From a virus (Duplodnaviria > Caudoviricetes): a stretch of 64,000 nucleotides of DNA. This document shows, piece after piece, positions 1 through 64,000 of this stretch. Location: the IMG/VR virus record IMGVR_UViG_3300032246_000977, positions 5,840 to 69,839 of that record; one strand, 5' to 3'. How positions within the stretch are numbered: the first letter of the stretch is position 1; each line of letters starts with the position of its first letter. Both the position numbers and the translations under genes were made by a program. The notes below the pieces were generated by a model, which worked only from the letters and a program-made list of their open reading frames with translations, did not search any database and was not told the DNA's origin.

Positions 1-2
1 GT

Positions 3-1982
3 GCATTTGTTGAAAAATTTTATCCCATTACCATAAGTGATATTAAATTCAAAGTGGCCAACAAAGTTGTAGAATATGAAGTAACCGGCACTGCCGTCAG
101 CACACAAGTTGCAGCTGGTGCAGTACGTGGTAGTATTCCATACAATGTTGAGCTAGGCGGAATGACCGTAAAAGAAGCCCTCAACGGCCCGGCACAAATA
201 GTAGATGGAAAAACTGGAAAACCAGTCAACGACACCAATGCCGCAGATCAAGTCACAGGGTCGCGTACAGTTGCTGGTGCAACTGCTGTGCCTACCACTA
301 ATGAACGAGAAAGCACCACAACATCTGAGGCACCGGGAGCCGAAGGCAGTGCCGAAGCTAATGCACCAGCTGCACCACCCAAGGCCAGTTCAGCTCCCTC
401 ACCAAAACCTACAATACGTCAAGGATTGTTTTCGGCACTCAATCAATTTCAACAAGAGTTGGTTAAAAAAGGAATTTATACCTACGCAGATACCTACAGC
501 GTAGAATTTGCTAACCCTAGTCTAGAACAAGCAACAATACAAGTCAAGAATCCAGAAAAGAATCAAACTGGGTCGTCCAAGCCTGCTACAGCGGCCGACG
601 CAAAAGACCCAGCAAAGAATCGTGTAGACAATAAAACTAGAAATCTCAGTGTAGTAGCCGGAACACAAATTGTACAGTTCATAACCAAGATTCTACAAAA
701 CAGCAGTTATGTTACTGATCAGGCCATTGTCAAAGCCAGTGAACAACCCAGCGGCAAATTGGAATCCAATGGTAAACCTGGCAACAATGTGGCCAGTTTC
801 AAAATCAACATGATAGCCACGCCCAAGAAATATGATCCTAAACGCAATGACTATGCCTACGACATCAAGTATGTGGTCAGCCCTTACAAGCTCAGTAACT
901 TGATCTCCAACTACTATCAAATACCCAAATTCAATGGAGTACACAAAGAATACAACTATTGGTTCACCGGAGAAAACACACAGGTTCTTAGCTATGAACA
1001 AAGTTACAATGCTTTGTATCATGCAGTGATGTCTGGCAATCCTGGACAACTGGGTGGAACAATAATTCAAGATGCTATTAAAACCAATTTCCAACCCAAC
1101 AGTAACGAAAGCAATCAAGGTGCCAAAAATAATGTCAACGAAATTGGTGCTAACTTTACAGATGCGTTGTTTAATCCAGGTGATTTAGCCAGTGCTACAT
1201 TGCAAATCATAGGCGATCCAGCCTGGCTTCAGCAAGGAGATGTAAATCCGGTATTTGCCAAAACGTTTAATCCTAATCCGTTTATGGCCGACGGCACCAT
1301 TAACTTTGACAGTCAACAAATTTTGTTTGAAATTTTAATTAATACTCCTAGTGACTACAATCTTGCTACAGGTATTATTGATCCAAATGTACGAAATACC
1401 GTGTTTCAAAGTAATAACAAACCTGGTGCTACCAGACAAAGTTATGTGTATCAAGCCACCGAATGCCTAAGTGAATTTGCACGAGGCAAGTTTACCCAAA
1501 CACTCAAAGGTGTATTGTTAACTTACTTGCCAGATCAGACCTTTAAGGATCGTCAAGCGTCGGGTCGCCCTGCTGTTGGTGCTAAGAAAAATGCGGCCCT
1601 AGGAAGTAGACCTACTGCCACAGGCGGAGTAAATAATGCCGCTGGAAGAATTGGCAATGGCACATTACCAGGCACTGCTGGCACTGGATCTAATGCAGGA
1701 ACTAGAGATACTACTAACCCGGCTGCTACTGAAAATACACCAGGAGAATGGACAGAAGTTGACGGAGTGATGGTCAGTACTGAAGATGAATGGATTGACA
1801 ACGGCGACGGAACATTTACACTAGCCGAAGACGCCAACAATCAACTTGATATTCCAGAAATAGATCCAGGACCCGAAGATCCTACATCAGATGGCGACAT
1901 TGAGCCAATTGATGCTGCTGGCGGAGATGCAGAAAATGACGGTATAATTGAAGATGGACAAATAATGGCGAGAGAGGCATAA
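3..1982 (+). CDS. Baseplate hub-like protein (T4 gp27 / late-control-D-like), 5'-partial
   Basis: The frame is open from position 3, so the gene starts upstream of the window. The C-terminal half has IIGDPAWL...YQATECLSEFARGKFTQTL, typical of contractile-tail hub proteins. It lies directly before the gp5-like spike gene and has an acidic low-complexity tail. Confidence 0.55.
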   Translation, partial: AFVEKFYPITISDIKFKVANKVVEYEVTGTAVSTQVAAGAVRGSIPYNVELGGMTVKEALNGPAQIVDGKTGKPVNDTNAADQVTGSRTVAGATAVPTTNERESTTTSEAPGAEGSAEANAPAAPPKASSAPSPKPTIRQGLFSALNQFQQELVKKGIYTYADTYSVEFANPSLEQATIQVKNPEKNQTGSSKPATAADAKDPAKNRVDNKTRNLSVVAGTQIVQFITKILQNSSYVTDQAIVKASEQPSGKLESNGKPGNNVASFKINMIATPKKYDPKRNDYAYDIKYVVSPYKLSNLISNYYQIPKFNGVHKEYNYWFTGENTQVLSYEQSYNALYHAVMSGNPGQLGGTIIQDAIKTNFQPNSNESNQGAKNNVNEIGANFTDALFNPGDLASATLQIIGDPAWLQQGDVNPVFAKTFNPNPFMADGTINFDSQQILFEILINTPSDYNLATGIIDPNVRNTVFQSNNKPGATRQSYVYQATECLSEFARGKFTQTLKGVLLTYLPDQTFKDRQASGRPAVGAKKNAALGSRPTATGGVNNAAGRIGNGTLPGTAGTGSNAGTRDTTNPAATENTPGEWTEVDGVMVSTEDEWIDNGDGTFTLAEDANNQLDIPEIDPGPEDPTSDGDIEPIDAAGGDAENDGIIEDGQIMAREA

Positions 1983-3514
1983 TGGCAGAGAATACACAAC
2001 GCAGTCGAGGACGCCCCCAGGGATACAAACTTGATCGTGGGGGCATGCCCACAGAAATGGGTCCGTTTGTTGGCGTAGTAGTCAACAATGTGGATCAGAC
2101 ACGTGGCGGACGTTTACAAGTGGTGGTTGCAGAATTTTCCGATACCAACAAAGATGGCACTCAAAATCTAACAGATCAATCCCTGTGGCGAACAGTAAGT
2201 TATTGTCCGCCATTCTACGGAGCCACACCCAAGGGTGGCAGTGCCGGCACAGGTACATACCTATCAGGTAACCAACAAAGTTATGGCATGTGGTTTACAC
2301 CACCCGACATAGGTACACGAGTTTTGTGCTTTTTTGTCAACGGCGATCCCAATCAAGGTTACTATATTGGTTGTATACCTGAACCGGGAATCAATCATAT
2401 GATTCCAGCTATTGGTGCTGTGCCCAAGGCTCGTGCCGAAGTACAAAATAAAAATCAAGGAACTTATACTGCAAATGCTCCACTACTGCCAGTAACTGAA
2501 ATCAACAATTCTGTTAAAAATCCCAAGACCAACGAAAGTCCCAGATTCTTTGACGAGAAAAAACCTGTACATTCATTTGTGGCAGCTGCATTGTTCCAGC
2601 AAGGCTTATTGGCTGATCCAGTGCGAGGCAGTATTGGTAGTACCAGTCAACGCGAAAGCCCTAGCAACTGTTATGGAATCAGCACACCGGGTCGTGCAGT
2701 TTATCAAGGTGGACTTGGCGGCACCGGCGACGACAAAGCATTAGATACTTTAAACAAACAAACATTGGCCGGCCTCAAAGTAATTGGCCGTAGAGGCGGA
2801 CACACCCTGGTCATGGACGATGGTGATCTTGAAGGCAATGACAATTTGATTCGTATTAGAACTGCCAAAGGACATCAAATAACCATGAGCGACGATGGCA
2901 ATTGTTTTTACATTTGTCACGCTAACGGACAAACCTGGGTTGAGTTAGGACAAGAAGGCACACTAGATGTGTTTAGTACCAACTCAATTAACTTAAGAAC
3001 ACAAGGTACAGTAAACATACATGCTGACGAAGATATCAACATGTATGCCGGTAAAACAATTAATATTAAAAGCAAGACCAGCACATCTATACAAAGTGAC
3101 GGTGGCCTGGATGTGGCCTGCAAAAAAGAGCTAACTTTATTTTCCAGCAGTAAACTAGGCATTAAAAGCAAAGGAGCCTTGGCGTTAAAAGGCACAACAG
3201 GAACCTTTGATGGTGGCAGCACGCTAAGTCTCAAAGGCGGTGTGTTAAATCTCAATGGTGGTGCTGCTGGGGACATAACAACACCCAAGGGTATTACCAA
3301 AACCAAAATGCCATCTACCACATTTAATAACAGCACCGGATGGACCGTAAGTGCCACTGGCCTAGAAAGTATTGTAACTCGTGCACCAACGCACGAACCG
3401 TATCCTTACCATAATCAAGGTGTAGCAGCCAGTGTAAGTTTACAAAAAGGTCAAACTACAGCCAGCCCTGATTCGCCCACTGTGCCAGATGATTGGAGTA
3501 TAACCAAAGAATGA
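1982..3514 (+). CDS. Baseplate central spike, gp5/VgrG-like (N-terminal OB fold plus beta-helix)
   Basis: GVVVNNVDQTRGGRLQV and PPDIGTRVLCFFVNGDPNQGYYIG are gp5/VgrG OB-fold signatures. GHTLVMDD and IRIRTAKGHQITMSD precede beta-helix-like repeats. The His-rich tip motif APTHEPYPYH is near the C-terminus. Confidence 0.8.
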   Translation: MAENTQRSRGRPQGYKLDRGGMPTEMGPFVGVVVNNVDQTRGGRLQVVVAEFSDTNKDGTQNLTDQSLWRTVSYCPPFYGATPKGGSAGTGTYLSGNQQSYGMWFTPPDIGTRVLCFFVNGDPNQGYYIGCIPEPGINHMIPAIGAVPKARAEVQNKNQGTYTANAPLLPVTEINNSVKNPKTNESPRFFDEKKPVHSFVAAALFQQGLLADPVRGSIGSTSQRESPSNCYGISTPGRAVYQGGLGGTGDDKALDTLNKQTLAGLKVIGRRGGHTLVMDDGDLEGNDNLIRIRTAKGHQITMSDDGNCFYICHANGQTWVELGQEGTLDVFSTNSINLRTQGTVNIHADEDINMYAGKTINIKSKTSTSIQSDGGLDVACKKELTLFSSSKLGIKSKGALALKGTTGTFDGGSTLSLKGGVLNLNGGAAGDITTPKGITKTKMPSTTFNNSTGWTVSATGLESIVTRAPTHEPYPYHNQGVAASVSLQKGQTTASPDSPTVPDDWSITKE

Positions 3515-5280
3515 GTATTTTTAACTATACTCTCCCGTCAGGTACTAAATTTAGAGTCGTTGGACCGACTGGTGCCACACAGGCTCAGGCTGATAGAATA
3601 TTCTATGAACAAGTTGCTTCAGGAAGTTTAGTTGGCTACGAATCAGGACAAACGCTGACTAGTGCTGCTAGTAAAGCTGTAAAATTTGAACTCAGTCGTC
3701 TTGAACGTGGCACAGCTGGTGTAGAAAGTTCTACAGCCCTTGCTGTGGTGTTAGGATTGCCCACAGTCACTGGCATTCCAGATCTTGTTAATACACCATT
3801 AACAAACCCAATCAACCAAGCTGACATAGTGTTGGCCAAAGGCGGCGACCTAGTACCTGATCCAATTGGCCCACTTAGTGGTGACGATGTACAAAAACTA
3901 CTGGCACAAATTACTAACATTGTAGATCAGGCAGCAGATGAAATAACCTTAGAAAAAGGCATTGGCAAATACGGACTCACTGCCTATCAACTTGAACAAG
4001 CCGGATATGTCAAACCTGGAACCAGTGCCAAATATTTAAGCGATAATCCAAACAGTTTTGTAGACACAATGAACACTCCTAGTGTATGGACTGGACTTGG
4101 TGGAGTGACCTCACTAGATAATATTCTTGCTGACGAAGCTTTGCAAAATAATATACAAACCGATCTCATGAAAAGTGGATTTGAATCCTTACAGGCCGCA
4201 GGAGTCATTCGTACAGTTCCGTCTGCTCAAACAACCACAAGCCAAGGTACAATATACACAAACAACGGATTACAAACTTTTTCATCCCTGGCACAGTTGG
4301 GCGGAAGCCTAGCACTTTCGTTGTTGTCAAGGCCTGGATCTTTTCAGTTACCTAATTTAAGTACCATTGCCTCGGGAGTTACAAACAGCCTGACCTCTGG
4401 GTTAGGCAACCTGGGCGGACTGGCCAACTTGAATGTTGCTGGCATTGGCACCAGTATTACAGGTATAACAAATCAAGTAACTGGTCAAATTGGTGCCTTG
4501 GTTGCCAACGCCAGCAAGTTTGGCAGCGACGCCACTGCCTTATGGGCCGGTGCCGGTGGACTTGGCAGTGTTTCTGCACTTACTGGTAGCTTGAACAACA
4601 TCGTTGGCGGAAGTTTAACTAATCTGGCTGGAGGAGTTACTGGTAGTTTGCAAAGTTTAACTGGAGGATTTGGTAGTAATCTAAACGGAATCACTAATAA
4701 CCTAACAAATCTAGTCCCTGGATCGCTGGGAAATCTAAATGGGTCAATGGACATACTTGGCAAGGCCAGTCAATTTGCTACAAATTTTAACAATCCACTT
4801 GCTAGTCTTAATAGCCTTCCTAGCATTGGCGACCTACAAGGACAACTTAGTGGCCAACTTTCAAATCTGCAAGGACAACTTAGTGGCCAACTTTCAAACT
4901 TAGAAGGACAACTTAGTGGGCTAGCAGACAATCTTAGCAGTAGCTTTGCTAGTTTAGCTGACAACCTTGGCAATTTTGACCTAGGTAGTTTTGACCTGAG
5001 CAGTTTTGGAGACCTTGCTGGCGGGTTTGGTGACTTTGGCGGATTCGGCGGTGGTGGTGGTGATTTAGTTTCTGGAACACAAGTGGCTGCTGGATTTAAT
5101 AACACTGTAAATCGTAAAACAGTTGACGCAGCTACCAAACGATTTATTGGCAGTGCCAAGATTCCGTTGCCTGTGTATGAATACCCCAGTTTGCCTAGTG
5201 TGGCTGAACGATTAGACATACAACAAGCAGAGACTGCACTACAATCCTCTAATGACAGTGGCTATTCTACCGCGGTTTAA
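3511..5280 (+). CDS. Baseplate-associated protein with a possible lysozyme-like domain and a G/S/L/N-rich low-complexity region
   Basis: ATG at 3511 overlaps the upstream TGA (ATGA). GIGKYGLTAYQLEQAGYVKPG...WTG resembles phage muramidase-like segments. The gene lies between gp5 and gp25. Confidence 0.45.
   Translation: MSIFNYTLPSGTKFRVVGPTGATQAQADRIFYEQVASGSLVGYESGQTLTSAASKAVKFELSRLERGTAGVESSTALAVVLGLPTVTGIPDLVNTPLTNPINQADIVLAKGGDLVPDPIGPLSGDDVQKLLAQITNIVDQAADEITLEKGIGKYGLTAYQLEQAGYVKPGTSAKYLSDNPNSFVDTMNTPSVWTGLGGVTSLDNILADEALQNNIQTDLMKSGFESLQAAGVIRTVPSAQTTTSQGTIYTNNGLQTFSSLAQLGGSLALSLLSRPGSFQLPNLSTIASGVTNSLTSGLGNLGGLANLNVAGIGTSITGITNQVTGQIGALVANASKFGSDATALWAGAGGLGSVSALTGSLNNIVGGSLTNLAGGVTGSLQSLTGGFGSNLNGITNNLTNLVPGSLGNLNGSMDILGKASQFATNFNNPLASLNSLPSIGDLQGQLSGQLSNLQGQLSGQLSNLEGQLSGLADNLSSSFASLADNLGNFDLGSFDLSSFGDLAGGFGDFGGFGGGGGDLVSGTQVAAGFNNTVNRKTVDAATKRFIGSAKIPLPVYEYPSLPSVAERLDIQQAETALQSSNDSGYSTAV
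4837..4919 (+). repeat. 33-bp in-frame tandem repeat (about 2.5 copies) encoding QGQLSGQLSNL
   Basis: CAAGGACAACTTAGTGGCCAACTTTCAAA occurs at 4837 and 4870, with a partial third copy at 4903. Confidence 0.9.
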
Positions 5281-5287
5281 TAAAGAG

Positions 5288-5293
5288 TAAATA
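5288..5293 (+). promoter_or_regulatory. T4-late-like promoter motif (TAAATA)
   Basis: TAAATA lies 5 nt before the gp25 ATG. The same motif recurs before other structural genes. Confidence 0.55.
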
Positions 5294-5298
5294 CAGTC

Positions 5299-5673
5299 AT
5301 GCCAACATTTATCGGATTTAATACAATTGATCAATATAAAAAATTCACAGTTGTAGACTTTGAATTAATCAAACGTGATCTACTCAATGCTCTTAACATA
5401 CGACAAGGGCAACTGGTAGGTAGACCTGCTTATGGCACAGTGATCTGGGATTATGTGTTTGAGAATCAAACACAAGAAACTGAACGTCAAATCACCGCGG
5501 AAATACAACGTGTGTGTGGCGGCGATCCCAGACTATATCTTGCCGGAGTACAACTATTTCCACAGCAAAATGGCATGCTAATTCAAGTAGAAATACAGGC
5601 CGTTCCTAGTAGCGATGCCGAGCGTTTGAGTATCTTTTTTGATCAACAACAACGCCAGGCCAGCTATGTTTAA
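5299..5673 (+). CDS. Baseplate wedge protein, gp25/GPW-like
   Basis: ELIKRDLLNALNIRQGQLVGRPAYGTVIWDYVFE...DPR is the gp25 signature. The size (124 aa) and position before gp6 also fit. Confidence 0.88.
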   Translation: MPTFIGFNTIDQYKKFTVVDFELIKRDLLNALNIRQGQLVGRPAYGTVIWDYVFENQTQETERQITAEIQRVCGGDPRLYLAGVQLFPQQNGMLIQVEIQAVPSSDAERLSIFFDQQQRQASYV

Positions 5674-5693
5674 CTACCCAGTTTATTAATCCC

Positions 5694-5700
5694 ATAAATA
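5694..5700 (+). promoter_or_regulatory. T4-late-like promoter motif (ATAAATA)
   Basis: Intergenic ATAAATA upstream of the gp6-like gene, followed by an AGGA RBS. Confidence 0.55.
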
Positions 5701-5718
5701 CAAAAACACAGGATTATC

Positions 5719-8700
5719 ATGGCCAAGACTACTAGACAAACTGCGATATTTGGAGTTGAAGATTGGAAACGAATCTATCAAACCTATCGCGAAGCTGACT
5801 TTCAAAGTTACGATTTTGAAACCTTACGCAAAAGTTTTGTAGACTACTTACGCCTGTATTATCCAGAAACATTTAATGACTATATTGAAAGTTCAGAATT
5901 TATTGCCTTGCTTGATGTCATGGCATTCATGGGTCAAGCCTTGGCCTTCCGTACAGATTTAAACACACGTGAAAACTACCTAGACACAGCTGAACGTAGA
6001 GACAGTGTTGTACGCTTGGCCAACTTGGTCAGCTACACTCCCAAACGCAACACCGAATCACACGGTTATCTCAAAGTATTTTCTGTAGTGACCACAGAAA
6101 ACGTAGTTGACTACAACGGCATTAACCTGGCCAACGTTACAGTAAACTGGGCAGACCCTAGCAACTTTGACTGGCAAGAACAGTTTACCGCCATTGTCAA
6201 TGCCAGCTTAGTAGACACTCAACGTGTGGGTCGTCCTGGTGCAAGAAATACTATTTTAGGTGTACGCACTGACGAATACACTATTAATTTGATTCCTGGA
6301 TTCCTGCCAGTGATACCTTACACCGCAACCATTGATGGTGTAAACATGCCGTTTGAAGCAGTCAACGCCACTGCCACTGGAAAAGAATTTATTTACGAAC
6401 CTAGTCCAAGGCCCAACGGACAATTTAATGTGTTGTTCCGCAATGACGAATTGGGCTTTTCATCAGCCAACACTGGTTATTTCTTCTTGTTCAAGCAAGG
6501 CGTACTACAGAATCAAGATTTTAACTTGCCAGAGCGTGTGGCCAATCGTACAGTTAACATCAACATTGAAGGTGTCAACAATACCGACCGTTGGGTCTAT
6601 CAGTTAGACAACGTAGGCAACATTGCCAAAGAATGGACCTTTGTTGAAAGCGTTTATGGTGCTGCCATTGAACAGCTGGCACCCGATACAAGAACAATAT
6701 TTTCTGTATCCAGTCGTGTCAATGATCAAATCACACTAAACTTTGGCGACGGTGTTTTTTCAACTATTCCAGTGGGAATCTTCCGTTGTTATGTTCGTGC
6801 GTCAAATGGATTGCAGTACATTATCAATCCAGAAGAAATGCAAAGTGTACAGATTCCTATCAGTTATGTAAGTCGTACCGGACAGATTGAAACTATTACC
6901 TTTACCTGCGGTATCACAGAACCTGTTAGCAACGCCCAGGCACGTGAAACAATTGATGAGATCAAACAACGTGCTCCGGCTCGTTACTACACACAGAATC
7001 GTATGGTCAACGGCGAAGACTACAATAACTTTCCCTTTACCGCCTACAACTCCATATTAAAAAGCAAAGCACTAAATCGTGCGTCAATTGGCACAAGTCG
7101 TTATCTTGATCTGGTTGACGGCACAGGCAAATATTCCAGTACCAATTCATTTTTCAGCGACGGTGCACTGTATCAAGCAGTGAATACACCAGCGTTTCAG
7201 TTTACATATTTGACTACTAATGACGTGACTGATGTGATTATTAATCGACTAACACCATTGTTGATTGAAGCCGGAGCCCAACAATTTTATTATAATTATT
7301 ACACTCGCCCAAGTCTCTTGGTGCTTAACAACACTTGGAATCAAAGCACTACACTGGCCAACGAAACAACTGGATACTTTGAAAACAGTCTAGGCAATCC
7401 TGTGAGCATTGGCACCTATGCCAGCAACAATATGAAATATGTTCTGGTTGGTTCTCTAGTTAAATTTGTTCCGCCAGCTGGATACTTCTTTGACGAAAAC
7501 AACAATCTCAAAGCAGGAACTCCTACTCGTGCCGATGAAAAAACAGTTATCTGGGCCAGCCCAACGGCAGTATACCTTGACGGAACGGCCCAAGGACTTG
7601 GTAATTTGCCTAATGGTCAAGGACCAGTAGTTCTTAATAACTATGTGCCAACTGGTGCAATTGCTGCACAGGTTATTCCGTTGTTTATCACAGATTTCTC
7701 AACAACCCTAAGACAAAGTATACTTGATCAAATTTTGTTAAATCAAAACTTTGGACTAGGCTATGACAGCACAGGTACAGTCACAGGAACACCATACACT
7801 TGGTATGTAATCACTGCTAGCAATCTTGCTGTAGATGCACAGTGGAGCACCACCAATGCTGGCAGTACCTCGGGTACAAATGCTGATGCCAGTTGGTTTA
7901 TACAAGCCACAACTGATGGTCAAAAATACACCATAGTTTCTCGTAGCTTAGACTACTATTATGGTAGTGTATTACAAAACAGATTCTTCTACTTTGGCAG
8001 TCAAAAAATTTACGACAGCCGCAACGGCACAGTGATCAGCGATTTTGTCAATGTGCTAAAAACCAACAGCAAACCAGATAACAATACACCACTTGAAGGT
8101 GATACTCGATTAAAAATTATTGGCCAGCCAGTGCAAAGTGATGGCTATGTTGATGATTTTCAAGTCCTAGTCGGGTTTGAAGACATGGATAGTGATGGTG
8201 TTCCTGACGATCCTGACTTCTTTAATACAATTGTAGCACCTGCAATCAATCCAAATTTAAAATTGGTATTCCTGCAACAAACTGTGGACTTTGACAATCT
8301 CCAGAGATATCTATTAGTTGAAAATGGCGTGGTTAATAGTTCATATGCTACCTTGAATGACATTGAACTGGTTAAAGATGAATATTTGGTTGGTCAAGTG
8401 TTCTACGCTTATAATCCTACCAATGCTACCACAAACATTGATTACAGTGCTGGATTATTTTATACCATGGTGCTCAACTCGTCAGGTGTTAAAGTATTAG
8501 AACTCAACAATCAATTCATAGCCCGTGTTGGCCGCCAAGACTTATACACACAATATCGTCATAATAGTCCATTGACCAGTCGTCTTGATCCAGGCAGTAC
8601 AAATATCATTGACTTGTATGTTGTAACTTTGGCCTACTACACAGCCTATCAAAACTGGATCAAAGACTCCACAGGCACTGTGGTAGAACCAACACCACCA

Positions 8701-9174
8701 ACCATTGATCAGCTTACCACAGAGTATGCAGGCCTACAAGATTATAAAATGATTAGTGACAACGTGATTGTCAACAGCGTACAGTTCTTGCCACTGTTTG
8801 GTGCCAAGGCACCGGAAGAATTACGTGCCACAATTAAAGTTATCAAATCTGCACAGAGCACAGCCAGTGTCAGTGAAATTAAAAATTTAGTAGTGGCCAA
8901 CATGGATGCCTACTTTAGTATTGACAAGTGGGACTTTGGCGACACATTTTATTTCAGTGAATTGGCCGCATACATACATGCACAGATTGGCGACGTGGTA
9001 AGTAGTGTAGTGTTAGTTCCATTGAATCCAGAAAAATACTTTGGCGACCTGTATGAAATACGCAGTGCTCCTAATCAAATTTTTGTCAATGCCGCTACAG
9101 TTAATAACATTGAGGTAATTCAAGCATTGACTTCAACTAATATTAGAACTGCTCCAGGTAGTGGAGTAATTTAA
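5719..9174 (+). CDS. Baseplate wedge protein, T4 gp6-like
   Basis: Motifs YDFETLRKS, ENYLDTAERRDSVVRLANLVSYTPKR, LNFGDGVF and ETIDEIKQRAPARYYTQNRMVNGEDY are characteristic of gp6/baseplate-J. Confidence 0.88.
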   Translation: MAKTTRQTAIFGVEDWKRIYQTYREADFQSYDFETLRKSFVDYLRLYYPETFNDYIESSEFIALLDVMAFMGQALAFRTDLNTRENYLDTAERRDSVVRLANLVSYTPKRNTESHGYLKVFSVVTTENVVDYNGINLANVTVNWADPSNFDWQEQFTAIVNASLVDTQRVGRPGARNTILGVRTDEYTINLIPGFLPVIPYTATIDGVNMPFEAVNATATGKEFIYEPSPRPNGQFNVLFRNDELGFSSANTGYFFLFKQGVLQNQDFNLPERVANRTVNINIEGVNNTDRWVYQLDNVGNIAKEWTFVESVYGAAIEQLAPDTRTIFSVSSRVNDQITLNFGDGVFSTIPVGIFRCYVRASNGLQYIINPEEMQSVQIPISYVSRTGQIETITFTCGITEPVSNAQARETIDEIKQRAPARYYTQNRMVNGEDYNNFPFTAYNSILKSKALNRASIGTSRYLDLVDGTGKYSSTNSFFSDGALYQAVNTPAFQFTYLTTNDVTDVIINRLTPLLIEAGAQQFYYNYYTRPSLLVLNNTWNQSTTLANETTGYFENSLGNPVSIGTYASNNMKYVLVGSLVKFVPPAGYFFDENNNLKAGTPTRADEKTVIWASPTAVYLDGTAQGLGNLPNGQGPVVLNNYVPTGAIAAQVIPLFITDFSTTLRQSILDQILLNQNFGLGYDSTGTVTGTPYTWYVITASNLAVDAQWSTTNAGSTSGTNADASWFIQATTDGQKYTIVSRSLDYYYGSVLQNRFFYFGSQKIYDSRNGTVISDFVNVLKTNSKPDNNTPLEGDTRLKIIGQPVQSDGYVDDFQVLVGFEDMDSDGVPDDPDFFNTIVAPAINPNLKLVFLQQTVDFDNLQRYLLVENGVVNSSYATLNDIELVKDEYLVGQVFYAYNPTNATTNIDYSAGLFYTMVLNSSGVKVLELNNQFIARVGRQDLYTQYRHNSPLTSRLDPGSTNIIDLYVVTLAYYTAYQNWIKDSTGTVVEPTPPTIDQLTTEYAGLQDYKMISDNVIVNSVQFLPLFGAKAPEELRATIKVIKSAQSTASVSEIKNLVVANMDAYFSIDKWDFGDTFYFSELAAYIHAQIGDVVSSVVLVPLNPEKYFGDLYEIRSAPNQIFVNAATVNNIEVIQALTSTNIRTAPGSGVI

Positions 9175-12100
9175 TGGCACGAGTTCGTACAGTTGAATTC
9201 CTGCCAGAAATATTTCAAACGCCGGTCAATCGGCAGTTCCTCAACGCCACTTTAGATCAGCTAGTACAAGAACCAAACTTTAGTAAGACACAAGGTTTTG
9301 TTGGACGCAAGGTTGGCCCTGGTGTTAACCCAGCCGACAAGTATGTAATCGAACCAACTAAAGTTCGCAATGATTATCAATTAGAGCCCGGTGTTATCAG
9401 TTTACAACCTGATGATAACGGTACCATATTAGACGCAATTACCTATCCAGGCATCAATGATGCATTGAGATTACAAGGTGCCAATGTGACTAACCCAGAT
9501 AGTATGTACGGCAGTGAATACTACACCTGGGACCCATTTGTTGATTTTGATAAGTTCATAAACTACAGCCAATATTATTGGCAACCTGCTGGCCCATTGG
9601 CTGTGGACGTAGGAGCCATTGGGGTGCCATTAACTGATGACTTTGTTGTGACTCGTGCCAACGGAGTATACACATTCAGCGGAATTCCTGGAACCAACCC
9701 AACATTAACTTTGGTGCGTGGCGGCAATTACACGTTCCAAGTTGCACAAAATGCCACAGAAGACATAAACTTTCGCGTACAAAATTCAGGTACTAGTGCC
9801 TATGTAATTGACTACGAAACTAATCCCACGCTGACTTTGGTTCGCGGCAACACCTATACCTTTACGCTGTCATTAAGTGGCCCATTTGCTTTTTACATCA
9901 AAACAGAAGCCACCCTAGGTAACACTGAGTTATATAATGGTGTACTATCAGATGGTAGTCCTGCTGTTACTAACAATGGTGCATATACTGGAACTGTTAC
10001 ATTTACCGTGCCACAAGATGCTCCAGACGTGTTGTATTATGCTAATTCCACACAGCTTAATATGCGTGGAACTTTTGTAATTGAAGATGCTACACCAGGC
10101 ACTGGTCCTGGCTTCTGGATTCAAACCGATCCAGGTGTTAACGGAGTATTGCCTTATGCTACCAATATCAGCAGCAGAGATGTACTAGGAGTTATCAACA
10201 ATGGCGAAGATCTTGGCACTGTATCATTTGATGTGCCTCTAAGTACTGCCCAAGATTTTTATTATGGTCTATCTAAGATTGGCAACATTGCTGGTAAGCC
10301 AGCTGGTACTGTTGATCTAGTGACCACATTAAAATTTAACGAAATCAACAATCAGTTCATTACTACCAACGACAATGGCAATATTGTTCCAGGACCATTT
10401 TTTGTAGCCAATCCAGCTGGCATCGATGGCATTACAGAATTAGATGGAAAGACCATTGTATTTTTAAATCAAGAACCAGATACTGAATCAGGCGGCTGGC
10501 AAATAACCACACAGTTTGATCCAATCACAAGAACAGTTCCTAATCAAGTATCAGTGACACAAAGTTACGACGTCAACGGTCAACCCTACGACGATCAACC
10601 GTACGAAACACTCAGTAATGCTATCGTAAGCGGAAGCCCAGATCCCAAAGACGGTCAAGCAGGCACGTATGATAGCATACCATTTGATCAAACCACAGAT
10701 ATTACTACGCAAAGTGCCCGCTACAGTGTTTGGCAAATACAATATGTGACAGCCAACGACGGATCCAAGTATATAAAATTAAACAGTGTGCTGTCTGTGG
10801 CCAACTTGGAAAAGTTTCAAATTCTTTATGGAACACAATATGCCACTACTGAGTGGTATAAAAATGCCGAAGGATATTTTGAAGAATTTCCTTTGTTGAC
10901 TGCAATTAAAAGTCTGTTATGGTACCAAGACGGAACTGACCCAGAGATTTTTGGACAGATTAGGTTAATTGACCAAGACAAACAAGCTACACTGTTTATT
11001 GAAGACATTGTTGGTCAACAAAATTACACCAGCCCTAATGGTGTGGTGTTTACCAATGGACTGAAGGTTCAATTCCGTGGAGAGGTTGAGCCAGCCAGCT
11101 ACCAAAATAATTCATACTATGTCGAAGGAGTAGGCACAGCTATACAACTGTTGCCTGTAACAAATTTTGTCACTCCTGAACCCTATACCAACAGTCAAAC
11201 AATACCATACGACTCAACACCGTTTGATGTTGGCAACTACGATGCTTCGCTGAACGCACCATTAGTGCCAGATTATCTGGTTATAAATCGTGCCAGCCCA
11301 GATCTTAATGCATGGACACGAACCAATCGTTGGTTCCATATTGACGTTATAACTTACGCCGCAGAACTCAACGGCTTGACACCAACTGTGGATCAAAACT
11401 ATAGAGCACGTCGCCCTATTTTAGAATATCGCGCCGGTACTCGATTATTTGATTATGGCACACAAGGTAAACAACCAATTGATGTTATTGATTTCACCGC
11501 TACTGACGCCTTGAGTACTATTAACGGAACTACAGGATATTCAATTGACGGATACTCACTCCTTCAAGGTAGTCGGGTTATATTTGCTGCTGACACCGAT
11601 AGTCAGGTAAGAAATAAAATTTATCAAGTAGAATTTATTACTCCAGATACAGTACCACCAGAGATTCCACAACCAATTATTAACTTGGTACCTGCCCCAG
11701 ATGCTACTGTGTTGTACAATCAAAGTACTGTGTGTCTAAGTGGTGTTACCTTGCAAGGCAAGGCTTTTTGGTTTGACGGTGTTGAATGGTTAGAGTCTCA
11801 AGAAAAGACCACAGTTAATCAAGCACCATTGTTTGATGTTTACAACACCAACGGTGTTAGTTTTGGCGATCGTGCGGCATATCCAAGTACTACTTTCCGC
11901 GGTTGTAAGCTGTTTAGTTACGCAACCAGCAATCTCAGTCCAGACGCTGTGCTAGGATTTCCTTTAAGATATTTGAGCCTGGATAACATTGGTGATATTG
12001 TTTTTGACAATAATCTTTATACAGACACCTTTGGTTATGTACTAGGATCAACAGGTCAGACTGTCGATGTCAGTAGTGGATTTGTAAGACAGTATTCTAA

Positions 12101-15100
12101 CAGACTAGATTATCGTAGAGAAATTGGCTGGCAACCAGCTGCTACACGCAGTATTCAAAGACAACAATTTCAATTTACTTACGATGGTAGTCCTTTGCTA
12201 TTAGATGTAGCGGTTAATACCAACAACGTTATACCAGCTATACAATTATATGTAAACAGCCAGTTCCAAGACCCGGGTCGATATACCTACATCACCACTA
12301 GTGATACTACAACTATTACCATGAGCAAAACTTATGTGTTGCCAGGTGATGTAATTGAAGTAGCGGTATTGAGTGATCAGGTCAGTGCAACAGCATTTTA
12401 TCAAATTCCTGTTAATTTAGAAAATAATCCACTCAATACCAACAATAGTATCTTTACTTTAGGCACAGCTCGCACACATTACGAAACTGTTGGCGAAAAT
12501 TTGCTTGGACTTGTAGGTCCAATTATTGGCCCAAACAACACCAGAGACTTGGGCAACATTGTTCCTTTTGGTCAACAAATACTACAACAAAGTAGTCCGT
12601 TGACCTTGGCCGGCTATTTCATGCGTAGCAAAGAATATGATATTTTTGGTGCATTAGAATACAACAGCCGAGAGTACATCAAGTTTAAATCTTTGTTGAT
12701 AGATACTGTGGTACGCAATGATTATGGAGACATGACTGTGGCTGAAATATTAGATTCAGCTATAGCCACCATTACCAATGGACGCACAGATACTAATCCA
12801 TTTTATTGGAGCGACATGTTGCCCACTGGGTCAGTGTACACACAAACAGTCAACACTATTACCCCAATTAGCACTCCAATATTCAACACAGTACAGACCT
12901 ATGATTTTACCAGTTCTAACTATCTTGGATTACTGGTATATCTGACAAGGACTATTAATAATCAGCCAGTCACAACATTGTTGGTTCGTGATGTAGAATA
13001 TGTAGTGGCCACAGACAGTCCTAGACTTACTATAACAGTTCCTCTGAATGATGGAGATGTTGTAACCATCAATGAATATGGCAACACCGCCGGCAACTTT
13101 GTTCCTAATACTCCTACTAAACTAGGGCTGTATCCAAAGTATTTGCCAAGAATATTCTATGACATCGACTATGTGAATCCTGCATTGGTTGTGCAAGGGC
13201 ATGATGGCAGTATCACTATTGCTTTCACCACTACAGATCAATACAACAACGGCCACATTGACATACGTGATCAAATATTATTAGAATTTGAAAAACGTAT
13301 CTATGACAATTTAAAAAATGACGGCAACCCAGTACCGCTAACTGCGGAAGAAGTAATTCCTGGATTCTTCCGCAAAACTGATTACACTCAAACAAATATC
13401 AATAATATCTTGAGTGAAAGTTTTTTGACCTGGGTTGGATGGAACAAACTGGATTATAAACGTCAAGACTACATTGCCAATAATCCATTCACTTACAATT
13501 ATAGCACAGCCGGTAACAAGGTCAATGAAGAGCCGTTGTTGGGTGCCTGGCGTGGTATCTATCGTTATTTCTACGACACATTAACTCCTAATTTAACTCC
13601 CTGGGAGATGTTGGGCCTGACTGAAAAACCAGTCTGGTGGGAGGAACGGTATGGTCCTGCCCCATATACCAGTGATAACTTGGTATTGTGGGACGACTTA
13701 GAGGCTGGCTTGGTAGCAGACCCAATTGCACCTTACATTAAACCCAACTATGTAAGACCAGGCCTAACAAAACTTATTCCTGTTGGCACAGAAGGCGAGT
13801 TATTGGCACCACTTTATAGTGTAGTTGGCAGTTATAATTCTAACGCATTCCAAAAGAGTTGGAGTGCCGGCGACGGCGGCCCAGTAGAGGCAAGTTGGTG
13901 GATGAGCTCTAGCTATCCATTTGCGATCATGCGTTTGTTGATATTGACCAAACCAGCAGAATTTTTTGCCCTGTTTGCCGACAGAGATTTATATCGTTAT
14001 GATTTTGAATTAGAACAATATCTTTACAATGGACGTTATAGGCTAGATGCCAACGGCATAGAGATCTATGGCAACGGCGTTAGCAAAGCCAGTTACATTG
14101 ATTGGATTGTTGACTACAATCGTCAATTAGGACGTAACAGTACAACTGCGTTGACTAACGATTTGGCCAATCTTGATGTGCGATTATGCTATCGTATGGC
14201 CAGTTTTACAGACAAACAATACCTTGATGTTATATTAGAACGCCAAAGTCCAAATAGTACCAACAGTAGTTTGACATTGCCGGACAACAACTATCAATTG
14301 TTGTTGTATAAAAATCAGCCATTCAACGAAATTGTTTATAGTGCGTTAATCATTGAAATAGTCTCAGGTGGTTATGCAGTATACGGATACAACAATGCCA
14401 CGCCATATTTTAATATTTTTGCCAGTGCCAGCAACGGATTGTTAAAAACAGTCAGCGGTGGAGGTACCGCAGTTCGAGTACCAGCACAATATAGTGATAC
14501 AGTAGTACAAATACCTTATGGATATACTTTTGTTAATAATACTGTTGTAGTTGATTTTATTTTAAGCTACGGTGCTTATCTTGAAAAGCAAGGGTTAATT
14601 TTCAATGATTATGAAAATGGTTACAAACTTGACTGGACACAAATGGCCACAGAGTTTTTATACTACAGTCAACAAGGATGGACGCCTGGCACTATTATCA
14701 ATTTAAATCCGTGTGCTACTACACTCAAGGCATTCCGTGCTGGATCAGTAGTTGATACTATTATCAGCACCAGCCCAGAACAACTTTTACTTGATCAAAA
14801 TCGCACTACTCTTCCTACTAGAGATTTGATTGTACAACGTGATGGTGATGCATTTAGCGTGACTAGTGCAAGTAATCAATCTATATCATATTTGCATTTG
14901 AAATTTACCAGTTATGAAACTATGATGGTCTTGGACAATGTCAGCATATTCCAAGATCTTGTGTACAATCCTGCTACCTCAGCAAGACAAAGTCGTATCC
15001 GTATAGTTGCAGCCACGTCCAATGAGTGGAATGGTGTGTTAGATGCACAAGGCTTTATACTTAATAATAACAGTAATGTCAAAGAATGGTTGCCAAACAA

Positions 15101-18100
15101 AAAATACACCAAAGGCGAAATTGTAATTTATAAAAATAACTATTGGTCAGCACAAACTATCGTACAACCCAAAGTAGAATTTGATTACAATGACTGGGTC
15201 AAGAGTGACTACACTAAAATACAAGGTGGTCTATTGCCCAACTTGGCCAACAAAGCCAATCAATTGGCCAACAGCTATGACACACAACAAGCCAATCTTG
15301 AAAGCGACAACGATTTATTGAGTTTTGGACTTATAGGTTTCCGCCCACGCCAGTATATGACTGATTTGAACCTAGACGATATCAGTCAAGTAAATCTTTA
15401 TCAACAATTCTTGCCTACCAAAGGTACACTACGATCTGCACAATTGTTTACTCGTGCAGACCTGGGCAAAGAAACTGGTGATTATGAAATTTTTGAAAAC
15501 TGGGGTGTATTGGTCGGAACCTATGGAGCAAATGCTAACCGCAGTTTCTTTGAGCTTAGATTAAATGAAGCCTACTTAAGATCAGATCCTTGCACCGTGC
15601 AGGTAATCAATCCCGGCGAAACCAGTCAGGCCAATCAAACTATTTTATTAGATGATGTATGGCGTGAAAGTTATAAACTAACCAGCCCTGATATTTTACC
15701 AACCACATATACAACCAACCGCGATACTGCATTGCCTAGTGCTGGATATGTAAATCTCAATGATGTAGACCTAACAGTGTTTAGTCTTGATGACCCAACA
15801 AGCATTGCTGCAAACATCAACGACATTGGGGTTGGTACTACTATCTGGGCCGCCAAATCTAACAGCTACGACTGGAACGTATACAGATGTAGTCGGGTTC
15901 CTGGACAGCTTATTTTAGTCACTGACAATTTAAATGGCACCAGTATTGCACAGTTTTCTCAACCGCACGGATTGTCTGTAGGAGATCTCGTGGTGTTCCG
16001 TTATTTTAATGCCAACGTAAACGGTGTTTATCGTGTGTTGGCCGTACCAGGCATTTCATCTATAACAGTTGCCTTTAACTTTGGAAGCTCTAATCAAACC
16101 AGCTTAATAGGTAGTGGATTGGTATTTTATCTACAGACCATGCGTGTGTCACAGGCCAGTGACGTAGCTTCATTACCATACGCTAATTCTTTAATTTCTG
16201 GTGCCAAGGCCTATGTTGATGACAACGGCTCGGGACATTGGGAAGTATTAGAAAAACAAAATCCATTCACTGGGTTTGATGAGTTCTCCCCCGACCCATT
16301 GGTATACAATTCACGATATGGCGTAAGTGTAACTCAACCGTTGAATTTATCTGCTGCATTAGTTGGTGCTCCAGGTACCGGAACCGATGCTGGTGCAGTA
16401 TATTCTTATATTCGAGACACCACTAACAATCTATATCTGCAAGATATACAATTAGAATTAACTGCTCCTAACGTAACTGGATACGGTAATGCAGTTAAAT
16501 TTGGACAAAATACCTGGGCAGTGGCCGGAGCCAGTGCTAGTCGGAACAACACAGGTTATGCTGCTACCATATACCGAGCACCAGTCACCGGCGGATATAG
16601 TACAACACAATTATTAATTGCACCAGATCAAAACTTTGGTGCAACAAGATTTGGATATGATGTAGCAATGAGTCAAGATGAACGTTGGATGTATGTGTCA
16701 GCTCCATATGCCGACAGCGGCGGCCGAGTTTATGCGTATGGTCGTGTTGATGTAGAAGAACAGTATGCATCCTACAGAACTGACGGCGCGACAACAGCAT
16801 TTAATTGGTCTAACTCTTTGGTAATTGACTATACACAACCAGATCAGTTGACAGTAAGCCTTAACAATGAGTTACTGTACGAAACCACAGATTATACAGT
16901 AAACCAAAACAATATAGTTTTCTCAGTACCTCCACCCAACGGCCAGTTGCTGGTTATAACTCGCCGCCAAGCAGTTCAGTTGGATTCTGCAACTTATTTT
17001 GAGGTTGAACAAAATTCAACAACCGGCAGTGGACTTGATGCAAAATTCACAGTTGATGTCACACGAGGAGTTTACACTGTTACAATAACCAATAGTGGAT
17101 TGAATTATGTAGTGGGCAATCAGTTGACCATTCTGGGAACACAAATTGGTGGCACTGCTCCTGCTAATAATTTGGTGATTACAGTGACTGCGGTAAATGC
17201 TGGAGCAATAACAGAATTTACCTTTACCGGATCTGGTATTAGTAACACCACAGTATTTTCATTAAGTCCTTATCTGTATACAGTTTCTAACATCTACTCA
17301 TTTGTAGTCACAATAGATGGCGTGTTACAACGCCCACATATTGACTACGAATTCAACGAAGACAGTACAGCGACCACAGCGGATTTACATTTGCTCACAA
17401 ATCCGCCAGCCGGTGCCAACATTTATGTGGTTTCAAACACCTATTGGCAATATTGTGATACAATTTCTGTTCCTGGCCTTGCCAATGATTCACAATTTGG
17501 TGTTAGTCTGGCTACAGCTACCAATGGTGCCCAGATATTGGCTGGTTGCAACAGAGATTCTGCAATTGATGCCAATGGAAGAACCATTGCACATGCTGGA
17601 TCTGTATATGCATTTGACCGTAGCATATTAAATTACTTGATTGACAATGTTGACACTGTGACTTATAGTCTAACAGGATCAGTGACTGGTCCAGTATCAG
17701 TTGCATTAAATAATCAATTTTTAAATGTTTACGAATTTACTGATACCAATGGACTTACAACAATTCAATTTATTAATGGACAGGTAAATGTTAATCTTTA
17801 TACTAATGAAATTACATTACTTGACAATTTAACAGTGACAGTAGGCGATGTATTAAGCGTTTCGACTAATCAATTTAGTCAAATTCAAAAGATTACTGCT
17901 GATACCCCATTGGATGAAACAGCGTACGGGCAGGCCGTCGACCTTTGTCCAACCGATTGTAGTCTTTATGCTGGTGCACCGTTGGACAGCTCAGTTCTTC
18001 CACAAGCTGGTAGCGTACAAAGAAATGTAAATCAAAGTCGGGTATATGGTGTTACAACCAGTACTATAGCCAATCCTTCTTTAACTGCTGGCGATACTAT

Positions 18101-21100
18101 ACGAATTAACAATTATGAAGTAGCTGTGCCGGTTGCTCCCAACAATAACATTGAAGGGTTAATAAGTGCTATTAATGCCGCAGGAATACCTAATGTGGTA
18201 GCTACGATGGCTGCCAATGCAGAATTTGTTGGCAACGGTGCAACTAAAGTATTTGATATAGGAACTCTTTATTCGGCTGCCGATAGTTATACCACAGTGG
18301 TATATATTAACGATACATTGCAAAATTATGGATCTGATTACATTTACAACAACACTACACAACAAATATTCTTTGTGTTGGCACCTATTACTGGAGCAGT
18401 AGTTACTGTAGTGTCAGGACGCATGACATTAAACGTAAAAAATACAGAATCTGCTACAGCCTTTAATAAACTTACAGTATTGCCTGGAGTAATTGGATCT
18501 GCATTTGACAATCTTGGATGGAATACTTTTGTTTACGCACAAACAATTGTCAGCCCAAGCCCATCTGATTTTGCACAATTTGGTAGTGCTTTGAGCATTG
18601 ATTCTAGTAATGTTAACCTAGTAGTTGGAGCACCCAACGGCAATGTTTACCAACCTGAAATCTTTGACGGCGGCGAAACTTATTTTGACGATCGTAGCAC
18701 CACATTCTTCCACCCAATTGACAACAGTGGCGTAGTTTATACCTACGATTATCTACCAAGCTCAACCTCATCAGTGACAAATCCTGGCAAGTTTGTGTTT
18801 GGTCAACAGATTTATGCAGAAGAGTTAATGCCCAATGATCAATTTGGTATTGCAGTAAACTTTACCAGCGGCCGACTCATGGTAGGTGTTCCGGGCAACG
18901 ATCTTGGCGATAGTTCAGCAAATTACGGTCGTGTCAATGTGTTTAATAATCCAGATCGCAAATCAGCTTGGACAGTAATACACGAACAACAACCAGTGGT
19001 TGACGTCGACTTACTCAATGGCGTGTACATGTACGACAAATTAACATCGTCGACGCAGACATATTTTGATTTTATTGATCCGTTGCAAGGAAAGATTCTT
19101 GGTGCCGCCCGCAGAAACTTAGATTATATTGGTGCTGTGGATCCGGCCAACTACAACACTGGGTCAATACACAACAATGGCAACAGTTGGGGATCTGAGC
19201 ACGTGGGTCAAATGTGGTGGGATACTGACACAGTAAGATTTATTGATCCAAACCAAGACGACATTGTATATGCCAGCCGTCGTTGGAGTCAAACATTCCC
19301 TGGCAGTCGAGTTGACATTTATCAATGGGTAGCCAGTGATGTTCCACCTCTTAGCTACACCGGTGTTGGTACTCCATTGAGCACCACAAGTTACACTGTG
19401 AGAAGCAACTTAAATCAAGAAAATGTGTTTACCACCACGTACTATTATTGGGTACGAGGAATTACAACTATTAGCACCGGTGCTGGAAAAACTCTTAGTG
19501 CTGTAGGCGTATCTCGATACATTGAAAATCCACGCAACAGTGGTATCCCTTACATTGCTGCTCTTAATGCCAGCACAGTGGCCATTTATAACGGACTTGA
19601 ATACATATCGGCAGCAGACACAATACTGCACATAGATTATGATCGACAATTAACCGACGCAAATATTCACACAGAATATGAATTCATTGCACAAAATAAA
19701 CCAGACGCATTCTTGAGTGCTACATTATATCGTAAACTACAAGACAGCTTCTGCGGTGCCGACACCGCTGGTGCAGTAGTTCCGGATCCGTTTTTGAGCC
19801 CAGCTGAACGTTATGGTGTACAATTCCGTCCAAGACAAAGCATGTTTGTTGATCGTTTTATGGCCTTGGAAAATTATCTAGGTCGTGCTAACAACGTATT
19901 AAAACAGTTTCCTATTATTGAAAGTAGAAAATTAAGTTTACTAAACAGTGCTGAGCCACAGCCAACATCAACTGTTGATGGTGTTGTAGTTTGGAACAAA
20001 CGTGTGGCCAATCTTGAAGAACTCAGCTATCAAAATTTATACAGTGTTCCGTTGGGATATCTATATCTAGTGGAATCTACTAGTACACAGAATGGTTTGT
20101 GGACCATATACGAAGTAGCAATCTCAGATGTTGTTTCTACAGAAAGAACAGTTAATTTAGTTCGCGTTCAAAATTACGATACAAGACTGTATTGGGATCA
20201 TATTGACTGGTACTTGCCTGGATATAATAGTACAGTACAGCCAATAGCAGAAGTACCAGTATATTCAGCATTAGATACTTTATCTTTACAAGCGGCTCCT
20301 GTGGGCAGTAGTGTCAAAGTTACGGCCAATGCACAAGGCAAATTTGAAATTTATCTAAGAACCGATCTTGGTTGGGAGCGTGTAGGACTCCAGGATGGTA
20401 CCATACAGTTTTCTGAAAAATTATGGAACTATGCCGCTGGTAATTTTGGATTTGATGTTGAAGTATTTGATGCTCAGTACTTTGATCAAGAACCAGTGAT
20501 TGAGACTAGAAAAATTATTCAAGCAATCAATGAAGAATTATTCATTGATGACCTGGCTATTGAACGTAATCGTGCATTGATGTTGGTGTTTAATTTTATC
20601 TACAGTGAATTCACCACTCCAAGTTGGTTGGTTAAAAACAGTTTTATTGATGTGTTCCACAAGATTCGTTCGCTGTTGCCGTATCAAACTTATTTGCAAG
20701 ACAATCAAACATTTGTGTTGGATTATATCCAAGAAGTCAAACCTTACCATGTGCAAATCAGAGAGTTTAATCTTGCTTACAACGGACAAGACGATTATCC
20801 TGGATCGCTAACAGACTTTGATGTTCCGGCATATTGGAATTCTGCGTTGGCACAGCCACAGTTTATAAGTCCAGTGCTACAAGATGATACTGCTGGACAT
20901 CCATATACCCTGTCAGACAGCGTGGTTAAAAATACAATCAGTGATGCGGGTCCTAATGCTGAAATATGGACTATGGATCCTTGGAAACAATGGTATAACA
21001 ATTATTTGTTAAGCATTCAAAGTGTAACTATTGTGGATGGCGGTGCTGGATATACTGTTGCTCCAGAAGTAATAGTCACTGGCGAGTGTGTTGAACAAGC

Positions 21101-23843
21101 AACAATGACAGCGGTGATTAACAGTGCTGGCAAAGTAGTATCAATCACAGTTGATAATCCTGGATCTGGTTATATTAGTACAGCATTAATATCATTTGCC
21201 GGCGGTAATGGCGTTGGAGTGCGAGCTGTTGCTGTTATGGGCAATGACTTGATCCGCAGTATTAAAACAACTATCAAGTACGATAGATATCAATATGTAA
21301 GTACCATTTACGAATGGCAACCCAATGTTAACTACGATAATGGTACACAAGTTAGATATGCCAATCGAGTTTGGGAAGCAGACAGCGGCGATAGTACTGG
21401 TGTAGAAAGTGCTACATTTGATCCTGCACAATGGATGTTAGTGTCAGCTGACACACTTAGTGGTGTAGATCGTACCATGGGATTCTACACACCTACAGCT
21501 AACGAGCCCGGTCTAAGTTTGCCATTATTAATTGACGGTATTGATTATCCTGGAGTACAAGTTGATGCACCAGACTTCAATCAAAACACCGGCTTTGATG
21601 TTGGCAATTACGATATCAGCCCGTTTGATAATATTTCTTATGGGCCAGAAGGACGTCCTACTTACGATCCTGGTATACTTGATGCAATCTATGAAAGCGA
21701 ATACCTTGACATATATCTTGGAACTCGCCCAACTGATGTCAATGTCGACGGTGGAGGCTATGTTGATGTATTCAGTAGTCATGCCCCAGAAGAATTAATT
21801 CCAGGTGCTGAATTTGATACCTTAGACATGAGAATTTATACTCGTCCTGGAGCAGATTGGCTAGGCAACGGGCATGGGTTCCCAGAAAAAATTAGTAACT
21901 TTGTATTTGATCCAGCCGATTCTGTTTTAAGTTTTGCTGGACTCTTAGATTATCCTGCACAGATTATAGTTTATAATCAAACTACCGGAGTACAATTAAC
22001 ATTAGATGACAACTATACAGTTGATTGGACCGATCAAACTGTAACAATTCTATCATCAGTTAGTGCTGGAAACATTGTTACAGTTGAAGTATATGGATTG
22101 GGTGGTGGTAACCAGCTTTACCAACAGACCTACAATGGTGCTGATGTTGGTGAGTACATCACAGTGCCCGTGGCCTACGATCAAATTCAAGAATTTGCTA
22201 TTTTTGTCAATGGTGTATTAACTACCAATTATACCTATGTTACCGCAGGATTTAATTCTACTCGTATTCAGTTTGGAACAGTATACAATGTCACTGACTT
22301 TATAAGTTTATTTGCTATTGGACCCACTACTGTCAATGGTGTAACAACAAATTATAGTTGGAGTACTCCACAGACTCAAACCTTTGCCGGCGTCACTGGC
22401 GTACTGGCTTACAGCTTAGATAACAGTTTAGAATACACCAATCCTGACAACTTGATTGTAACTGTAAACGGAGTTCGTGCAAGAACTTCTGCAGGAATTG
22501 AGTGGTACGGTGATGGCTCTACTGAATATCTATTACCAGAACGTTTAGGATTTAGTCAAAGCCTGATTGCTGATAATCAAGTTGATGTGTATCTTAATGA
22601 TATTCCCCAGACGCTCGGTGTTGATTTTGCAGTTGAACCCTACAACGGATATCCACGTCGTGTGGTGTTTGCTCAAGAGCCAGCAATAGGAACTAGAATT
22701 TTAATTTGTGTAAACGCAGGAACACAGTGTTACGTCAATGGCAGTCAGCTCTTGTTTGTTGAAGGCAGTGGTCTTGTACCAAACAATGGCGACAGTATTT
22801 CTGTTACAACGTGGAATGACACACGTCAACAAAACATTTTGACCAAAGTTATTGTTGGCCCAATTACCACAGGTGCAACAATAGTACAACCATATGATTC
22901 CACTGACTTTGATAGTCCGGCTGTGCTTGACCCGTTTGAAACTGCTCCAGGATTGTTTGACTACAGTGCCGGAACTGAGATTACCGTAAATGACATACAA
23001 TTAGGCCGTGTAATTACTGATCCTAGTCGACTTTGGGTAACGTTAAATGGCCGTCGACTGTTTAATAACTATGATTTTACCATTGTTGGCGAAGAGTTAA
23101 TTTTAACTTCTGGAGTTATGCAGGCCGCTGATGTATTGATGATTACAGAAATCACAGACACAGTGGTTCCAGAAGCCATGGCCTTCCGCATATTCCAGGA
23201 TATGCGTGGAGTACAAGCCACATATCGTATCACACCATCTAGCTCTACAACACTAACACAGCCGTTATCAATGGACGGCAATATTATCCATGTTGATAAT
23301 GTAGCGGCATTGGGCCAACCAGATTTGACTCTTAACATTTGGGGAGTGCTCATGGTCGACGGCGAGCGTATCATGTACCGCGAAAGAGACACCGTGGCCA
23401 ATACTGTTAGTGGATTGTTACGTGGCACAGCCGGTACTGCTGTTGCAGAGCATAGCACTGGTGCAGTGGTTACTGATCTAGGACGTGGCAATTTGTTGCC
23501 AGTACAATTCCAAAATTACATTGTAAGTAACAGCACATTAGCCGACGGCAGTACTGTAACGTTTGTAGCTGATGATATTAATTTGTTGTTGGAAGATAGT
23601 ACCATTAGAGACGAATCTGTAGAAGTTTACGTTGCTGGTATTCGAGTGCAAGCTGGATTTACTATTACTGCGGATAACCCATGCACTGTAACATTTGGCA
23701 CCGCACCGGCCAATGGCGTAGAAGTAACTATTTTGGTACGCCGTGGAGTAACTTGGTATAATCCTGGTATTGACGAGCCCAGCGACGGAGTTCCGTTACA
23801 AGATACTGTTAATCAGTGCGCACAGTTTTTGAGGGGCCAATAA
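9174..23843 (+). CDS. Giant (4,889 aa) multidomain baseplate/virion structural protein
   Basis: Uninterrupted 14.7-kb ORF coupled to gp6. The N-terminus (FLPEIFQT..NRQFL) resembles gp7/gpI-type wedge proteins. It contains FG-GAP-like repeats, CBM5/12-like WxPxxxYxxG modules and Ig-like inserts. Confidence 0.75.
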   Translation: MARVRTVEFLPEIFQTPVNRQFLNATLDQLVQEPNFSKTQGFVGRKVGPGVNPADKYVIEPTKVRNDYQLEPGVISLQPDDNGTILDAITYPGINDALRLQGANVTNPDSMYGSEYYTWDPFVDFDKFINYSQYYWQPAGPLAVDVGAIGVPLTDDFVVTRANGVYTFSGIPGTNPTLTLVRGGNYTFQVAQNATEDINFRVQNSGTSAYVIDYETNPTLTLVRGNTYTFTLSLSGPFAFYIKTEATLGNTELYNGVLSDGSPAVTNNGAYTGTVTFTVPQDAPDVLYYANSTQLNMRGTFVIEDATPGTGPGFWIQTDPGVNGVLPYATNISSRDVLGVINNGEDLGTVSFDVPLSTAQDFYYGLSKIGNIAGKPAGTVDLVTTLKFNEINNQFITTNDNGNIVPGPFFVANPAGIDGITELDGKTIVFLNQEPDTESGGWQITTQFDPITRTVPNQVSVTQSYDVNGQPYDDQPYETLSNAIVSGSPDPKDGQAGTYDSIPFDQTTDITTQSARYSVWQIQYVTANDGSKYIKLNSVLSVANLEKFQILYGTQYATTEWYKNAEGYFEEFPLLTAIKSLLWYQDGTDPEIFGQIRLIDQDKQATLFIEDIVGQQNYTSPNGVVFTNGLKVQFRGEVEPASYQNNSYYVEGVGTAIQLLPVTNFVTPEPYTNSQTIPYDSTPFDVGNYDASLNAPLVPDYLVINRASPDLNAWTRTNRWFHIDVITYAAELNGLTPTVDQNYRARRPILEYRAGTRLFDYGTQGKQPIDVIDFTATDALSTINGTTGYSIDGYSLLQGSRVIFAADTDSQVRNKIYQVEFITPDTVPPEIPQPIINLVPAPDATVLYNQSTVCLSGVTLQGKAFWFDGVEWLESQEKTTVNQAPLFDVYNTNGVSFGDRAAYPSTTFRGCKLFSYATSNLSPDAVLGFPLRYLSLDNIGDIVFDNNLYTDTFGYVLGSTGQTVDVSSGFVRQYSNRLDYRREIGWQPAATRSIQRQQFQFTYDGSPLLLDVAVNTNNVIPAIQLYVNSQFQDPGRYTYITTSDTTTITMSKTYVLPGDVIEVAVLSDQVSATAFYQIPVNLENNPLNTNNSIFTLGTARTHYETVGENLLGLVGPIIGPNNTRDLGNIVPFGQQILQQSSPLTLAGYFMRSKEYDIFGALEYNSREYIKFKSLLIDTVVRNDYGDMTVAEILDSAIATITNGRTDTNPFYWSDMLPTGSVYTQTVNTITPISTPIFNTVQTYDFTSSNYLGLLVYLTRTINNQPVTTLLVRDVEYVVATDSPRLTITVPLNDGDVVTINEYGNTAGNFVPNTPTKLGLYPKYLPRIFYDIDYVNPALVVQGHDGSITIAFTTTDQYNNGHIDIRDQILLEFEKRIYDNLKNDGNPVPLTAEEVIPGFFRKTDYTQTNINNILSESFLTWVGWNKLDYKRQDYIANNPFTYNYSTAGNKVNEEPLLGAWRGIYRYFYDTLTPNLTPWEMLGLTEKPVWWEERYGPAPYTSDNLVLWDDLEAGLVADPIAPYIKPNYVRPGLTKLIPVGTEGELLAPLYSVVGSYNSNAFQKSWSAGDGGPVEASWWMSSSYPFAIMRLLILTKPAEFFALFADRDLYRYDFELEQYLYNGRYRLDANGIEIYGNGVSKASYIDWIVDYNRQLGRNSTTALTNDLANLDVRLCYRMASFTDKQYLDVILERQSPNSTNSSLTLPDNNYQLLLYKNQPFNEIVYSALIIEIVSGGYAVYGYNNATPYFNIFASASNGLLKTVSGGGTAVRVPAQYSDTVVQIPYGYTFVNNTVVVDFILSYGAYLEKQGLIFNDYENGYKLDWTQMATEFLYYSQQGWTPGTIINLNPCATTLKAFRAGSVVDTIISTSPEQLLLDQNRTTLPTRDLIVQRDGDAFSVTSASNQSISYLHLKFTSYETMMVLDNVSIFQDLVYNPATSARQSRIRIVAATSNEWNGVLDAQGFILNNNSNVKEWLPNKKYTKGEIVIYKNNYWSAQTIVQPKVEFDYNDWVKSDYTKIQGGLLPNLANKANQLANSYDTQQANLESDNDLLSFGLIGFRPRQYMTDLNLDDISQVNLYQQFLPTKGTLRSAQLFTRADLGKETGDYEIFENWGVLVGTYGANANRSFFELRLNEAYLRSDPCTVQVINPGETSQANQTILLDDVWRESYKLTSPDILPTTYTTNRDTALPSAGYVNLNDVDLTVFSLDDPTSIAANINDIGVGTTIWAAKSNSYDWNVYRCSRVPGQLILVTDNLNGTSIAQFSQPHGLSVGDLVVFRYFNANVNGVYRVLAVPGISSITVAFNFGSSNQTSLIGSGLVFYLQTMRVSQASDVASLPYANSLISGAKAYVDDNGSGHWEVLEKQNPFTGFDEFSPDPLVYNSRYGVSVTQPLNLSAALVGAPGTGTDAGAVYSYIRDTTNNLYLQDIQLELTAPNVTGYGNAVKFGQNTWAVAGASASRNNTGYAATIYRAPVTGGYSTTQLLIAPDQNFGATRFGYDVAMSQDERWMYVSAPYADSGGRVYAYGRVDVEEQYASYRTDGATTAFNWSNSLVIDYTQPDQLTVSLNNELLYETTDYTVNQNNIVFSVPPPNGQLLVITRRQAVQLDSATYFEVEQNSTTGSGLDAKFTVDVTRGVYTVTITNSGLNYVVGNQLTILGTQIGGTAPANNLVITVTAVNAGAITEFTFTGSGISNTTVFSLSPYLYTVSNIYSFVVTIDGVLQRPHIDYEFNEDSTATTADLHLLTNPPAGANIYVVSNTYWQYCDTISVPGLANDSQFGVSLATATNGAQILAGCNRDSAIDANGRTIAHAGSVYAFDRSILNYLIDNVDTVTYSLTGSVTGPVSVALNNQFLNVYEFTDTNGLTTIQFINGQVNVNLYTNEITLLDNLTVTVGDVLSVSTNQFSQIQKITADTPLDETAYGQAVDLCPTDCSLYAGAPLDSSVLPQAGSVQRNVNQSRVYGVTTSTIANPSLTAGDTIRINNYEVAVPVAPNNNIEGLISAINAAGIPNVVATMAANAEFVGNGATKVFDIGTLYSAADSYTTVVYINDTLQNYGSDYIYNNTTQQIFFVLAPITGAVVTVVSGRMTLNVKNTESATAFNKLTVLPGVIGSAFDNLGWNTFVYAQTIVSPSPSDFAQFGSALSIDSSNVNLVVGAPNGNVYQPEIFDGGETYFDDRSTTFFHPIDNSGVVYTYDYLPSSTSSVTNPGKFVFGQQIYAEELMPNDQFGIAVNFTSGRLMVGVPGNDLGDSSANYGRVNVFNNPDRKSAWTVIHEQQPVVDVDLLNGVYMYDKLTSSTQTYFDFIDPLQGKILGAARRNLDYIGAVDPANYNTGSIHNNGNSWGSEHVGQMWWDTDTVRFIDPNQDDIVYASRRWSQTFPGSRVDIYQWVASDVPPLSYTGVGTPLSTTSYTVRSNLNQENVFTTTYYYWVRGITTISTGAGKTLSAVGVSRYIENPRNSGIPYIAALNASTVAIYNGLEYISAADTILHIDYDRQLTDANIHTEYEFIAQNKPDAFLSATLYRKLQDSFCGADTAGAVVPDPFLSPAERYGVQFRPRQSMFVDRFMALENYLGRANNVLKQFPIIESRKLSLLNSAEPQPTSTVDGVVVWNKRVANLEELSYQNLYSVPLGYLYLVESTSTQNGLWTIYEVAISDVVSTERTVNLVRVQNYDTRLYWDHIDWYLPGYNSTVQPIAEVPVYSALDTLSLQAAPVGSSVKVTANAQGKFEIYLRTDLGWERVGLQDGTIQFSEKLWNYAAGNFGFDVEVFDAQYFDQEPVIETRKIIQAINEELFIDDLAIERNRALMLVFNFIYSEFTTPSWLVKNSFIDVFHKIRSLLPYQTYLQDNQTFVLDYIQEVKPYHVQIREFNLAYNGQDDYPGSLTDFDVPAYWNSALAQPQFISPVLQDDTAGHPYTLSDSVVKNTISDAGPNAEIWTMDPWKQWYNNYLLSIQSVTIVDGGAGYTVAPEVIVTGECVEQATMTAVINSAGKVVSITVDNPGSGYISTALISFAGGNGVGVRAVAVMGNDLIRSIKTTIKYDRYQYVSTIYEWQPNVNYDNGTQVRYANRVWEADSGDSTGVESATFDPAQWMLVSADTLSGVDRTMGFYTPTANEPGLSLPLLIDGIDYPGVQVDAPDFNQNTGFDVGNYDISPFDNISYGPEGRPTYDPGILDAIYESEYLDIYLGTRPTDVNVDGGGYVDVFSSHAPEELIPGAEFDTLDMRIYTRPGADWLGNGHGFPEKISNFVFDPADSVLSFAGLLDYPAQIIVYNQTTGVQLTLDDNYTVDWTDQTVTILSSVSAGNIVTVEVYGLGGGNQLYQQTYNGADVGEYITVPVAYDQIQEFAIFVNGVLTTNYTYVTAGFNSTRIQFGTVYNVTDFISLFAIGPTTVNGVTTNYSWSTPQTQTFAGVTGVLAYSLDNSLEYTNPDNLIVTVNGVRARTSAGIEWYGDGSTEYLLPERLGFSQSLIADNQVDVYLNDIPQTLGVDFAVEPYNGYPRRVVFAQEPAIGTRILICVNAGTQCYVNGSQLLFVEGSGLVPNNGDSISVTTWNDTRQQNILTKVIVGPITTGATIVQPYDSTDFDSPAVLDPFETAPGLFDYSAGTEITVNDIQLGRVITDPSRLWVTLNGRRLFNNYDFTIVGEELILTSGVMQAADVLMITEITDTVVPEAMAFRIFQDMRGVQATYRITPSSSTTLTQPLSMDGNIIHVDNVAALGQPDLTLNIWGVLMVDGERIMYRERDTVANTVSGLLRGTAGTAVAEHSTGAVVTDLGRGNLLPVQFQNYIVSNSTLADGSTVTFVADDINLLLEDSTIRDESVEVYVAGIRVQAGFTITADNPCTVTFGTAPANGVEVTILVRRGVTWYNPGIDEPSDGVPLQDTVNQCAQFLRGQ

Positions 23844-23849
23844 GCAAGG

Positions 23850-23855
23850 TAAATA
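23850..23855 (+). promoter_or_regulatory. T4-late-like promoter motif (TAAATA)
   Basis: TAAATA lies 4 nt before ATG 23860. Confidence 0.5.
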
Positions 23856-23859
23856 CATC

Positions 23860-24003
23860 ATGACGCAAAATACCGCACAATCAGCACCAAACACAACACC
23901 TGTTGCTAAACGCCCTAATGAAACTGGAAGTATTAGTGTTGAAGGATTTGTAAAGATATTTGACCCAAACACCAAAGAGAAATTTGTGGAGAAGAGAGCA
24001 TGA
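23860..24003 (+). CDS. Small 47-aa protein not in the ORF track, similar to the N-terminus of the next gene
   Basis: Translates as MTQNTAQSAPNTTPVAKRPNETGSISVEGFVKIFDPNTKEKFVEKRA*. It fills the intergenic gap, and its stop overlaps the next ATG (ATGA). Confidence 0.75.
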   Translation: MTQNTAQSAPNTTPVAKRPNETGSISVEGFVKIFDPNTKEKFVEKRA

Positions 24004-24605
24004 TTCAACCAGGTTTAGCTAAAATTGAAGGATTTGTTAAAATTACGGATCCCAACTCTGGCGAAGTTCTAGTGGATAAAAAGAACGCAATTCATTATGA
24101 AAACATTAGTATTGCCATGGCACAAACATTGAGTGATAGAAACTTGGGATATATCTATGAAATGGCATTTGGCAACGGCGGAAGCAGTGTAGACCCCACT
24201 GGTGTTATTACATATTTGCCCCCTAATATCACTGGGCAAAACGCAGACCTGTACAACGAAACCTACGCCAAGGTGGTAGATGACAATGCGGCAGCAGATA
24301 CAGACCCTGCCAACAACAAAATGGAAGTGCTACACACATCTGGTAAAGTTTATACTGATATTTTGGTAACTTGTTTGTTGGATTACGGCGAACCTGCTGG
24401 ACAACAAGCCTTTGATAACAGTACTAATTTCAATGGCGAATATGTATTTGATGAATTAGGACTAAAAAGCTGGAATGGTAGTGCTACAGACCTGCGTTTA
24501 ATTACCCATGTAATTTTTCACCCAGTACAAAAGAGCTTAAATCGCCAGATACAAATAGACTATACACTGCGTATACAGACTTTAACTAATCTAAGTGCAG
24601 CATAA
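24000..24605 (+). CDS. Baseplate/tail-fibre attachment protein (collar/DUF3751-like)
   Basis: MAFGNGG...FDELGL...LITHVIFHPVQKS...IDYTLRI pattern. It lies between the giant wedge protein and the fibre genes. Confidence 0.55.
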   Translation: MIQPGLAKIEGFVKITDPNSGEVLVDKKNAIHYENISIAMAQTLSDRNLGYIYEMAFGNGGSSVDPTGVITYLPPNITGQNADLYNETYAKVVDDNAAADTDPANNKMEVLHTSGKVYTDILVTCLLDYGEPAGQQAFDNSTNFNGEYVFDELGLKSWNGSATDLRLITHVIFHPVQKSLNRQIQIDYTLRIQTLTNLSAA

Positions 24606-24633
24606 ATATGTATAGATTATCTTGCGATAAATA
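24602..24633 (+). promoter_or_regulatory. Two T4-late-like ATAAATA motifs
   Basis: ATAAATA at 24602-24608 and 24627-24633, followed by a GGAG RBS before ATG 24655. Confidence 0.55.
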
Positions 24634-24654
24634 TAAAAGGACGGAGTAACATAA

Positions 24655-25923
24655 ATGGCATATACAATTAACTTAACTGACGGTACTATTTTTGCTACCA
24701 TTCCTGATGGTACAATTAATACATCCAGTTCAATGACCCTGATCGGTAAGAACTACGCTGGCTACGGCGATTTTCTAGATGAAAACTTTATTCACCTATT
24801 GGAAAACGGATCAAACACTACACCCCCAGGTGCACCTTTAGAAGGACAGCTTTGGTGGGATCAGACCAACAGTCTATTAAAAGTATACAACGGCACAACA
24901 TTCAAAACTATTAGTGCTGCCACTTCAAGTTCCACAGCCCCAACTGGTAACGTAACCGGTGACCTGTGGTATGATACAAACAACCAATTATTGAAAGTAT
25001 GGACCGGCACCACTTGGCTAACCGTTGGTCCATCAGTTGTGGCAGGCACTGGTGTACAGGCAGCCACATTAACAGACACTGGAAACTTTACACACGACGT
25101 TATTGAATTTACTATTGATAATGTTATTCAAATGATTCTAAGCAAGGACACCACAGCGTGGAGTCCAAATCCAGCTATCTCTGGATTCAGTCAAGTCAAG
25201 CCAGGTCTTAACATGTCTACAGCCAGTGCCACTTGGTTATTCCAAGGCACAGCAACAGATTCACAGTTGCTTGACAGTTTAGACTCTACACAGTTCCTAC
25301 GCAGTGACGAAAACGACACAACTAGCGGAACATTGGCTGTGCTGAATGACACAGGTTTTGCAGTTGGTGTTGACCAAGATTTGCGACTCAGTGTTTCTGG
25401 CATAACAGCACAAATTAAAAACAACACATCAGGTGGTAACTTGACATTTGGTGTAAACATTGGTGGTGTTCCTACAACCTGTTTGACTATTTACGGTGCC
25501 AACGGTGTTGTTAGCGGTACACAAGTTAATGCTCAATACGCCGACGTGGCAGAACGCTTTGCTGCTGATGAAATTTACGAAGCTGGTACCGTGGTTGAAC
25601 TGGGTGGCACAGCAGAAATTACCCGTTCTACTACGGAATTAAGCGAAACTGTGTTTGGTGTAATAAGTACTAGAGCTGCCTATCTAATGAATAGCCAAGC
25701 AGGATCAGACGCTACACATCCCCCAGTTGCAATGACTGGACGAGTTCCTGTAAGAGTCATTGGATCAATTGCCAAAGGTGACCGATTGGTTGCTGCTGGA
25801 AACGGTTTTGCTCGTACAGCACAACTAGGCGAAGCCACAGCATTTAATGTTATTGGCCGCAGTCTTACAACAAAATCAGATGATGGTGAAGGCACTGTTG
25901 AAGCCATCGTTACAATTAAATAA
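24655..25923 (+). CDS. Tail fibre protein with a C-terminal intramolecular-chaperone-like (peptidase G2-like) domain
   Basis: Repeated GQLWWD/GDLWYD..LLKVY/W fibre motifs. The C-terminus reads YADVAERF...VFGVIST...PVAMTGRVPVRVIG..AKGDRLV. Confidence 0.7.
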   Translation: MAYTINLTDGTIFATIPDGTINTSSSMTLIGKNYAGYGDFLDENFIHLLENGSNTTPPGAPLEGQLWWDQTNSLLKVYNGTTFKTISAATSSSTAPTGNVTGDLWYDTNNQLLKVWTGTTWLTVGPSVVAGTGVQAATLTDTGNFTHDVIEFTIDNVIQMILSKDTTAWSPNPAISGFSQVKPGLNMSTASATWLFQGTATDSQLLDSLDSTQFLRSDENDTTSGTLAVLNDTGFAVGVDQDLRLSVSGITAQIKNNTSGGNLTFGVNIGGVPTTCLTIYGANGVVSGTQVNAQYADVAERFAADEIYEAGTVVELGGTAEITRSTTELSETVFGVISTRAAYLMNSQAGSDATHPPVAMTGRVPVRVIGSIAKGDRLVAAGNGFARTAQLGEATAFNVIGRSLTTKSDDGEGTVEAIVTIK

Positions 25924-25935
25924 TAGGAAACAACA

Positions 25936-26949
25936 ATGACTTACGTATCTACAGGACTAATACAAGCCACAGACTATAATGGTTTTGTCAGCACAAATTC
26001 AGGTGCCAGTGCCAATATCAACGCCACTTGGGGACAAACCACAGTAGGTGCCGGCTACGGACAAGGTAACATTACTACCGTTGCTATTAACGACACAGTA
26101 ACAGCTACCAAATGGTCAGACCTAGTTAATAAAATTAGTAACATGGCCAGCCACCAAGGCACCACAATCACTTCAAGGTCGGCTCCAGTAGCTACCAACC
26201 TTATTCAAGTGTTGGCCAACGTTAATACAGACATTACCAACTGCTACAACAGTCGTGATAATGCTCTCACAGTCGGCACACCATATGGTACCTGGACAGG
26301 AAGTACAGCAAAAACTACTCCCACCGGTAGTGGCAGTACAGCTTGGACCATAACATTCACACACACCATTACATTTGCCAACAATACTGCATTCAACAAT
26401 TTCTTCAACTGCGGCGGCCGAATCAAGTGGGACGTGGCCAAGTCAAGTACTGGCACACTGGCTGACCCTGAGTGGAACGACTTGGCTACTACTCTTTGTG
26501 GCGACATCTACTTGACTGGATCGGCTGGTAGCAAGAACATTGTAAGTGTGCCTTACACTGGTACTACCAAAATTGGCGGCACAGGCGGAGCAACTACATT
26601 GGCCACAGCCACTGGTGCTTTTGCATTGACTACAAGTCCGGTGACATTGTACAAGCAATTTGCTGATACGGCACCGTATACTGGTCAGTATATTCAGTTG
26701 AACGCTAGTGTAAACAGTGCTACTCCTACAGTGATCACCTTTACCACAACTTGGGTTGATCCAGGTGGTTCTGGTGCAGGTAGTAGTGACAACATCTCGG
26801 GTGGTACAGATACACCATCACCCAACACAACCATTGTTGGTACAGCACCAACTACCTTGGTCACATATATTCCACCAGAAACAACTTATATAACCAACAC
26901 CTGGGGCAGCGGCGGCTCCGTACCAACTATTGCTGCCGCAATAACATAA
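25936..26949 (+). CDS. Thr/Gly/Ser-rich virion structural (fibre-like) protein
   Basis: Very T/G/S-rich with an FFNCGGRIKW motif. It is the last gene before the terminator of the structural block. Confidence 0.55.
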   Translation: MTYVSTGLIQATDYNGFVSTNSGASANINATWGQTTVGAGYGQGNITTVAINDTVTATKWSDLVNKISNMASHQGTTITSRSAPVATNLIQVLANVNTDITNCYNSRDNALTVGTPYGTWTGSTAKTTPTGSGSTAWTITFTHTITFANNTAFNNFFNCGGRIKWDVAKSSTGTLADPEWNDLATTLCGDIYLTGSAGSKNIVSVPYTGTTKIGGTGGATTLATATGAFALTTSPVTLYKQFADTAPYTGQYIQLNASVNSATPTVITFTTTWVDPGGSGAGSSDNISGGTDTPSPNTTIVGTAPTTLVTYIPPETTYITNTWGSGGSVPTIAAAIT

Positions 26950-26969
26950 CAGCAATAACAGTATTACCA

Positions 26970-26989
26970 AAAGCCCCGCAAGGGGCTTT
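26970..26989 (+). terminator. Intrinsic terminator-like hairpin with a GCAA tetraloop
   Basis: AAAGCCCC-GCAA-GGGGCTTT at the end of the structural block. Confidence 0.7.
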
Positions 26990-27015
26990 ACCTTATGCAC
27001 TTTTTGTAGTATAAT
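26987..27015 (+). promoter_or_regulatory. Sigma70-type promoter (TTTACC-17-TATAAT)
   Basis: -35 at 26987-26992 and -10 TATAAT at 27010-27015. ATG 27022 follows 6 nt later. Confidence 0.55.
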
Positions 27016-27021
27016 TAATCT

Positions 27022-27327
27022 ATGAATACTGATCAATTAATCTCTCATGGTCGTGCTCGTTTTGAACATGCCGCAAACAAACGCCTGCTTAAAGAAAAAT
27101 ACCAAGCCAAATTGACATTTGCCCACGCTGGTGGAATGTGGTCAGCAGGTCCGGAGTTATTGGCTGTATTAGCCGCTTGTACCAGTCCTGACTCTGTGCT
27201 ACTTGACCTATATGAAACGCCAATTCGAGTGCAAACTCGCGAGTTTCGAGATCAAGTACGCAGTCACTGGCAAGAACAAATGACAGCCTGGTTAGTAGAA
27301 TACGAAGAACTTAATCAAAACAGATGA
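27022..27327 (+). CDS. Hypothetical protein
   Basis: 101-aa ORF coupled (ATGA) to the next gene. Confidence 0.7.
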   Translation: MNTDQLISHGRARFEHAANKRLLKEKYQAKLTFAHAGGMWSAGPELLAVLAACTSPDSVLLDLYETPIRVQTREFRDQVRSHWQEQMTAWLVEYEELNQNR

Positions 27328-28079
27328 CAACTGGTGCCGTAATCTTTGCTCGTAACAACGAACAAATTGACTATGTGGCAATGGCACAATGGTCGGCTCG
27401 GAATATTGAAAGACATCTTGGCATCCCAACACACATAATAACCGACAGTAGTGCTCCAGGCACCAATACAAGGCATTTTACAGATGTGGGCTCAGTAACC
27501 TGGCATAATTTGAATCGCATGGATGCGTATCAAGCGTCACCATTTGATCAGACCTTGGTATTGGATGCAGACTACGTGGTAGCCAGCAATCAATTACAGG
27601 TGTTGTTAGAAAGTGATCAAGATTTTTTATGTCATCGTTGTGCGTACGATGTTACAGGGTTACAAACATTTGAAGATTTGAACTCGTTTGGAAACTATCA
27701 CATGCCCATGTGGTGGGCCACAGTTATGGTATTTCGTCGAAGCAAAAAAGCACAGGCCGTATTTGAGTCCATGGCCATGATCCGTGACAACTGGACACAC
27801 TACAGGAACCTATATGCCAACACACGAGCAACATATCGCAATGACCATGCACTCAGTATAGCACTAAACATTGAAAATGGTCACACGTTACAAACCACAG
27901 ACATTCCATGGTCGTTGGCCAGTCTAACACCCAATCATCGGTTAACACAGTTGGACCCGGATTGTTATCGGGTAGACTTTTTGACCGCAGATAAAAAACC
28001 ACGTTGGATCGAGTTACGCCAAGACTTTCATGCCATGGGCAAACAACAACTAGGAGAGATTGTTGCCAATCCTTGCTGA
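27324..28079 (+). CDS. GT-A fold glycosyltransferase-like protein (GT8-like)
   Basis: YQASPFDQTLVLDADY (DxD motif), YRNDHALSIA and a C-terminal FHAMGK. Confidence 0.65.
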   Translation: MTTGAVIFARNNEQIDYVAMAQWSARNIERHLGIPTHIITDSSAPGTNTRHFTDVGSVTWHNLNRMDAYQASPFDQTLVLDADYVVASNQLQVLLESDQDFLCHRCAYDVTGLQTFEDLNSFGNYHMPMWWATVMVFRRSKKAQAVFESMAMIRDNWTHYRNLYANTRATYRNDHALSIALNIENGHTLQTTDIPWSLASLTPNHRLTQLDPDCYRVDFLTADKKPRWIELRQDFHAMGKQQLGEIVANPC

Positions 28080-28833
28080 ACGTGGATACTTGATTCCAGC
28101 CATTGATACAGATTCGGTAGACTATCTGGCCTGTGCTCGACAATTAGCTAGATCGATTCGCCAGTGGCATCCGGACGCCAATATCTCTGTAATCACAGTT
28201 AAACGCTGTGACGATCCGGTATTTGATCATGTGGTTCCTTTGCCGTTTGGTGACCTAGGTGGATACGCAAATGATTGGCAATGTTTTGCTGCTAGCCCAT
28301 ATCGTCAAACTATTAAACTAGAAGCAGATATGATTGCTACTAGCCCCGTAGATCATTGGTGGACCTTGTTCGAAAAGCGTGATGTTGTTGTTAGTACTGG
28401 ATGTAGAGATTTTTATGGCAACGCAGGACAGTCAAGATATTACCGTAAATTATTTGACGTGAACAACCTTCCTGACGTATATAATGCTATAACCTATTGG
28501 CGTGTGAGTAAAACAGCACAAGAGTTTTTTCAATTGGTAAAACAAATTTTTGAACATTGGGACCAATATAAAACCTTGTTGAAATTTCCAGATGAGCAAG
28601 CAACAACTGATGTAGTGTATGCCATGGCCGCACAAATTATAGGCCCTGAAACAGTTACATTACCTGTAGGCATTGGGTTGCAAATTGTTCACATGAAACG
28701 ACATATCATACCCACTCGTACCAACGATTGGACTAAAGAATTAGTTTGGGAAAACACCAATCCTGGATTAAGGATAAACACAATAGCACAGACAGGCTTT
28801 GTACACTATCACGTTAAAAATTGGAGGATATAA
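28060..28833 (+). CDS. GT-A fold glycosyltransferase-like protein, paralog of the upstream gene
   Basis: ASPYRQTIKLEADM (ExD variant), TTDVVYAMA and VHYHVK. TTG start after an AGGAG RBS. Confidence 0.6.
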   Translation: MLPILAERGYLIPAIDTDSVDYLACARQLARSIRQWHPDANISVITVKRCDDPVFDHVVPLPFGDLGGYANDWQCFAASPYRQTIKLEADMIATSPVDHWWTLFEKRDVVVSTGCRDFYGNAGQSRYYRKLFDVNNLPDVYNAITYWRVSKTAQEFFQLVKQIFEHWDQYKTLLKFPDEQATTDVVYAMAAQIIGPETVTLPVGIGLQIVHMKRHIIPTRTNDWTKELVWENTNPGLRINTIAQTGFVHYHVKNWRI

Positions 28834-29117
28834 TGAGCAACGATCAAGACAAAACTAAACACAACACACGCATGCATCGTGCGTGGCGGGCAATCAAAAA
28901 ACAACTTAACATTATAAAAGCTCACAAGAACTTTGGCACAGCAAGTAAACGCATTGATGAAGCACAACCGCATAGATTGGCCAAACATCATGCCATGGAT
29001 TGTGGTCAAGCTCATTGTACACTCTGCGGTAATCCTAGACATAATCGAGCCCGCAAAGGCGAAGACAAACTGACCATTCAAGAAAAACGTAACAATCAAA
29101 AAAGCAACGATGAATGA
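28833..29117 (+). CDS. Small basic protein with a Cx4Cx2C (CGQAHCTLCGNPR) motif
   Basis: GGAGG RBS at 28823-28827 and ATG at 28833. K/R/H-rich, 94 aa. Confidence 0.7.
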   Translation: MSNDQDKTKHNTRMHRAWRAIKKQLNIIKAHKNFGTASKRIDEAQPHRLAKHHAMDCGQAHCTLCGNPRHNRARKGEDKLTIQEKRNNQKSNDE

Positions 29118-29463
29118 AACTACGCAAAACTTTTTAGAAGTTTTTAATAATCTAGAACCTTGGACCTTGCCAGTGTTGCTGTTTCGTTTGTACTACGATG
29201 ACCAAGGACGACCAATAGAATACAGTCATGAGGATAAGCCCGGTAAATATATCAAAGTTGATCCAGTGACATTTCAAATACACGCCATAAACATTTGCAT
29301 TATTGATGGTAAAATTGTACAAATTGTTCCGCCACAAACAGTAACAAAACTAGTGCCCAGCACCGTTGATGGTATTTGTTGCAATCCCAAGGATGTTTGC
29401 GTTGTTGTAGCTGAAGATCAACCACACGTCAAATGGAATTTAGAAACCAATGAAACAAATTGA
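29110..29463 (+). CDS. Hypothetical protein
   Basis: 117-aa ORF overlapping both neighbours; contains FRLYYDDQG. Confidence 0.7.
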   Translation: MNETTQNFLEVFNNLEPWTLPVLLFRLYYDDQGRPIEYSHEDKPGKYIKVDPVTFQIHAINICIIDGKIVQIVPPQTVTKLVPSTVDGICCNPKDVCVVVAEDQPHVKWNLETNETN

Positions 29464-30364
29464 TATAGCAGACCTAGACTGCATTTACCTAACATATGAT
29501 GAACCCAACAAAGAAGAAACATGGGTTAAGATTAAAAACATGGTACCATGGGCGGTACGTGTCGACGGAGTAAAGGGATCGGATGCTGCCCACAAAGCAG
29601 CCGCAGATGCAAGTGGCACTGATCGCTTTGTGCTTATTGACGGAGATAATATCCCGGATCCAAAGTTCTTTAATTTAACTTTGGAAGTCGATGAAGTGTG
29701 TGCTTACCGCTGGCGTGCCAAGAATCACGTCAACGGACTTATGTACGGCAATGGTGGACTAAGCGTATGGTCCAAAGAGTTTATCTACGCCATGCGTACA
29801 CACGAAGCCAGCGATGGCACAGCAGAAAATGATGTAGAGTTTTGTTTTTATCCTAACTATTATGCCATGCACGATTGCTATAGCACAACATATCCCAATG
29901 CTACTGCCTTCCAGGCCTGGCGTGCCGGATTCCGTGAAGGTGTCAAGATGTGCCTTAATAAGGGTGCTCGTCCTACATTAAGTGACTTTCAGGCTCGTGT
30001 GCATCAGCGTAACTTGGATCATTTAACCGTCTGGCACAACGTGGGCCGCGATGTGGAGCACGGTATCTGGGCTATTGCTGGTAGTCGTATGGGCACCTAC
30101 ATGACCATGTTGACCGATTGGGATTATCGATTAGTACAAGACTTTGCCGCACTTGAAGATCTATGGCAAACAGTTGAGTCTGGTAATCCGGAACTACTAG
30201 CCGGGCGAGTAGCTGAAGATTTGGTCACTCAATTGGACTTGCCAATCAACAGGCTAGACGAACAAGAAAGCAAATTCTTTAAGCATCATTATAGAAGTAA
30301 TTGGCATAACCTAGGCGTTATGGTCCGAGAGATTGATGTGATACGACAACAAGAAGGCTGGTAG
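29450..30364 (+). CDS. GT-A fold glycosyltransferase-like protein (GT2-like)
   Basis: CIYLTYDEPN, VDGVKGSDAAHKAAA, FVLIDGDN (DxD) and AWRAGFREGVK. Confidence 0.65.
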   Translation: MKQIDIADLDCIYLTYDEPNKEETWVKIKNMVPWAVRVDGVKGSDAAHKAAADASGTDRFVLIDGDNIPDPKFFNLTLEVDEVCAYRWRAKNHVNGLMYGNGGLSVWSKEFIYAMRTHEASDGTAENDVEFCFYPNYYAMHDCYSTTYPNATAFQAWRAGFREGVKMCLNKGARPTLSDFQARVHQRNLDHLTVWHNVGRDVEHGIWAIAGSRMGTYMTMLTDWDYRLVQDFAALEDLWQTVESGNPELLAGRVAEDLVTQLDLPINRLDEQESKFFKHHYRSNWHNLGVMVREIDVIRQQEGW

Positions 30365-30366
30365 TT

Positions 30367-31287
30367 GTGTTTAAATTTTTAACATTGTTATTTTTGGCAT
30401 TGCCGGCAATGGCACAAGAAGTTATCACAGTATACTCACCATACAGTGCCGGCCATGGCGGCAATGCGGCATTTCAAAAAGTGTTGGAACGTGCAAATGT
30501 TCAACAAAAAAAATACGTGTTTGTAATGGATCTCAAACCAGGTGCACAAGGTGCGATTGCGTTGACTACTATGAACGAACATCCGCAATCACGTTTGGCG
30601 ATTATTCATGCAGCCTTTGTGGACAATATTGAATCTGGTATCATCAAGGAAGAAGATTATCGACCTGTACACAGTATTGGTGATGCATGTTGGGCTGTAA
30701 TTTCCTCCTCTGCTACCCGTTCTGAGGATATATCCAGTTTAACTGGCACAGGAGAAATAACAGTGGGCACTGTTGGCTTTGGTAATGTGTCACATCTTAC
30801 AGCCATGGCCATTGCTGAAAAATATGGGCTATCAAGTCGGCTGATTGTGTTTAAATCAAACTATGACGCTGTGATAAACATGGTTGGTAACAACGGAATA
30901 AATTTTGCAATTGAACGCATGTCTATTGTTAAACAATTTGAAAAATTAAATCCTAAAATTAAAGCCATTGCCATGAGTTGCCCTACAAGATATTCTGCAG
31001 ATCCAAAACTAAAAACACTCAAAGAACAAGGTATCGATGTTCCGTCGGTATTTAATATTGTTATGTCTAATTATAACATGCCTAAAGAAAAACAAATAAC
31101 CATTGGAAAAATATTAGATCAAGCTACAAAAAGTGTTGGGCTCAAAGAAATACAACAGCTAAGTGACATGCGTAGTTCAGTGTTTGACAATGTTGATGCA
31201 ACAGAATTTTACAATAAAAGAATGGCAAGCATACGATATCTTCGCAACAAATATCGTAACGAAATCAGTCAATCCAAAGGTAACTAA
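30367..31287 (+). CDS. TctC/Bug-family periplasmic substrate-binding protein
   Basis: Signal peptide (FLTLLFLALPAMA|Q) followed by ITVYSPYSAGHGG, KPGAQGAIA, GTVGFGNVSHL and LKTLKEQGIDV, as in the Bug/TctC family. Confidence 0.75.
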   Translation: MFKFLTLLFLALPAMAQEVITVYSPYSAGHGGNAAFQKVLERANVQQKKYVFVMDLKPGAQGAIALTTMNEHPQSRLAIIHAAFVDNIESGIIKEEDYRPVHSIGDACWAVISSSATRSEDISSLTGTGEITVGTVGFGNVSHLTAMAIAEKYGLSSRLIVFKSNYDAVINMVGNNGINFAIERMSIVKQFEKLNPKIKAIAMSCPTRYSADPKLKTLKEQGIDVPSVFNIVMSNYNMPKEKQITIGKILDQATKSVGLKEIQQLSDMRSSVFDNVDATEFYNKRMASIRYLRNKYRNEISQSKGN

Positions 31288-32369
31288 TGAAACGAGCAGT
31301 ATTGTGTGTTTCAAATCCGCAAGATTACATTAAAGATCTTGCTGATTACAGTGTCATGATTATCGAACCGTCGGCTACTGATGCACGAAAAAAATATCTA
31401 GTAGAAAAATCAGACTACAGCTTGTTGATTACTGCCGACGGCGAACAGTATCGAGTGGGCGGTGATTATAAAAACGAACGAGTATTTTGGTACACCTCTG
31501 GCACCACTGGCGATAGTAAATTTTATAGTTTTTCACAAAGTCAGGTGGATACCATGGCCAAGACCATATGCCGCTCATATGATATCACAGCCAATGACCG
31601 ATATGTAAGTGTAATGAGTTTGAGTCATGCACACGGACAAGGATTTTATTGGGCAGCAAAGATGGCTGGTTGCGATATGAAGTTTTTGTCCCTGGATCAA
31701 ATACGTAATTTGCCAAAGTTTTCCCCAACATTTATAACAGCGATTCCAGGCATACTTCGAGTCATTGGTAATCTGGATATAGATCCACTTAGATTTATAC
31801 GAGGGGCCAGTGCCGCACTGCCCAGCACCTTGTATCAACATCTCAGAGACAAGTTTCGAGTTCCGGTAATTGAAGCATTTGGCATGACCGAGGCATTGAG
31901 TCATTGTTTTACCAACCCCTTACATGGCGAGCAACGTATGGGCACTGTTGGCTTGCCCGACGGCATTGAAGCAAAAATTGTCAATGATCGTTTGCTGATT
32001 CGTGGCCCAACTTTGTTTGTACCAGACTGGGTCGATACTGGAGATTTAGCAGAACAAGACTCGGCAGGGTACTATCGTATATTAGGACGCCATATAGATC
32101 AAATCAATATAAACGGCTATAAAATAAACCCCTTAAGCATAGAACAACAATTGATGGAACATTTTCCTGAGCTCAAAGATTGTGTAGTCTTTGGAAAAGA
32201 TTGTTTTAAATGTTTATATGTTGGAGATTATAGCCCGCTACAGATACAAAAATTTTTAGTCAGTGTCAATACACACTGTTTTCCTTACTTGCTCAGACAA
32301 GTGGATAGTTTGCCGTTGACTTCCTTGGGCAAGGTATCAAGAACTTGGTTAGATGAAACTTATCAATGA
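31287..32369 (+). CDS. AMP-dependent synthetase/ligase (ANL superfamily), short form
   Basis: YTSGTTGDSK (P-loop), EAFGMTEA, DTGDL, GRHIDQININGYKINP and LPLTSLGKVSR (catalytic Lys). Confidence 0.85.
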   Translation: MKRAVLCVSNPQDYIKDLADYSVMIIEPSATDARKKYLVEKSDYSLLITADGEQYRVGGDYKNERVFWYTSGTTGDSKFYSFSQSQVDTMAKTICRSYDITANDRYVSVMSLSHAHGQGFYWAAKMAGCDMKFLSLDQIRNLPKFSPTFITAIPGILRVIGNLDIDPLRFIRGASAALPSTLYQHLRDKFRVPVIEAFGMTEALSHCFTNPLHGEQRMGTVGLPDGIEAKIVNDRLLIRGPTLFVPDWVDTGDLAEQDSAGYYRILGRHIDQININGYKINPLSIEQQLMEHFPELKDCVVFGKDCFKCLYVGDYSPLQIQKFLVSVNTHCFPYLLRQVDSLPLTSLGKVSRTWLDETYQ

Positions 32370-33082
32370 ATATTCTAGTAAACGGCACTTGCAATTCAAG
32401 AGGACCCGAGACGTGGCCCTACTATCTCAGCGACGAACTTGATGCCAGTTTGGTTAACCTAAGTGTTGCTGGTGCAGGAAACGCTTATATACACGAAACT
32501 ACCATTTCAGAATTGGCCAAACGAACATATGATCTTGTACTAATCATGTGGGGCGAATCAACTCATACTGGATTAAGAGTCAAAAACATCGACCAGTACT
32601 CAGACTCAGAAAATACTGCTAAGTATCAAAGTAGTGTAAACGACTGGCCAGAAAAAATTGTCTATCCAATCAATGATCAGGATTATGTTGACAAAAACTG
32701 GATTTTAAACGCTGGATATCGATCTGGAAAAACAGACAGTGTGGGTAAATTTTTCAAACAGTATCATCAAGCAGTTAGCTTTGAACAAATTTTAGAAACA
32801 GATATTATACGACAAATAAGTTTGCAGGGATTTTTAAAATCAATCAATCAGCCCTATATCTTTTTATACGGAAGACTTTATACTAAATTTAAAAGATTTG
32901 AGCACTTGTATCAACTAATAGATTGGGATTGTTTTTACCAGGCCGAAACGCTAATGCAAATTGCCAGCAAAAACAACAGGGAATTCATTGGTAGTGATAA
33001 CAAATTTCCTAATCCAGCTGGGCAAAAAATTTACGCCCAACTATTAGCTCATCATATCTTAAAGACTCTTAAAGACAGTTAA
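32366..33082 (+). CDS. SGNH/GDSL-like protein with degenerate catalytic motifs
   Basis: ILVNGTCNS, TWPYYL, VNLSVAGAGN and DLVLIMW are present. Block V reads DNKFPN instead of DxxHP. Confidence 0.5.
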   Translation: MNILVNGTCNSRGPETWPYYLSDELDASLVNLSVAGAGNAYIHETTISELAKRTYDLVLIMWGESTHTGLRVKNIDQYSDSENTAKYQSSVNDWPEKIVYPINDQDYVDKNWILNAGYRSGKTDSVGKFFKQYHQAVSFEQILETDIIRQISLQGFLKSINQPYIFLYGRLYTKFKRFEHLYQLIDWDCFYQAETLMQIASKNNREFIGSDNKFPNPAGQKIYAQLLAHHILKTLKDS

Positions 33083-33652
33083 ATCTGGTAGATATGGATA
33101 CTCGTCACTGGTCCATTGTCTGGCAGGTTGAGCAATAGCATCTGGCAACTTTTCCAATCCTAATTTTGCAGTTTCGATAGGCATGTAGTAATGATAGCCA
33201 ATGGTATCAATATCTTGCTCTTTCCACAACCGGCTGACATCTCTACCGTCGGTGGTCATCCGACGCAATTGGTCAGCGGCTACAGGGTCATCTAACAGTA
33301 TTGCTCCACCCCTGATCAAATTTAAATGTTTACGAAATTGAAAACTCAAACACATATAGGTTCCGGAAATATAGCCGTCTTTTTTCCAGTATACTGCTGC
33401 ATCAACAATGTTGGTGCTACCTAAATAATAGTAGTCTGCCCAAGATTGATCAACAAAACTCCATTTCAAATTCAATTTCATTAGGGTCATGGGAATTGAT
33501 AGATATGTTTGACTAGGGCATGTAGCGGATTTTACACGTTGATATCGTAGACTCAGTTCAATGGCATGGGTACAGCAGTCTGTAGCTACAGCATAAGGTG
33601 CACCATAAAACTCAGCAATGGCTTTTTCAAAATCTTGAACTATTTCAAACAT
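33059..33652 (-). CDS. DegT/DnrJ/StrS-family PLP aminotransferase, truncated (197 aa)
   Basis: FEKAIAEFYGAPYAVATDCCTHAIELSL, VDAA, CLSFQFRKHLNLIRGGAIL (PLP Lys) and GYHYYM. The probable ATG is at 33652. Confidence 0.75.
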   Translation of the reverse strand: MFEIVQDFEKAIAEFYGAPYAVATDCCTHAIELSLRYQRVKSATCPSQTYLSIPMTLMKLNLKWSFVDQSWADYYYLGSTNIVDAAVYWKKDGYISGTYMCLSFQFRKHLNLIRGGAILLDDPVAADQLRRMTTDGRDVSRLWKEQDIDTIGYHYYMPIETAKLGLEKLPDAIAQPARQWTSDEYPYLPDLTVFKSL

Positions 33653-33656
33653 GTAG

Positions 33657-33674
33657 TATTTACAGCTATAAATA
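33657..33674. promoter_or_regulatory. Divergent T4-late-like promoters
   Basis: TAAATA on the - strand (33657-33662), 4 nt before the DegT ATG. A perfect TATAAATA on the + strand (33667-33674) precedes ATG 33691. Confidence 0.6.
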
Positions 33675-33690
33675 TTGACTTGCACATTTC

Positions 33691-34677
33691 ATGATAAAAA
33701 TAATCACAATAGATGGTAAAATTTGGGACAAAGATCAGGCGGCCATAGACATTATATCCGCTATGCTTCGACATGAGCAACCTGTTAGAATTAGCCTAAA
33801 TGGAGAAGGTCCTTGTGCTGAACATGTGGGCCTGTATGATCTATTGGACCGTATATGTTCAGCACAGTCATGGCCTCGCCAAGCAATCGAAATAGAAACC
33901 GCAAACTTCTTAGAACAACACGCAGAATATCAAATTCGGCATGTCCACCAAGCGTACGAATTACGAGCCACACAAGATCTTTTTAAAACGAATCCGCCCA
34001 CAGCTAAACAGTTTGATAACATTTGCCATTTTGGGCATTTTATAGGACACAGCAATCAGCACAGGTTACACCTGGCCAGTTACTTGTACGCAAAACACTT
34101 TCATCAAACATTACAAAGTTATCATTGTTGTGTGACTGAGCCATACCATCGAGAGCATATAGGACTTGAAACATTTATGGCCAATGGTGCCACAGCAGTA
34201 GAAATTGATCGAGCCTACGATCTTTTGTCAGCAGGTCCGTTGACACTGGATTTAGCGGCCTGTCAAGATACCATCAGCGTTCCGGCCAATTTGGGCATAA
34301 TAGACTACTATCCTCAATTCTTTGTAGAACTGGTTAACCTTAGTTTTTATTCAGGACAAACTTTCTATGTCGACGAAAAGATCTGGAGACCCATGCTGAT
34401 GCGTACACCGTTTATTGTACAAGGCCCGCAGAATCTAATACGCAATTTACGACGTTTGGGATTTGAAACATTTGATGAATTCTGGGACGAAGGTTACTCA
34501 GAAGATCCTCCAGATTGTCAAGTTCGTGCTATAATAGCAATAGTACAGGCATTGGCCAAACAAACAAATAAAGAGCTAGAAGAAATGTATATCACCATGC
34601 TACCCAAACTTGAACATAATCGTAACTTACTCAAGGGCCTAAAGGCCGATGATTTTAACCAGGTATTTCAGCAATGA
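33691..34677 (+). CDS. GT10-like (GT-B) glycosyltransferase paralog 1
   Basis: FFVELVNLSFYSGQTFYVDEKIWRPMLMRTPFIVQG...LGFETFDEFWDEGY resembles the alpha-1,3-fucosyltransferase E-x-YxTEK-x-P motif. Confidence 0.5.
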   Translation: MIKIITIDGKIWDKDQAAIDIISAMLRHEQPVRISLNGEGPCAEHVGLYDLLDRICSAQSWPRQAIEIETANFLEQHAEYQIRHVHQAYELRATQDLFKTNPPTAKQFDNICHFGHFIGHSNQHRLHLASYLYAKHFHQTLQSYHCCVTEPYHREHIGLETFMANGATAVEIDRAYDLLSAGPLTLDLAACQDTISVPANLGIIDYYPQFFVELVNLSFYSGQTFYVDEKIWRPMLMRTPFIVQGPQNLIRNLRRLGFETFDEFWDEGYSEDPPDCQVRAIIAIVQALAKQTNKELEEMYITMLPKLEHNRNLLKGLKADDFNQVFQQ

Positions 34678-36089
34678 GCAATAAAGGAGACGAAGTCACA
34701 ACAGACTTCAAATCAAAATTTTTAGGCGATGCCGAGTTCATGAAAGACAACTTGGGTCCGGCACTGTGCTTGGCCAAATGGAAACAGGTAAGTCTACACC
34801 TGCCCACAGGACTCAATAATAGTTGTTACCATCCACCCTTACACGCAATTCCGGCCGACTTGCTGGCCGACAATCCCAGTGCCTTACACAACACTCCTTA
34901 CAAAAAGGAACAACGTAAGATCATGCTGAAACAGGAACGTCCTGCAGAATGTAGCTACTGCTGGGCTATGGAAGATAACAACAAACTGAGTGATCGTCAC
35001 TATAGATCAGGCGAACCCTGGGCCGCCAAGGATTTTAATGTTGTAGTAAATTCAAATGGAGATGAAGATGTTGTTCCCAGTTATGTTGAAGTTAATTTTA
35101 ATCATGTTTGTAATCTCAAATGTAGTTATTGCAGTCCACAGTTTAGTTCCTCATGGGCCGAAGAAGTCTCGCAACATGGAGGGTTTCCTACTAGCACTGT
35201 TCACAATGATCCCAGTCACTTTGTTGGCCGTAATCGTCCTATTCCTGTAAGAGAAGACAACCCTTATGTAGATGCATTTTGGTCTTGGTGGCCAACCCTG
35301 TATCCAGAGCTAGAACATTTCCGCATGACTGGTGGCGAGCCCATGTTGGACAAGAATACCTATCGTGTGTTTGACTATGTGTTGGCCAATCCCAAACCCA
35401 ATTTGCATTTAAATGTAACTAGTAACTTTAGTGTAGATGAAAAGTCGTGGCAACGGTACAAGGGCTATGTTAAAGAGCTGTGCGAGGGTGAAAAAATTGA
35501 ACACTTTATGCAGTACGTTAGTTTAGATAGTTGGGACGAGCAAGCTGAATACATCAGACACGGACTTGATATGGACTTGTTATGGGATCGAGTCAATCAA
35601 TTCCTAACAGAAATACCCGGACGTAACAGCATTACATTTATTGTAACAATGAACAATCTCAGTGTCACTGGTTTGCCTGCCTTGTTTGCTGGCATACTAG
35701 GACTTAGAAAAATTTACAGTACGACATATCAGCGAGTATGGTTTGACACGCCAGTGTTGCGAACTCCGACCTGGCAAAGCCTACAACTACTTCCAGAAAG
35801 CTATGTGGAACAACTAGAACATCTTTGGGCTTGGATGTTACGTCAAATTGAAACAGAAGAAACACGTTTTCAAGGATTCAAGGATTATGAAATAGCTCGC
35901 TTAGACAGAGACATAGCGTGGATGCGTGACGGACAACGATTAGATCCTAATTACATTAATCAACAGAAAGCAGACTTTTATCGTTTCTTTAACGAGCACG
36001 ATCGCAGGCGTGGCACAGACTTTATAAAGACATTTCCAGAAATGACCGCTTGGTGGAAGGAGTGCGAATACCATGCTAGGCAATCGTAA
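34674..36089 (+). CDS. Radical SAM protein with an N-terminal twitch domain (1)
   Basis: N-terminal CLAKW..SCYH..CSYCW; core CNLKCSYC; TGGEP; C-terminal HDRRRGTDFIKTFPEM. Confidence 0.9.
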   Translation: MSNKGDEVTTDFKSKFLGDAEFMKDNLGPALCLAKWKQVSLHLPTGLNNSCYHPPLHAIPADLLADNPSALHNTPYKKEQRKIMLKQERPAECSYCWAMEDNNKLSDRHYRSGEPWAAKDFNVVVNSNGDEDVVPSYVEVNFNHVCNLKCSYCSPQFSSSWAEEVSQHGGFPTSTVHNDPSHFVGRNRPIPVREDNPYVDAFWSWWPTLYPELEHFRMTGGEPMLDKNTYRVFDYVLANPKPNLHLNVTSNFSVDEKSWQRYKGYVKELCEGEKIEHFMQYVSLDSWDEQAEYIRHGLDMDLLWDRVNQFLTEIPGRNSITFIVTMNNLSVTGLPALFAGILGLRKIYSTTYQRVWFDTPVLRTPTWQSLQLLPESYVEQLEHLWAWMLRQIETEETRFQGFKDYEIARLDRDIAWMRDGQRLDPNYINQQKADFYRFFNEHDRRRGTDFIKTFPEMTAWWKECEYHARQS

Positions 36090-37227
36090 TTTGATCCTTG
36101 ACACAATGAGTGAAGTGTATGAGGAATTGTTGCCATACGCTACCGCAACGTTTATTCATTACGGAGATCACAAACCTGTTCCTGATAGCGTGTATGTATT
36201 GGGGCGCCAACAGGTAGTTGAAAATGTAGATAAGTTTAAACGCATGGCCGAAGACCCTGCGTATACTATGGTGTTTGGCAACAGTGCTGAGGGTAGTAGC
36301 ACATTAATTGCTCAACTGCGTGTGCTAGGGCTCGAAGAGCTAGTGTTAAGCAATAAAATTTTGTTGATCAGTGGCGGCGACATAGAAGCTCCATATCCGT
36401 ACATGTTACACGATCATTTTTTGATTAGAATTTTAGACTACGATGAAAACATTGACGAAATGAAACGCACAGAGGAGATTTTTAGTAAAACTGACAAGCC
36501 CTATAAGTTTTTATTTTTAAATGGCCGTGCTAGACCGCATAGAAAATATCTTTGGGAGCATTTTAAACGTCGCGGACTGCTGGACAACTCTTTATGGACT
36601 GTGTTAGACAGCAGACCCACTGTGGTTAGAAATTTTAATTTTTACGAAGACGGCACAAATGTCATGGCCACAAACACGCCTTTGCAAAGTTTGCCCGTCG
36701 AGTACGAAGTTGCTAGATATTGCAACGATCAACGAGATCCCAATGATTGGTCGTGGGCCGGACCGCCTGATCGTACCTTTGTAAAAAATGACTTATTTGA
36801 TAATCAATGGGGCGAAATATATCTCAATGCTGAACCCTATATTGATACCTACTTTAGCGTAGTAACCGAAACTGTGTACGATTACCCCTACAGCTTTAGA
36901 ACAGAAAAAATAGCCAAACCATTGGCAATGGGGCATCCATGGATATGTGCCACTAGCTGTGGCTGGTATCGAGACATACACGATATAGGATTCCGTACAT
37001 TCAACGGCATCATTGATGAAAGTTTTGATTTGATCGACAATGATCAAGACAGAATGGACAGAATTATAACAGTAGTTGACGACTTATGTCAACAAGACCT
37101 TGCAAGTTTTGTCAAAGAATGTTATAATGTATGTAAATACAATCAGCAACATCTCGCGGAAATCAGTATCAAAGTACGCAAAGAATTTCCCGATCGCTTT
37201 AGCCAATTTATCAAAAAATATCAATGA
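36073..37227 (+). CDS. GT10-like (GT-B) glycosyltransferase paralog 2
   Basis: KFLFLNGRARPHR and SVVTETVYDYPYSFRTEKIAKPLAMGHPW...IGFRTFNGIIDESFD. Confidence 0.55.
   Translation: MLGNRNLILDTMSEVYEELLPYATATFIHYGDHKPVPDSVYVLGRQQVVENVDKFKRMAEDPAYTMVFGNSAEGSSTLIAQLRVLGLEELVLSNKILLISGGDIEAPYPYMLHDHFLIRILDYDENIDEMKRTEEIFSKTDKPYKFLFLNGRARPHRKYLWEHFKRRGLLDNSLWTVLDSRPTVVRNFNFYEDGTNVMATNTPLQSLPVEYEVARYCNDQRDPNDWSWAGPPDRTFVKNDLFDNQWGEIYLNAEPYIDTYFSVVTETVYDYPYSFRTEKIAKPLAMGHPWICATSCGWYRDIHDIGFRTFNGIIDESFDLIDNDQDRMDRIITVVDDLCQQDLASFVKECYNVCKYNQQHLAEISIKVRKEFPDRFSQFIKKYQ
37100..37139 (+). promoter_or_regulatory. Internal sigma70-type promoter (TTGCAA-17-TG-n-TATAAT) followed by TAAATA
   Basis: -35 at 37100-37105, extended -10 at 37120-37128 and TAAATA at 37134-37139. 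All lie inside the 3' end of the upstream gene, ahead of the sulfotransferase/rSAM run. Confidence 0.5.
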
Positions 37228-37835
37228 ATGATTTTAAAATATCACTTACTAACTATAGCTTTGAAGTTCCAGCAGAGTGGAACATAGTGATAATTGCCAA
37301 CTATCGTACTGGCAGTACAGCCCTGGGCGATCTTTTGAGTCAGCTCACCGGATTGCCATTTATGGATGAAGTCTTTCATTATTGCCCAACAGCTAGAACA
37401 GGTGAGTTTGACCCTGAAAAACAATCTGTAATAAAAATTATGCCGGACCATTTACCACCGGAAGAGCACTGGGATTGTTTGTTCAATGATTCTTTTATTA
37501 TTGGATTGTATCGAGAAGATTTCGCAGCACAAGCATTGAGTTTTGGTATTTCTAGATATCTCAATGTTTGGCACCAAGAAAAAAACACCGACGCAGTTAT
37601 CAAAAACCCAAGCATAGACATACCATTCAGGCACATTATAGGCCCAGCCAAGGCTCTTTGGCGTAATCAACAACGGTGGAAAGACTGTCGGAGCTTTTTT
37701 GACATCGAGCTATGTTATGAACGGCTCCTACCAGACTTGGCCAAGTCTTGTTATGATGCTATGCCTAAATTAGATTTGTATAATCAAAAACTAGAACAGC
37801 TAAGAACACAAGTAGAAAGATGGCAACATGAATGA
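37224..37835 (+). CDS. Stf0-like sulfotransferase
   Basis: PAPS-binding loop IANYRTGSTAL, DEVFH, and IGLYREDFAAQALS..ISRYLNVWH matching the Stf0 R..QAVS..WH pattern. Confidence 0.6.
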   Translation: MNDFKISLTNYSFEVPAEWNIVIIANYRTGSTALGDLLSQLTGLPFMDEVFHYCPTARTGEFDPEKQSVIKIMPDHLPPEEHWDCLFNDSFIIGLYREDFAAQALSFGISRYLNVWHQEKNTDAVIKNPSIDIPFRHIIGPAKALWRNQQRWKDCRSFFDIELCYERLLPDLAKSCYDAMPKLDLYNQKLEQLRTQVERWQHE

Positions 37836-39165
37836 TTTAGATTTTAAACAAAATATTTTAGACAATCTGAGCTCTAGCTTTTGTGCAGCCAAATGGTACA
37901 ATGCTACCATCTGGTTGGGCTCAGGGCAAACAACCAGTTGCCATCATCCGCCCGCACACAGTATAGATTTGGAAGAAATTAAAACTCGTCCCAGTGCTAT
38001 ACACAACACAGTAGAAAAGAAAATAGATCGATTAAACATGCAGTTGGGCAATCGCCCCAAGGGTTGCGAATACTGCTGGAAGATCGAAGACATGGGTCGA
38101 GATAGTATCAGCGACCGTGTATACAAAAGTAAAATTTACTCTATAGAGGCCCTAGATGAAGCACACAAAACTCCGCATCAAGATGATGTCAATCTTCGCA
38201 CACTTGAAATTGCGTTCGATCGCACTTGCCAATTTGCTTGTAGCTATTGTAACCCTGCTTTCTCTAGCACATGGGTTAAAGACATACAACGCAACGGCCC
38301 CTATGAGTCCTTGGTGTCTGATGGGCGTGGCCACTTTACTCATGCTCACGATACGGCTCAACTATACCGGTTTGGTGAAACTAATCCCTATGTTGAAGCG
38401 TTTTTTAAGTGGTGGGAAACAGACCTTCATAAAACTCTTCAAGAACTGAGAATCACCGGTGGAGAGCCACTCATGTCAGGCGAAACTTGGAAGTTGCTAG
38501 ACTGGTTCAAGACCAATCAAGGTAAGAGTACAACACGTCTAGCTATTAACAGTAACCTAGGTGCAGAAGTAGACATTGATCGTTTGTTGGGCAGCATAGA
38601 AGGATTAGAAGTAGACATTTATACCAGCAACGAAAGTATAGGGGCACAAGCAGAATACATCCGTGATGGGCTAAACTATCGTCAATGGGTTAACAATGTA
38701 CAACGTATTGCAACCAGTGACCGTGTTCGCGGGGTACACATAATGAATACTATTAATGCATTGTGTTTGGAAAGTTTGACTGAATTCCTTGACATGGTAT
38801 TATGGTTCAAATTGATACATGGACGAGAAAAGATTAGTTTTACTTTAAACATACTGAGATTTCCTAGCTTTCAAAGTCCGCTGGTGTTGCCCAATGATAT
38901 TAGGTCTCGTCACAAGGAAAAGTTAGAACAGTGGCTGACTACAAATGCCGATAACCCATTGTTGCACGAACACGAAGTTAACCACATGCAAAGATTAATT
39001 GATTACTTAGATATAGTTAAAACGCCGCACTCAGATGCATTTGACATGCCAAAGCTACACAATGATTTTAAACAGTTCTTTACACAATATGATCAGCGTC
39101 GTGGAAAAGATTTTGCTCAAACATTTCCTGCATTAAAAGATTGGTACAATGACATACAAGTATAA
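37828..39165 (+). CDS. Radical SAM protein with an N-terminal twitch domain (2)
   Basis: CAAKW..SCHH..CEYCW; CQFACSYC; TGGEP; YDQRRGKDFAQTFPAL. Confidence 0.9.
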   Translation: MNDLDFKQNILDNLSSSFCAAKWYNATIWLGSGQTTSCHHPPAHSIDLEEIKTRPSAIHNTVEKKIDRLNMQLGNRPKGCEYCWKIEDMGRDSISDRVYKSKIYSIEALDEAHKTPHQDDVNLRTLEIAFDRTCQFACSYCNPAFSSTWVKDIQRNGPYESLVSDGRGHFTHAHDTAQLYRFGETNPYVEAFFKWWETDLHKTLQELRITGGEPLMSGETWKLLDWFKTNQGKSTTRLAINSNLGAEVDIDRLLGSIEGLEVDIYTSNESIGAQAEYIRDGLNYRQWVNNVQRIATSDRVRGVHIMNTINALCLESLTEFLDMVLWFKLIHGREKISFTLNILRFPSFQSPLVLPNDIRSRHKEKLEQWLTTNADNPLLHEHEVNHMQRLIDYLDIVKTPHSDAFDMPKLHNDFKQFFTQYDQRRGKDFAQTFPALKDWYNDIQV

Positions 39166-40405
39166 CTCAGCAGATTTAGTCAGGCCGGTAGAGTTAACAG
39201 AGCGTGAAGAATTCTTATTACGAGATTCTAAAACATTCTGCATATACCCCTGGATACACTTACACGCATATCCAACAGGTGAAGCATATCCTTGCTGTCA
39301 TGCCGAAATGGCTTATCCAGTAGGCAATACCAAATTTAAAACCTTAGAAACAATATACCGTGATGCACCCATGCGTGGGCTTAGAGAGGACATGTTGAAC
39401 GAGCGACCTAATCCTGCCTGTGGTCGTTGTTACGAGCAAGAAGAGTCAGGTTTCTTTTCAGGACGTCGCAGTGCCAACAAGCATCACGGGCATCATATCA
39501 AACGTATTGACGATGACAAGTTTCAAATGAGCTATTGGGATATTCGCTTCAGTAATTTGTGTAATCTCAGTTGCCGTAGTTGCGGGCATATCTTTAGCTC
39601 AAGTTGGTATCAAGATCAAGCCAAGTTGGCCGGCGGTACATGGAAGGAACAGAATGTAGCCCTAAATTATGCTGGGCGTACTGAAACAGACATGTGGGAA
39701 CAACTGATTCCACACCTGGACTATGTGGAACAAATATACTTTGCTGGTGGCGAGCCGCTGATGATGGCCGAACACTATAATATCCTAGATGAACTAGAAC
39801 GTCGCGGGCGATTTGATGTGCGTTTAATTTACAATACTAACTTTACACATATCAAACTAAAAGATCGTATGGTTTTTGATTATTGGCGTAAGTTTGACAG
39901 TGTAGCAGTAGGAGCCAGTTTAGATGCCATGGGCCCACGTGCGGAGTATATACGTCGAGGCACAGATTGGGACACAGTAGAACGTAACCGTGAGCAAATG
40001 ATGACTATATGTCCTAATGTAGACTTTTACATTAGTCCTACATTAAGTATTATGAACGCACTACACCTGCCTCAATTCCATAGAACCTGGGTAGACAAAG
40101 GTTTGATCCGACCACAAGACCTAAACGTAAATATCTTGCAAGACCCTGCACACTTCCGTATTGACATTGCACCTATAAAGTACAAACAACGTATTCGCTT
40201 GGCCTACGAAGAACATTTGTCGTGGTTACGCCCGTTGGATCCGCTTAATCGTGCCACTGTGGGTTTTGAAAGTGCCGTTAACTTCTTAATGGCCACAGAC
40301 AATTCTGCACTTGTTCCTAAGTTTTGGAGCAAGACCAATGAACTAGATTCTATACGCAATGAAAATATATTAGATATAATTCCAGAACTAGAGGCATTGA
40401 CATGA
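39149..40405 (+). CDS. Radical SAM protein with an N-terminal twitch domain (3)
   Basis: CIYPW..PCC..CGRCY; CNLSCRSC; AGGEP; LDSIRNENILDIIPEL. Confidence 0.9.
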   Translation: MTYKYNSADLVRPVELTEREEFLLRDSKTFCIYPWIHLHAYPTGEAYPCCHAEMAYPVGNTKFKTLETIYRDAPMRGLREDMLNERPNPACGRCYEQEESGFFSGRRSANKHHGHHIKRIDDDKFQMSYWDIRFSNLCNLSCRSCGHIFSSSWYQDQAKLAGGTWKEQNVALNYAGRTETDMWEQLIPHLDYVEQIYFAGGEPLMMAEHYNILDELERRGRFDVRLIYNTNFTHIKLKDRMVFDYWRKFDSVAVGASLDAMGPRAEYIRRGTDWDTVERNREQMMTICPNVDFYISPTLSIMNALHLPQFHRTWVDKGLIRPQDLNVNILQDPAHFRIDIAPIKYKQRIRLAYEEHLSWLRPLDPLNRATVGFESAVNFLMATDNSALVPKFWSKTNELDSIRNENILDIIPELEALT

Positions 40406-41625
40406 ACATACCACATGATAAGTTCTGCGTACTGCCTTGGGTCAGTTTAGAAACTAGTCCTATTGGTACTGTACGTCCTTGCTGTTTGGCCGATGACGAA
40501 ATCACTGACAATGCTGGAGATAAATTTGATTTAAATCATGCCAGTTTTCCTGCTATACAAAACAGCCAGTACATGCGAGATCTACGCAGAGAATTTTTAG
40601 ATGGTAAACAACCACAGACTTGCCGCAAGTGTTGGCGGGAAGAACGTGCTGGTCGCACCAGTAAACGTATGCATACACTAGATAGACTCAAACACATGTT
40701 GCCTGAGCAAGACTGGACTATTGACGCAAAGCCGTTGATGTTTTTAGATCTTAAACTGGGTAATATATGTAACTTGAAATGTCGCATATGTGGTTCATGG
40801 TCATCAAGTACCTTTGCGGTTGAAGAGCTCGATAATTTAACTGATGCTCAATTGGTTGATCGTAAAACAAATCATCATTATAAAATGCTACGTGCAGGTG
40901 CGTGGCCTAAAGAAAATCCCACGTTTTGGTCTGAAATGGATCAAATTGTTGACCAGGTTCGCTACATTGAATTCACTGGCGGCGAACCATTTATGATACA
41001 AGAACACTTTGATTTACTACAACGCTTGGTTGATCAGGGCTGTGCTGGACAAATTGAAATACACTACAACACCAACGGTACACAATATCCAGAGCATGCC
41101 GCAGAAATTTGGCAACACTTTCAATTGGTTGAAATAGCATTTAGCATTGATGATGTTGGAGCACGGTTTGAATATCAACGTTCAAATGCTGTATGGACAG
41201 AAGTGTGTGCCAACATTGAACGTTTTCGATTATTAAGAAGTCAATACTCTAACATACAATTGCAGGTGTGCTCCACAGTCAATGTGTTTAATGTTTACTA
41301 TCTTGAACAACTGGCCAACTGGATCAACACACAAGGATTTGATTTTATCTACTGGAACATGATGCACGATGCCTACTATTTCAGTATTGCTACCCTGCCT
41401 GAATCAGCCAAACAGGCCATAGCTGATCGATTAGCAACCGCCCAGGTAGATGATCGAACCCGTCAAGAATTTGACCATGTAATAGATTTTATGAACCGTG
41501 GTGCCAGTCTGGATGGCAACTTGTTACGCGAACAAATTGCTATTTTAGATGGTCGTCGTGGAGAAAGTCTCACCGACATCGAGCCAGAATTTGCCAAGTT
41601 AATTGAATATCATGTCCACTCTTAA
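40402..41625 (+). CDS. Radical SAM protein with an N-terminal twitch domain (4)
   Basis: CVLPW..PCC..CRKCW; CNLKCRIC; TGGEP; LDGRRGESLTDIEPEF. Confidence 0.9.
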   Translation: MNIPHDKFCVLPWVSLETSPIGTVRPCCLADDEITDNAGDKFDLNHASFPAIQNSQYMRDLRREFLDGKQPQTCRKCWREERAGRTSKRMHTLDRLKHMLPEQDWTIDAKPLMFLDLKLGNICNLKCRICGSWSSSTFAVEELDNLTDAQLVDRKTNHHYKMLRAGAWPKENPTFWSEMDQIVDQVRYIEFTGGEPFMIQEHFDLLQRLVDQGCAGQIEIHYNTNGTQYPEHAAEIWQHFQLVEIAFSIDDVGARFEYQRSNAVWTEVCANIERFRLLRSQYSNIQLQVCSTVNVFNVYYLEQLANWINTQGFDFIYWNMMHDAYYFSIATLPESAKQAIADRLATAQVDDRTRQEFDHVIDFMNRGASLDGNLLREQIAILDGRRGESLTDIEPEFAKLIEYHVHS

Positions 41626-42868
41626 ACAAATAATTGATCCACGCATTTATCGAGCACAAGCCGGACCTGACTGGCCAGCGTTTGAAGACTTTGTTACTGG
41701 AGCCACCGTTGCGGACCCAGAGATACAACAGGAACTGGATCAATTTGTTCGAGAGCAGACTGAAAATTATCAAGCAATCATCCTGTCTGGCGATGCTATT
41801 GCACTGGGTAATCAACAACGTCAGCAACAGGTATTTTTTAATAAACAATTAACCGGCGTTAATCCTTGCCGTGTTCCTTGGAATACTCTGGGTATTAATA
41901 CCAATGGACAGGTGTATATCTGTTACAGCCCTAGTTGGATTCCAAAATTTGTGGGCAATATACTGCAATGCACCGACATATATGATGTATTAAATTCAAC
42001 TACAGCACAGCAAATTAGACAAGAAATCCTAGCTGGTCGGTATTATTATTGTAATAATCGTTTGTGTGGATTTTTTGGAGCAATTGAGTCAGAGTCTTAT
42101 ACAACACAACCCACAGATCAAGACCCTATGCCTTTTATTGCGTCTCCAGAATTATTGGTAAATCAAATACCCAACGACCTTATTTTTGATTTTGATTATA
42201 CTTGTAATTTTAAGTGCCCTAGCTGTAGAACAGAAGTAATTAATTGGAATAAAGATCACGTTATTCGTGGAATTAATAATGGCATAGTACATCAAATTAA
42301 AACCCTAATTATTGATCGCATTGACAGCCAGCCTGTAAACATACGCTGGTGCGGTGGCGAGCCTTTTATTTCAGAAGTCTACATGGACTTGATGAATTAT
42401 ATTGTGGCCACGGGCAAAACAAATATTCAAAGCACAATACAAACCAACGGCAGTTATTTGAAAAAACATGCGGCATTTTTAAGTGGATTTTTGCCACATG
42501 TCAAAGAGCTTAGAATCAGCTTTGATGCTGGCACTGCGGCAACTTATAGTCAGCTCAGAGTAAATGGCAATTGGGCAACATTACTTGATAATGTACGCTA
42601 TGTAAAACAGTTAATTGATCAACGTGGGTTCGCCACTCAATTAACCGCGGACTTTGTAGTACAAGCCGCTAACTATAAAGAAATTCCAGAGTTTGTAAAA
42701 ATATGTAATGATATCGGAATAACAAATATTAATCTACAAAAAATGTGGAATTGGGGCACCAATAGTCAAAAAGAATTTGATCGCAATAACATCTATAATT
42801 CTTCTCATCCTGAATTTAATGATTTAAAACAAATTTTTGAATCAGTTGGGCAAAGGATACTCTCGTGA
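41603..42868 (+). CDS. Radical SAM protein with an N-terminal twitch domain (5), divergent
   Basis: N-terminal extension YRAQAGPDWPAFEDF; CRVPW..ICY..YCNNRLC; CNFKCPSC; CGGEP. It lacks the C-terminal DxxRG motif. Confidence 0.88.
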   Translation: MNIMSTLKQIIDPRIYRAQAGPDWPAFEDFVTGATVADPEIQQELDQFVREQTENYQAIILSGDAIALGNQQRQQQVFFNKQLTGVNPCRVPWNTLGINTNGQVYICYSPSWIPKFVGNILQCTDIYDVLNSTTAQQIRQEILAGRYYYCNNRLCGFFGAIESESYTTQPTDQDPMPFIASPELLVNQIPNDLIFDFDYTCNFKCPSCRTEVINWNKDHVIRGINNGIVHQIKTLIIDRIDSQPVNIRWCGGEPFISEVYMDLMNYIVATGKTNIQSTIQTNGSYLKKHAAFLSGFLPHVKELRISFDAGTAATYSQLRVNGNWATLLDNVRYVKQLIDQRGFATQLTADFVVQAANYKEIPEFVKICNDIGITNINLQKMWNWGTNSQKEFDRNNIYNSSHPEFNDLKQIFESVGQRILS

Positions 42869-44154
42869 AACCAGACACCTTGTGCATGGCACCGTGGACA
42901 CACACTTATCTCTCTCCACAAACAGAACGACGCATGTGTTGTGCCAGTCGTGAGCCTGCACAGAATTTTGAACAGTATATAGATACCAAGTCGGGCACAG
43001 GTCGATATATTCCCATCACGCTAGAAGAGCACTGGAACGGCGAACATATGAAGAGTGTGCGTCGTCGTATGATGGCTGGAGAAACCTTGCCAGAGTGCGA
43101 TGTATGCAACAGCAAGCTATTAAACACAGATGTTTATCGCAGTTACTTTAATTGTTTGTTTGAACACAAGTATGAGTCAGCCATGGCCGCTACACAAGCC
43201 GACGGCACAACTACCGTAAAGCCGGTCAGTTGGGACTATCGTTTCAGTAATCTATGTAACTTTAAATGCCGTACGTGTGGCGATATGTTGAGTAGTGCTT
43301 GGGAAAGCGAACAACGCCAGCATGAAATGATTGACTGGTCAAACACCAAAAACAACTGGATGAAGCCTGAAGTTCGAGCGGAAATATCTCATTTTCAAGA
43401 CACACAAATTGAAGCAGAATTCAGTGATGCAGTAGAACAACACCGTGTTGAAGAAGTATATTGGGTCGGCGGTGAGCCCTTGATGTACGAACAACACTGG
43501 CGTTATATGCAACGTATAATTGAATTAGGAGACGGACCAAATGTTTACGCTAGATATAATACTAATCTTAGCCGTGTGGATTATCGCGGTGTTAACCTTT
43601 ATAGTGACATACTTGCTCGTTTGCGAGACTGGCAAATCTGCGCAAGCCTGGACGGTACAGGACGCACAGGAGAATATATCAGAACAGGACTGGATTATAG
43701 TAAGTGGCGAGATAATTTTGCCATGGGATTGGACATATCCCGCCACCGGCGACAAATGCGGATCGATTTTACCCTCACCCTTCCAGGTTTATTTGAAGTC
43801 CAAAACATCCAACAACTCGCAGACGAATTTGGAGTAGATATCTTGGCCAAAGTGGTGTTTTCATTTACGCCTGACATCATATTAAGCCCACTGGCCTTGC
43901 CCAGGCAGTTACTGGACCAGACTGTGGATCGTTTGGTAATCACATTACCGGCAGGTGCTTTAAAAGAAGTATTGCTACAGTTAAAAACCAGACCAACCTT
44001 TGCAGAACAATGGCCTGATACTTTTGAACAGGCACTTGCAAAAGGCAAGCGTCGCGTGTTACAATTAGAATCAATCCGTGGAGACACATACACTCTAGCG
44101 GATATATTACAACAGGACCCAGAAATTTATGAGTGGTATAACTCGATTACTTGA
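42865..44154 (+). CDS. Radical SAM protein with an N-terminal twitch domain (6)
   Basis: CMAPW..MCC..CDVC; CNFKCRTC; VGGEP; LESIRGD. Confidence 0.9.
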   Translation: MKPDTLCMAPWTHTYLSPQTERRMCCASREPAQNFEQYIDTKSGTGRYIPITLEEHWNGEHMKSVRRRMMAGETLPECDVCNSKLLNTDVYRSYFNCLFEHKYESAMAATQADGTTTVKPVSWDYRFSNLCNFKCRTCGDMLSSAWESEQRQHEMIDWSNTKNNWMKPEVRAEISHFQDTQIEAEFSDAVEQHRVEEVYWVGGEPLMYEQHWRYMQRIIELGDGPNVYARYNTNLSRVDYRGVNLYSDILARLRDWQICASLDGTGRTGEYIRTGLDYSKWRDNFAMGLDISRHRRQMRIDFTLTLPGLFEVQNIQQLADEFGVDILAKVVFSFTPDIILSPLALPRQLLDQTVDRLVITLPAGALKEVLLQLKTRPTFAEQWPDTFEQALAKGKRRVLQLESIRGDTYTLADILQQDPEIYEWYNSIT

Positions 44155-45169
44155 TGTTATTGAAATAGACCTCGATGACGTAACTGTGTATGTTGATGTA
44201 CATGACAACACGTTAAGTCGTAAATGGCTGGCCGCTCTAAATGATTTAATTGCAAAAGATTATCATTTAGAAAAGAATTATTGTTTTTTGGGTTTTGCCG
44301 ACAGTGCCAGAAATGGTGCTTATCTATTAGAGCAAATTAATTCAAGTATCAGTGCAATTAATCAAGCTGATATTGGATATCTAATAGATGATCATTTTAC
44401 CTTGGCCAACAGTGTGGCAACTGGTGGCGGAGTTGATCACACACATTTTAATCAACTACACAGATATTTCGAAGATCTACAAGGCGGTAGCGGACACATC
44501 AGCAACTACTATTGGTCTGCTGATAATAGTACACGCTGGCATATACGTCAATTAAACCTGCTGTGTCACGAGTTTGAATCATGGCAATTAAGCTGGCGTA
44601 AAAAGCACACAGCACCTGAATGGCAACGACCCAGTCAGCTCATGTGCTGGCTAAATGCTCCACGCTTTACACTTGAAGCAGAAGACCTGGAGTTGTTTGG
44701 TATAGACACCATTAATCGTAGTCTGGGTGGAGTGTATGTGGGCGTTAACAAAGCTGTGGGCAAGCATCACTGGGAAGTGTTCCAAGACGAAGGACGTGAC
44801 AGTAGGATTGGCGAATTAATGACCACCAGCCTAAAGGCACAAACCGAAGCCGCCGGCGATTTTGACATAGAATGGGCCAACGATCCGGGTGCATTTCCGT
44901 GGCAGATAAAACAATTAAAAGAATTCCGTGAATGGCTAACAACAAACGGCTTTGACCCCGAAGACAAAAGTCTAACTATTGGACATCCCAAGGTGGGACA
45001 AGTGGATTTGCGGCGTAGCTTTGGTACAGAAGATTACCAGCAGATATGGAGTCAATTAAATACTAGACTCAATGTTGCGGCCATACGCACCAGTGACGCT
45101 GAAGCTGTATATGAATATCAATGGTCAGACTCTGACTATATGCAACAACAAATAAGGAAATTAAAATGA
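44129..45169 (+). CDS. Hypothetical protein (346 aa)
   Basis: Long ORF coupled to both neighbours, with His-containing segments (NQLHRYFE, LLCHEFE, GKHHWE). No family recognised. Confidence 0.75.
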   Translation: MSGITRLLDVIEIDLDDVTVYVDVHDNTLSRKWLAALNDLIAKDYHLEKNYCFLGFADSARNGAYLLEQINSSISAINQADIGYLIDDHFTLANSVATGGGVDHTHFNQLHRYFEDLQGGSGHISNYYWSADNSTRWHIRQLNLLCHEFESWQLSWRKKHTAPEWQRPSQLMCWLNAPRFTLEAEDLELFGIDTINRSLGGVYVGVNKAVGKHHWEVFQDEGRDSRIGELMTTSLKAQTEAAGDFDIEWANDPGAFPWQIKQLKEFREWLTTNGFDPEDKSLTIGHPKVGQVDLRRSFGTEDYQQIWSQLNTRLNVAAIRTSDAEAVYEYQWSDSDYMQQQIRKLK

Positions 45170-45267
45170 AATGGATTCGTAACTTAATTGATCGTATCAA
45201 GTTAGAAATACGTTATAGAAAGAAATTAAAAGAACTACGTAAAAGAGATCCTTTTATCTACAAATGA
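45166..45267 (+). CDS. 33-aa basic peptide not in the ORF track, coupled to the carbamoyltransferase
   Basis: Translates as MKWIRNLIDRIKLEIRYRKKLKELRKRDPFIYK*. ATGA overlaps at both ends fill the gap exactly. Confidence 0.8.
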   Translation: MKWIRNLIDRIKLEIRYRKKLKELRKRDPFIYK

Positions 45268-46736
45268 AATTAGAACCAGCAAAACATATACTTGGTATTA
45301 GTGCCGGCTTTCACGATGCCGCTGCCACAGTAATCCGCAACGACGGCGAAATACTATTTGCCGGACACAGTGAGCGTTATAGTAAAACAAAAAACTGTAG
45401 TGTGTTAGACGACGGATTAATATCAGAATTATGTCGCTGGCAATATGATACTGTGGCATTTTATGAACGTCCCTGGATGCATAATTTACAGCAATGGTAT
45501 TCAGGACAACAGCACACCGAACCCTGGACTACACGTGGTGTATTAAAGAAACACCTAGGAGCCTGGTATCAAAAACCAGCCACTAATGAAGTATGTTTTT
45601 CACATCATTTATCGCATGCGGCAGCTGGTTTTCAAACCAGCCCTTACGATCGGGCCACAGTGGTTGTAATTGATGCCATTGGCGAATTTGATACAGTATC
45701 AATATACGCCGCCTGTTACGATAAGAAAGGCCATGCACAATATCACAAGTTATGGGGACAAGGATATCCGCGATCAATTGGACTTTTTTATAGTGCTGTT
45801 ACTCAACGAGTAGGACTACACCCAATGGATGAAGAATATATCACCATGGGCATGGCTGCCTGGGGAGAACCCCGATATGTTGAAGACCTACGTCCCTTAC
45901 TCAGTGAGAATCTACATATAGGTATAGATCCAGAATTTTTATCTGGGGCCAGCAATGAAGATATTGCTGCCAGTGCTCAGGTGTTAACAGAAGAACTGAT
46001 ATATAATGTAATGCGTCGTGCCGGAGACTTTAAGTGGAGTCCTAACTTGGTCTATATGGGCGGCGTTGCTTTAAACTGTCTTGCTAATAGAAATCTTGGT
46101 GATTATTTTGAAAATATTTGGATTATGCCTTGTCCTGGTGACGCTGGCTCTAGTCTTGGTGCTGCCGCCCTCGCTTATGGAGGAAAAGTTAATTGGAAGG
46201 ATGCATACCTCGGCACAGAAATCGCTGGTGAATATCCCGTCGATGCCTGCATCGATAGTTTACTCCGTGATAGAATCTGCGGTGTTGCTAGTGGTCGAGC
46301 CGAGTTTGGCCCTAGAGCCCTTGGAAACAGAAGTCTGCTCGCAGACCCAAGAGGAACGGATATAAAGGATAGAGTAAATGAAATCAAACGTAGACAAAAG
46401 TTCAGACCATTTGCACCAGTTATATTGGCAGAGTTGGCTGATGAGTATTTTAGTATGCCCCGCGGTTTCCGTGATAGTCCTTATATGCAGTCAGTCGCTC
46501 GTTGCTGCCACCCTGACACTTTTCCTGCTATTGTGCATCACGATGGCACTAGTAGAGTTCAGACGGTGCCAGATAATGGCTCGGGCATTAGACGCTTACT
46601 TGAAGCGTGGTACAAAGAAACAGGATGTCCCCTTCTTTTAAACACCAGCCTTAACATACGTGGCGAACCCATGGTCAATGATCGTGCGGATGCAGACCGC
46701 TTTGAACAACTCTACGGCGTTAGAGTACACAGTTAA
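45264..46736 (+). CDS. O-carbamoyltransferase, NodU/CmcH/TobZ family
   Basis: ILGISAGFHDAAA, HHLSHAA, VIDAIGE, GGVALNC, GDAG, EFGPRALGNRS, FRPFAP, HDGTSRVQTV and LNTSLNIRGEP. Confidence 0.95.
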   Translation: MKLEPAKHILGISAGFHDAAATVIRNDGEILFAGHSERYSKTKNCSVLDDGLISELCRWQYDTVAFYERPWMHNLQQWYSGQQHTEPWTTRGVLKKHLGAWYQKPATNEVCFSHHLSHAAAGFQTSPYDRATVVVIDAIGEFDTVSIYAACYDKKGHAQYHKLWGQGYPRSIGLFYSAVTQRVGLHPMDEEYITMGMAAWGEPRYVEDLRPLLSENLHIGIDPEFLSGASNEDIAASAQVLTEELIYNVMRRAGDFKWSPNLVYMGGVALNCLANRNLGDYFENIWIMPCPGDAGSSLGAAALAYGGKVNWKDAYLGTEIAGEYPVDACIDSLLRDRICGVASGRAEFGPRALGNRSLLADPRGTDIKDRVNEIKRRQKFRPFAPVILAELADEYFSMPRGFRDSPYMQSVARCCHPDTFPAIVHHDGTSRVQTVPDNGSGIRRLLEAWYKETGCPLLLNTSLNIRGEPMVNDRADADRFEQLYGVRVHS

Positions 46737-47764
46737 AGATAAGTTTCAAGTCCGCCTTTACGACGTAGATCTTGTGTACAGCAACTGATGCCACCGTCCC
46801 AAAAGTAGCTATGACGCAGTTCACTAATGATAGGATTAATTCTGTGTGCTCTACAGAAGTCAAACACTGGTTTGTTGTAAGCACTAAAGATCACGTTCTC
46901 TTCATCCAACACCAAACAGTTGACATCAAACACAGTTTCACTTACAAAGCCAGTCCATTTGTTTAGATAGGTGTCTACATAATCAGCAAACTCTGCGGTA
47001 GGTGTTTGTCCCTGTACATACCAACGACCGTTAAAGTTTTCTTGTTTAAATTTGCCAACTTCCATGGCTGCTAAAATACTACTGTCCCAGACCTTGTGTA
47101 CTTCCCAGCCCGGAAAGTCGCGATCAAAGTGTAGATTTTCATCGTGTTTACTAGACAAGATAACACCAGGTTTTAGGATAGCAAACACAGCATCACCATG
47201 TCCATCAGTTACAGCTTCGTGTATGCGATATTCTGGTCCTAACACATTGTCTACAATCCAACGAGTTTGTACAGGTGTTAGATAATCGCTGTTGTCAAAG
47301 AACACATCACGTCCGACTCGCACAATGCAACTGGCACTGGCACCATTTAGTACGCAGTCTGGATCAAATGGTTTAAGGCGAGTATAATTATGTGGACAGA
47401 TGACCTGATCGCTGTACTCATTGCAAATGTCATGAAGTTCAACAATTGGTATGATTCTTAATAATTTTTGTCCTAGACTAATTTGCCAATCTCTGGGAGT
47501 CAAGGGTGGCAATGGAGCTCCACTACCGCTTAACTGTTGTCGATGAAACCAATCTAGATCTGGCAAAGATGGACGTCGTACACGGGCACCATATTGCTCA
47601 ATTACCCGTTGTAAATTTTGTAAATCTTCTTCGGTTTCGGCTAATATTTGCTGTAATTGGTTACGCACTTGTGCGTTTTCAATAAAATCAAAGTAGTGTG
47701 GCGGAAAAGCACGGCCTACAATAACTTCTTCAAGTGGTTGCCAGCTGGTATAGGAATTGATCAT
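46733..47764 (-). CDS. Amidinotransferase (glycine / inosamine-phosphate amidinotransferase family)
   Basis: NSYTSWQPLEEVIVG, PRD, GHGDAVF...PG and a C-terminal GGISCCTQDLRR carrying the catalytic Cys. Confidence 0.88.
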   Translation of the reverse strand: MINSYTSWQPLEEVIVGRAFPPHYFDFIENAQVRNQLQQILAETEEDLQNLQRVIEQYGARVRRPSLPDLDWFHRQQLSGSGAPLPPLTPRDWQISLGQKLLRIIPIVELHDICNEYSDQVICPHNYTRLKPFDPDCVLNGASASCIVRVGRDVFFDNSDYLTPVQTRWIVDNVLGPEYRIHEAVTDGHGDAVFAILKPGVILSSKHDENLHFDRDFPGWEVHKVWDSSILAAMEVGKFKQENFNGRWYVQGQTPTAEFADYVDTYLNKWTGFVSETVFDVNCLVLDEENVIFSAYNKPVFDFCRAHRINPIISELRHSYFWDGGISCCTQDLRRKGGLETYL

Positions 47765-48957
47765 TTTGATATTAAGTTAAGGTACAAACTATTTAAGCGG
47801 TCATACTTTGGTGCCAAGAATAACTGTTGGTTGTGTACAATATCCTCCCAGCAACTCTTGTACCATTCGTGTAGATCCAATAGGGATAGTTGTTCCACAG
47901 CTGAAACCACACGTTTAAATCGTTCAGTATTGTCACAGTGTTGATCATACCTGTTATCTACAGCATGATCAAACGTACGATAGCCCAACTCCTTTAAGGT
48001 AGTTAGGGTATTAGGAGTGCCAAATACTACAAATGGTTGCCCGTGTCTAATAGGTTTGAATGTTTTTTCGCTTATAAAAGTACAGTTGGTTGCGTCAGCA
48101 TCAAAAAATGTTTCCAGCACAAGATTACAATAGGCGTTTTCGTAGTGCTCTGGTACATATTGCCAGTGTTGATTGTGATTGTCGCTGGTAAGATCATCGC
48201 ATTTGTAGGGAGCACCGGCAACAAACTGTTCCATATCTGATTCAAGTCCTTTAAATGGCCAAATCTGTATGGGATTAAATCTCAAAGGACCAGTACTGTC
48301 GTCGTCACTCATGCTGATGGTATTATAACTCCAGTAGCTAGATTCCAACAGCTTGAGTTGATGTAGTCTGGCCATTACAGTGGCCCGCCACCATTTGTGT
48401 ATTCTGCTAAGTGCTGTAAATTGTCTAGTGCGAGGACGATGATGTGGTTTGCACCCAGGCACTGTTTGTCCGTCTTTCACTACACTGTTACGCCAATAAA
48501 ACAATTCGTGATCTGGAAAGTAAACAAATCTATCCAATTGTCGAGCCATAGTATTGCCGCTGACAAATCGATAACAGTTCACCGGTAATCGATGGACCTC
48601 ACATAGTTGATCCAGTCTGCGTTTTTGATGGTGCGGTCCATCACCTTCGTGATAGTAGAATAACACTGTTAGTTGTTGACTGCGTAATAGATCATGAATC
48701 TGGTCAGACATCATTGAAAAGTAATCAATGTTGTGATTAAAATAACCTAGTCCTACAGGATAGAATGCATGTTTTGGAATGGGTTGATCTATGTAACTAA
48801 CAGTATAGGGATAATTGTGATCTCGTACAAAATACATCAATCTCAATGGTCCTATCCAGGGATAAGAATCTCCAAGACCTGTTTGATTGTCAACTATGGG
48901 TGCAAGATTAGGATATGGGTTTCCATTGATGCAACGATCAAATACAAAATTAAACAC
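47761..48957 (-). CDS. GT10-like (GT-B) glycosyltransferase paralog 3
   Basis: NLVLETFFDADATNCTFISEKTFKPIRHGQPFVVFG...LGYRTFDHAVDNRYD. Confidence 0.55.
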   Translation of the reverse strand: MFNFVFDRCINGNPYPNLAPIVDNQTGLGDSYPWIGPLRLMYFVRDHNYPYTVSYIDQPIPKHAFYPVGLGYFNHNIDYFSMMSDQIHDLLRSQQLTVLFYYHEGDGPHHQKRRLDQLCEVHRLPVNCYRFVSGNTMARQLDRFVYFPDHELFYWRNSVVKDGQTVPGCKPHHRPRTRQFTALSRIHKWWRATVMARLHQLKLLESSYWSYNTISMSDDDSTGPLRFNPIQIWPFKGLESDMEQFVAGAPYKCDDLTSDNHNQHWQYVPEHYENAYCNLVLETFFDADATNCTFISEKTFKPIRHGQPFVVFGTPNTLTTLKELGYRTFDHAVDNRYDQHCDNTERFKRVVSAVEQLSLLDLHEWYKSCWEDIVHNQQLFLAPKYDRLNSLYLNLISK

Positions 48958-50161
48958 GTAATCCCTTTAACATGTTTAACAGTTCGTTCCAGAGTATGTT
49001 AGAAAAACCCTGACCATAAAAATGTTCAAAGTTGTGTTCGACTATGGGTAAACATGCTTGATGTATGGTTTGTCTTTCTGCAACAGGTAAATCATTTAAT
49101 TCTTTTAGTAATTTTGTAACACGTTCTATTCGTCGAATGTCATCAGTTTCTTCGTCGTAGCTTTCATCAAAAATGCCACTGAATGTACGGAATCCGTATT
49201 CACGTAAGTATGCCAAACTACCAGCTGAAGCTACCAATACAAATGGCATTTCTAAGGCTATGGCTTTGAATGTCTTTTCGGTTATGTGCAGTCTGCGACC
49301 AAAGTACACAGTTTCGGTTGGCACATATACTAAGCTATCAGCGGCTTCATTGAAGTTGGTTAACCAACAACTGGTCATTTCTTGTGTATCTTCACCTGCA
49401 AACGTTTTTGGGAGATCAGCTTGTTCAAACACAGTGGTGATATCTTGGTATACATTGGTATACTTCTGTGCTATACTAGCTATATCTACACCTTCAACTG
49501 GGCATGTTCTGGGTGCTGATATATGATTACCATCTAGCCCTTGTTTGAATACATTATAAAGAAACAGCACACGATGATCACGCATACCACCCACAATACG
49601 ATTTGGACTCATAAAAGTTTGTGTAGGTTTGCGATCTCTGGCTCTGGGAATTAAAAATGTTTTATCATATCCTCGAAACCAGTCCTGACAGGCCCACCCA
49701 TGATAAAAATAATAATGACTTTGCCAGCCGTATTGTTCGGTTAATCGGTCAACGTATTCGCCACGTTCGCTTACAACAATATGTCCTGTGGGTCGTGTCA
49801 AGTTACATTTTTGCAACAATTGCGGAAATGTTTTTATTTCAGACAACCCATAGACCCAATCATTTATTTCTTTTTTCTGCCAGGTCCACGGTTGGTCTGG
49901 ATAATGATTCATCTCACATAATAAATCGTAGGATCTACGAAAAACCTCGTCAAACAATGTTTGGTATTGATCCAAATGTACTGGTTCTTGATCATGAAAA
50001 AATATAAAGTTAGTTTCTACAATATCGTCTTGTCCGTGATTAAATACATTCTCCAGTCCGGTATGTCCTGGAGGATCGCAGAAGAACATTCGCATTCCTG
50101 GCAAGTTTTTTTTAATCCAAGGCCAAAATGTATTGTTGTAAATTTCGTCTATTCTAATCAT
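48950..50161 (-). CDS. GT10-like (GT-B) glycosyltransferase paralog 4
   Basis: YVPTETVYFGRRLHITEKTFKAIALEMPFVLVA...YGFRTFSGIFDESYD. Confidence 0.55.
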   Translation of the reverse strand: MIRIDEIYNNTFWPWIKKNLPGMRMFFCDPPGHTGLENVFNHGQDDIVETNFIFFHDQEPVHLDQYQTLFDEVFRRSYDLLCEMNHYPDQPWTWQKKEINDWVYGLSEIKTFPQLLQKCNLTRPTGHIVVSERGEYVDRLTEQYGWQSHYYFYHGWACQDWFRGYDKTFLIPRARDRKPTQTFMSPNRIVGGMRDHRVLFLYNVFKQGLDGNHISAPRTCPVEGVDIASIAQKYTNVYQDITTVFEQADLPKTFAGEDTQEMTSCWLTNFNEAADSLVYVPTETVYFGRRLHITEKTFKAIALEMPFVLVASAGSLAYLREYGFRTFSGIFDESYDEETDDIRRIERVTKLLKELNDLPVAERQTIHQACLPIVEHNFEHFYGQGFSNILWNELLNMLKGLRV

Positions 50162-51968
50162 GTTTGATATATTTTATTCTGGCACACGACCCAATTTGTT
50201 CCCGCATGAGCAGGAAGCAAGGGATATTGAACATGCCGGGGAGTTGTCGCGTACTAGATACTTCTGGTGGGTAAACTATTTAACTGATTACGCAGGCTTT
50301 GATTTTTTATGGGAGCCTAGCCCTTGGCAAAGTCATCAACGACACGCTTGGGCTAGTCAATGGCAAAAAGACTCCGGAACATATCTAGTGCCCAAAGCAG
50401 GCTACGCAGAAACCAACTATCACCCAGATCCTGCGGTAACTCGTTTGGCTAGTAGAGATAGTTGGTGCATACCAGACACATTCGATTCTGCTAGTTTTGA
50501 CTTCTCTTGGCATCCTGATCCCACAGACCCGCCTTATACCTATCAGTTTGGCACACAACATCAACGCACTGGTGGTCCGCAATACTATAACGGCAGTACA
50601 GATCTAAAGTTTGTGGATCAAATACGTGGTACAGCAAAGCCCGGCGTCGCCCCTGTCGTTGAAATAGACCACATGGATGGCAATGCTGGTCAAGTGCCCG
50701 GCACTGTTAAGACTGTGCGTTACTTTGACAACTACAAAGACGTGTTAACTAGAATTGCCAACACAGTAGAAGCAGAATATATATGGATTGTGAGTAGTAT
50801 ATGTGACTATTCTGACTTTGACTTCAGTTGGCATCCAGAGCATTGGCAAAGTACCATGCTACACGTATTTGCGTCAAGCGGAGAAAAGTTTGGCGATACA
50901 TTCTATATGCATGTGCCTAGTTTTAAGAAGCGTATAGCTCAGTTTGAATTACTTGATTGGTATGATGTAAACTTTGTAGGTCCAGGAGTCGAACGTAGAC
51001 CCATGCCTGTAGTACAACATGATTTGGATACTCATGTAGAAGCAATTAAAACTATGGATTGGTTAGGTCCATTGGCAGTGTTTAGTACAGATGGGCAAGT
51101 TACAGCAACACCCACAGTTCCCTTATGGCGTGAGAAGACCAAGACCGTTGTGCCACTTAGTCTTGGTGCTAGTGCGGTCATTGTGCCTAAGACCGCTGTT
51201 CCTTACATAAGGACACAAGCATATAACTATCCTTACATAGACCGCACACAACGTCACATGTATACTGATGCTCCATTAGACATAGTGTTTATTGACAATG
51301 GTGAACCCAACGCAGAACAAAATTGGGCATTTTTAAATATAACAACTGCAAATAATAATAATCGCATACATCGCAGTAGTGGAGTTAACGGACGTGTGTC
51401 TGCATATCAAGCTGCTGCTAAACTAAGCACTACACCTTGGTTCTTTGCTGTGTTTGCCAAACTTAAAGTTAATGGTACTTTTGATTGGTCGTGGCAACCT
51501 GATCGCTTGCAAGAACCCAAACACTACATATTCCATGCAAAGAATACTATTAATGGATTAGAATATGGTCACCAGGCCATGATTGCCTATAACAAGAAGT
51601 TGGTGTTGGGCAATACCGGTGTAGGTCTGGACTTTACCTTAGACTCGGCACACGAAGTAGTTCCTATCTTATCTGGCACAGCAGAATATGCACACAGTCC
51701 TTGGATGGCATGGCGTACAGCTTTCCGAGAATGCTTAAAGCTCAAAGGCAATACAGATGTTGAAAGTCAGTATAGACTCAACAAGTGGTTAACTGTTAAT
51801 CTGAAAGGGCAGTTGGATTGGGGAGAATATAGTATCTATGGAGCAGAAGATGCTGTGGAGTACTACGATGCAGTTGGCGGAGATTTTGATCAGCTTCGGA
51901 AGAGCTACGACTGGGCCTGGTTAGCTAGCTACGCATTGATAAAGCGGAATCTAACACCGAGTCAATAA
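50160..51968 (+). CDS. Multi-repeat GT-A-like protein, paralog of 29450-30364
   Basis: The C-terminal domain aligns by eye with the 29450 product (DIVFIDNGEPN, GVNGRVSAYQAAA, KNTINGLEYG, AWRTAFRECLK). Four FD(F/W)xWxP repeats are present. Confidence 0.6.
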   Translation: MFDIFYSGTRPNLFPHEQEARDIEHAGELSRTRYFWWVNYLTDYAGFDFLWEPSPWQSHQRHAWASQWQKDSGTYLVPKAGYAETNYHPDPAVTRLASRDSWCIPDTFDSASFDFSWHPDPTDPPYTYQFGTQHQRTGGPQYYNGSTDLKFVDQIRGTAKPGVAPVVEIDHMDGNAGQVPGTVKTVRYFDNYKDVLTRIANTVEAEYIWIVSSICDYSDFDFSWHPEHWQSTMLHVFASSGEKFGDTFYMHVPSFKKRIAQFELLDWYDVNFVGPGVERRPMPVVQHDLDTHVEAIKTMDWLGPLAVFSTDGQVTATPTVPLWREKTKTVVPLSLGASAVIVPKTAVPYIRTQAYNYPYIDRTQRHMYTDAPLDIVFIDNGEPNAEQNWAFLNITTANNNNRIHRSSGVNGRVSAYQAAAKLSTTPWFFAVFAKLKVNGTFDWSWQPDRLQEPKHYIFHAKNTINGLEYGHQAMIAYNKKLVLGNTGVGLDFTLDSAHEVVPILSGTAEYAHSPWMAWRTAFRECLKLKGNTDVESQYRLNKWLTVNLKGQLDWGEYSIYGAEDAVEYYDAVGGDFDQLRKSYDWAWLASYALIKRNLTPSQ

Positions 51969-53010
51969 TGTATTCAACTTCCAGGTCAGTTAGTTCTGGA
52001 TAGATAGGTAAGCTCAATACACGTCTGCTTAAAGCACTGGCTACACTTAGTATGTCGGGTCCTGTGTAATCTGCATAAGCTGGTAGTTCGTGTAGAGGTT
52101 GTTTATAATGTACACGAGTTTCAATACCTTTGATTTCTAGGTTGCGGCTGAGTATATCTCGTTTGTCCACATCAACAACAAACTTATGATACGAGTGTGT
52201 TTCAAAGTTGCCAGCATCAATTAAACTTCTAATTCCAGAGTTCTTTAATCTACTGGTCCAGTATAAGGCAATGTTCTTGCGTCGTGCTTGCCACTGATCA
52301 ATATAACGTGTTTTAACCATCATTTGTGCTGAGTCTGTTTCACTCATCCTACTGTTGGTGCCTATATTGGCGTGTTTGGGTTTGCCGTTGTTGGTCCATT
52401 CACGTGCAAACTCCAGCATGTCTATATCATCAGTTACCACAGCACCACCATTACCGTAAGCATTTAGATTTTTCATTGGATCAAAACTTATAGCAGTGGC
52501 ATTGCCAATTCTTGTACAGTTGTTGCTTAACCAGTGTTGAGCACCGTCTTCGATAATTAGGTCTGTGGCCCAAAAACGATCTGAATTAACCGCAGCACCA
52601 TACAAGCCAACCAACACAGTTGCTTGTACACTAAGTTCGTTGGGTATCTTTTTTTTGTCTAGCAAGCCGTGATAGTCGGTGTCAGCAATGTAAACTTCCC
52701 AACCTGCTCGTATAAATGCGTTGGCTGTGGCCACATAAGTCATTGCGGGCACAACTACTCTAGGCGGATTAGTACTACTTTGTGCTCGATAGAATTCAGC
52801 AATTATTTCCAAGGCTTGACTGCCCGAGTGGCAAGTTACTGCATACTTGCTGTGATTCTTTTTGGCCAACCAATTTTCAAATTCAGCAGTATAGTTGCCA
52901 GCCATGAGTTGCCCTGACCGCAAGACTTCATCTGTGGCATCTAAAATCTCTGTGCGTAGATTGTTATACTGCTTTTTTAATCCCGTAAACGGAATCTTTA
53001 AGCCATTCAT
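51925..53010 (-). CDS. DegT/DnrJ/EryC1/StrS NDP-sugar aminotransferase
   Basis: KYAVTCHSGSQALE, IIEDGAQ, ISFDPMKNLNAYGNGGAVVT, GTNSRMSE and LSLPIYPEL. The probable ATG is at 53010. Confidence 0.92.
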   Translation of the reverse strand: MNGLKIPFTGLKKQYNNLRTEILDATDEVLRSGQLMAGNYTAEFENWLAKKNHSKYAVTCHSGSQALEIIAEFYRAQSSTNPPRVVVPAMTYVATANAFIRAGWEVYIADTDYHGLLDKKKIPNELSVQATVLVGLYGAAVNSDRFWATDLIIEDGAQHWLSNNCTRIGNATAISFDPMKNLNAYGNGGAVVTDDIDMLEFAREWTNNGKPKHANIGTNSRMSETDSAQMMVKTRYIDQWQARRKNIALYWTSRLKNSGIRSLIDAGNFETHSYHKFVVDVDKRDILSRNLEIKGIETRVHYKQPLHELPAYADYTGPDILSVASALSRRVLSLPIYPELTDLEVEYIIDSVLDSALSMRS

Positions 53011-53944
53011 GATAGAGTTTAAATCCTTGTTCAATGTTTACTGTGGGCGTATACCCAAAGTCTAGGTGTGCTCTTTGCATATTTAACTGTCCTCTGCTGG
53101 GGAAGTTATTGTCGGGCTGTTGTACATCAATTGATCCTTGCCCAACTAAGCTGACAGCTAGTTCGGCTGCTTCTAACAAGGTTCTCGATTGTCCTCGGGT
53201 AATGTTGTAGGTTGTATTATAAGTAGCATCACTGACTGCGGCTTGAGCAATGCCATCGGCAGCATCAGTTACATAGGTAAAATCCAATTCTTCTGCACCA
53301 CCGTTAACTTTTAAAGTATCGCCACGCATGGCCGCCAGCAAAAACTTTGACACCACACGATCTTCAACATCAAGTGGTCCATACACAGCACTGGGTCTTA
53401 TGATAGTATGGGCCATGTTGGTTCTGCGAGTATAGTCGCGTACTAACCATTCTCCAGCCAACTTCATTATACCATACTGCCCCAAGGGATCGGTTGGGTG
53501 GCTTTCGGTAACACCATCAAAGTAAGTGTCTTTAAAGTCACCATAGACCATGCTACTACTTACATATACAAATTTTTGTACATGGTTACAAGTACTGGAC
53601 TCTAACAAATTAAGTAGGCCTTCACTCATAACACGACTACCCCAAGCGGGGTCTCTATTAACTACTTTTTGTCTGGGAAAGCTGGCCAAGTGTACGACAA
53701 CATCGGGTTGATGTTCACGCATTAACCAGGCAATGCCATCAGCGTCGCTGAGGTCAATTCTATAAATTCTATCTGTTTTTATTTTTTTACGACGTTCGGC
53801 GACAAGATAATCTAATTCTGCCGGCGGTACAATTCCATAAGTGGTTTGCGTGTCAGTGATGACACAAGTATGGCCCAGACTTTCTAATAGGGCAACAACA
53901 TTGTGGCCTATAAAACCCAAGCCTCCTGTTACAAGTATTTTCAT
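52964..53944 (-). CDS. NAD-dependent NDP-sugar epimerase/dehydratase (extended SDR)
   Basis: ILVTGGLGFIG, VVHLAS, SSSMVYG, YGIMK (YxxxK), RPSAVYGP and DFTYVTD. ATG 53944 overlaps the upstream stop. Confidence 0.92.
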   Translation of the reverse strand: MKILVTGGLGFIGHNVVALLESLGHTCVITDTQTTYGIVPPAELDYLVAERRKKIKTDRIYRIDLSDADGIAWLMREHQPDVVVHLASFPRQKVVNRDPAWGSRVMSEGLLNLLESSTCNHVQKFVYVSSSMVYGDFKDTYFDGVTESHPTDPLGQYGIMKLAGEWLVRDYTRRTNMAHTIIRPSAVYGPLDVEDRVVSKFLLAAMRGDTLKVNGGAEELDFTYVTDAADGIAQAAVSDATYNTTYNITRGQSRTLLEAAELAVSLVGQGSIDVQQPDNNFPSRGQLNMQRAHLDFGYTPTVNIEQGFKLYHEWLKDSVYGIKKAV

Positions 53945-54180
53945 TTGCCCCACTTTAGTAAGTATTCTGTTGCCAACTTATCTTCTACTTCTCCGTAGAC
54001 TGTAATTTTATGCCCAAAGGTATTGACATCTGGTCGCACAATGTATCGTGGGTCTGAGCAGTGCTTCATTACCCACTGCCCTTTTTCTGTTTGTTGCCAC
54101 TCGTATAACGGTTGTGCGGCATAAAGTTCTGGATCCTCTACATCGCCCATACCAAAGGAGTGGAAGTCTATTTTCTGCAT
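53941..54180 (-). CDS. Small hypothetical protein of the FxL(K/R)W family
   Basis: 79 aa, ending ATEYLLKWGK. Confidence 0.7.
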   Translation of the reverse strand: MQKIDFHSFGMGDVEDPELYAAQPLYEWQQTEKGQWVMKHCSDPRYIVRPDVNTFGHKITVYGEVEDKLATEYLLKWGK

Positions 54181-54186
54181 ACTGTT

Positions 54187-54215
54187 ATTATAGCAAAAAA
54201 CTCTAGATCTTGCAA
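54187..54215 (-). promoter_or_regulatory. Sigma70-type promoter (TTGCAA-17-TG-n-TATAAT)
   Basis: -35 at 54215-54210 and -10 at 54192-54187. ATG 54180 follows 6 nt later. Confidence 0.65.
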
Positions 54216-54216
54216 T

Positions 54217-54519
54217 CTAGAGTTTGCCTAACAGCTTATCGGTTTCGGGTTGTATCAAGCTAGCCACAGCACTAATGTCCACCACAAAGTCCACGTCTTT
54301 GATTTCGTGATCGTTGTCCTTAAAGAATCTTGTGAGCATGGTTTCCACCTCACTTAATTCTAACCCTTGCTTGAGCAAGGTATGAACATTAATAGTTTTT
54401 TGACGACTGCCTGCTAATTTAATTACGACTTTTTTGATACATTCAAGAGGAACATCTGTTTTGTTTACACCTGCAATAATATGTTCCCATTGATCTAAAA
54501 AATCATCATTGAGCTGCAT
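54217..54519 (-). CDS. Hypothetical protein
   Basis: 100-aa ORF in a coupled - strand run. Confidence 0.7.
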   Translation of the reverse strand: MQLNDDFLDQWEHIIAGVNKTDVPLECIKKVVIKLAGSRQKTINVHTLLKQGLELSEVETMLTRFFKDNDHEIKDVDFVVDISAVASLIQPETDKLLGKL

Positions 54520-55222
54520 CCGCCACCGCCTTGGTCTTTGCTGGACGGCCGCGTTTGACTGAAGTTGCCGCGGGTGTGGCTGGTGCTTCTTTGGCTACCA
54601 CATGAGGATCCATAACTTGTGCTTGTTTCTTCATGCGACTAGCTTCGGCGATCATGGCCTTGGCTTCAAGTTCCATTTTCTTAGCTTGGAACACCATGTT
54701 GGCAGCAATGTCTCGATCACTTAGTGCAGCATCTTGTGGTGCTTGAAATTTAGGTGCCGCTGGTGCTGATTGTTGTGCTTTAAACTCTGCTTCGGCTGCA
54801 CGTTTAACTTCTGGTGCAACCATACCGCGGCTGGCATCGTTCTGTGCCATCTTCTTGATAGCATCTGCACCTAACTTCATTTCGTTTAACATCTTGTTTA
54901 ATTCATCAAGACGAATATTAGAGTTAGCAGTTGGAGTAACAATGATATCAGACGTACGAACCTTCTTGATCATACGCTCTTCGTGTAGTGTTTGTAGAAT
55001 TGCACGACCATCAGGCAAGAAGTTACGATGTAGTGCGTCAGCCAGTTCTTCTGCTTGTTGAGCAATGTCGCTTTCTACTACAGCTTGAATAGATTGTTGC
55101 CAGTGTGCATGAAGTGTGTCTGGATAGATGAGCAAAGCCATGTGATCCTCGCCTGGAACCTGACGGAACAGGATACATACCTTGCGGTCGCCGTGTTTAC
55201 CTACGTGTTTCATAAATGCCAT
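54506..55222 (-). CDS. Hypothetical protein with a C-terminal KRGRP (AT-hook-like) motif
   Basis: Probable start MAFMKHVGKH at 55222 after AAGGAG. The C-terminal half is helical and Ala-rich, ending VKRGRPAK. Confidence 0.7.
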   Translation of the reverse strand: MAFMKHVGKHGDRKVCILFRQVPGEDHMALLIYPDTLHAHWQQSIQAVVESDIAQQAEELADALHRNFLPDGRAILQTLHEERMIKKVRTSDIIVTPTANSNIRLDELNKMLNEMKLGADAIKKMAQNDASRGMVAPEVKRAAEAEFKAQQSAPAAPKFQAPQDAALSDRDIAANMVFQAKKMELEAKAMIAEASRMKKQAQVMDPHVVAKEAPATPAATSVKRGRPAKTKAVADAAQ

Positions 55223-55223
55223 T

Positions 55224-55448
55224 TTATTCTCCTTGGGATACGCTAGCTTGGTCGGATCCATCCGCTTCAGCAGTGTCTGCTTCTTGAGCGGCAGCTTGTG
55301 CAACTACCGCTTCTAAAAATTGAGAGAGCTTGTTGTAAACTTCTCCAATTTCTTTCATCTCGCCTGCCCGGAATGCGCCACGGGTGCTGGCAAGATCAAT
55401 AATGTTTTTAAGCAGATTTAAGTCTGCGACTGTGATATTATTTTCCAT
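55224..55448 (-). CDS. Small hypothetical protein
   Basis: MENNITVADL...IIDLASTRGAFRAGEM; a TAAATA motif lies 5 nt upstream. Confidence 0.7.
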   Translation of the reverse strand: MENNITVADLNLLKNIIDLASTRGAFRAGEMKEIGEVYNKLSQFLEAVVAQAAAQEADTAEADGSDQASVSQGE

Positions 55449-55453
55449 ATAGA

Positions 55454-55459
55454 TATTTA
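55454..55459 (-). promoter_or_regulatory. T4-late-like promoter motif (TAAATA)
   Basis: Lies just downstream of a terminator and 5 nt before ATG 55448. Confidence 0.5.
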
Positions 55460-55490
55460 ACACTAATATATGCCGTTAATTTATTTTTAC

Positions 55491-55520
55491 AAAGAAAAAC
55501 ACCCCATTTAGGGGTGTTTT
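55491..55520 (-). terminator. Intrinsic terminator
   Basis: The - strand reads AAAACACCCC-TAAAT-GGGGTGTTTT followed by TCTTT. Confidence 0.8.
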
Positions 55521-55538
55521 GGTAAAACTGATCTGCGT

Positions 55539-55700
55539 TTAGTTAAGTTTATAGTTGATATAAATTAGCACAAATGAAACTAGGGCACCAATGTAGTTAC
55601 CTACGCCTAGATCCTGTAACCCAGATAATGTCAAAACGCCAATTAAAAACCAGGTAATTTCTTTTTGGTTTTTTAAATAAAATGCTCTAATACTATTCAT
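55539..55700 (-). CDS. 53-aa membrane protein with two hydrophobic segments, not in the ORF track
   Basis: Translates as MNSIRAFYLKNQKEITWFLIGVLTLSGLQDLGVGNYIGALVSFVLIYINYKLN*. It has a GGAG RBS and overlaps the upstream stop. Confidence 0.7.
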   Translation of the reverse strand: MNSIRAFYLKNQKEITWFLIGVLTLSGLQDLGVGNYIGALVSFVLIYINYKLN

Positions 55701-55884
55701 CTTCTTCTCCGATAAGTTCTAAATTTTGCCCTGCCATATCTAACATACAACTGTAGCAGGTAGGGCAAAATGCTACGGGTAATATTCCAAAGTGTCCTTG
55801 GATACCGCCTTCGTCGTCAGTAAAATCACAACTGCATACCGTACACTTATGATCAGTACCTACGTGTTCTAGTCCTTGAATCAT
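55693..55884 (-). CDS. Small zinc-ribbon-like protein
   Basis: CTVC...CPTC; coupled to the vWA gene. Confidence 0.65.
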   Translation of the reverse strand: MIQGLEHVGTDHKCTVCSCDFTDDEGGIQGHFGILPVAFCPTCYSCMLDMAGQNLELIGEEDE

Positions 55885-57176
55885 TAGTGTTTACTTTCTT
55901 CTTCGTAGTAAGCGTATTGACCAAATGGTGGAACAATGCTAGTGGTACCGTGCATGATAAAAACTGTGTCGCAATACTGTTCATCACCCCACGAACCATT
56001 AGGATAACCGTCTGTGAACATGATATGACGCTTGGGTTCAATTTCGTTTGCTTTGAAGTATTGAAACACACAATCAAAGTCTGTACCACCACCGCCCATA
56101 ATTTCGTAACCAGTGATATCATCCAAGTTCTCACTATCAAACTGCTGTGGATTGTAAACTTGTGTATCAAATGATACGACATGGATACGATAGTTAGGGA
56201 ACTGTTCCATAATACCTGCTACTTCTGCTAGGAAGTCTTTAAGCATCTTGTCCAGCATACTACCTGACGCATCAATACTGATAGCAATATCAATCATTGG
56301 GTCCAACTTCATACCGGGCATAACAGCATCCATGTGCCAGCCTCTGCGACTGTTACGCATCCAAGTGTAGTCACTCTTGATAGTGCTCTCTAATTGCATA
56401 CGCAACAACTCACGCCAGTTCATCTTGGGTGCAGTCATGTCTTCGATAATACGCTTGACACCTGCGGGTAAGTTACCAGCACCATCACTTGCAGCCGCAG
56501 CCGCTAGTACTGCTTCTTTAATTTCGTCACGGATTTTTTGTTTTTCTTCAGCACTTAACTTAGGACGGCCACCACCCTTGCCGCTTTTCTCGTCACCTTC
56601 ACCTTCGCCACTGGCATCGTTGCCTTCGCCATCCAAATGCTCGTCTAGCATCTTGTCAATCAAACTGCCAATGTCAATTTTTTCAGCGTTTTCGTACAAG
56701 ATGTCATAGATCTCTTCTGAACTCATGCCTTCGTACTTGTGATCATATAAACAAGGAACAGTGGTAATAAATTCGCCTACACGATGTTTCTTCAAGTCAC
56801 CATTTACACAATAGTCATTGGCAATGTTAAACAACTGTGGATCACGATCTCCACGACGTCCAAAGTGATCATACACACAATGTAATACCTCATGTCCAAA
56901 CAAGAATTCGATCTCTTTGGGCTTGAGCATTTCTACAAAACGGCTGTTATAATAAAAATTACGCCCGTCGGTTGCGGCAGTAGGACACCATTCATCAGCA
57001 TTGACCAACTTCAACCGAGTGGCCAAATTACCAAAAAAGCTGGCACGGAGCAAGAGTCCCACACGAGCAGTAATCAGCTTTTCACGGATTTCACGATCCA
57101 ATTTAGGATCAGTAGGGCCACACAAGTCCTTGAACTTGTCGGATTCTTTTTTATTTGCTGTAGTAGCTGTGCTCAT
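55884..57176 (-). CDS. Metallopeptidase-like plus vWA domain protein (DUF2201-like), MoxR partner
   Basis: TAATDGR and HEVLH (HExxH), then IDASGS (MIDAS), GGGGTDF and MFTDG. Confidence 0.85.
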   Translation of the reverse strand: MSTATTANKKESDKFKDLCGPTDPKLDREIREKLITARVGLLLRASFFGNLATRLKLVNADEWCPTAATDGRNFYYNSRFVEMLKPKEIEFLFGHEVLHCVYDHFGRRGDRDPQLFNIANDYCVNGDLKKHRVGEFITTVPCLYDHKYEGMSSEEIYDILYENAEKIDIGSLIDKMLDEHLDGEGNDASGEGEGDEKSGKGGGRPKLSAEEKQKIRDEIKEAVLAAAAASDGAGNLPAGVKRIIEDMTAPKMNWRELLRMQLESTIKSDYTWMRNSRRGWHMDAVMPGMKLDPMIDIAISIDASGSMLDKMLKDFLAEVAGIMEQFPNYRIHVVSFDTQVYNPQQFDSENLDDITGYEIMGGGGTDFDCVFQYFKANEIEPKRHIMFTDGYPNGSWGDEQYCDTVFIMHGTTSIVPPFGQYAYYEEESKH

Positions 57177-57182
57177 ACCTGT

Positions 57183-57236
57183 CCTTATTATTAACTATAC
57201 TACTATTATACTTGAAATGGATTTATTGGTCAACCG
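57183..57236 (-). promoter_or_regulatory. Sigma70 promoter cassette (TTGACC-17-TATAAT) with leader and RBS; repeat copy 1
   Basis: -35 at 57233-57228 and -10 at 57210-57205. Near-identical to 63421-63474. Confidence 0.8.
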
Positions 57237-57539
57237 TTAATTATTTAGGTATTTTAGCACAAAAAAGCTCTGTTGAGCTTCATTATAGAAGTCTAAATGC
57301 ACTTGCATTTCGTAGTGATATCGTTGATGCCACCCTTCGCTTTTCATAACTTCCCATATTTCTTTTTCATGCTCAGCTAGCCCTTTGTGATGTCGGATAG
57401 TAAATCCAAGCTCACGCTTCATACGCCAACTTACCAACATGGTAGCACGACCGTACTCGTTTATCAACCGTTGGTGCAGTTCTTCAAACTCACGCACACT
57501 GTGAAATATGATCAAGTTCCGTTTAACTGTGGTTTTCAA
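57237..57539 (-). CDS. Small protein of the FxL(K/R)W family
   Basis: Ends LDFYNEAQQSFFVLKYLNN. Confidence 0.7.
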   Translation of the reverse strand: MKTTVKRNLIIFHSVREFEELHQRLINEYGRATMLVSWRMKRELGFTIRHHKGLAEHEKEIWEVMKSEGWHQRYHYEMQVHLDFYNEAQQSFFVLKYLNN

Positions 57540-57744
57540 TGGGTAATCCTTTTACTGTGATGATAGCCTTACGAGCATATTGTTTAATGTTGTCTTCTCG
57601 ACTCATGCGTTCAATATCTTCTAGGGCGGTCATCATAATTTCTGCTTCTTCGGCCTGCTGGTAAACCTTGTTTCTTAAATTGCCAGCATCCAACCAGGAC
57701 ATAACTGTGGTCAACACTTTGGCAATGACCATACTCCACATCAT
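57523..57744 (-). CDS. Small hypothetical protein
   Basis: 73-aa ORF coupled to its neighbours. Confidence 0.6.
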   Translation of the reverse strand: MMWSMVIAKVLTTVMSWLDAGNLRNKVYQQAEEAEIMMTALEDIERMSREDNIKQYARKAIITVKGLPIENHS

Positions 57745-57965
57745 ACAAATCGTAACCTAAACATTAGGGCATCGCGTTCATTACCGAACCAATAACAATC
57801 TTCGTGTGGACCTTCTACAATTACCGCCATGCCCATGTCTGGAAAGTCACGCCACCATGACTCATTCCATACTCCTACATTGGTGTGACACCAAGGCTCA
57901 CACTCGGTATAGTGACTGTAGGTCTTTACAGGAATAACAAGTTTAGGATTACGATCAATAGCCAT
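57741..57965 (-). CDS. Small protein of the FxL(K/R)W family
   Basis: Ends YWFGNERDALMFRLRFV. Confidence 0.7.
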   Translation of the reverse strand: MAIDRNPKLVIPVKTYSHYTECEPWCHTNVGVWNESWWRDFPDMGMAVIVEGPHEDCYWFGNERDALMFRLRFV

Positions 57966-58213
57966 TACTTAAATTTCAATCTAAACAAGGTAGCATCGGC
58001 TGGATCGATAAAGTAAAACGCTGCGGCCTCGTCAAAGTACTCACTGACATCACTGGTTTCGACCAATTCTGACCATACCAAACTCAAGTTCTGTTCTCTA
58101 CAAAACTTCTTCATGGCCCACATACGAAATGCAGGATCGTTGATATACACAGTATGACACTGATCCAGCAGTGCTTCTGCGGGTCTAGGCAGAGTGTAGT
58201 TGTTCACGTACAT
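57965..58213 (-). CDS. Small protein of the FxL(K/R)W family
   Basis: Ends FYFIDPADATLFRLKFK. Confidence 0.7.
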   Translation of the reverse strand: MYVNNYTLPRPAEALLDQCHTVYINDPAFRMWAMKKFCREQNLSLVWSELVETSDVSEYFDEAAAFYFIDPADATLFRLKFK

Positions 58214-58935
58214 TACTGTTGTAGAAAATCAAACAATATTTTATATTCCAGATGAGTCAAATGATATTTGTCACCACCAAAGGTTGAAATAGTTTGTAGT
58301 CGTTGTTGTCCTAACTGTATATCTTGTAACAAGTTTTTTAAATTATCTGTATCGATATTTTTTTTAATTAATTCTAGTAATTCCATATTAACTGTAGTCG
58401 ATGGCCAAGCATTATGTACTGGTTGATCCAGGGTATGACAACCGTTCACAATCAAATTGACCATGCTTTGACAAGTTACTCGAAGTGAAGAATATTCCTG
58501 AGCAACAGCGGCCTGCGGCAATGTATCTGATGACCCACCGATCAGCTCTATTTGTTTACAGTGACGATGTGCTACATGCTCGAGTTTTTTATAAAATCTT
58601 GAAATAAATCTAGAAACTATAGTATCATATGGAGACATTAGTTCGGTATTCCAATCAATGTTTAGTGTGTGTTTTTTTTGATAATCTCTAGACCACCCTG
58701 TTTGAAAAACCAAAATTCTGTTTACCTGCTGACTTAAAATATGATTGTTATTCATAAAGTTTTCTAAAATAGCCGCTATCTCCATGTTTGAACATCCTCC
58801 TACACTAAGGTTAATAACTGGCATTCCAACATGATTAAAATAATCAACCAGACACCCGTGTCGGGGATACGGCATCTCTTGTTGCGGTTTAGGCCACTCA
58901 CTACACCCCCAGCTATCTCCAGCTATTAAAATCAT
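58213..58935 (-). CDS. SGNH/GDSL hydrolase-like protein
   Basis: ILIAGDSWG (block I), INLSVGGCSN (block II) and DKYHL (block V); AGGAG RBS. Confidence 0.65.
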   Translation of the reverse strand: MILIAGDSWGCSEWPKPQQEMPYPRHGCLVDYFNHVGMPVINLSVGGCSNMEIAAILENFMNNNHILSQQVNRILVFQTGWSRDYQKKHTLNIDWNTELMSPYDTIVSRFISRFYKKLEHVAHRHCKQIELIGGSSDTLPQAAVAQEYSSLRVTCQSMVNLIVNGCHTLDQPVHNAWPSTTVNMELLELIKKNIDTDNLKNLLQDIQLGQQRLQTISTFGGDKYHLTHLEYKILFDFLQQ

Positions 58936-58970
58936 AGTATCTCCTTTATTATATTACAATAAAAACCATA

Positions 58971-59246
58971 TCAACGGCTAAATTTCAGCACAAACATAAT
59001 ATGCTTCTTTTCATCTACAACACTATACGCTAGACTTACATTGTCGCCATCATACTCGAGTTTAACACCATAATATTCCTTTACATAATCGTAGAATGTA
59101 AGGAACCCCTGCCCAGCAGGCACAGCATCAGCAAGAGTATCATATTCATTTTTTACTCGTTGTAGTCTAAGAAAATGATCAGTATCGCCGCCTATAATGG
59201 TATCTAACCTAGCGGCTGTATCAGCATAATACTCGTCCTTACTCAC
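58971..59246 (-). CDS. Small protein of the FxL(K/R)W family
   Basis: Ends YSVVDEKKHIMFVLKFSR. Confidence 0.7.
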   Translation of the reverse strand: MSKDEYYADTAARLDTIIGGDTDHFLRLQRVKNEYDTLADAVPAGQGFLTFYDYVKEYYGVKLEYDGDNVSLAYSVVDEKKHIMFVLKFSR

Positions 59247-59523
59247 CCGACCACCATTTGATTGTTTTTGCTCGTAGTTTGATCATGGTAAACTCGTGCT
59301 TATCTACTCTGTGTCGACGAGCTTCCCAAGCAGGTTTGATCATGTACACACCGTTGGCATTTTCTAACCATACTTTGGTGCTACGAGCCACAAAGTCGTC
59401 ATGTGTTTTAAAACACATTTTGCCATTGTCTGCAGGTGAGCAGTTATACATACACCAATATCGCCAAGTGTCGCCAAAGATGGTGCCATCATATTTTGGA
59501 TCTATTTCGTAGTAGTAGTTCAT
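59239..59523 (-). CDS. Small hypothetical protein (possible FxL(K/R)W family)
   Basis: VDKHEFTMIKLRAK near the C-terminus. Confidence 0.65.
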   Translation of the reverse strand: MNYYYEIDPKYDGTIFGDTWRYWCMYNCSPADNGKMCFKTHDDFVARSTKVWLENANGVYMIKPAWEARRHRVDKHEFTMIKLRAKTIKWWSGE

Positions 59524-61034
59524 TTTAATAACGCTCGTGCTTGTTCTAATTCTGGAATATAGTCTCCGAGACGACTTCCTCTGGCTTGATCTAGTTGGTC
59601 ATTGTACTTGAAAAATGCCGCCAGCAGATCAAAATCACAATCATAATTTTCAAAACGATCAATGATTTCGTCCACTAGATGATTGGTATTGCGTCCTGAA
59701 TTGTAATATACCTTGGTTTCTCTACAACGGTACATTGATTCTAACACTTGTTTTCGCAATGGATTATGCCAGGGCCCTAATGAAGTTGATGTGTCCCCAG
59801 CTGGTTGTACCAAGGTATTACACCCTGGAAACTCTCGATCATAAAATTCATAAATCTTGTGAACACGGGTGGCATTGTATAAACTGATCACAGTTTGAAA
59901 TGACAACACATGTCCTTGTTCCTGTACGCGATGACAATTGTCTACAATCGTATCAAAATTGCTACCCCATCTGATGTAATCGTTCATTTTTTTATAGCCG
60001 TCGATGCTGACACTAAACGTAACTCTAGGAAATTGTTTCAACAGATCCATCAGTCTGTCACTGAGTTTTTGTGCATTGGTTCCAATGTTTAAATCAAAAT
60101 CAACTTGATTTTGTTTGATACAACGTCTGAGAAATTCATAGAACTCTGGAAAAATAGTAGGCTCTCCGCCGGCCCAGTAAATGCGTTTTGCTGTGTCAAA
60201 GTTGATTTTGTCATAAGGAAAATCTTGAAAACGCCAGATATCAGTTGTTACAGGGATTCCTAATTTTTTATTTTCTTCTTCTATTAGATGGCTATGCTTG
60301 TCATCACACATTCTGCACATGATGTTACACTTGTTGCTGGGTCTTATTTCATAGCTAACAGGATACTTTACATTTTTTAGATCTAGCTTATTGGTTAATC
60401 TTAGATCCATTACCCATTCAAGCGATTCAAACTGTCTAGCAGATTCACCGCTTAGTTCTTCTCGCTCATAACAAATATTGCATTTGTCAGGCATTCTGAG
60501 TCCGGCCAACATGTTGTTTCTAATAGGAGCAAATGCTGGATCCGTAGACCAATCAGTGATGGAATCAATTTGGGTCACCGGATCTGGGCATTTCATACAC
60601 ATAACAGCAGATCCGTAGTCGTTGATCAAATTTATAAACGGCAAGGCACACAGGCTCTTGTTGGATTTAAACAGGTCGTGCCAATAGATAATAGTTTTAT
60701 TATTTTTGTTGTTTCTAAAGTCTGTTTTGAACTGTTTTTTTTCTAAATCTATCATGAGTCTAAAAGTGTTGACAAACGATTTCCAGTGCGGATAATCGTC
60801 TATGCCTTGGTCTAGCATTAGGATCAAATCAAAATGCGGTGCCAGGTCAACAACAATACTGCCAGGAGCCACATCTACAATAGTTGTGTGATAGTATCCA
60901 GGATCTTTTAAACGATAGGTGTCGCCGGTTATCAACCCATGGTTTGTGGTCTGATCATTGGCAGCCAACGCACTAACCAAATGGTCTGTATTTGAAGTTT
61001 CGTTACCAATGCACAGTATTTTTTTATTAAACAT
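59520..61034 (-). CDS. Radical SAM protein with an N-terminal extension and twitch domain (7)
   Basis: About 125 extra N-terminal residues, then CALPF..MCMKC..CNICY; CNIMCRMC; AGGEP; LDQARGSRLGDYIPEL. Confidence 0.9.
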   Translation of the reverse strand: MFNKKILCIGNETSNTDHLVSALAANDQTTNHGLITGDTYRLKDPGYYHTTIVDVAPGSIVVDLAPHFDLILMLDQGIDDYPHWKSFVNTFRLMIDLEKKQFKTDFRNNKNNKTIIYWHDLFKSNKSLCALPFINLINDYGSAVMCMKCPDPVTQIDSITDWSTDPAFAPIRNNMLAGLRMPDKCNICYEREELSGESARQFESLEWVMDLRLTNKLDLKNVKYPVSYEIRPSNKCNIMCRMCDDKHSHLIEEENKKLGIPVTTDIWRFQDFPYDKINFDTAKRIYWAGGEPTIFPEFYEFLRRCIKQNQVDFDLNIGTNAQKLSDRLMDLLKQFPRVTFSVSIDGYKKMNDYIRWGSNFDTIVDNCHRVQEQGHVLSFQTVISLYNATRVHKIYEFYDREFPGCNTLVQPAGDTSTSLGPWHNPLRKQVLESMYRCRETKVYYNSGRNTNHLVDEIIDRFENYDCDFDLLAAFFKYNDQLDQARGSRLGDYIPELEQARALLK

Positions 61035-61042
61035 AGATTATG

Positions 61043-61258
61043 TTACTTATCGCACCATTTCAATTGAAAATAGGTTTCCCACTGCTGATCTTTGAATTCA
61101 AATTCTACTGTGGCTGGAGCAATAGACCTTAACCAATCATTTACCGCTGGTGTATAACGCCAGGTGTAATCTTGATCCGCCTGTAGACCCTGTGCATCCA
61201 CCGAGTCTTTGTAGACCCAAATCTCGTGTGCTGTTTTAACTATAATTTTTAACCCCAT
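61043..61258 (-). CDS. Small protein of the FxL(K/R)W family
   Basis: Ends FEFKDQQWETYFQLKWCDK; probable ATG at 61258. Confidence 0.7.
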   Translation of the reverse strand: MGLKIIVKTAHEIWVYKDSVDAQGLQADQDYTWRYTPAVNDWLRSIAPATVEFEFKDQQWETYFQLKWCDK

Positions 61259-61476
61259 CGCAACATGAACCAAGTGTAGTCTTCATCGCGATCAAAGATG
61301 TAATAAACTGTTCCAAACTTTCCTGGCGGGCTATTAGTATCAACTCTATACCTAAATGCTTCACGACACCGCTGTCCGTATTGCCTTGGCGTTTCTAAAT
61401 GCTTAACAGGCAAGGTACGCTTGGCATTCCAAAATGCTCGATTAAACTTATCTTCCATGACATTGACTCGGATCAC
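61249..61476 (-). CDS. Small protein of the FxL(K/R)W family
   Basis: Ends YIFDRDEDYTWFMLRWG. The GTG start overlaps the upstream stop; the start is uncertain. Confidence 0.7.
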   Translation of the reverse strand: MIRVNVMEDKFNRAFWNAKRTLPVKHLETPRQYGQRCREAFRYRVDTNSPPGKFGTVYYIFDRDEDYTWFMLRWG

Positions 61477-61664
61477 GACCACCTCAACATAAACATAACA
61501 TAGTCCGAATCCAACTCAAACTCAAACACTCCTTCTGATATAAACAACCAAGGTCCTTGGCAGTTTTGACTACACCAGTCAATACAAGGTTGCCAACCGT
61601 GATATCTGTGACCTGATACCGGATCGGACCGCATGACTGGAGGCATGATGCTAGCTATTTTCAT
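61473..61664 (-). CDS. Small protein of the FxL(K/R)W family
   Basis: Ends FEFELDSDYVMFMLRWS; ATG 61664 overlaps the upstream stop. Confidence 0.7.
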   Translation of the reverse strand: MKIASIMPPVMRSDPVSGHRYHGWQPCIDWCSQNCQGPWLFISEGVFEFELDSDYVMFMLRWS

Positions 61665-61978
61665 ACCGGGTCTCCCCACCTTATTTTAAACCAACTCAGT
61701 TCTTCATCACCACGTAAGTAGACAATGCTACCGCCTAGCCTGATATTAAAAGTCCAATGCGGATTGTTCATAGTGTCGCGGTCAATATGTTCGGACATTC
61801 CATACGTCTGCGTCATCCACTTTCTTATGCTATCAAAGTCCAACATTTTATTAACCCTAATAAAATATTTAAAATGGTCGTTTGCGACGGTTTCGTTTAC
61901 TGTATAGTTCATTGTTGCGGCCATCTCTGCTATAACACGATCGTGATCTTGTTTCCAGTAGTCATATTGTGTCTTCAT
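61661..61978 (-). CDS. Small protein of the FxL(K/R)W family
   Basis: Ends VYLRGDEELSWFKIRWGDPV. Confidence 0.7.
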   Translation of the reverse strand: MKTQYDYWKQDHDRVIAEMAATMNYTVNETVANDHFKYFIRVNKMLDFDSIRKWMTQTYGMSEHIDRDTMNNPHWTFNIRLGGSIVYLRGDEELSWFKIRWGDPV

Positions 61979-61986
61979 AAAAGGTT

Positions 61987-62035
61987 GGAGGGCGGTGCGA
62001 ACACAGCCCTGTGTATTAAAGCTACACCACCCTCC
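61987..62035 (-). other. Structured intergenic RNA element (11-bp outer stem with an inner hairpin) 3' of the AAA ATPase gene
   Basis: The - strand GGAGGGUGGUG pairs with CACCGCCCUCC (one G-U pair) and encloses ACACA-GGGC-UGUGU. Confidence 0.65.
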
Positions 62036-62043
62036 TTTGACTA

Positions 62044-63129
62044 CTAGGCGGATGCCTGTAAAATATACTTGCCGTAGCGTTGATGGAACTCATCAAAGTT
62101 CTTGAGCTTGGTAGGCTGGAATGGCAAGTTGTATGTGGTAAGAGCAATTCTAGCACCCATAACAACCAACTCAGTTTCAAAGTTCTTCATCATGTAAGCA
62201 AAGAAGTTATCTGCCATTTCATGGAACTGTTTATCCGATACCTTGGCTTCAATTGCCGCCTTAAGCTCGTAGCACATGCTGATTACCAGGCTATACATGG
62301 CTGATACTTCTTTGACATTCAGCTCTTTTTCCTTGCCAGCTAAGATGTCTTCGGGCTTGGGCATCTTACCAGCAACCTTGCGGTGTGCCATAAACTTAAC
62401 AGCAAGACCTTCGCCTACTGTACCTGCGATCAGGTTCATGATTGTATCGTCATCACCATCTTCATCTTCAAGCAATTCTGATACGAATGTCCAACTACGT
62501 GGTGTTGCAAAGGCACGACTTGCTGACTTAGCATCAAAATCGTAAAGATCTTGTTTGGCGTAACTCAAGTAACCAACCACATCTTTATGGATGTTCTTGT
62601 TTACTGCCCACTCTTGCCATGATGCAAAATCACACTTCATCTCTTGGTGGATGAAACGATTTGCCAGCGGAGTAGGCATACGATATGTAACACCTTTGTC
62701 ACTCTCACGGTTACCAGCGGCAACCATTACTACATTCTTGGGCAAACAATATTTGCCAATGGCTCGATTCAAGATCAACTGATATGACGCGGCCTGAACA
62801 CTTGGTGCAGAGCTATTAAGCTCATCCATAAACAGAACTACGATAGGATACTGGCTGGCCAATTCCTCAGTTGGCAAATCGATAGGCTCGGCCCAATCCA
62901 TCTTACCAATTTCTTTATTGTAAAAAGGAATACCACGAATATCTGTGGGCTCCATTTGACCCAAACGAAGGTCAATCATATAACCACCGAGTTCTTCAGT
63001 AATGTCTGCTACCAATTCTGACTTACCAATACCAGGAGGGCCCCAGAGGAATAGTGGGCGTTGTTTTTTAAATGCTTTGAGTAGACTCTTACGAGCCTGC
63101 ACCGAAGTGACTGTTCTTGATTCTGACAT
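62044..63129 (-). CDS. MoxR-like AAA+ ATPase (AAA_5-type)
   Basis: Walker A GPPGIGKS, Walker B LFMDELN, DIRGIP, AAGN, PLANRF and ATPRSW. Confidence 0.9.
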   Translation of the reverse strand: MSESRTVTSVQARKSLLKAFKKQRPLFLWGPPGIGKSELVADITEELGGYMIDLRLGQMEPTDIRGIPFYNKEIGKMDWAEPIDLPTEELASQYPIVVLFMDELNSSAPSVQAASYQLILNRAIGKYCLPKNVVMVAAGNRESDKGVTYRMPTPLANRFIHQEMKCDFASWQEWAVNKNIHKDVVGYLSYAKQDLYDFDAKSASRAFATPRSWTFVSELLEDEDGDDDTIMNLIAGTVGEGLAVKFMAHRKVAGKMPKPEDILAGKEKELNVKEVSAMYSLVISMCYELKAAIEAKVSDKQFHEMADNFFAYMMKNFETELVVMGARIALTTYNLPFQPTKLKNFDEFHQRYGKYILQASA

Positions 63130-63176
63130 AAGGGCTGTGTCCTATAAATTGTGATTAAAATTAACTACTAAACTAC

Positions 63177-63205
63177 ATTGTACAACAAAATGATTTAACA
63201 GTCAA
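63177..63205 (-). promoter_or_regulatory. Sigma70 promoter (TTGACT-17-TACAAT)
   Basis: -35 at 63205-63200 and -10 at 63182-63177, upstream of the ATPase gene. Confidence 0.7.
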
Positions 63206-63413
63206 GTGCCAAGGCCGCTTCGTAACCCTCAGCTTCTAAGATAATATCGCGGACGTTTTCGCGGTCAACTGTATCACCGCAGAATTCTCCACCTGTTGTA
63301 TATAGACGACACTTGTAGAGCTGGGTAGCTAGGTTAATTTGGGTAGCGGTAAAGCCATAATCATAGATACCATTAGGGCCGTAAAACTCAAGCATATAAC
63401 GAGTAAAGTCCAT
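63195..63413 (-). CDS. Small hypothetical protein
   Basis: 72 aa with an AAGGAG RBS and its own promoter; contains FCGDTVDRENVRDI. Confidence 0.75.
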   Translation of the reverse strand: MDFTRYMLEFYGPNGIYDYGFTATQINLATQLYKCRLYTTGGEFCGDTVDRENVRDIILEAEGYEAALALDC

Positions 63414-63420
63414 TGTTGCT

Positions 63421-63474
63421 CCTTATTATTAACTATACAACTATTATAGCAAAAAGGTTATTTTTGGTCAACCG
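63421..63474 (-). promoter_or_regulatory. Sigma70 promoter cassette (TTGACC-17-TG-n-TATAAT) with leader and RBS; repeat copy 2
   Basis: -35 at 63471-63466 and -10 at 63448-63443. Near-identical to 57183-57236. Confidence 0.8.
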
Positions 63475-63483
63475 GTTTTACCC

Positions 63484-63491
63484 TATAAATA
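63484..63491 (+). promoter_or_regulatory. T4-late-type promoter TATAAATA
   Basis: Perfect TATAAATA upstream of ATG 63516, divergent from the early cassette. Confidence 0.6.
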
Positions 63492-63515
63492 TTAGCCCCT
63501 TCAACAGATCCTCCT

Positions 63516-64000
63516 ATGATATATTGGCAAGTCGGTAGTAAAAAATTCACTAACAAATGGCTAGCAGCATTAGAATCTGCAAAAACCAAAGAACAAATTA
63601 GATTCAATCTACACGACGAAACCTTTGATCAAATTGATTGGACCCAAGAACCTGTCGAGACCTGGGACCAACTACTGGATCGGCGAGCACAACAGATTGC
63701 CCAAAAAAACAAACCCATTGTGCTTAATTTTTCTGGTGGCACCGACAGTTATACCATCTATCAAGTTTTCAAAAGAAATCGCATACACATAGATGCGTTA
63801 TATCTGCGTAGAAGAAAAACAGACGTAGACTACACCATCAATCAAAAGGTATTGGATTTTTTGGCAAATGATGTAGAAGATAAAACCACGCGAATATTGA
63901 TTCGCGAAGACAGTGCCAAAGTATTTGAACAGGCATATACCAGTTCAGATTGGTTGTTTGAACACGGTGCCAGTAGATTTGAATTTAGTCTTGGATTTGG
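63516..64000 (+). CDS. PP-loop (adenine nucleotide alpha-hydrolase-like) protein, 3'-partial, not in the ORF track
   Basis: Translates as MIYWQVGSKKF...IDWTQEP...KPIVLNFSGGTDSYTIYQVF..., containing the SGGxDS PP-loop. The frame stays open to the window end. Confidence 0.75.
   Translation, partial: MIYWQVGSKKFTNKWLAALESAKTKEQIRFNLHDETFDQIDWTQEPVETWDQLLDRRAQQIAQKNKPIVLNFSGGTDSYTIYQVFKRNRIHIDALYLRRRKTDVDYTINQKVLDFLANDVEDKTTRILIREDSAKVFEQAYTSSDWLFEHGASRFEFSLGF

Follow-up and report, generated by a model that had tools for sequence, protein, structure and literature searches.

Can the messenger RNA of a phage AAA+ ATPase gene close on itself, its 3' end pairing with its own ribosome-binding site (RBS), and would such pairing serve a function? 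The locus raises this question because the gene, on the minus strand of the 64,000-nt stretch of DNA that was analysed as a whole (the window), is flanked by two complementary 12-mers, which the initial annotation read as part of an autoregulatory RNA switch or of a processed small RNA.

The ATPase gene and the complementary ends of its message

The features of the locus, in the order of transcription, are as follows.

63200..63205, minus strand: −35 hexamer TTGACT of the predicted sigma-70-type promoter of the ATPase gene
63177..63182, minus strand: −10 hexamer TACAAT of the same predicted promoter
63130..63170, minus strand: 5' untranslated region of about 40 nt (putative start), locally unstructured when folded
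63131..63142, minus strand: 5' arm of the long-range helix, made of the GGA of the AGGA Shine-Dalgarno (SD) sequence (63140-63143) and the full spacer to 1 nt before the AUG (sequence, repeat search)
62044..63129, minus strand: AAA+ ATPase gene, an open reading frame of 361 codons plus stop, AUG at 63129-63127
62025..62035, minus strand: 5' arm of the outer 3' stem, containing GGAGG (local fold)
61998..62024, minus strand: 27-nt loop of the 3' stem-loop, holding the anti-RBS (local fold)
61999..62010, minus strand: anti-RBS, which is the 3' arm of the long-range helix; 1 nt lies between it and the outer stem's 3' arm (sequence, repeat search)
61987..61997, minus strand: 3' arm of the outer stem; between it and the next AUG stand AACC and just four U (sequence, local fold)
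61661..61978, minus strand: next gene, 105 aa, of no family, AUG at 61978-61976, without an SD of its own; context, outside the element

The promoter TTGACT-17-TACAAT (63205..63177, minus strand), predicted by a promoter scan, has 10 of 12 consensus matches. Of the 134 distinct upstream regions of the related loci listed, 132 have an equivalent TTGACn-17-TAtAAT that agrees with the consensus at 10-12 of 12 positions, and the distance from the end of the −10 hexamer to the ATG is 31-57 nt in these distinct regions. From the position of the predicted −10 hexamer, the ATPase transcript would start near 63170. The leader and first codons (63100-63170), folded alone, gave −3.2 kcal/mol with a z of +1.9, and 195 of 200 shuffles were equal or better. 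The product matches phrog_1297 'ATPase' over its full length (E 3.7e-96), and this family assignment is solid. Against Pfam, the product scored 31.4 bits with AAA, 22.7 bits with AAA_3 (PF07726) and 17.5 bits with bpMoxR; the latter two are below the gathering cut-off, which is 27 for both families, so that the name MoxR, given to the gene by the initial annotation, is a loose one. Relatives of about 33% identity, found by protein search, carry the annotation 'MoxR-like ATPase' in cyanophage records, and the best solved-structure relatives are midasin AAA domains (E 1.9e-8). A second in-frame TAG (62041-62043) directly follows the stop codon of the ATPase gene.

The two 12-mers are present at 61999-62010 and 63131-63142. 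Repeat search found their core as an inverted repeat of 10 nt (62001-62010 and 63131-63140), 100% complementary and 1120 nt apart; no other of the 19 inverted pairs listed for 61900-63250 is perfect over 10 nt. The exact 10-mer occurs twice in the 64-kb window, as these two arms, and with up to one mismatch it gives 8 matches versus 3.9 ± 2.2 expected. In the mRNA, the arms can pair over 12 bp, with 10 Watson-Crick pairs in a row and one G-U, from the overlap with AGGA to 1 nt before the AUG, exactly as had been claimed.

The 3' arm of the helix lies in the loop of a stem-loop whose 11-bp, G+C-rich outer stem (62025-62035 with 61987-61997) alone contributes −22.7 kcal/mol. The local fold of the complete stem-loop reaches −27.5 kcal/mol with a z of −3.1, and only 1 of 200 shuffles was as good. 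The enclosing stem had been described correctly in the initial annotation; the self-complementary inner hairpin that it proposed is possible (−27.0 kcal/mol together with the outer stem), but the minimum-energy fold contains another inner helix, a weak one, and in it the last six bases of the long-range helix's 3' arm stay unpaired. The suggestion that the stem sequesters GGAGG as the SD of the next gene found no support, as this GGAGG, which is indeed stem-paired, begins 57 nt before the AUG at 61978, and in locus L001 the same gene occurs with a different arm. The 3' stem of the window does not qualify as an intrinsic terminator, having a 27-nt loop and four U after a 4-nt spacer, and it is absent from the terminator scan. 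A search of Rfam 15 with 61800-63300, both strands, gave three matches of E 0.79-0.92, far below gathering, none of them at the element.

Chance controls within the window were based on a contiguous-helix score, which is 30 for the ATPase locus. This score was used as the main statistic because RNAduplex energy is too permissive with 100-nt G+C-rich partners: the −23.5 kcal/mol of the ATPase ends was reached by 0 of 223 null windows on one side and by 22 of 230 on the other. A score of 30 was reached by none of 280 other 100-nt windows taken against the 5' region and by none of 289 other 39-mers taken against the 3' region. When the start region of each of 50 crude gene calls of the window was compared with the 3' flank of the same gene, the ATPase gene scored 30, the next gene 22, and the median was 15.

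Conservation and covariation in related jumbo-phage loci

Relatives were gathered from the best 80 matches per scan, among at least 599 matching stretches, and after removal of duplicates and of truncated flanks they comprised 137 distinct 5'/3' combinations, including the window. The complementarity, on whose recurrence in related genomes the initial annotation had made its proposal depend, is present with a contiguous-helix score of at least 24 in 64 of the 137 distinct loci listed, against 1-2% expected from the null windows (0.92% of 8074) and the geometry-matched null pairs (1.7% of 414) that attain this score. Therefore, the clear outlier position of the ATPase gene among the 50 genes, the two nulls (0/280 and 0/289) and this recurrence establish that the complementarity of the ATPase mRNA ends is not chance. 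The other 73 of the 137 distinct relatives listed have no helix of score 24 or more. Two loci (L047, L048) keep the 5' motif next to a foreign 3' end, without a helix of this score, and in two others (L052, L111) the 5' side has decayed and the 3' motif persists as a terminator arm.

In a whole-mRNA alignment of 47 sequences, 42 of them distinct, the AGCC core of the 5' arm is invariant (mean column identity 75%), as is GGC in the 3' arm, and 93.5% of the cells of the helix columns (44-53 with 1208-1219) are paired. Pair 45/1218 is G-C 17 times, G-U 15 times, A-U 9 times and never unpaired, and pair 49/1214 is C-G 32 times, U-G twice, U-A twice and other 6 times, cell counts that overstate the number of independent events because the sequences are related and recombining. 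When the long-range helix and the outer stem were evaluated together (21 pairs), none of 500 shuffles matched the observed pairing or covariation score, and in slid registers the pairing of the same structure fell to 31-56%. Fitch parsimony on the coding-region tree gave 5 changes on each side of pair 45/1218, never resulting in A.C, for which we roughly estimate a p of about 0.03. Register counts were scripted separately: the 63 distinct loci in the register of the window show, in 630 cells, 45 G.U, 9 A.C and 36 other non-Watson-Crick combinations. The excess of G.U over A.C on the sense strand is as expected if the sense RNA pairs.

Insertions and deletions are compensated in the same way. 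Loci with CCC-U-AUG at the start codon have CAU-A-GGG in the 3' arm, those with CCC-AUG (L100, L112) have CAU-GGG, and in L221 CC-AUG is matched by CAU-GG. Additionally, a change of the base after the AUG from U to C in L121 and L122 is accompanied by a change of its partner from A to G, so that both sides of this pair at codon 2 change together. Among the relatives listed, the 5'-3' helix takes at least three forms that are unrelated in sequence. The first (L038) is a helix of 13 bp lying just 5' of the SD and not over it; in the second (L040), the loop of another hairpin provides 13 bp, and 8 bp more lie over the AUG; the third (L144) has 11 bp over SD and spacer, with a score of 27 that falls in the top 0.3% of the pooled null. 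For L038 and L040, 0 of about 333-343 null windows reach the score on either side.

The helix is found between about −25 and +8 of the AUG in all helix-bearing loci, and in most of them it overlies SD, spacer or start codon. A local stem of at least 6 bp surrounds the anti-RBS in 62 of the 64 helix-bearing loci, and in 44 of these 62 a gap of 0-1 nt separates the end of the anti-RBS from the stem's 3' arm. Other clades have swapped the outer stem wholesale for different complementary arms; in the 47-sequence alignment this stem (helix 4) is 73% paired, a value that is too low since its arms, whose length varies from clade to clade, are not correctly aligned. [quoted passage not shown]

The covariation of both sites that the initial annotation had suggested looking for is thus observed, and other clades have re-created the complementarity with different sequences. 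These comparative data give good support to the view that the translation-initiation region and the loop of the 3' hairpin pair as RNA, and that this pairing is functional.

A DNA search of named phage genomes with 61600-63450 returned only distant matches to the ATPase gene (13 records, 71-78% identity over 4-9% of the query). The closest cultured relatives by protein search are PA5oct-like Pseudomonas jumbo phages (50% identity). In the PA5oct gene a 5'-3' helix is lacking (the best score is 14, and the duplex reaches −8.7 kcal/mol), and thus no cultured model was found. A sequencing-run search returned 20 runs, including 3 RNA libraries that hold 0.05 of the words and are available as contigs only; these contain pieces of relatives of the ATPase gene with different flanks, and contigs cannot show transcript ends.

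Proposed mechanism and alternative explanations

Folding calculations show that the fold-back helix is thermodynamically feasible. The 12-mer duplex is worth −21.0 kcal/mol versus about −4.5 for the inner helices that it displaces, and the minimum-energy fold of the 1192-nt mRNA includes the long-range helix at a probability of about 0.96, its 12 single pairs having values of 0.84-0.97. The helix combined with the hairpin loop would be a pseudoknot, which is outside the scoring of the folding programs, and the nested 1192-nt fold loses the outer stem to keep the helix.

We propose, with a probability of about 0.6, that a fold-back helix acting in cis occludes the translation-initiation region and limits the output of ATPase. 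The gene would be driven by its own strong promoter of host type (sigma-70-like), which would yield a message with a short, unstructured leader. Just past the stop codon, the G+C-rich stem-loop would present the 12-nt anti-RBS in its large loop and, once transcribed, this 3' element would pair with the SD and spacer of the same mRNA. Pairing probably nucleates at the bases left free by the local fold, displaces the weak inner helix and stacks on the outer stem. The mRNA would then be closed into a loop, its initiation region hidden from 30S subunits, and the yield of ATPase per transcript would be limited by the 3' element. That the helix lowers translation is suggested by its position (−25 to +8 of the AUG); action in cis, repression of translation rather than a change of stability, and this order of folding are what we infer from the arrangement of the locus. 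Nothing observed at the locus points to feedback by the ATPase itself, the stricter sense of the word 'autoregulatory' in the initial annotation.

A more specific version is possible but doubtful. The message would be a self-closing timer, invented several times, whose RBS is open only while the RNA is nascent; about 1.1 kb later, the 3' loop would capture SD and AUG as a stacked pseudoknot, giving a fixed small burst of ATPase per transcript, or else the message would stay closed until its 3' end is trimmed. If this were true, the repeated, sequence-independent re-creation of the contact would mark a selectable design principle and not a one-off.

The same contact could be made in trans, although we judge this unlikely. 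The 3' stem-loop, outlasting decay or excised as a small RNA, would pair with the RBS of other ATPase mRNAs, and accumulated message would stop new message. The great stability of the stem-loop (−27.5 kcal/mol) would shield such a 3' fragment, the local fold keeps some of the anti-RBS free (mean 47% of bases), and the comparative evidence of pairing fits trans as well as cis. Small RNAs derived from 3'-UTRs are an established class (PMC7038943), and for icaR its authors likewise leave cis and trans undecided (PMC3868564). Other targets are not apparent: with up to 2 mismatches allowed, the 69.8-kb record contains 7 copies of the 12-mer versus 4 for a reversed control, which is no excess, and none of the six copies of the 10-mer that have one mismatch in the window adjoins a start codon. 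A permissive scan for loop targets, with G-U allowed, gave hundreds of 8-mers and was uninformative. Hfq-dependent 3'-UTR small RNAs typically end in a terminator and a U-tail, unlike the many hairpins here that have no T-rich tail (present in only 21/62). Moreover, pairing in cis should have a large advantage of local concentration.

Quite unlikely, too, is that the contact serves mainly as a stability device and not as a translational brake. Tying the leader to the 3' hairpin would hide a ribonuclease entry site or the 5' end, or would form a double-strand cleavage site that times decay. In hbs, a 14-bp 5'/3'-UTR interaction modulates cleavage of the mRNA by RNase Y (PMC5737220), and the icaR duplex is described as a substrate of RNase III (PMC3868564). 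The helix of L038, just 5' of the SD, would suit such a role, and in 44 of the 62 enclosed loci the helix would abut the outer stem and, if the two stack, form a quasi-continuous duplex of about 23 bp. Nevertheless, most helices cover SD, spacer or AUG and so must compete with 30S binding, other roles notwithstanding.

An effect at the DNA level, with the arms as sites of a DNA-binding protein or as inverted repeats for recombination or inversion of the gene, is very improbable. In double-stranded DNA both arms would indeed be the same site in opposite orientation, and the 3' element is nearly palindromic in some loci. Against this, G.U outnumbers A.C among the sense-strand mismatches (45 versus 9), the sequences in L038, L040 and L144 are unrelated and non-palindromic, and the 3' site lies inside an RNA-type stem-loop with co-varying arms. 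Arms of 10-13 bp are short for recombination, no inverted gene occurs among the loci listed, and the promoter is on the same side in all of them. Finally, complementarity by chance and without function is scarcely credible: inspection of many genes can by chance turn up a single 10-mer match, and one energy-based null was not exceeded (22/230), but this reading is contradicted by the comparative data, i.e. the recurrence in the loci listed, the compensatory substitutions and indels and the independent solutions, and by the outlier score in the window.

Relation to known systems

To our knowledge, direct end-to-end pairing of a bacterial-type mRNA is known in only a handful of cases, icaR, hok and hbs, and these rest mostly on experiments in single organisms. 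We found no phage precedent in the literature searched for pairing between the 3' end and the RBS within one mRNA. Dozens of diverged phage loci with compensatory changes, and at least three clades that have rebuilt the contact, constitute a natural mutational series. As the contact is kept, and rebuilt from unrelated sequence, capture of the RBS by the 3' end may be a selectable way of setting how much of a product is made. In these uncultured freshwater jumbo phages, the product is an AAA+ ATPase whose gene lies behind a near-consensus promoter. The leader of about 40 nt and the 3' element of about 60 nt would make a compact part that is testable in ordinary laboratory hosts. For annotators, hairpins 3' of phage genes may do more than terminate transcription.

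In the icaR mRNA of Staphylococcus aureus, the 3'-UTR pairs with the SD region of the same message and blocks formation of the initiation complex (PMC3868564), and the ATPase mRNA likewise has 3' untranslated sequence complementary to its own SD region. The icaR 3'-UTR is described as 390 nt long, with UCCCCUG as its anti-SD motif and about 40 bases paired (PMC3868564), whereas the ATPase loci have 10-14 bp over SD, spacer and AUG. Their partner, unlike that of icaR as described, is presented by the loop of a hairpin that follows the stop codon within about 60 nt. The evidence reported for icaR includes toeprinting, mutants and assays with RNase III (PMC3868564), whereas the pairing in the phage is known from sequence comparison. 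Descent from icaR finds no basis in the features reported for it, since neither the UCCCCUG motif nor 3'-UTR homology was found and the phage anti-RBS differs in sequence and varies by clade.

In hok of plasmid R1, a long-distance 5'-3' helix (tac/fbi) keeps the full-length mRNA closed and untranslatable (PMC9841398). The likeness to the ATPase mRNA, a long-distance helix closing the full-length message, is one of functional analogy only. According to the same account, the 5'-3' stem of hok acts indirectly, the SD being sequestered by another box, and slow 3' trimming reopens the RNA (PMC9841398), whereas the ATPase 3' element would pair directly with SD and AUG. The hok system also includes an antisense RNA and a toxin (PMC9841398); the phage product is an AAA+ ATPase and no small toxin.

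The hbs mRNA of Bacillus subtilis, with its 14-bp 5'/3'-UTR interaction (PMC5737220), resembles the ATPase mRNA in that leader and 3'-UTR of one message are connected over a long range by a short helix. As reported, the hbs helix leaves the SD uncovered and modulates how RNase Y cleaves the leader (PMC5737220), whereas the ATPase helix covers the initiation region.

Also in B. subtilis, the preprint of Gill et al. (2025) describes anti-SD-like sequences hundreds of nt downstream that pair with the RBS, block initiation and promote decay (PMC12697547), and such distal repression lends experimental plausibility to a contact over 1.1 kb. In that account anti-SD-like sequences are a cost and are depleted from genes (PMC12697547), whereas the phage complementarity has been retained and repaired by selection. 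Unlike the sequences described by Gill et al. (PMC12697547), it extends past the SD into the gene-specific sequence of spacer and start codon.

The source virus and the ATPase gene

The window covers most of a 69.8-kb fragment of an uncultured virus, with a completeness estimate of 20%. Its genes include myovirus baseplate genes, a series of radical-SAM paralogues and an ORF of 4889 codons. Since related contigs reach 320-350 kb, the source virus is a jumbo phage. The features concerned are:

62044-63129, minus strand: AAA+ ATPase gene, 361 aa, full-length match to phrog_1297 'ATPase' (E 3.7e-96)
59523-61034, minus strand: radical-SAM gene, 504 aa (Pfam)
34674-36086 and five in 37828-44151, plus strand: at least six neighbouring radical-SAM genes, 407-471 aa (radical-SAM family matches)
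9174-23840, plus strand: single ORF of 4889 codons, after the baseplate wedge gene
63516-63998, plus strand: ORF reaching past the window end, with an SGGxDS-type motif

The motif of the last ORF suggests a PP-loop ATPase. The radical-SAM array is an unusual array of paralogues, which adjoins carbamoyltransferase, aminotransferase and nucleotide-sugar epimerase genes. After the ATPase gene, six short ORFs of 68-105 aa, most of them overlapping (58971-61978, minus strand), flank the 504-aa radical-SAM gene. The motif aromatic-x-L-R/K-W-G/S recurs close to their C-termini and suggests a family of small paralogues in tandem, their stops and starts overlapping; Pfam and PHROG searches matched none of the six.

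The ATPase protein scored 31.4 bits with Pfam AAA and 22.7 bits with the MoxR model AAA_3, under its cut-off of 27, and its closest solved structures are midasin AAA domains. 'MoxR', the name used in the initial annotation, is therefore a loose label for this gene; it agrees with the 'MoxR-like' annotation that relatives at about 33% identity carry in cyanophage records. The gene is terminated by two consecutive in-frame TAG codons (62041-62046, minus strand). MoxR-vWA pairs are reported from some jumbo phages (PMC7824862).

Pairing between the leader and the 3' flank

Two 12-mers on either side of the gene had been described as complementary. Both were found, at 63131-63142 and 61999-62010, and their central 10 nt are perfectly complementary. 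In the mRNA, the leader arm begins with the GGA of the Shine-Dalgarno (SD) sequence AGGA and stops one base short of the AUG. The 3' arm, the anti-RBS, lies within a 27-nt loop closed by an 11-bp G+C-rich stem, which begins 11 nt past the stop codon. The 64-kb window contains no further copy of the 10-mer. With a contiguous-helix score (G-C 3, A-U 2, G-U 1) the arm pair reaches 30. No other pairing comes up to this value, either among 280 further 100-nt windows set against the ATPase leader or among 289 further 39-mers set against the ATPase 3' region. Own start was likewise scored against own 3' flank for 50 crude gene calls in the window: the ATPase gene stood at 30, the runner-up at 22 and the median at 15. 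RNAduplex energy, a looser measure, separates less well (0/223 and 22/230 in the nulls).

Folded alone, the leader is unstructured (−3.2 kcal/mol; 195 of 200 shuffles are at least as stable). For the 3' element the fold energy is −27.5 kcal/mol (z −3.1): −22.7 comes from the outer stem, and about −4.5 kcal/mol from one or other of two weak inner helices. In the best local fold the final six anti-RBS bases are unpaired and could act as a toehold. The 12-mer duplex amounts to −21.0 kcal/mol, and when the whole 1192-nt mRNA (63170-61979) is folded, its minimum-energy structure includes the long-range helix, whose pairs have probabilities of 0.84-0.97. This nested folding model yields the helix only with the outer stem dissolved; the real form is likely stem plus loop helix, a pseudoknot.

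Conservation and covariation in related loci

No close DNA-level relative of the locus was found among named phages, and the nearest cultured homologue, PA5oct, has the ATPase gene without a comparable 5'-3' helix. Relatives were taken from IMG/VR protein scans, with the window protein as query (the best 80 of 205 relatives, 75-99% identity) and with the proteins of two related loci, L040 (80 of 133) and L038 (80 of at least 599). Repeat contigs, loci with truncated flanks (e.g. L015, L039, L141, L239) and identical 5'/3' combinations were removed, leaving 137 distinct combinations, the window included. Helices were searched between positions −30 to +9 around the start and the 100 nt past the stop. 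A score of at least 24 was found in 64 of the 137, compared with a rate of 0.92% among 8074 null windows and of 1.7% among 414 pairs drawn from other parts of the loci at equal 1.1-kb geometry; the remaining 73 lack such a helix. At 28 or more, 31/137 combinations stand against 0.14% and 0.5% in the two nulls. L047 and L048 kept only one arm and are evident recombinants. In one subclade (L052, L097, L111, L163) the 3' motif also serves as a terminator arm, and its conservation there therefore requires no long-range partner.

Beyond the whole-mRNA alignment treated below, the wider set of loci gives stronger signs of pairing, and changes on the two sides match each other. Loci of a second register (L051, L053, L062, L064, L068, L074, L092, L236 and others) retain the AGCCC/GGGCU core, and their helices of 11-14 bp run 3'-wards across the start codon. 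A leader with one U between CCC and AUG faces a loop with one A between CAU and GGG; L100 and L112 lack both, and L221 has CC-AUG facing CAU-GG, as expected of compensatory indels. In L121/L122 a U-to-C change in the first base past the AUG is matched by an A-to-G change in its partner. Helices of unrelated sequence occur in three further clades: 13 bp immediately 5' of the SD (L038), 13 bp with the loop of another G+C-rich hairpin plus 8 bp across the AUG (L040), and 11 bp across SD and spacer (L144). The L038 and L040 scores were reached by none of about 333-343 null windows.

A whole-mRNA alignment of 47 sequences, 42 of them distinct, with a mean column identity of 75%, gave the covariation check named beforehand in the initial annotation, and the outcome was positive: 93.5% of cells in the ten gap-free helix pairs are paired, and the observed pairing or covariation score of the supplied structure (21 pairs) was matched by 0/500 column shuffles. 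Sliding the partner by 1-3 columns lowers pairing to 31-56%. Leader AGCC and loop GGC are invariant, while neighbouring non-coding sites and synonymous sites vary freely. Alignment columns 45/1218 hold G-C 17, G-U 15, A-U 9 and unpaired 0, and columns 49/1214 hold C-G 32, U-G 2, U-A 2 and other 6. On the coding-region tree, pair 45/1218 is A-U in at least four places beside G-U neighbours and G-C in at least three; parsimony gives five changes per side, and A.C never occurs. This parsimony result has modest statistical weight only, because the sequences are related and recombining.

One clade (L100, L209, L210, L214, L137, L038, L161) has a further 5'-3' complementarity, 6-13 bp long, between a C-rich block just 5' of the SD (about −26 to −13) and a G-rich block in the first ~15 nt past the stop. 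It stands alongside the loop/RBS helix in L100 and L209, and may further clamp both mRNA ends.

In the minimum-energy fold of the 3' flank, 62/64 helix-bearing loci have the partner inside a local stem of 6 bp or more. As 44 of these 62 partners stop 0-1 nt short of the stem 3' arm, stacking of the long-range helix on the outer stem may be possible. Only 21/62 enclosing hairpins are followed by a T-rich tail. The window hairpin has a 4-nt spacer, then four U, is not listed in a terminator scan of the window, and the next gene begins 8 nt past its stem. In L165, L184 and L197 the outer stem consists of the anti-RBS motif and a leader-motif copy, with a second anti-RBS copy in the loop; there the leader and the 3' arm of this terminator-like stem could be competitors, and RBS occupancy might conceivably be linked to termination.

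Upstream lies one further element:

63205-63177, minus strand: predicted sigma-70-type promoter of the ATPase gene, near-consensus TTGACn-17-TAtAAT

The promoter, with 10-12 of 12 matches, is found in 132/134 distinct loci regardless of the upstream gene, its −10 end 31-57 nt ahead of the ATG. Given this recurrence whatever precedes it, the gene seems to form a separate, strongly transcribed unit of the host polymerase, with a leader of ~40 nt. Contigs from RNA libraries included pieces of relatives of the gene, with no usable transcript ends. The window promoter overlaps the end of an upstream 72-aa ORF, and an A/T-rich leader block of ~18 nt between promoter and SD is conserved in many loci.

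Proposed mechanism and known systems

Relative to the AUG, every helix falls within about −25 to +8, inside the region that the 30S subunit has to bind. In the simplest interpretation this is a fold-back brake on translation, in which the RBS would be accessible during synthesis of the message and would be captured as soon as the 3' element has been made. A 3' fragment acting in trans and a stability device would both use the same pairing and are compatible with the sequence data as well; the former seems unlikely, the latter slightly less probable still. A DNA-level role of the arms is poorly compatible with the 630 cells of the 63 distinct loci in the window register, where the non-Watson-Crick cells are G.U 45, A.C 9 and other 36, an excess of G.U over A.C that would be expected only if sense-strand RNA pairs. 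Chance complementarity fits the null rates and the covariation poorly.

An Rfam search gave no family at the element, and the open-access literature yielded no phage 5'-3' UTR pairing element of this kind and, for jumbo phages and MoxR, nothing on RNA. The closest documented cases are icaR of S. aureus, where 3'-UTR/SD pairing stops the initiation complex and makes an RNase III site, cis or trans action being left undecided (PMC3868564); the tac/fbi fold-back of hok (PMC9841398); hbs, where a 5'/3'-UTR helix modulates RNase Y cleavage (PMC5737220); and recently described distal anti-SD-like sequences that pair with the RBS across hundreds of nucleotides in vivo (PMC12697547). The phage element has no sequence relation to any of them and joins this known class by mechanism, not by descent; its comparative support is unusually rich, and the location of the anti-RBS inside a hairpin loop, beside the stem 3' arm, is an unusual placement.
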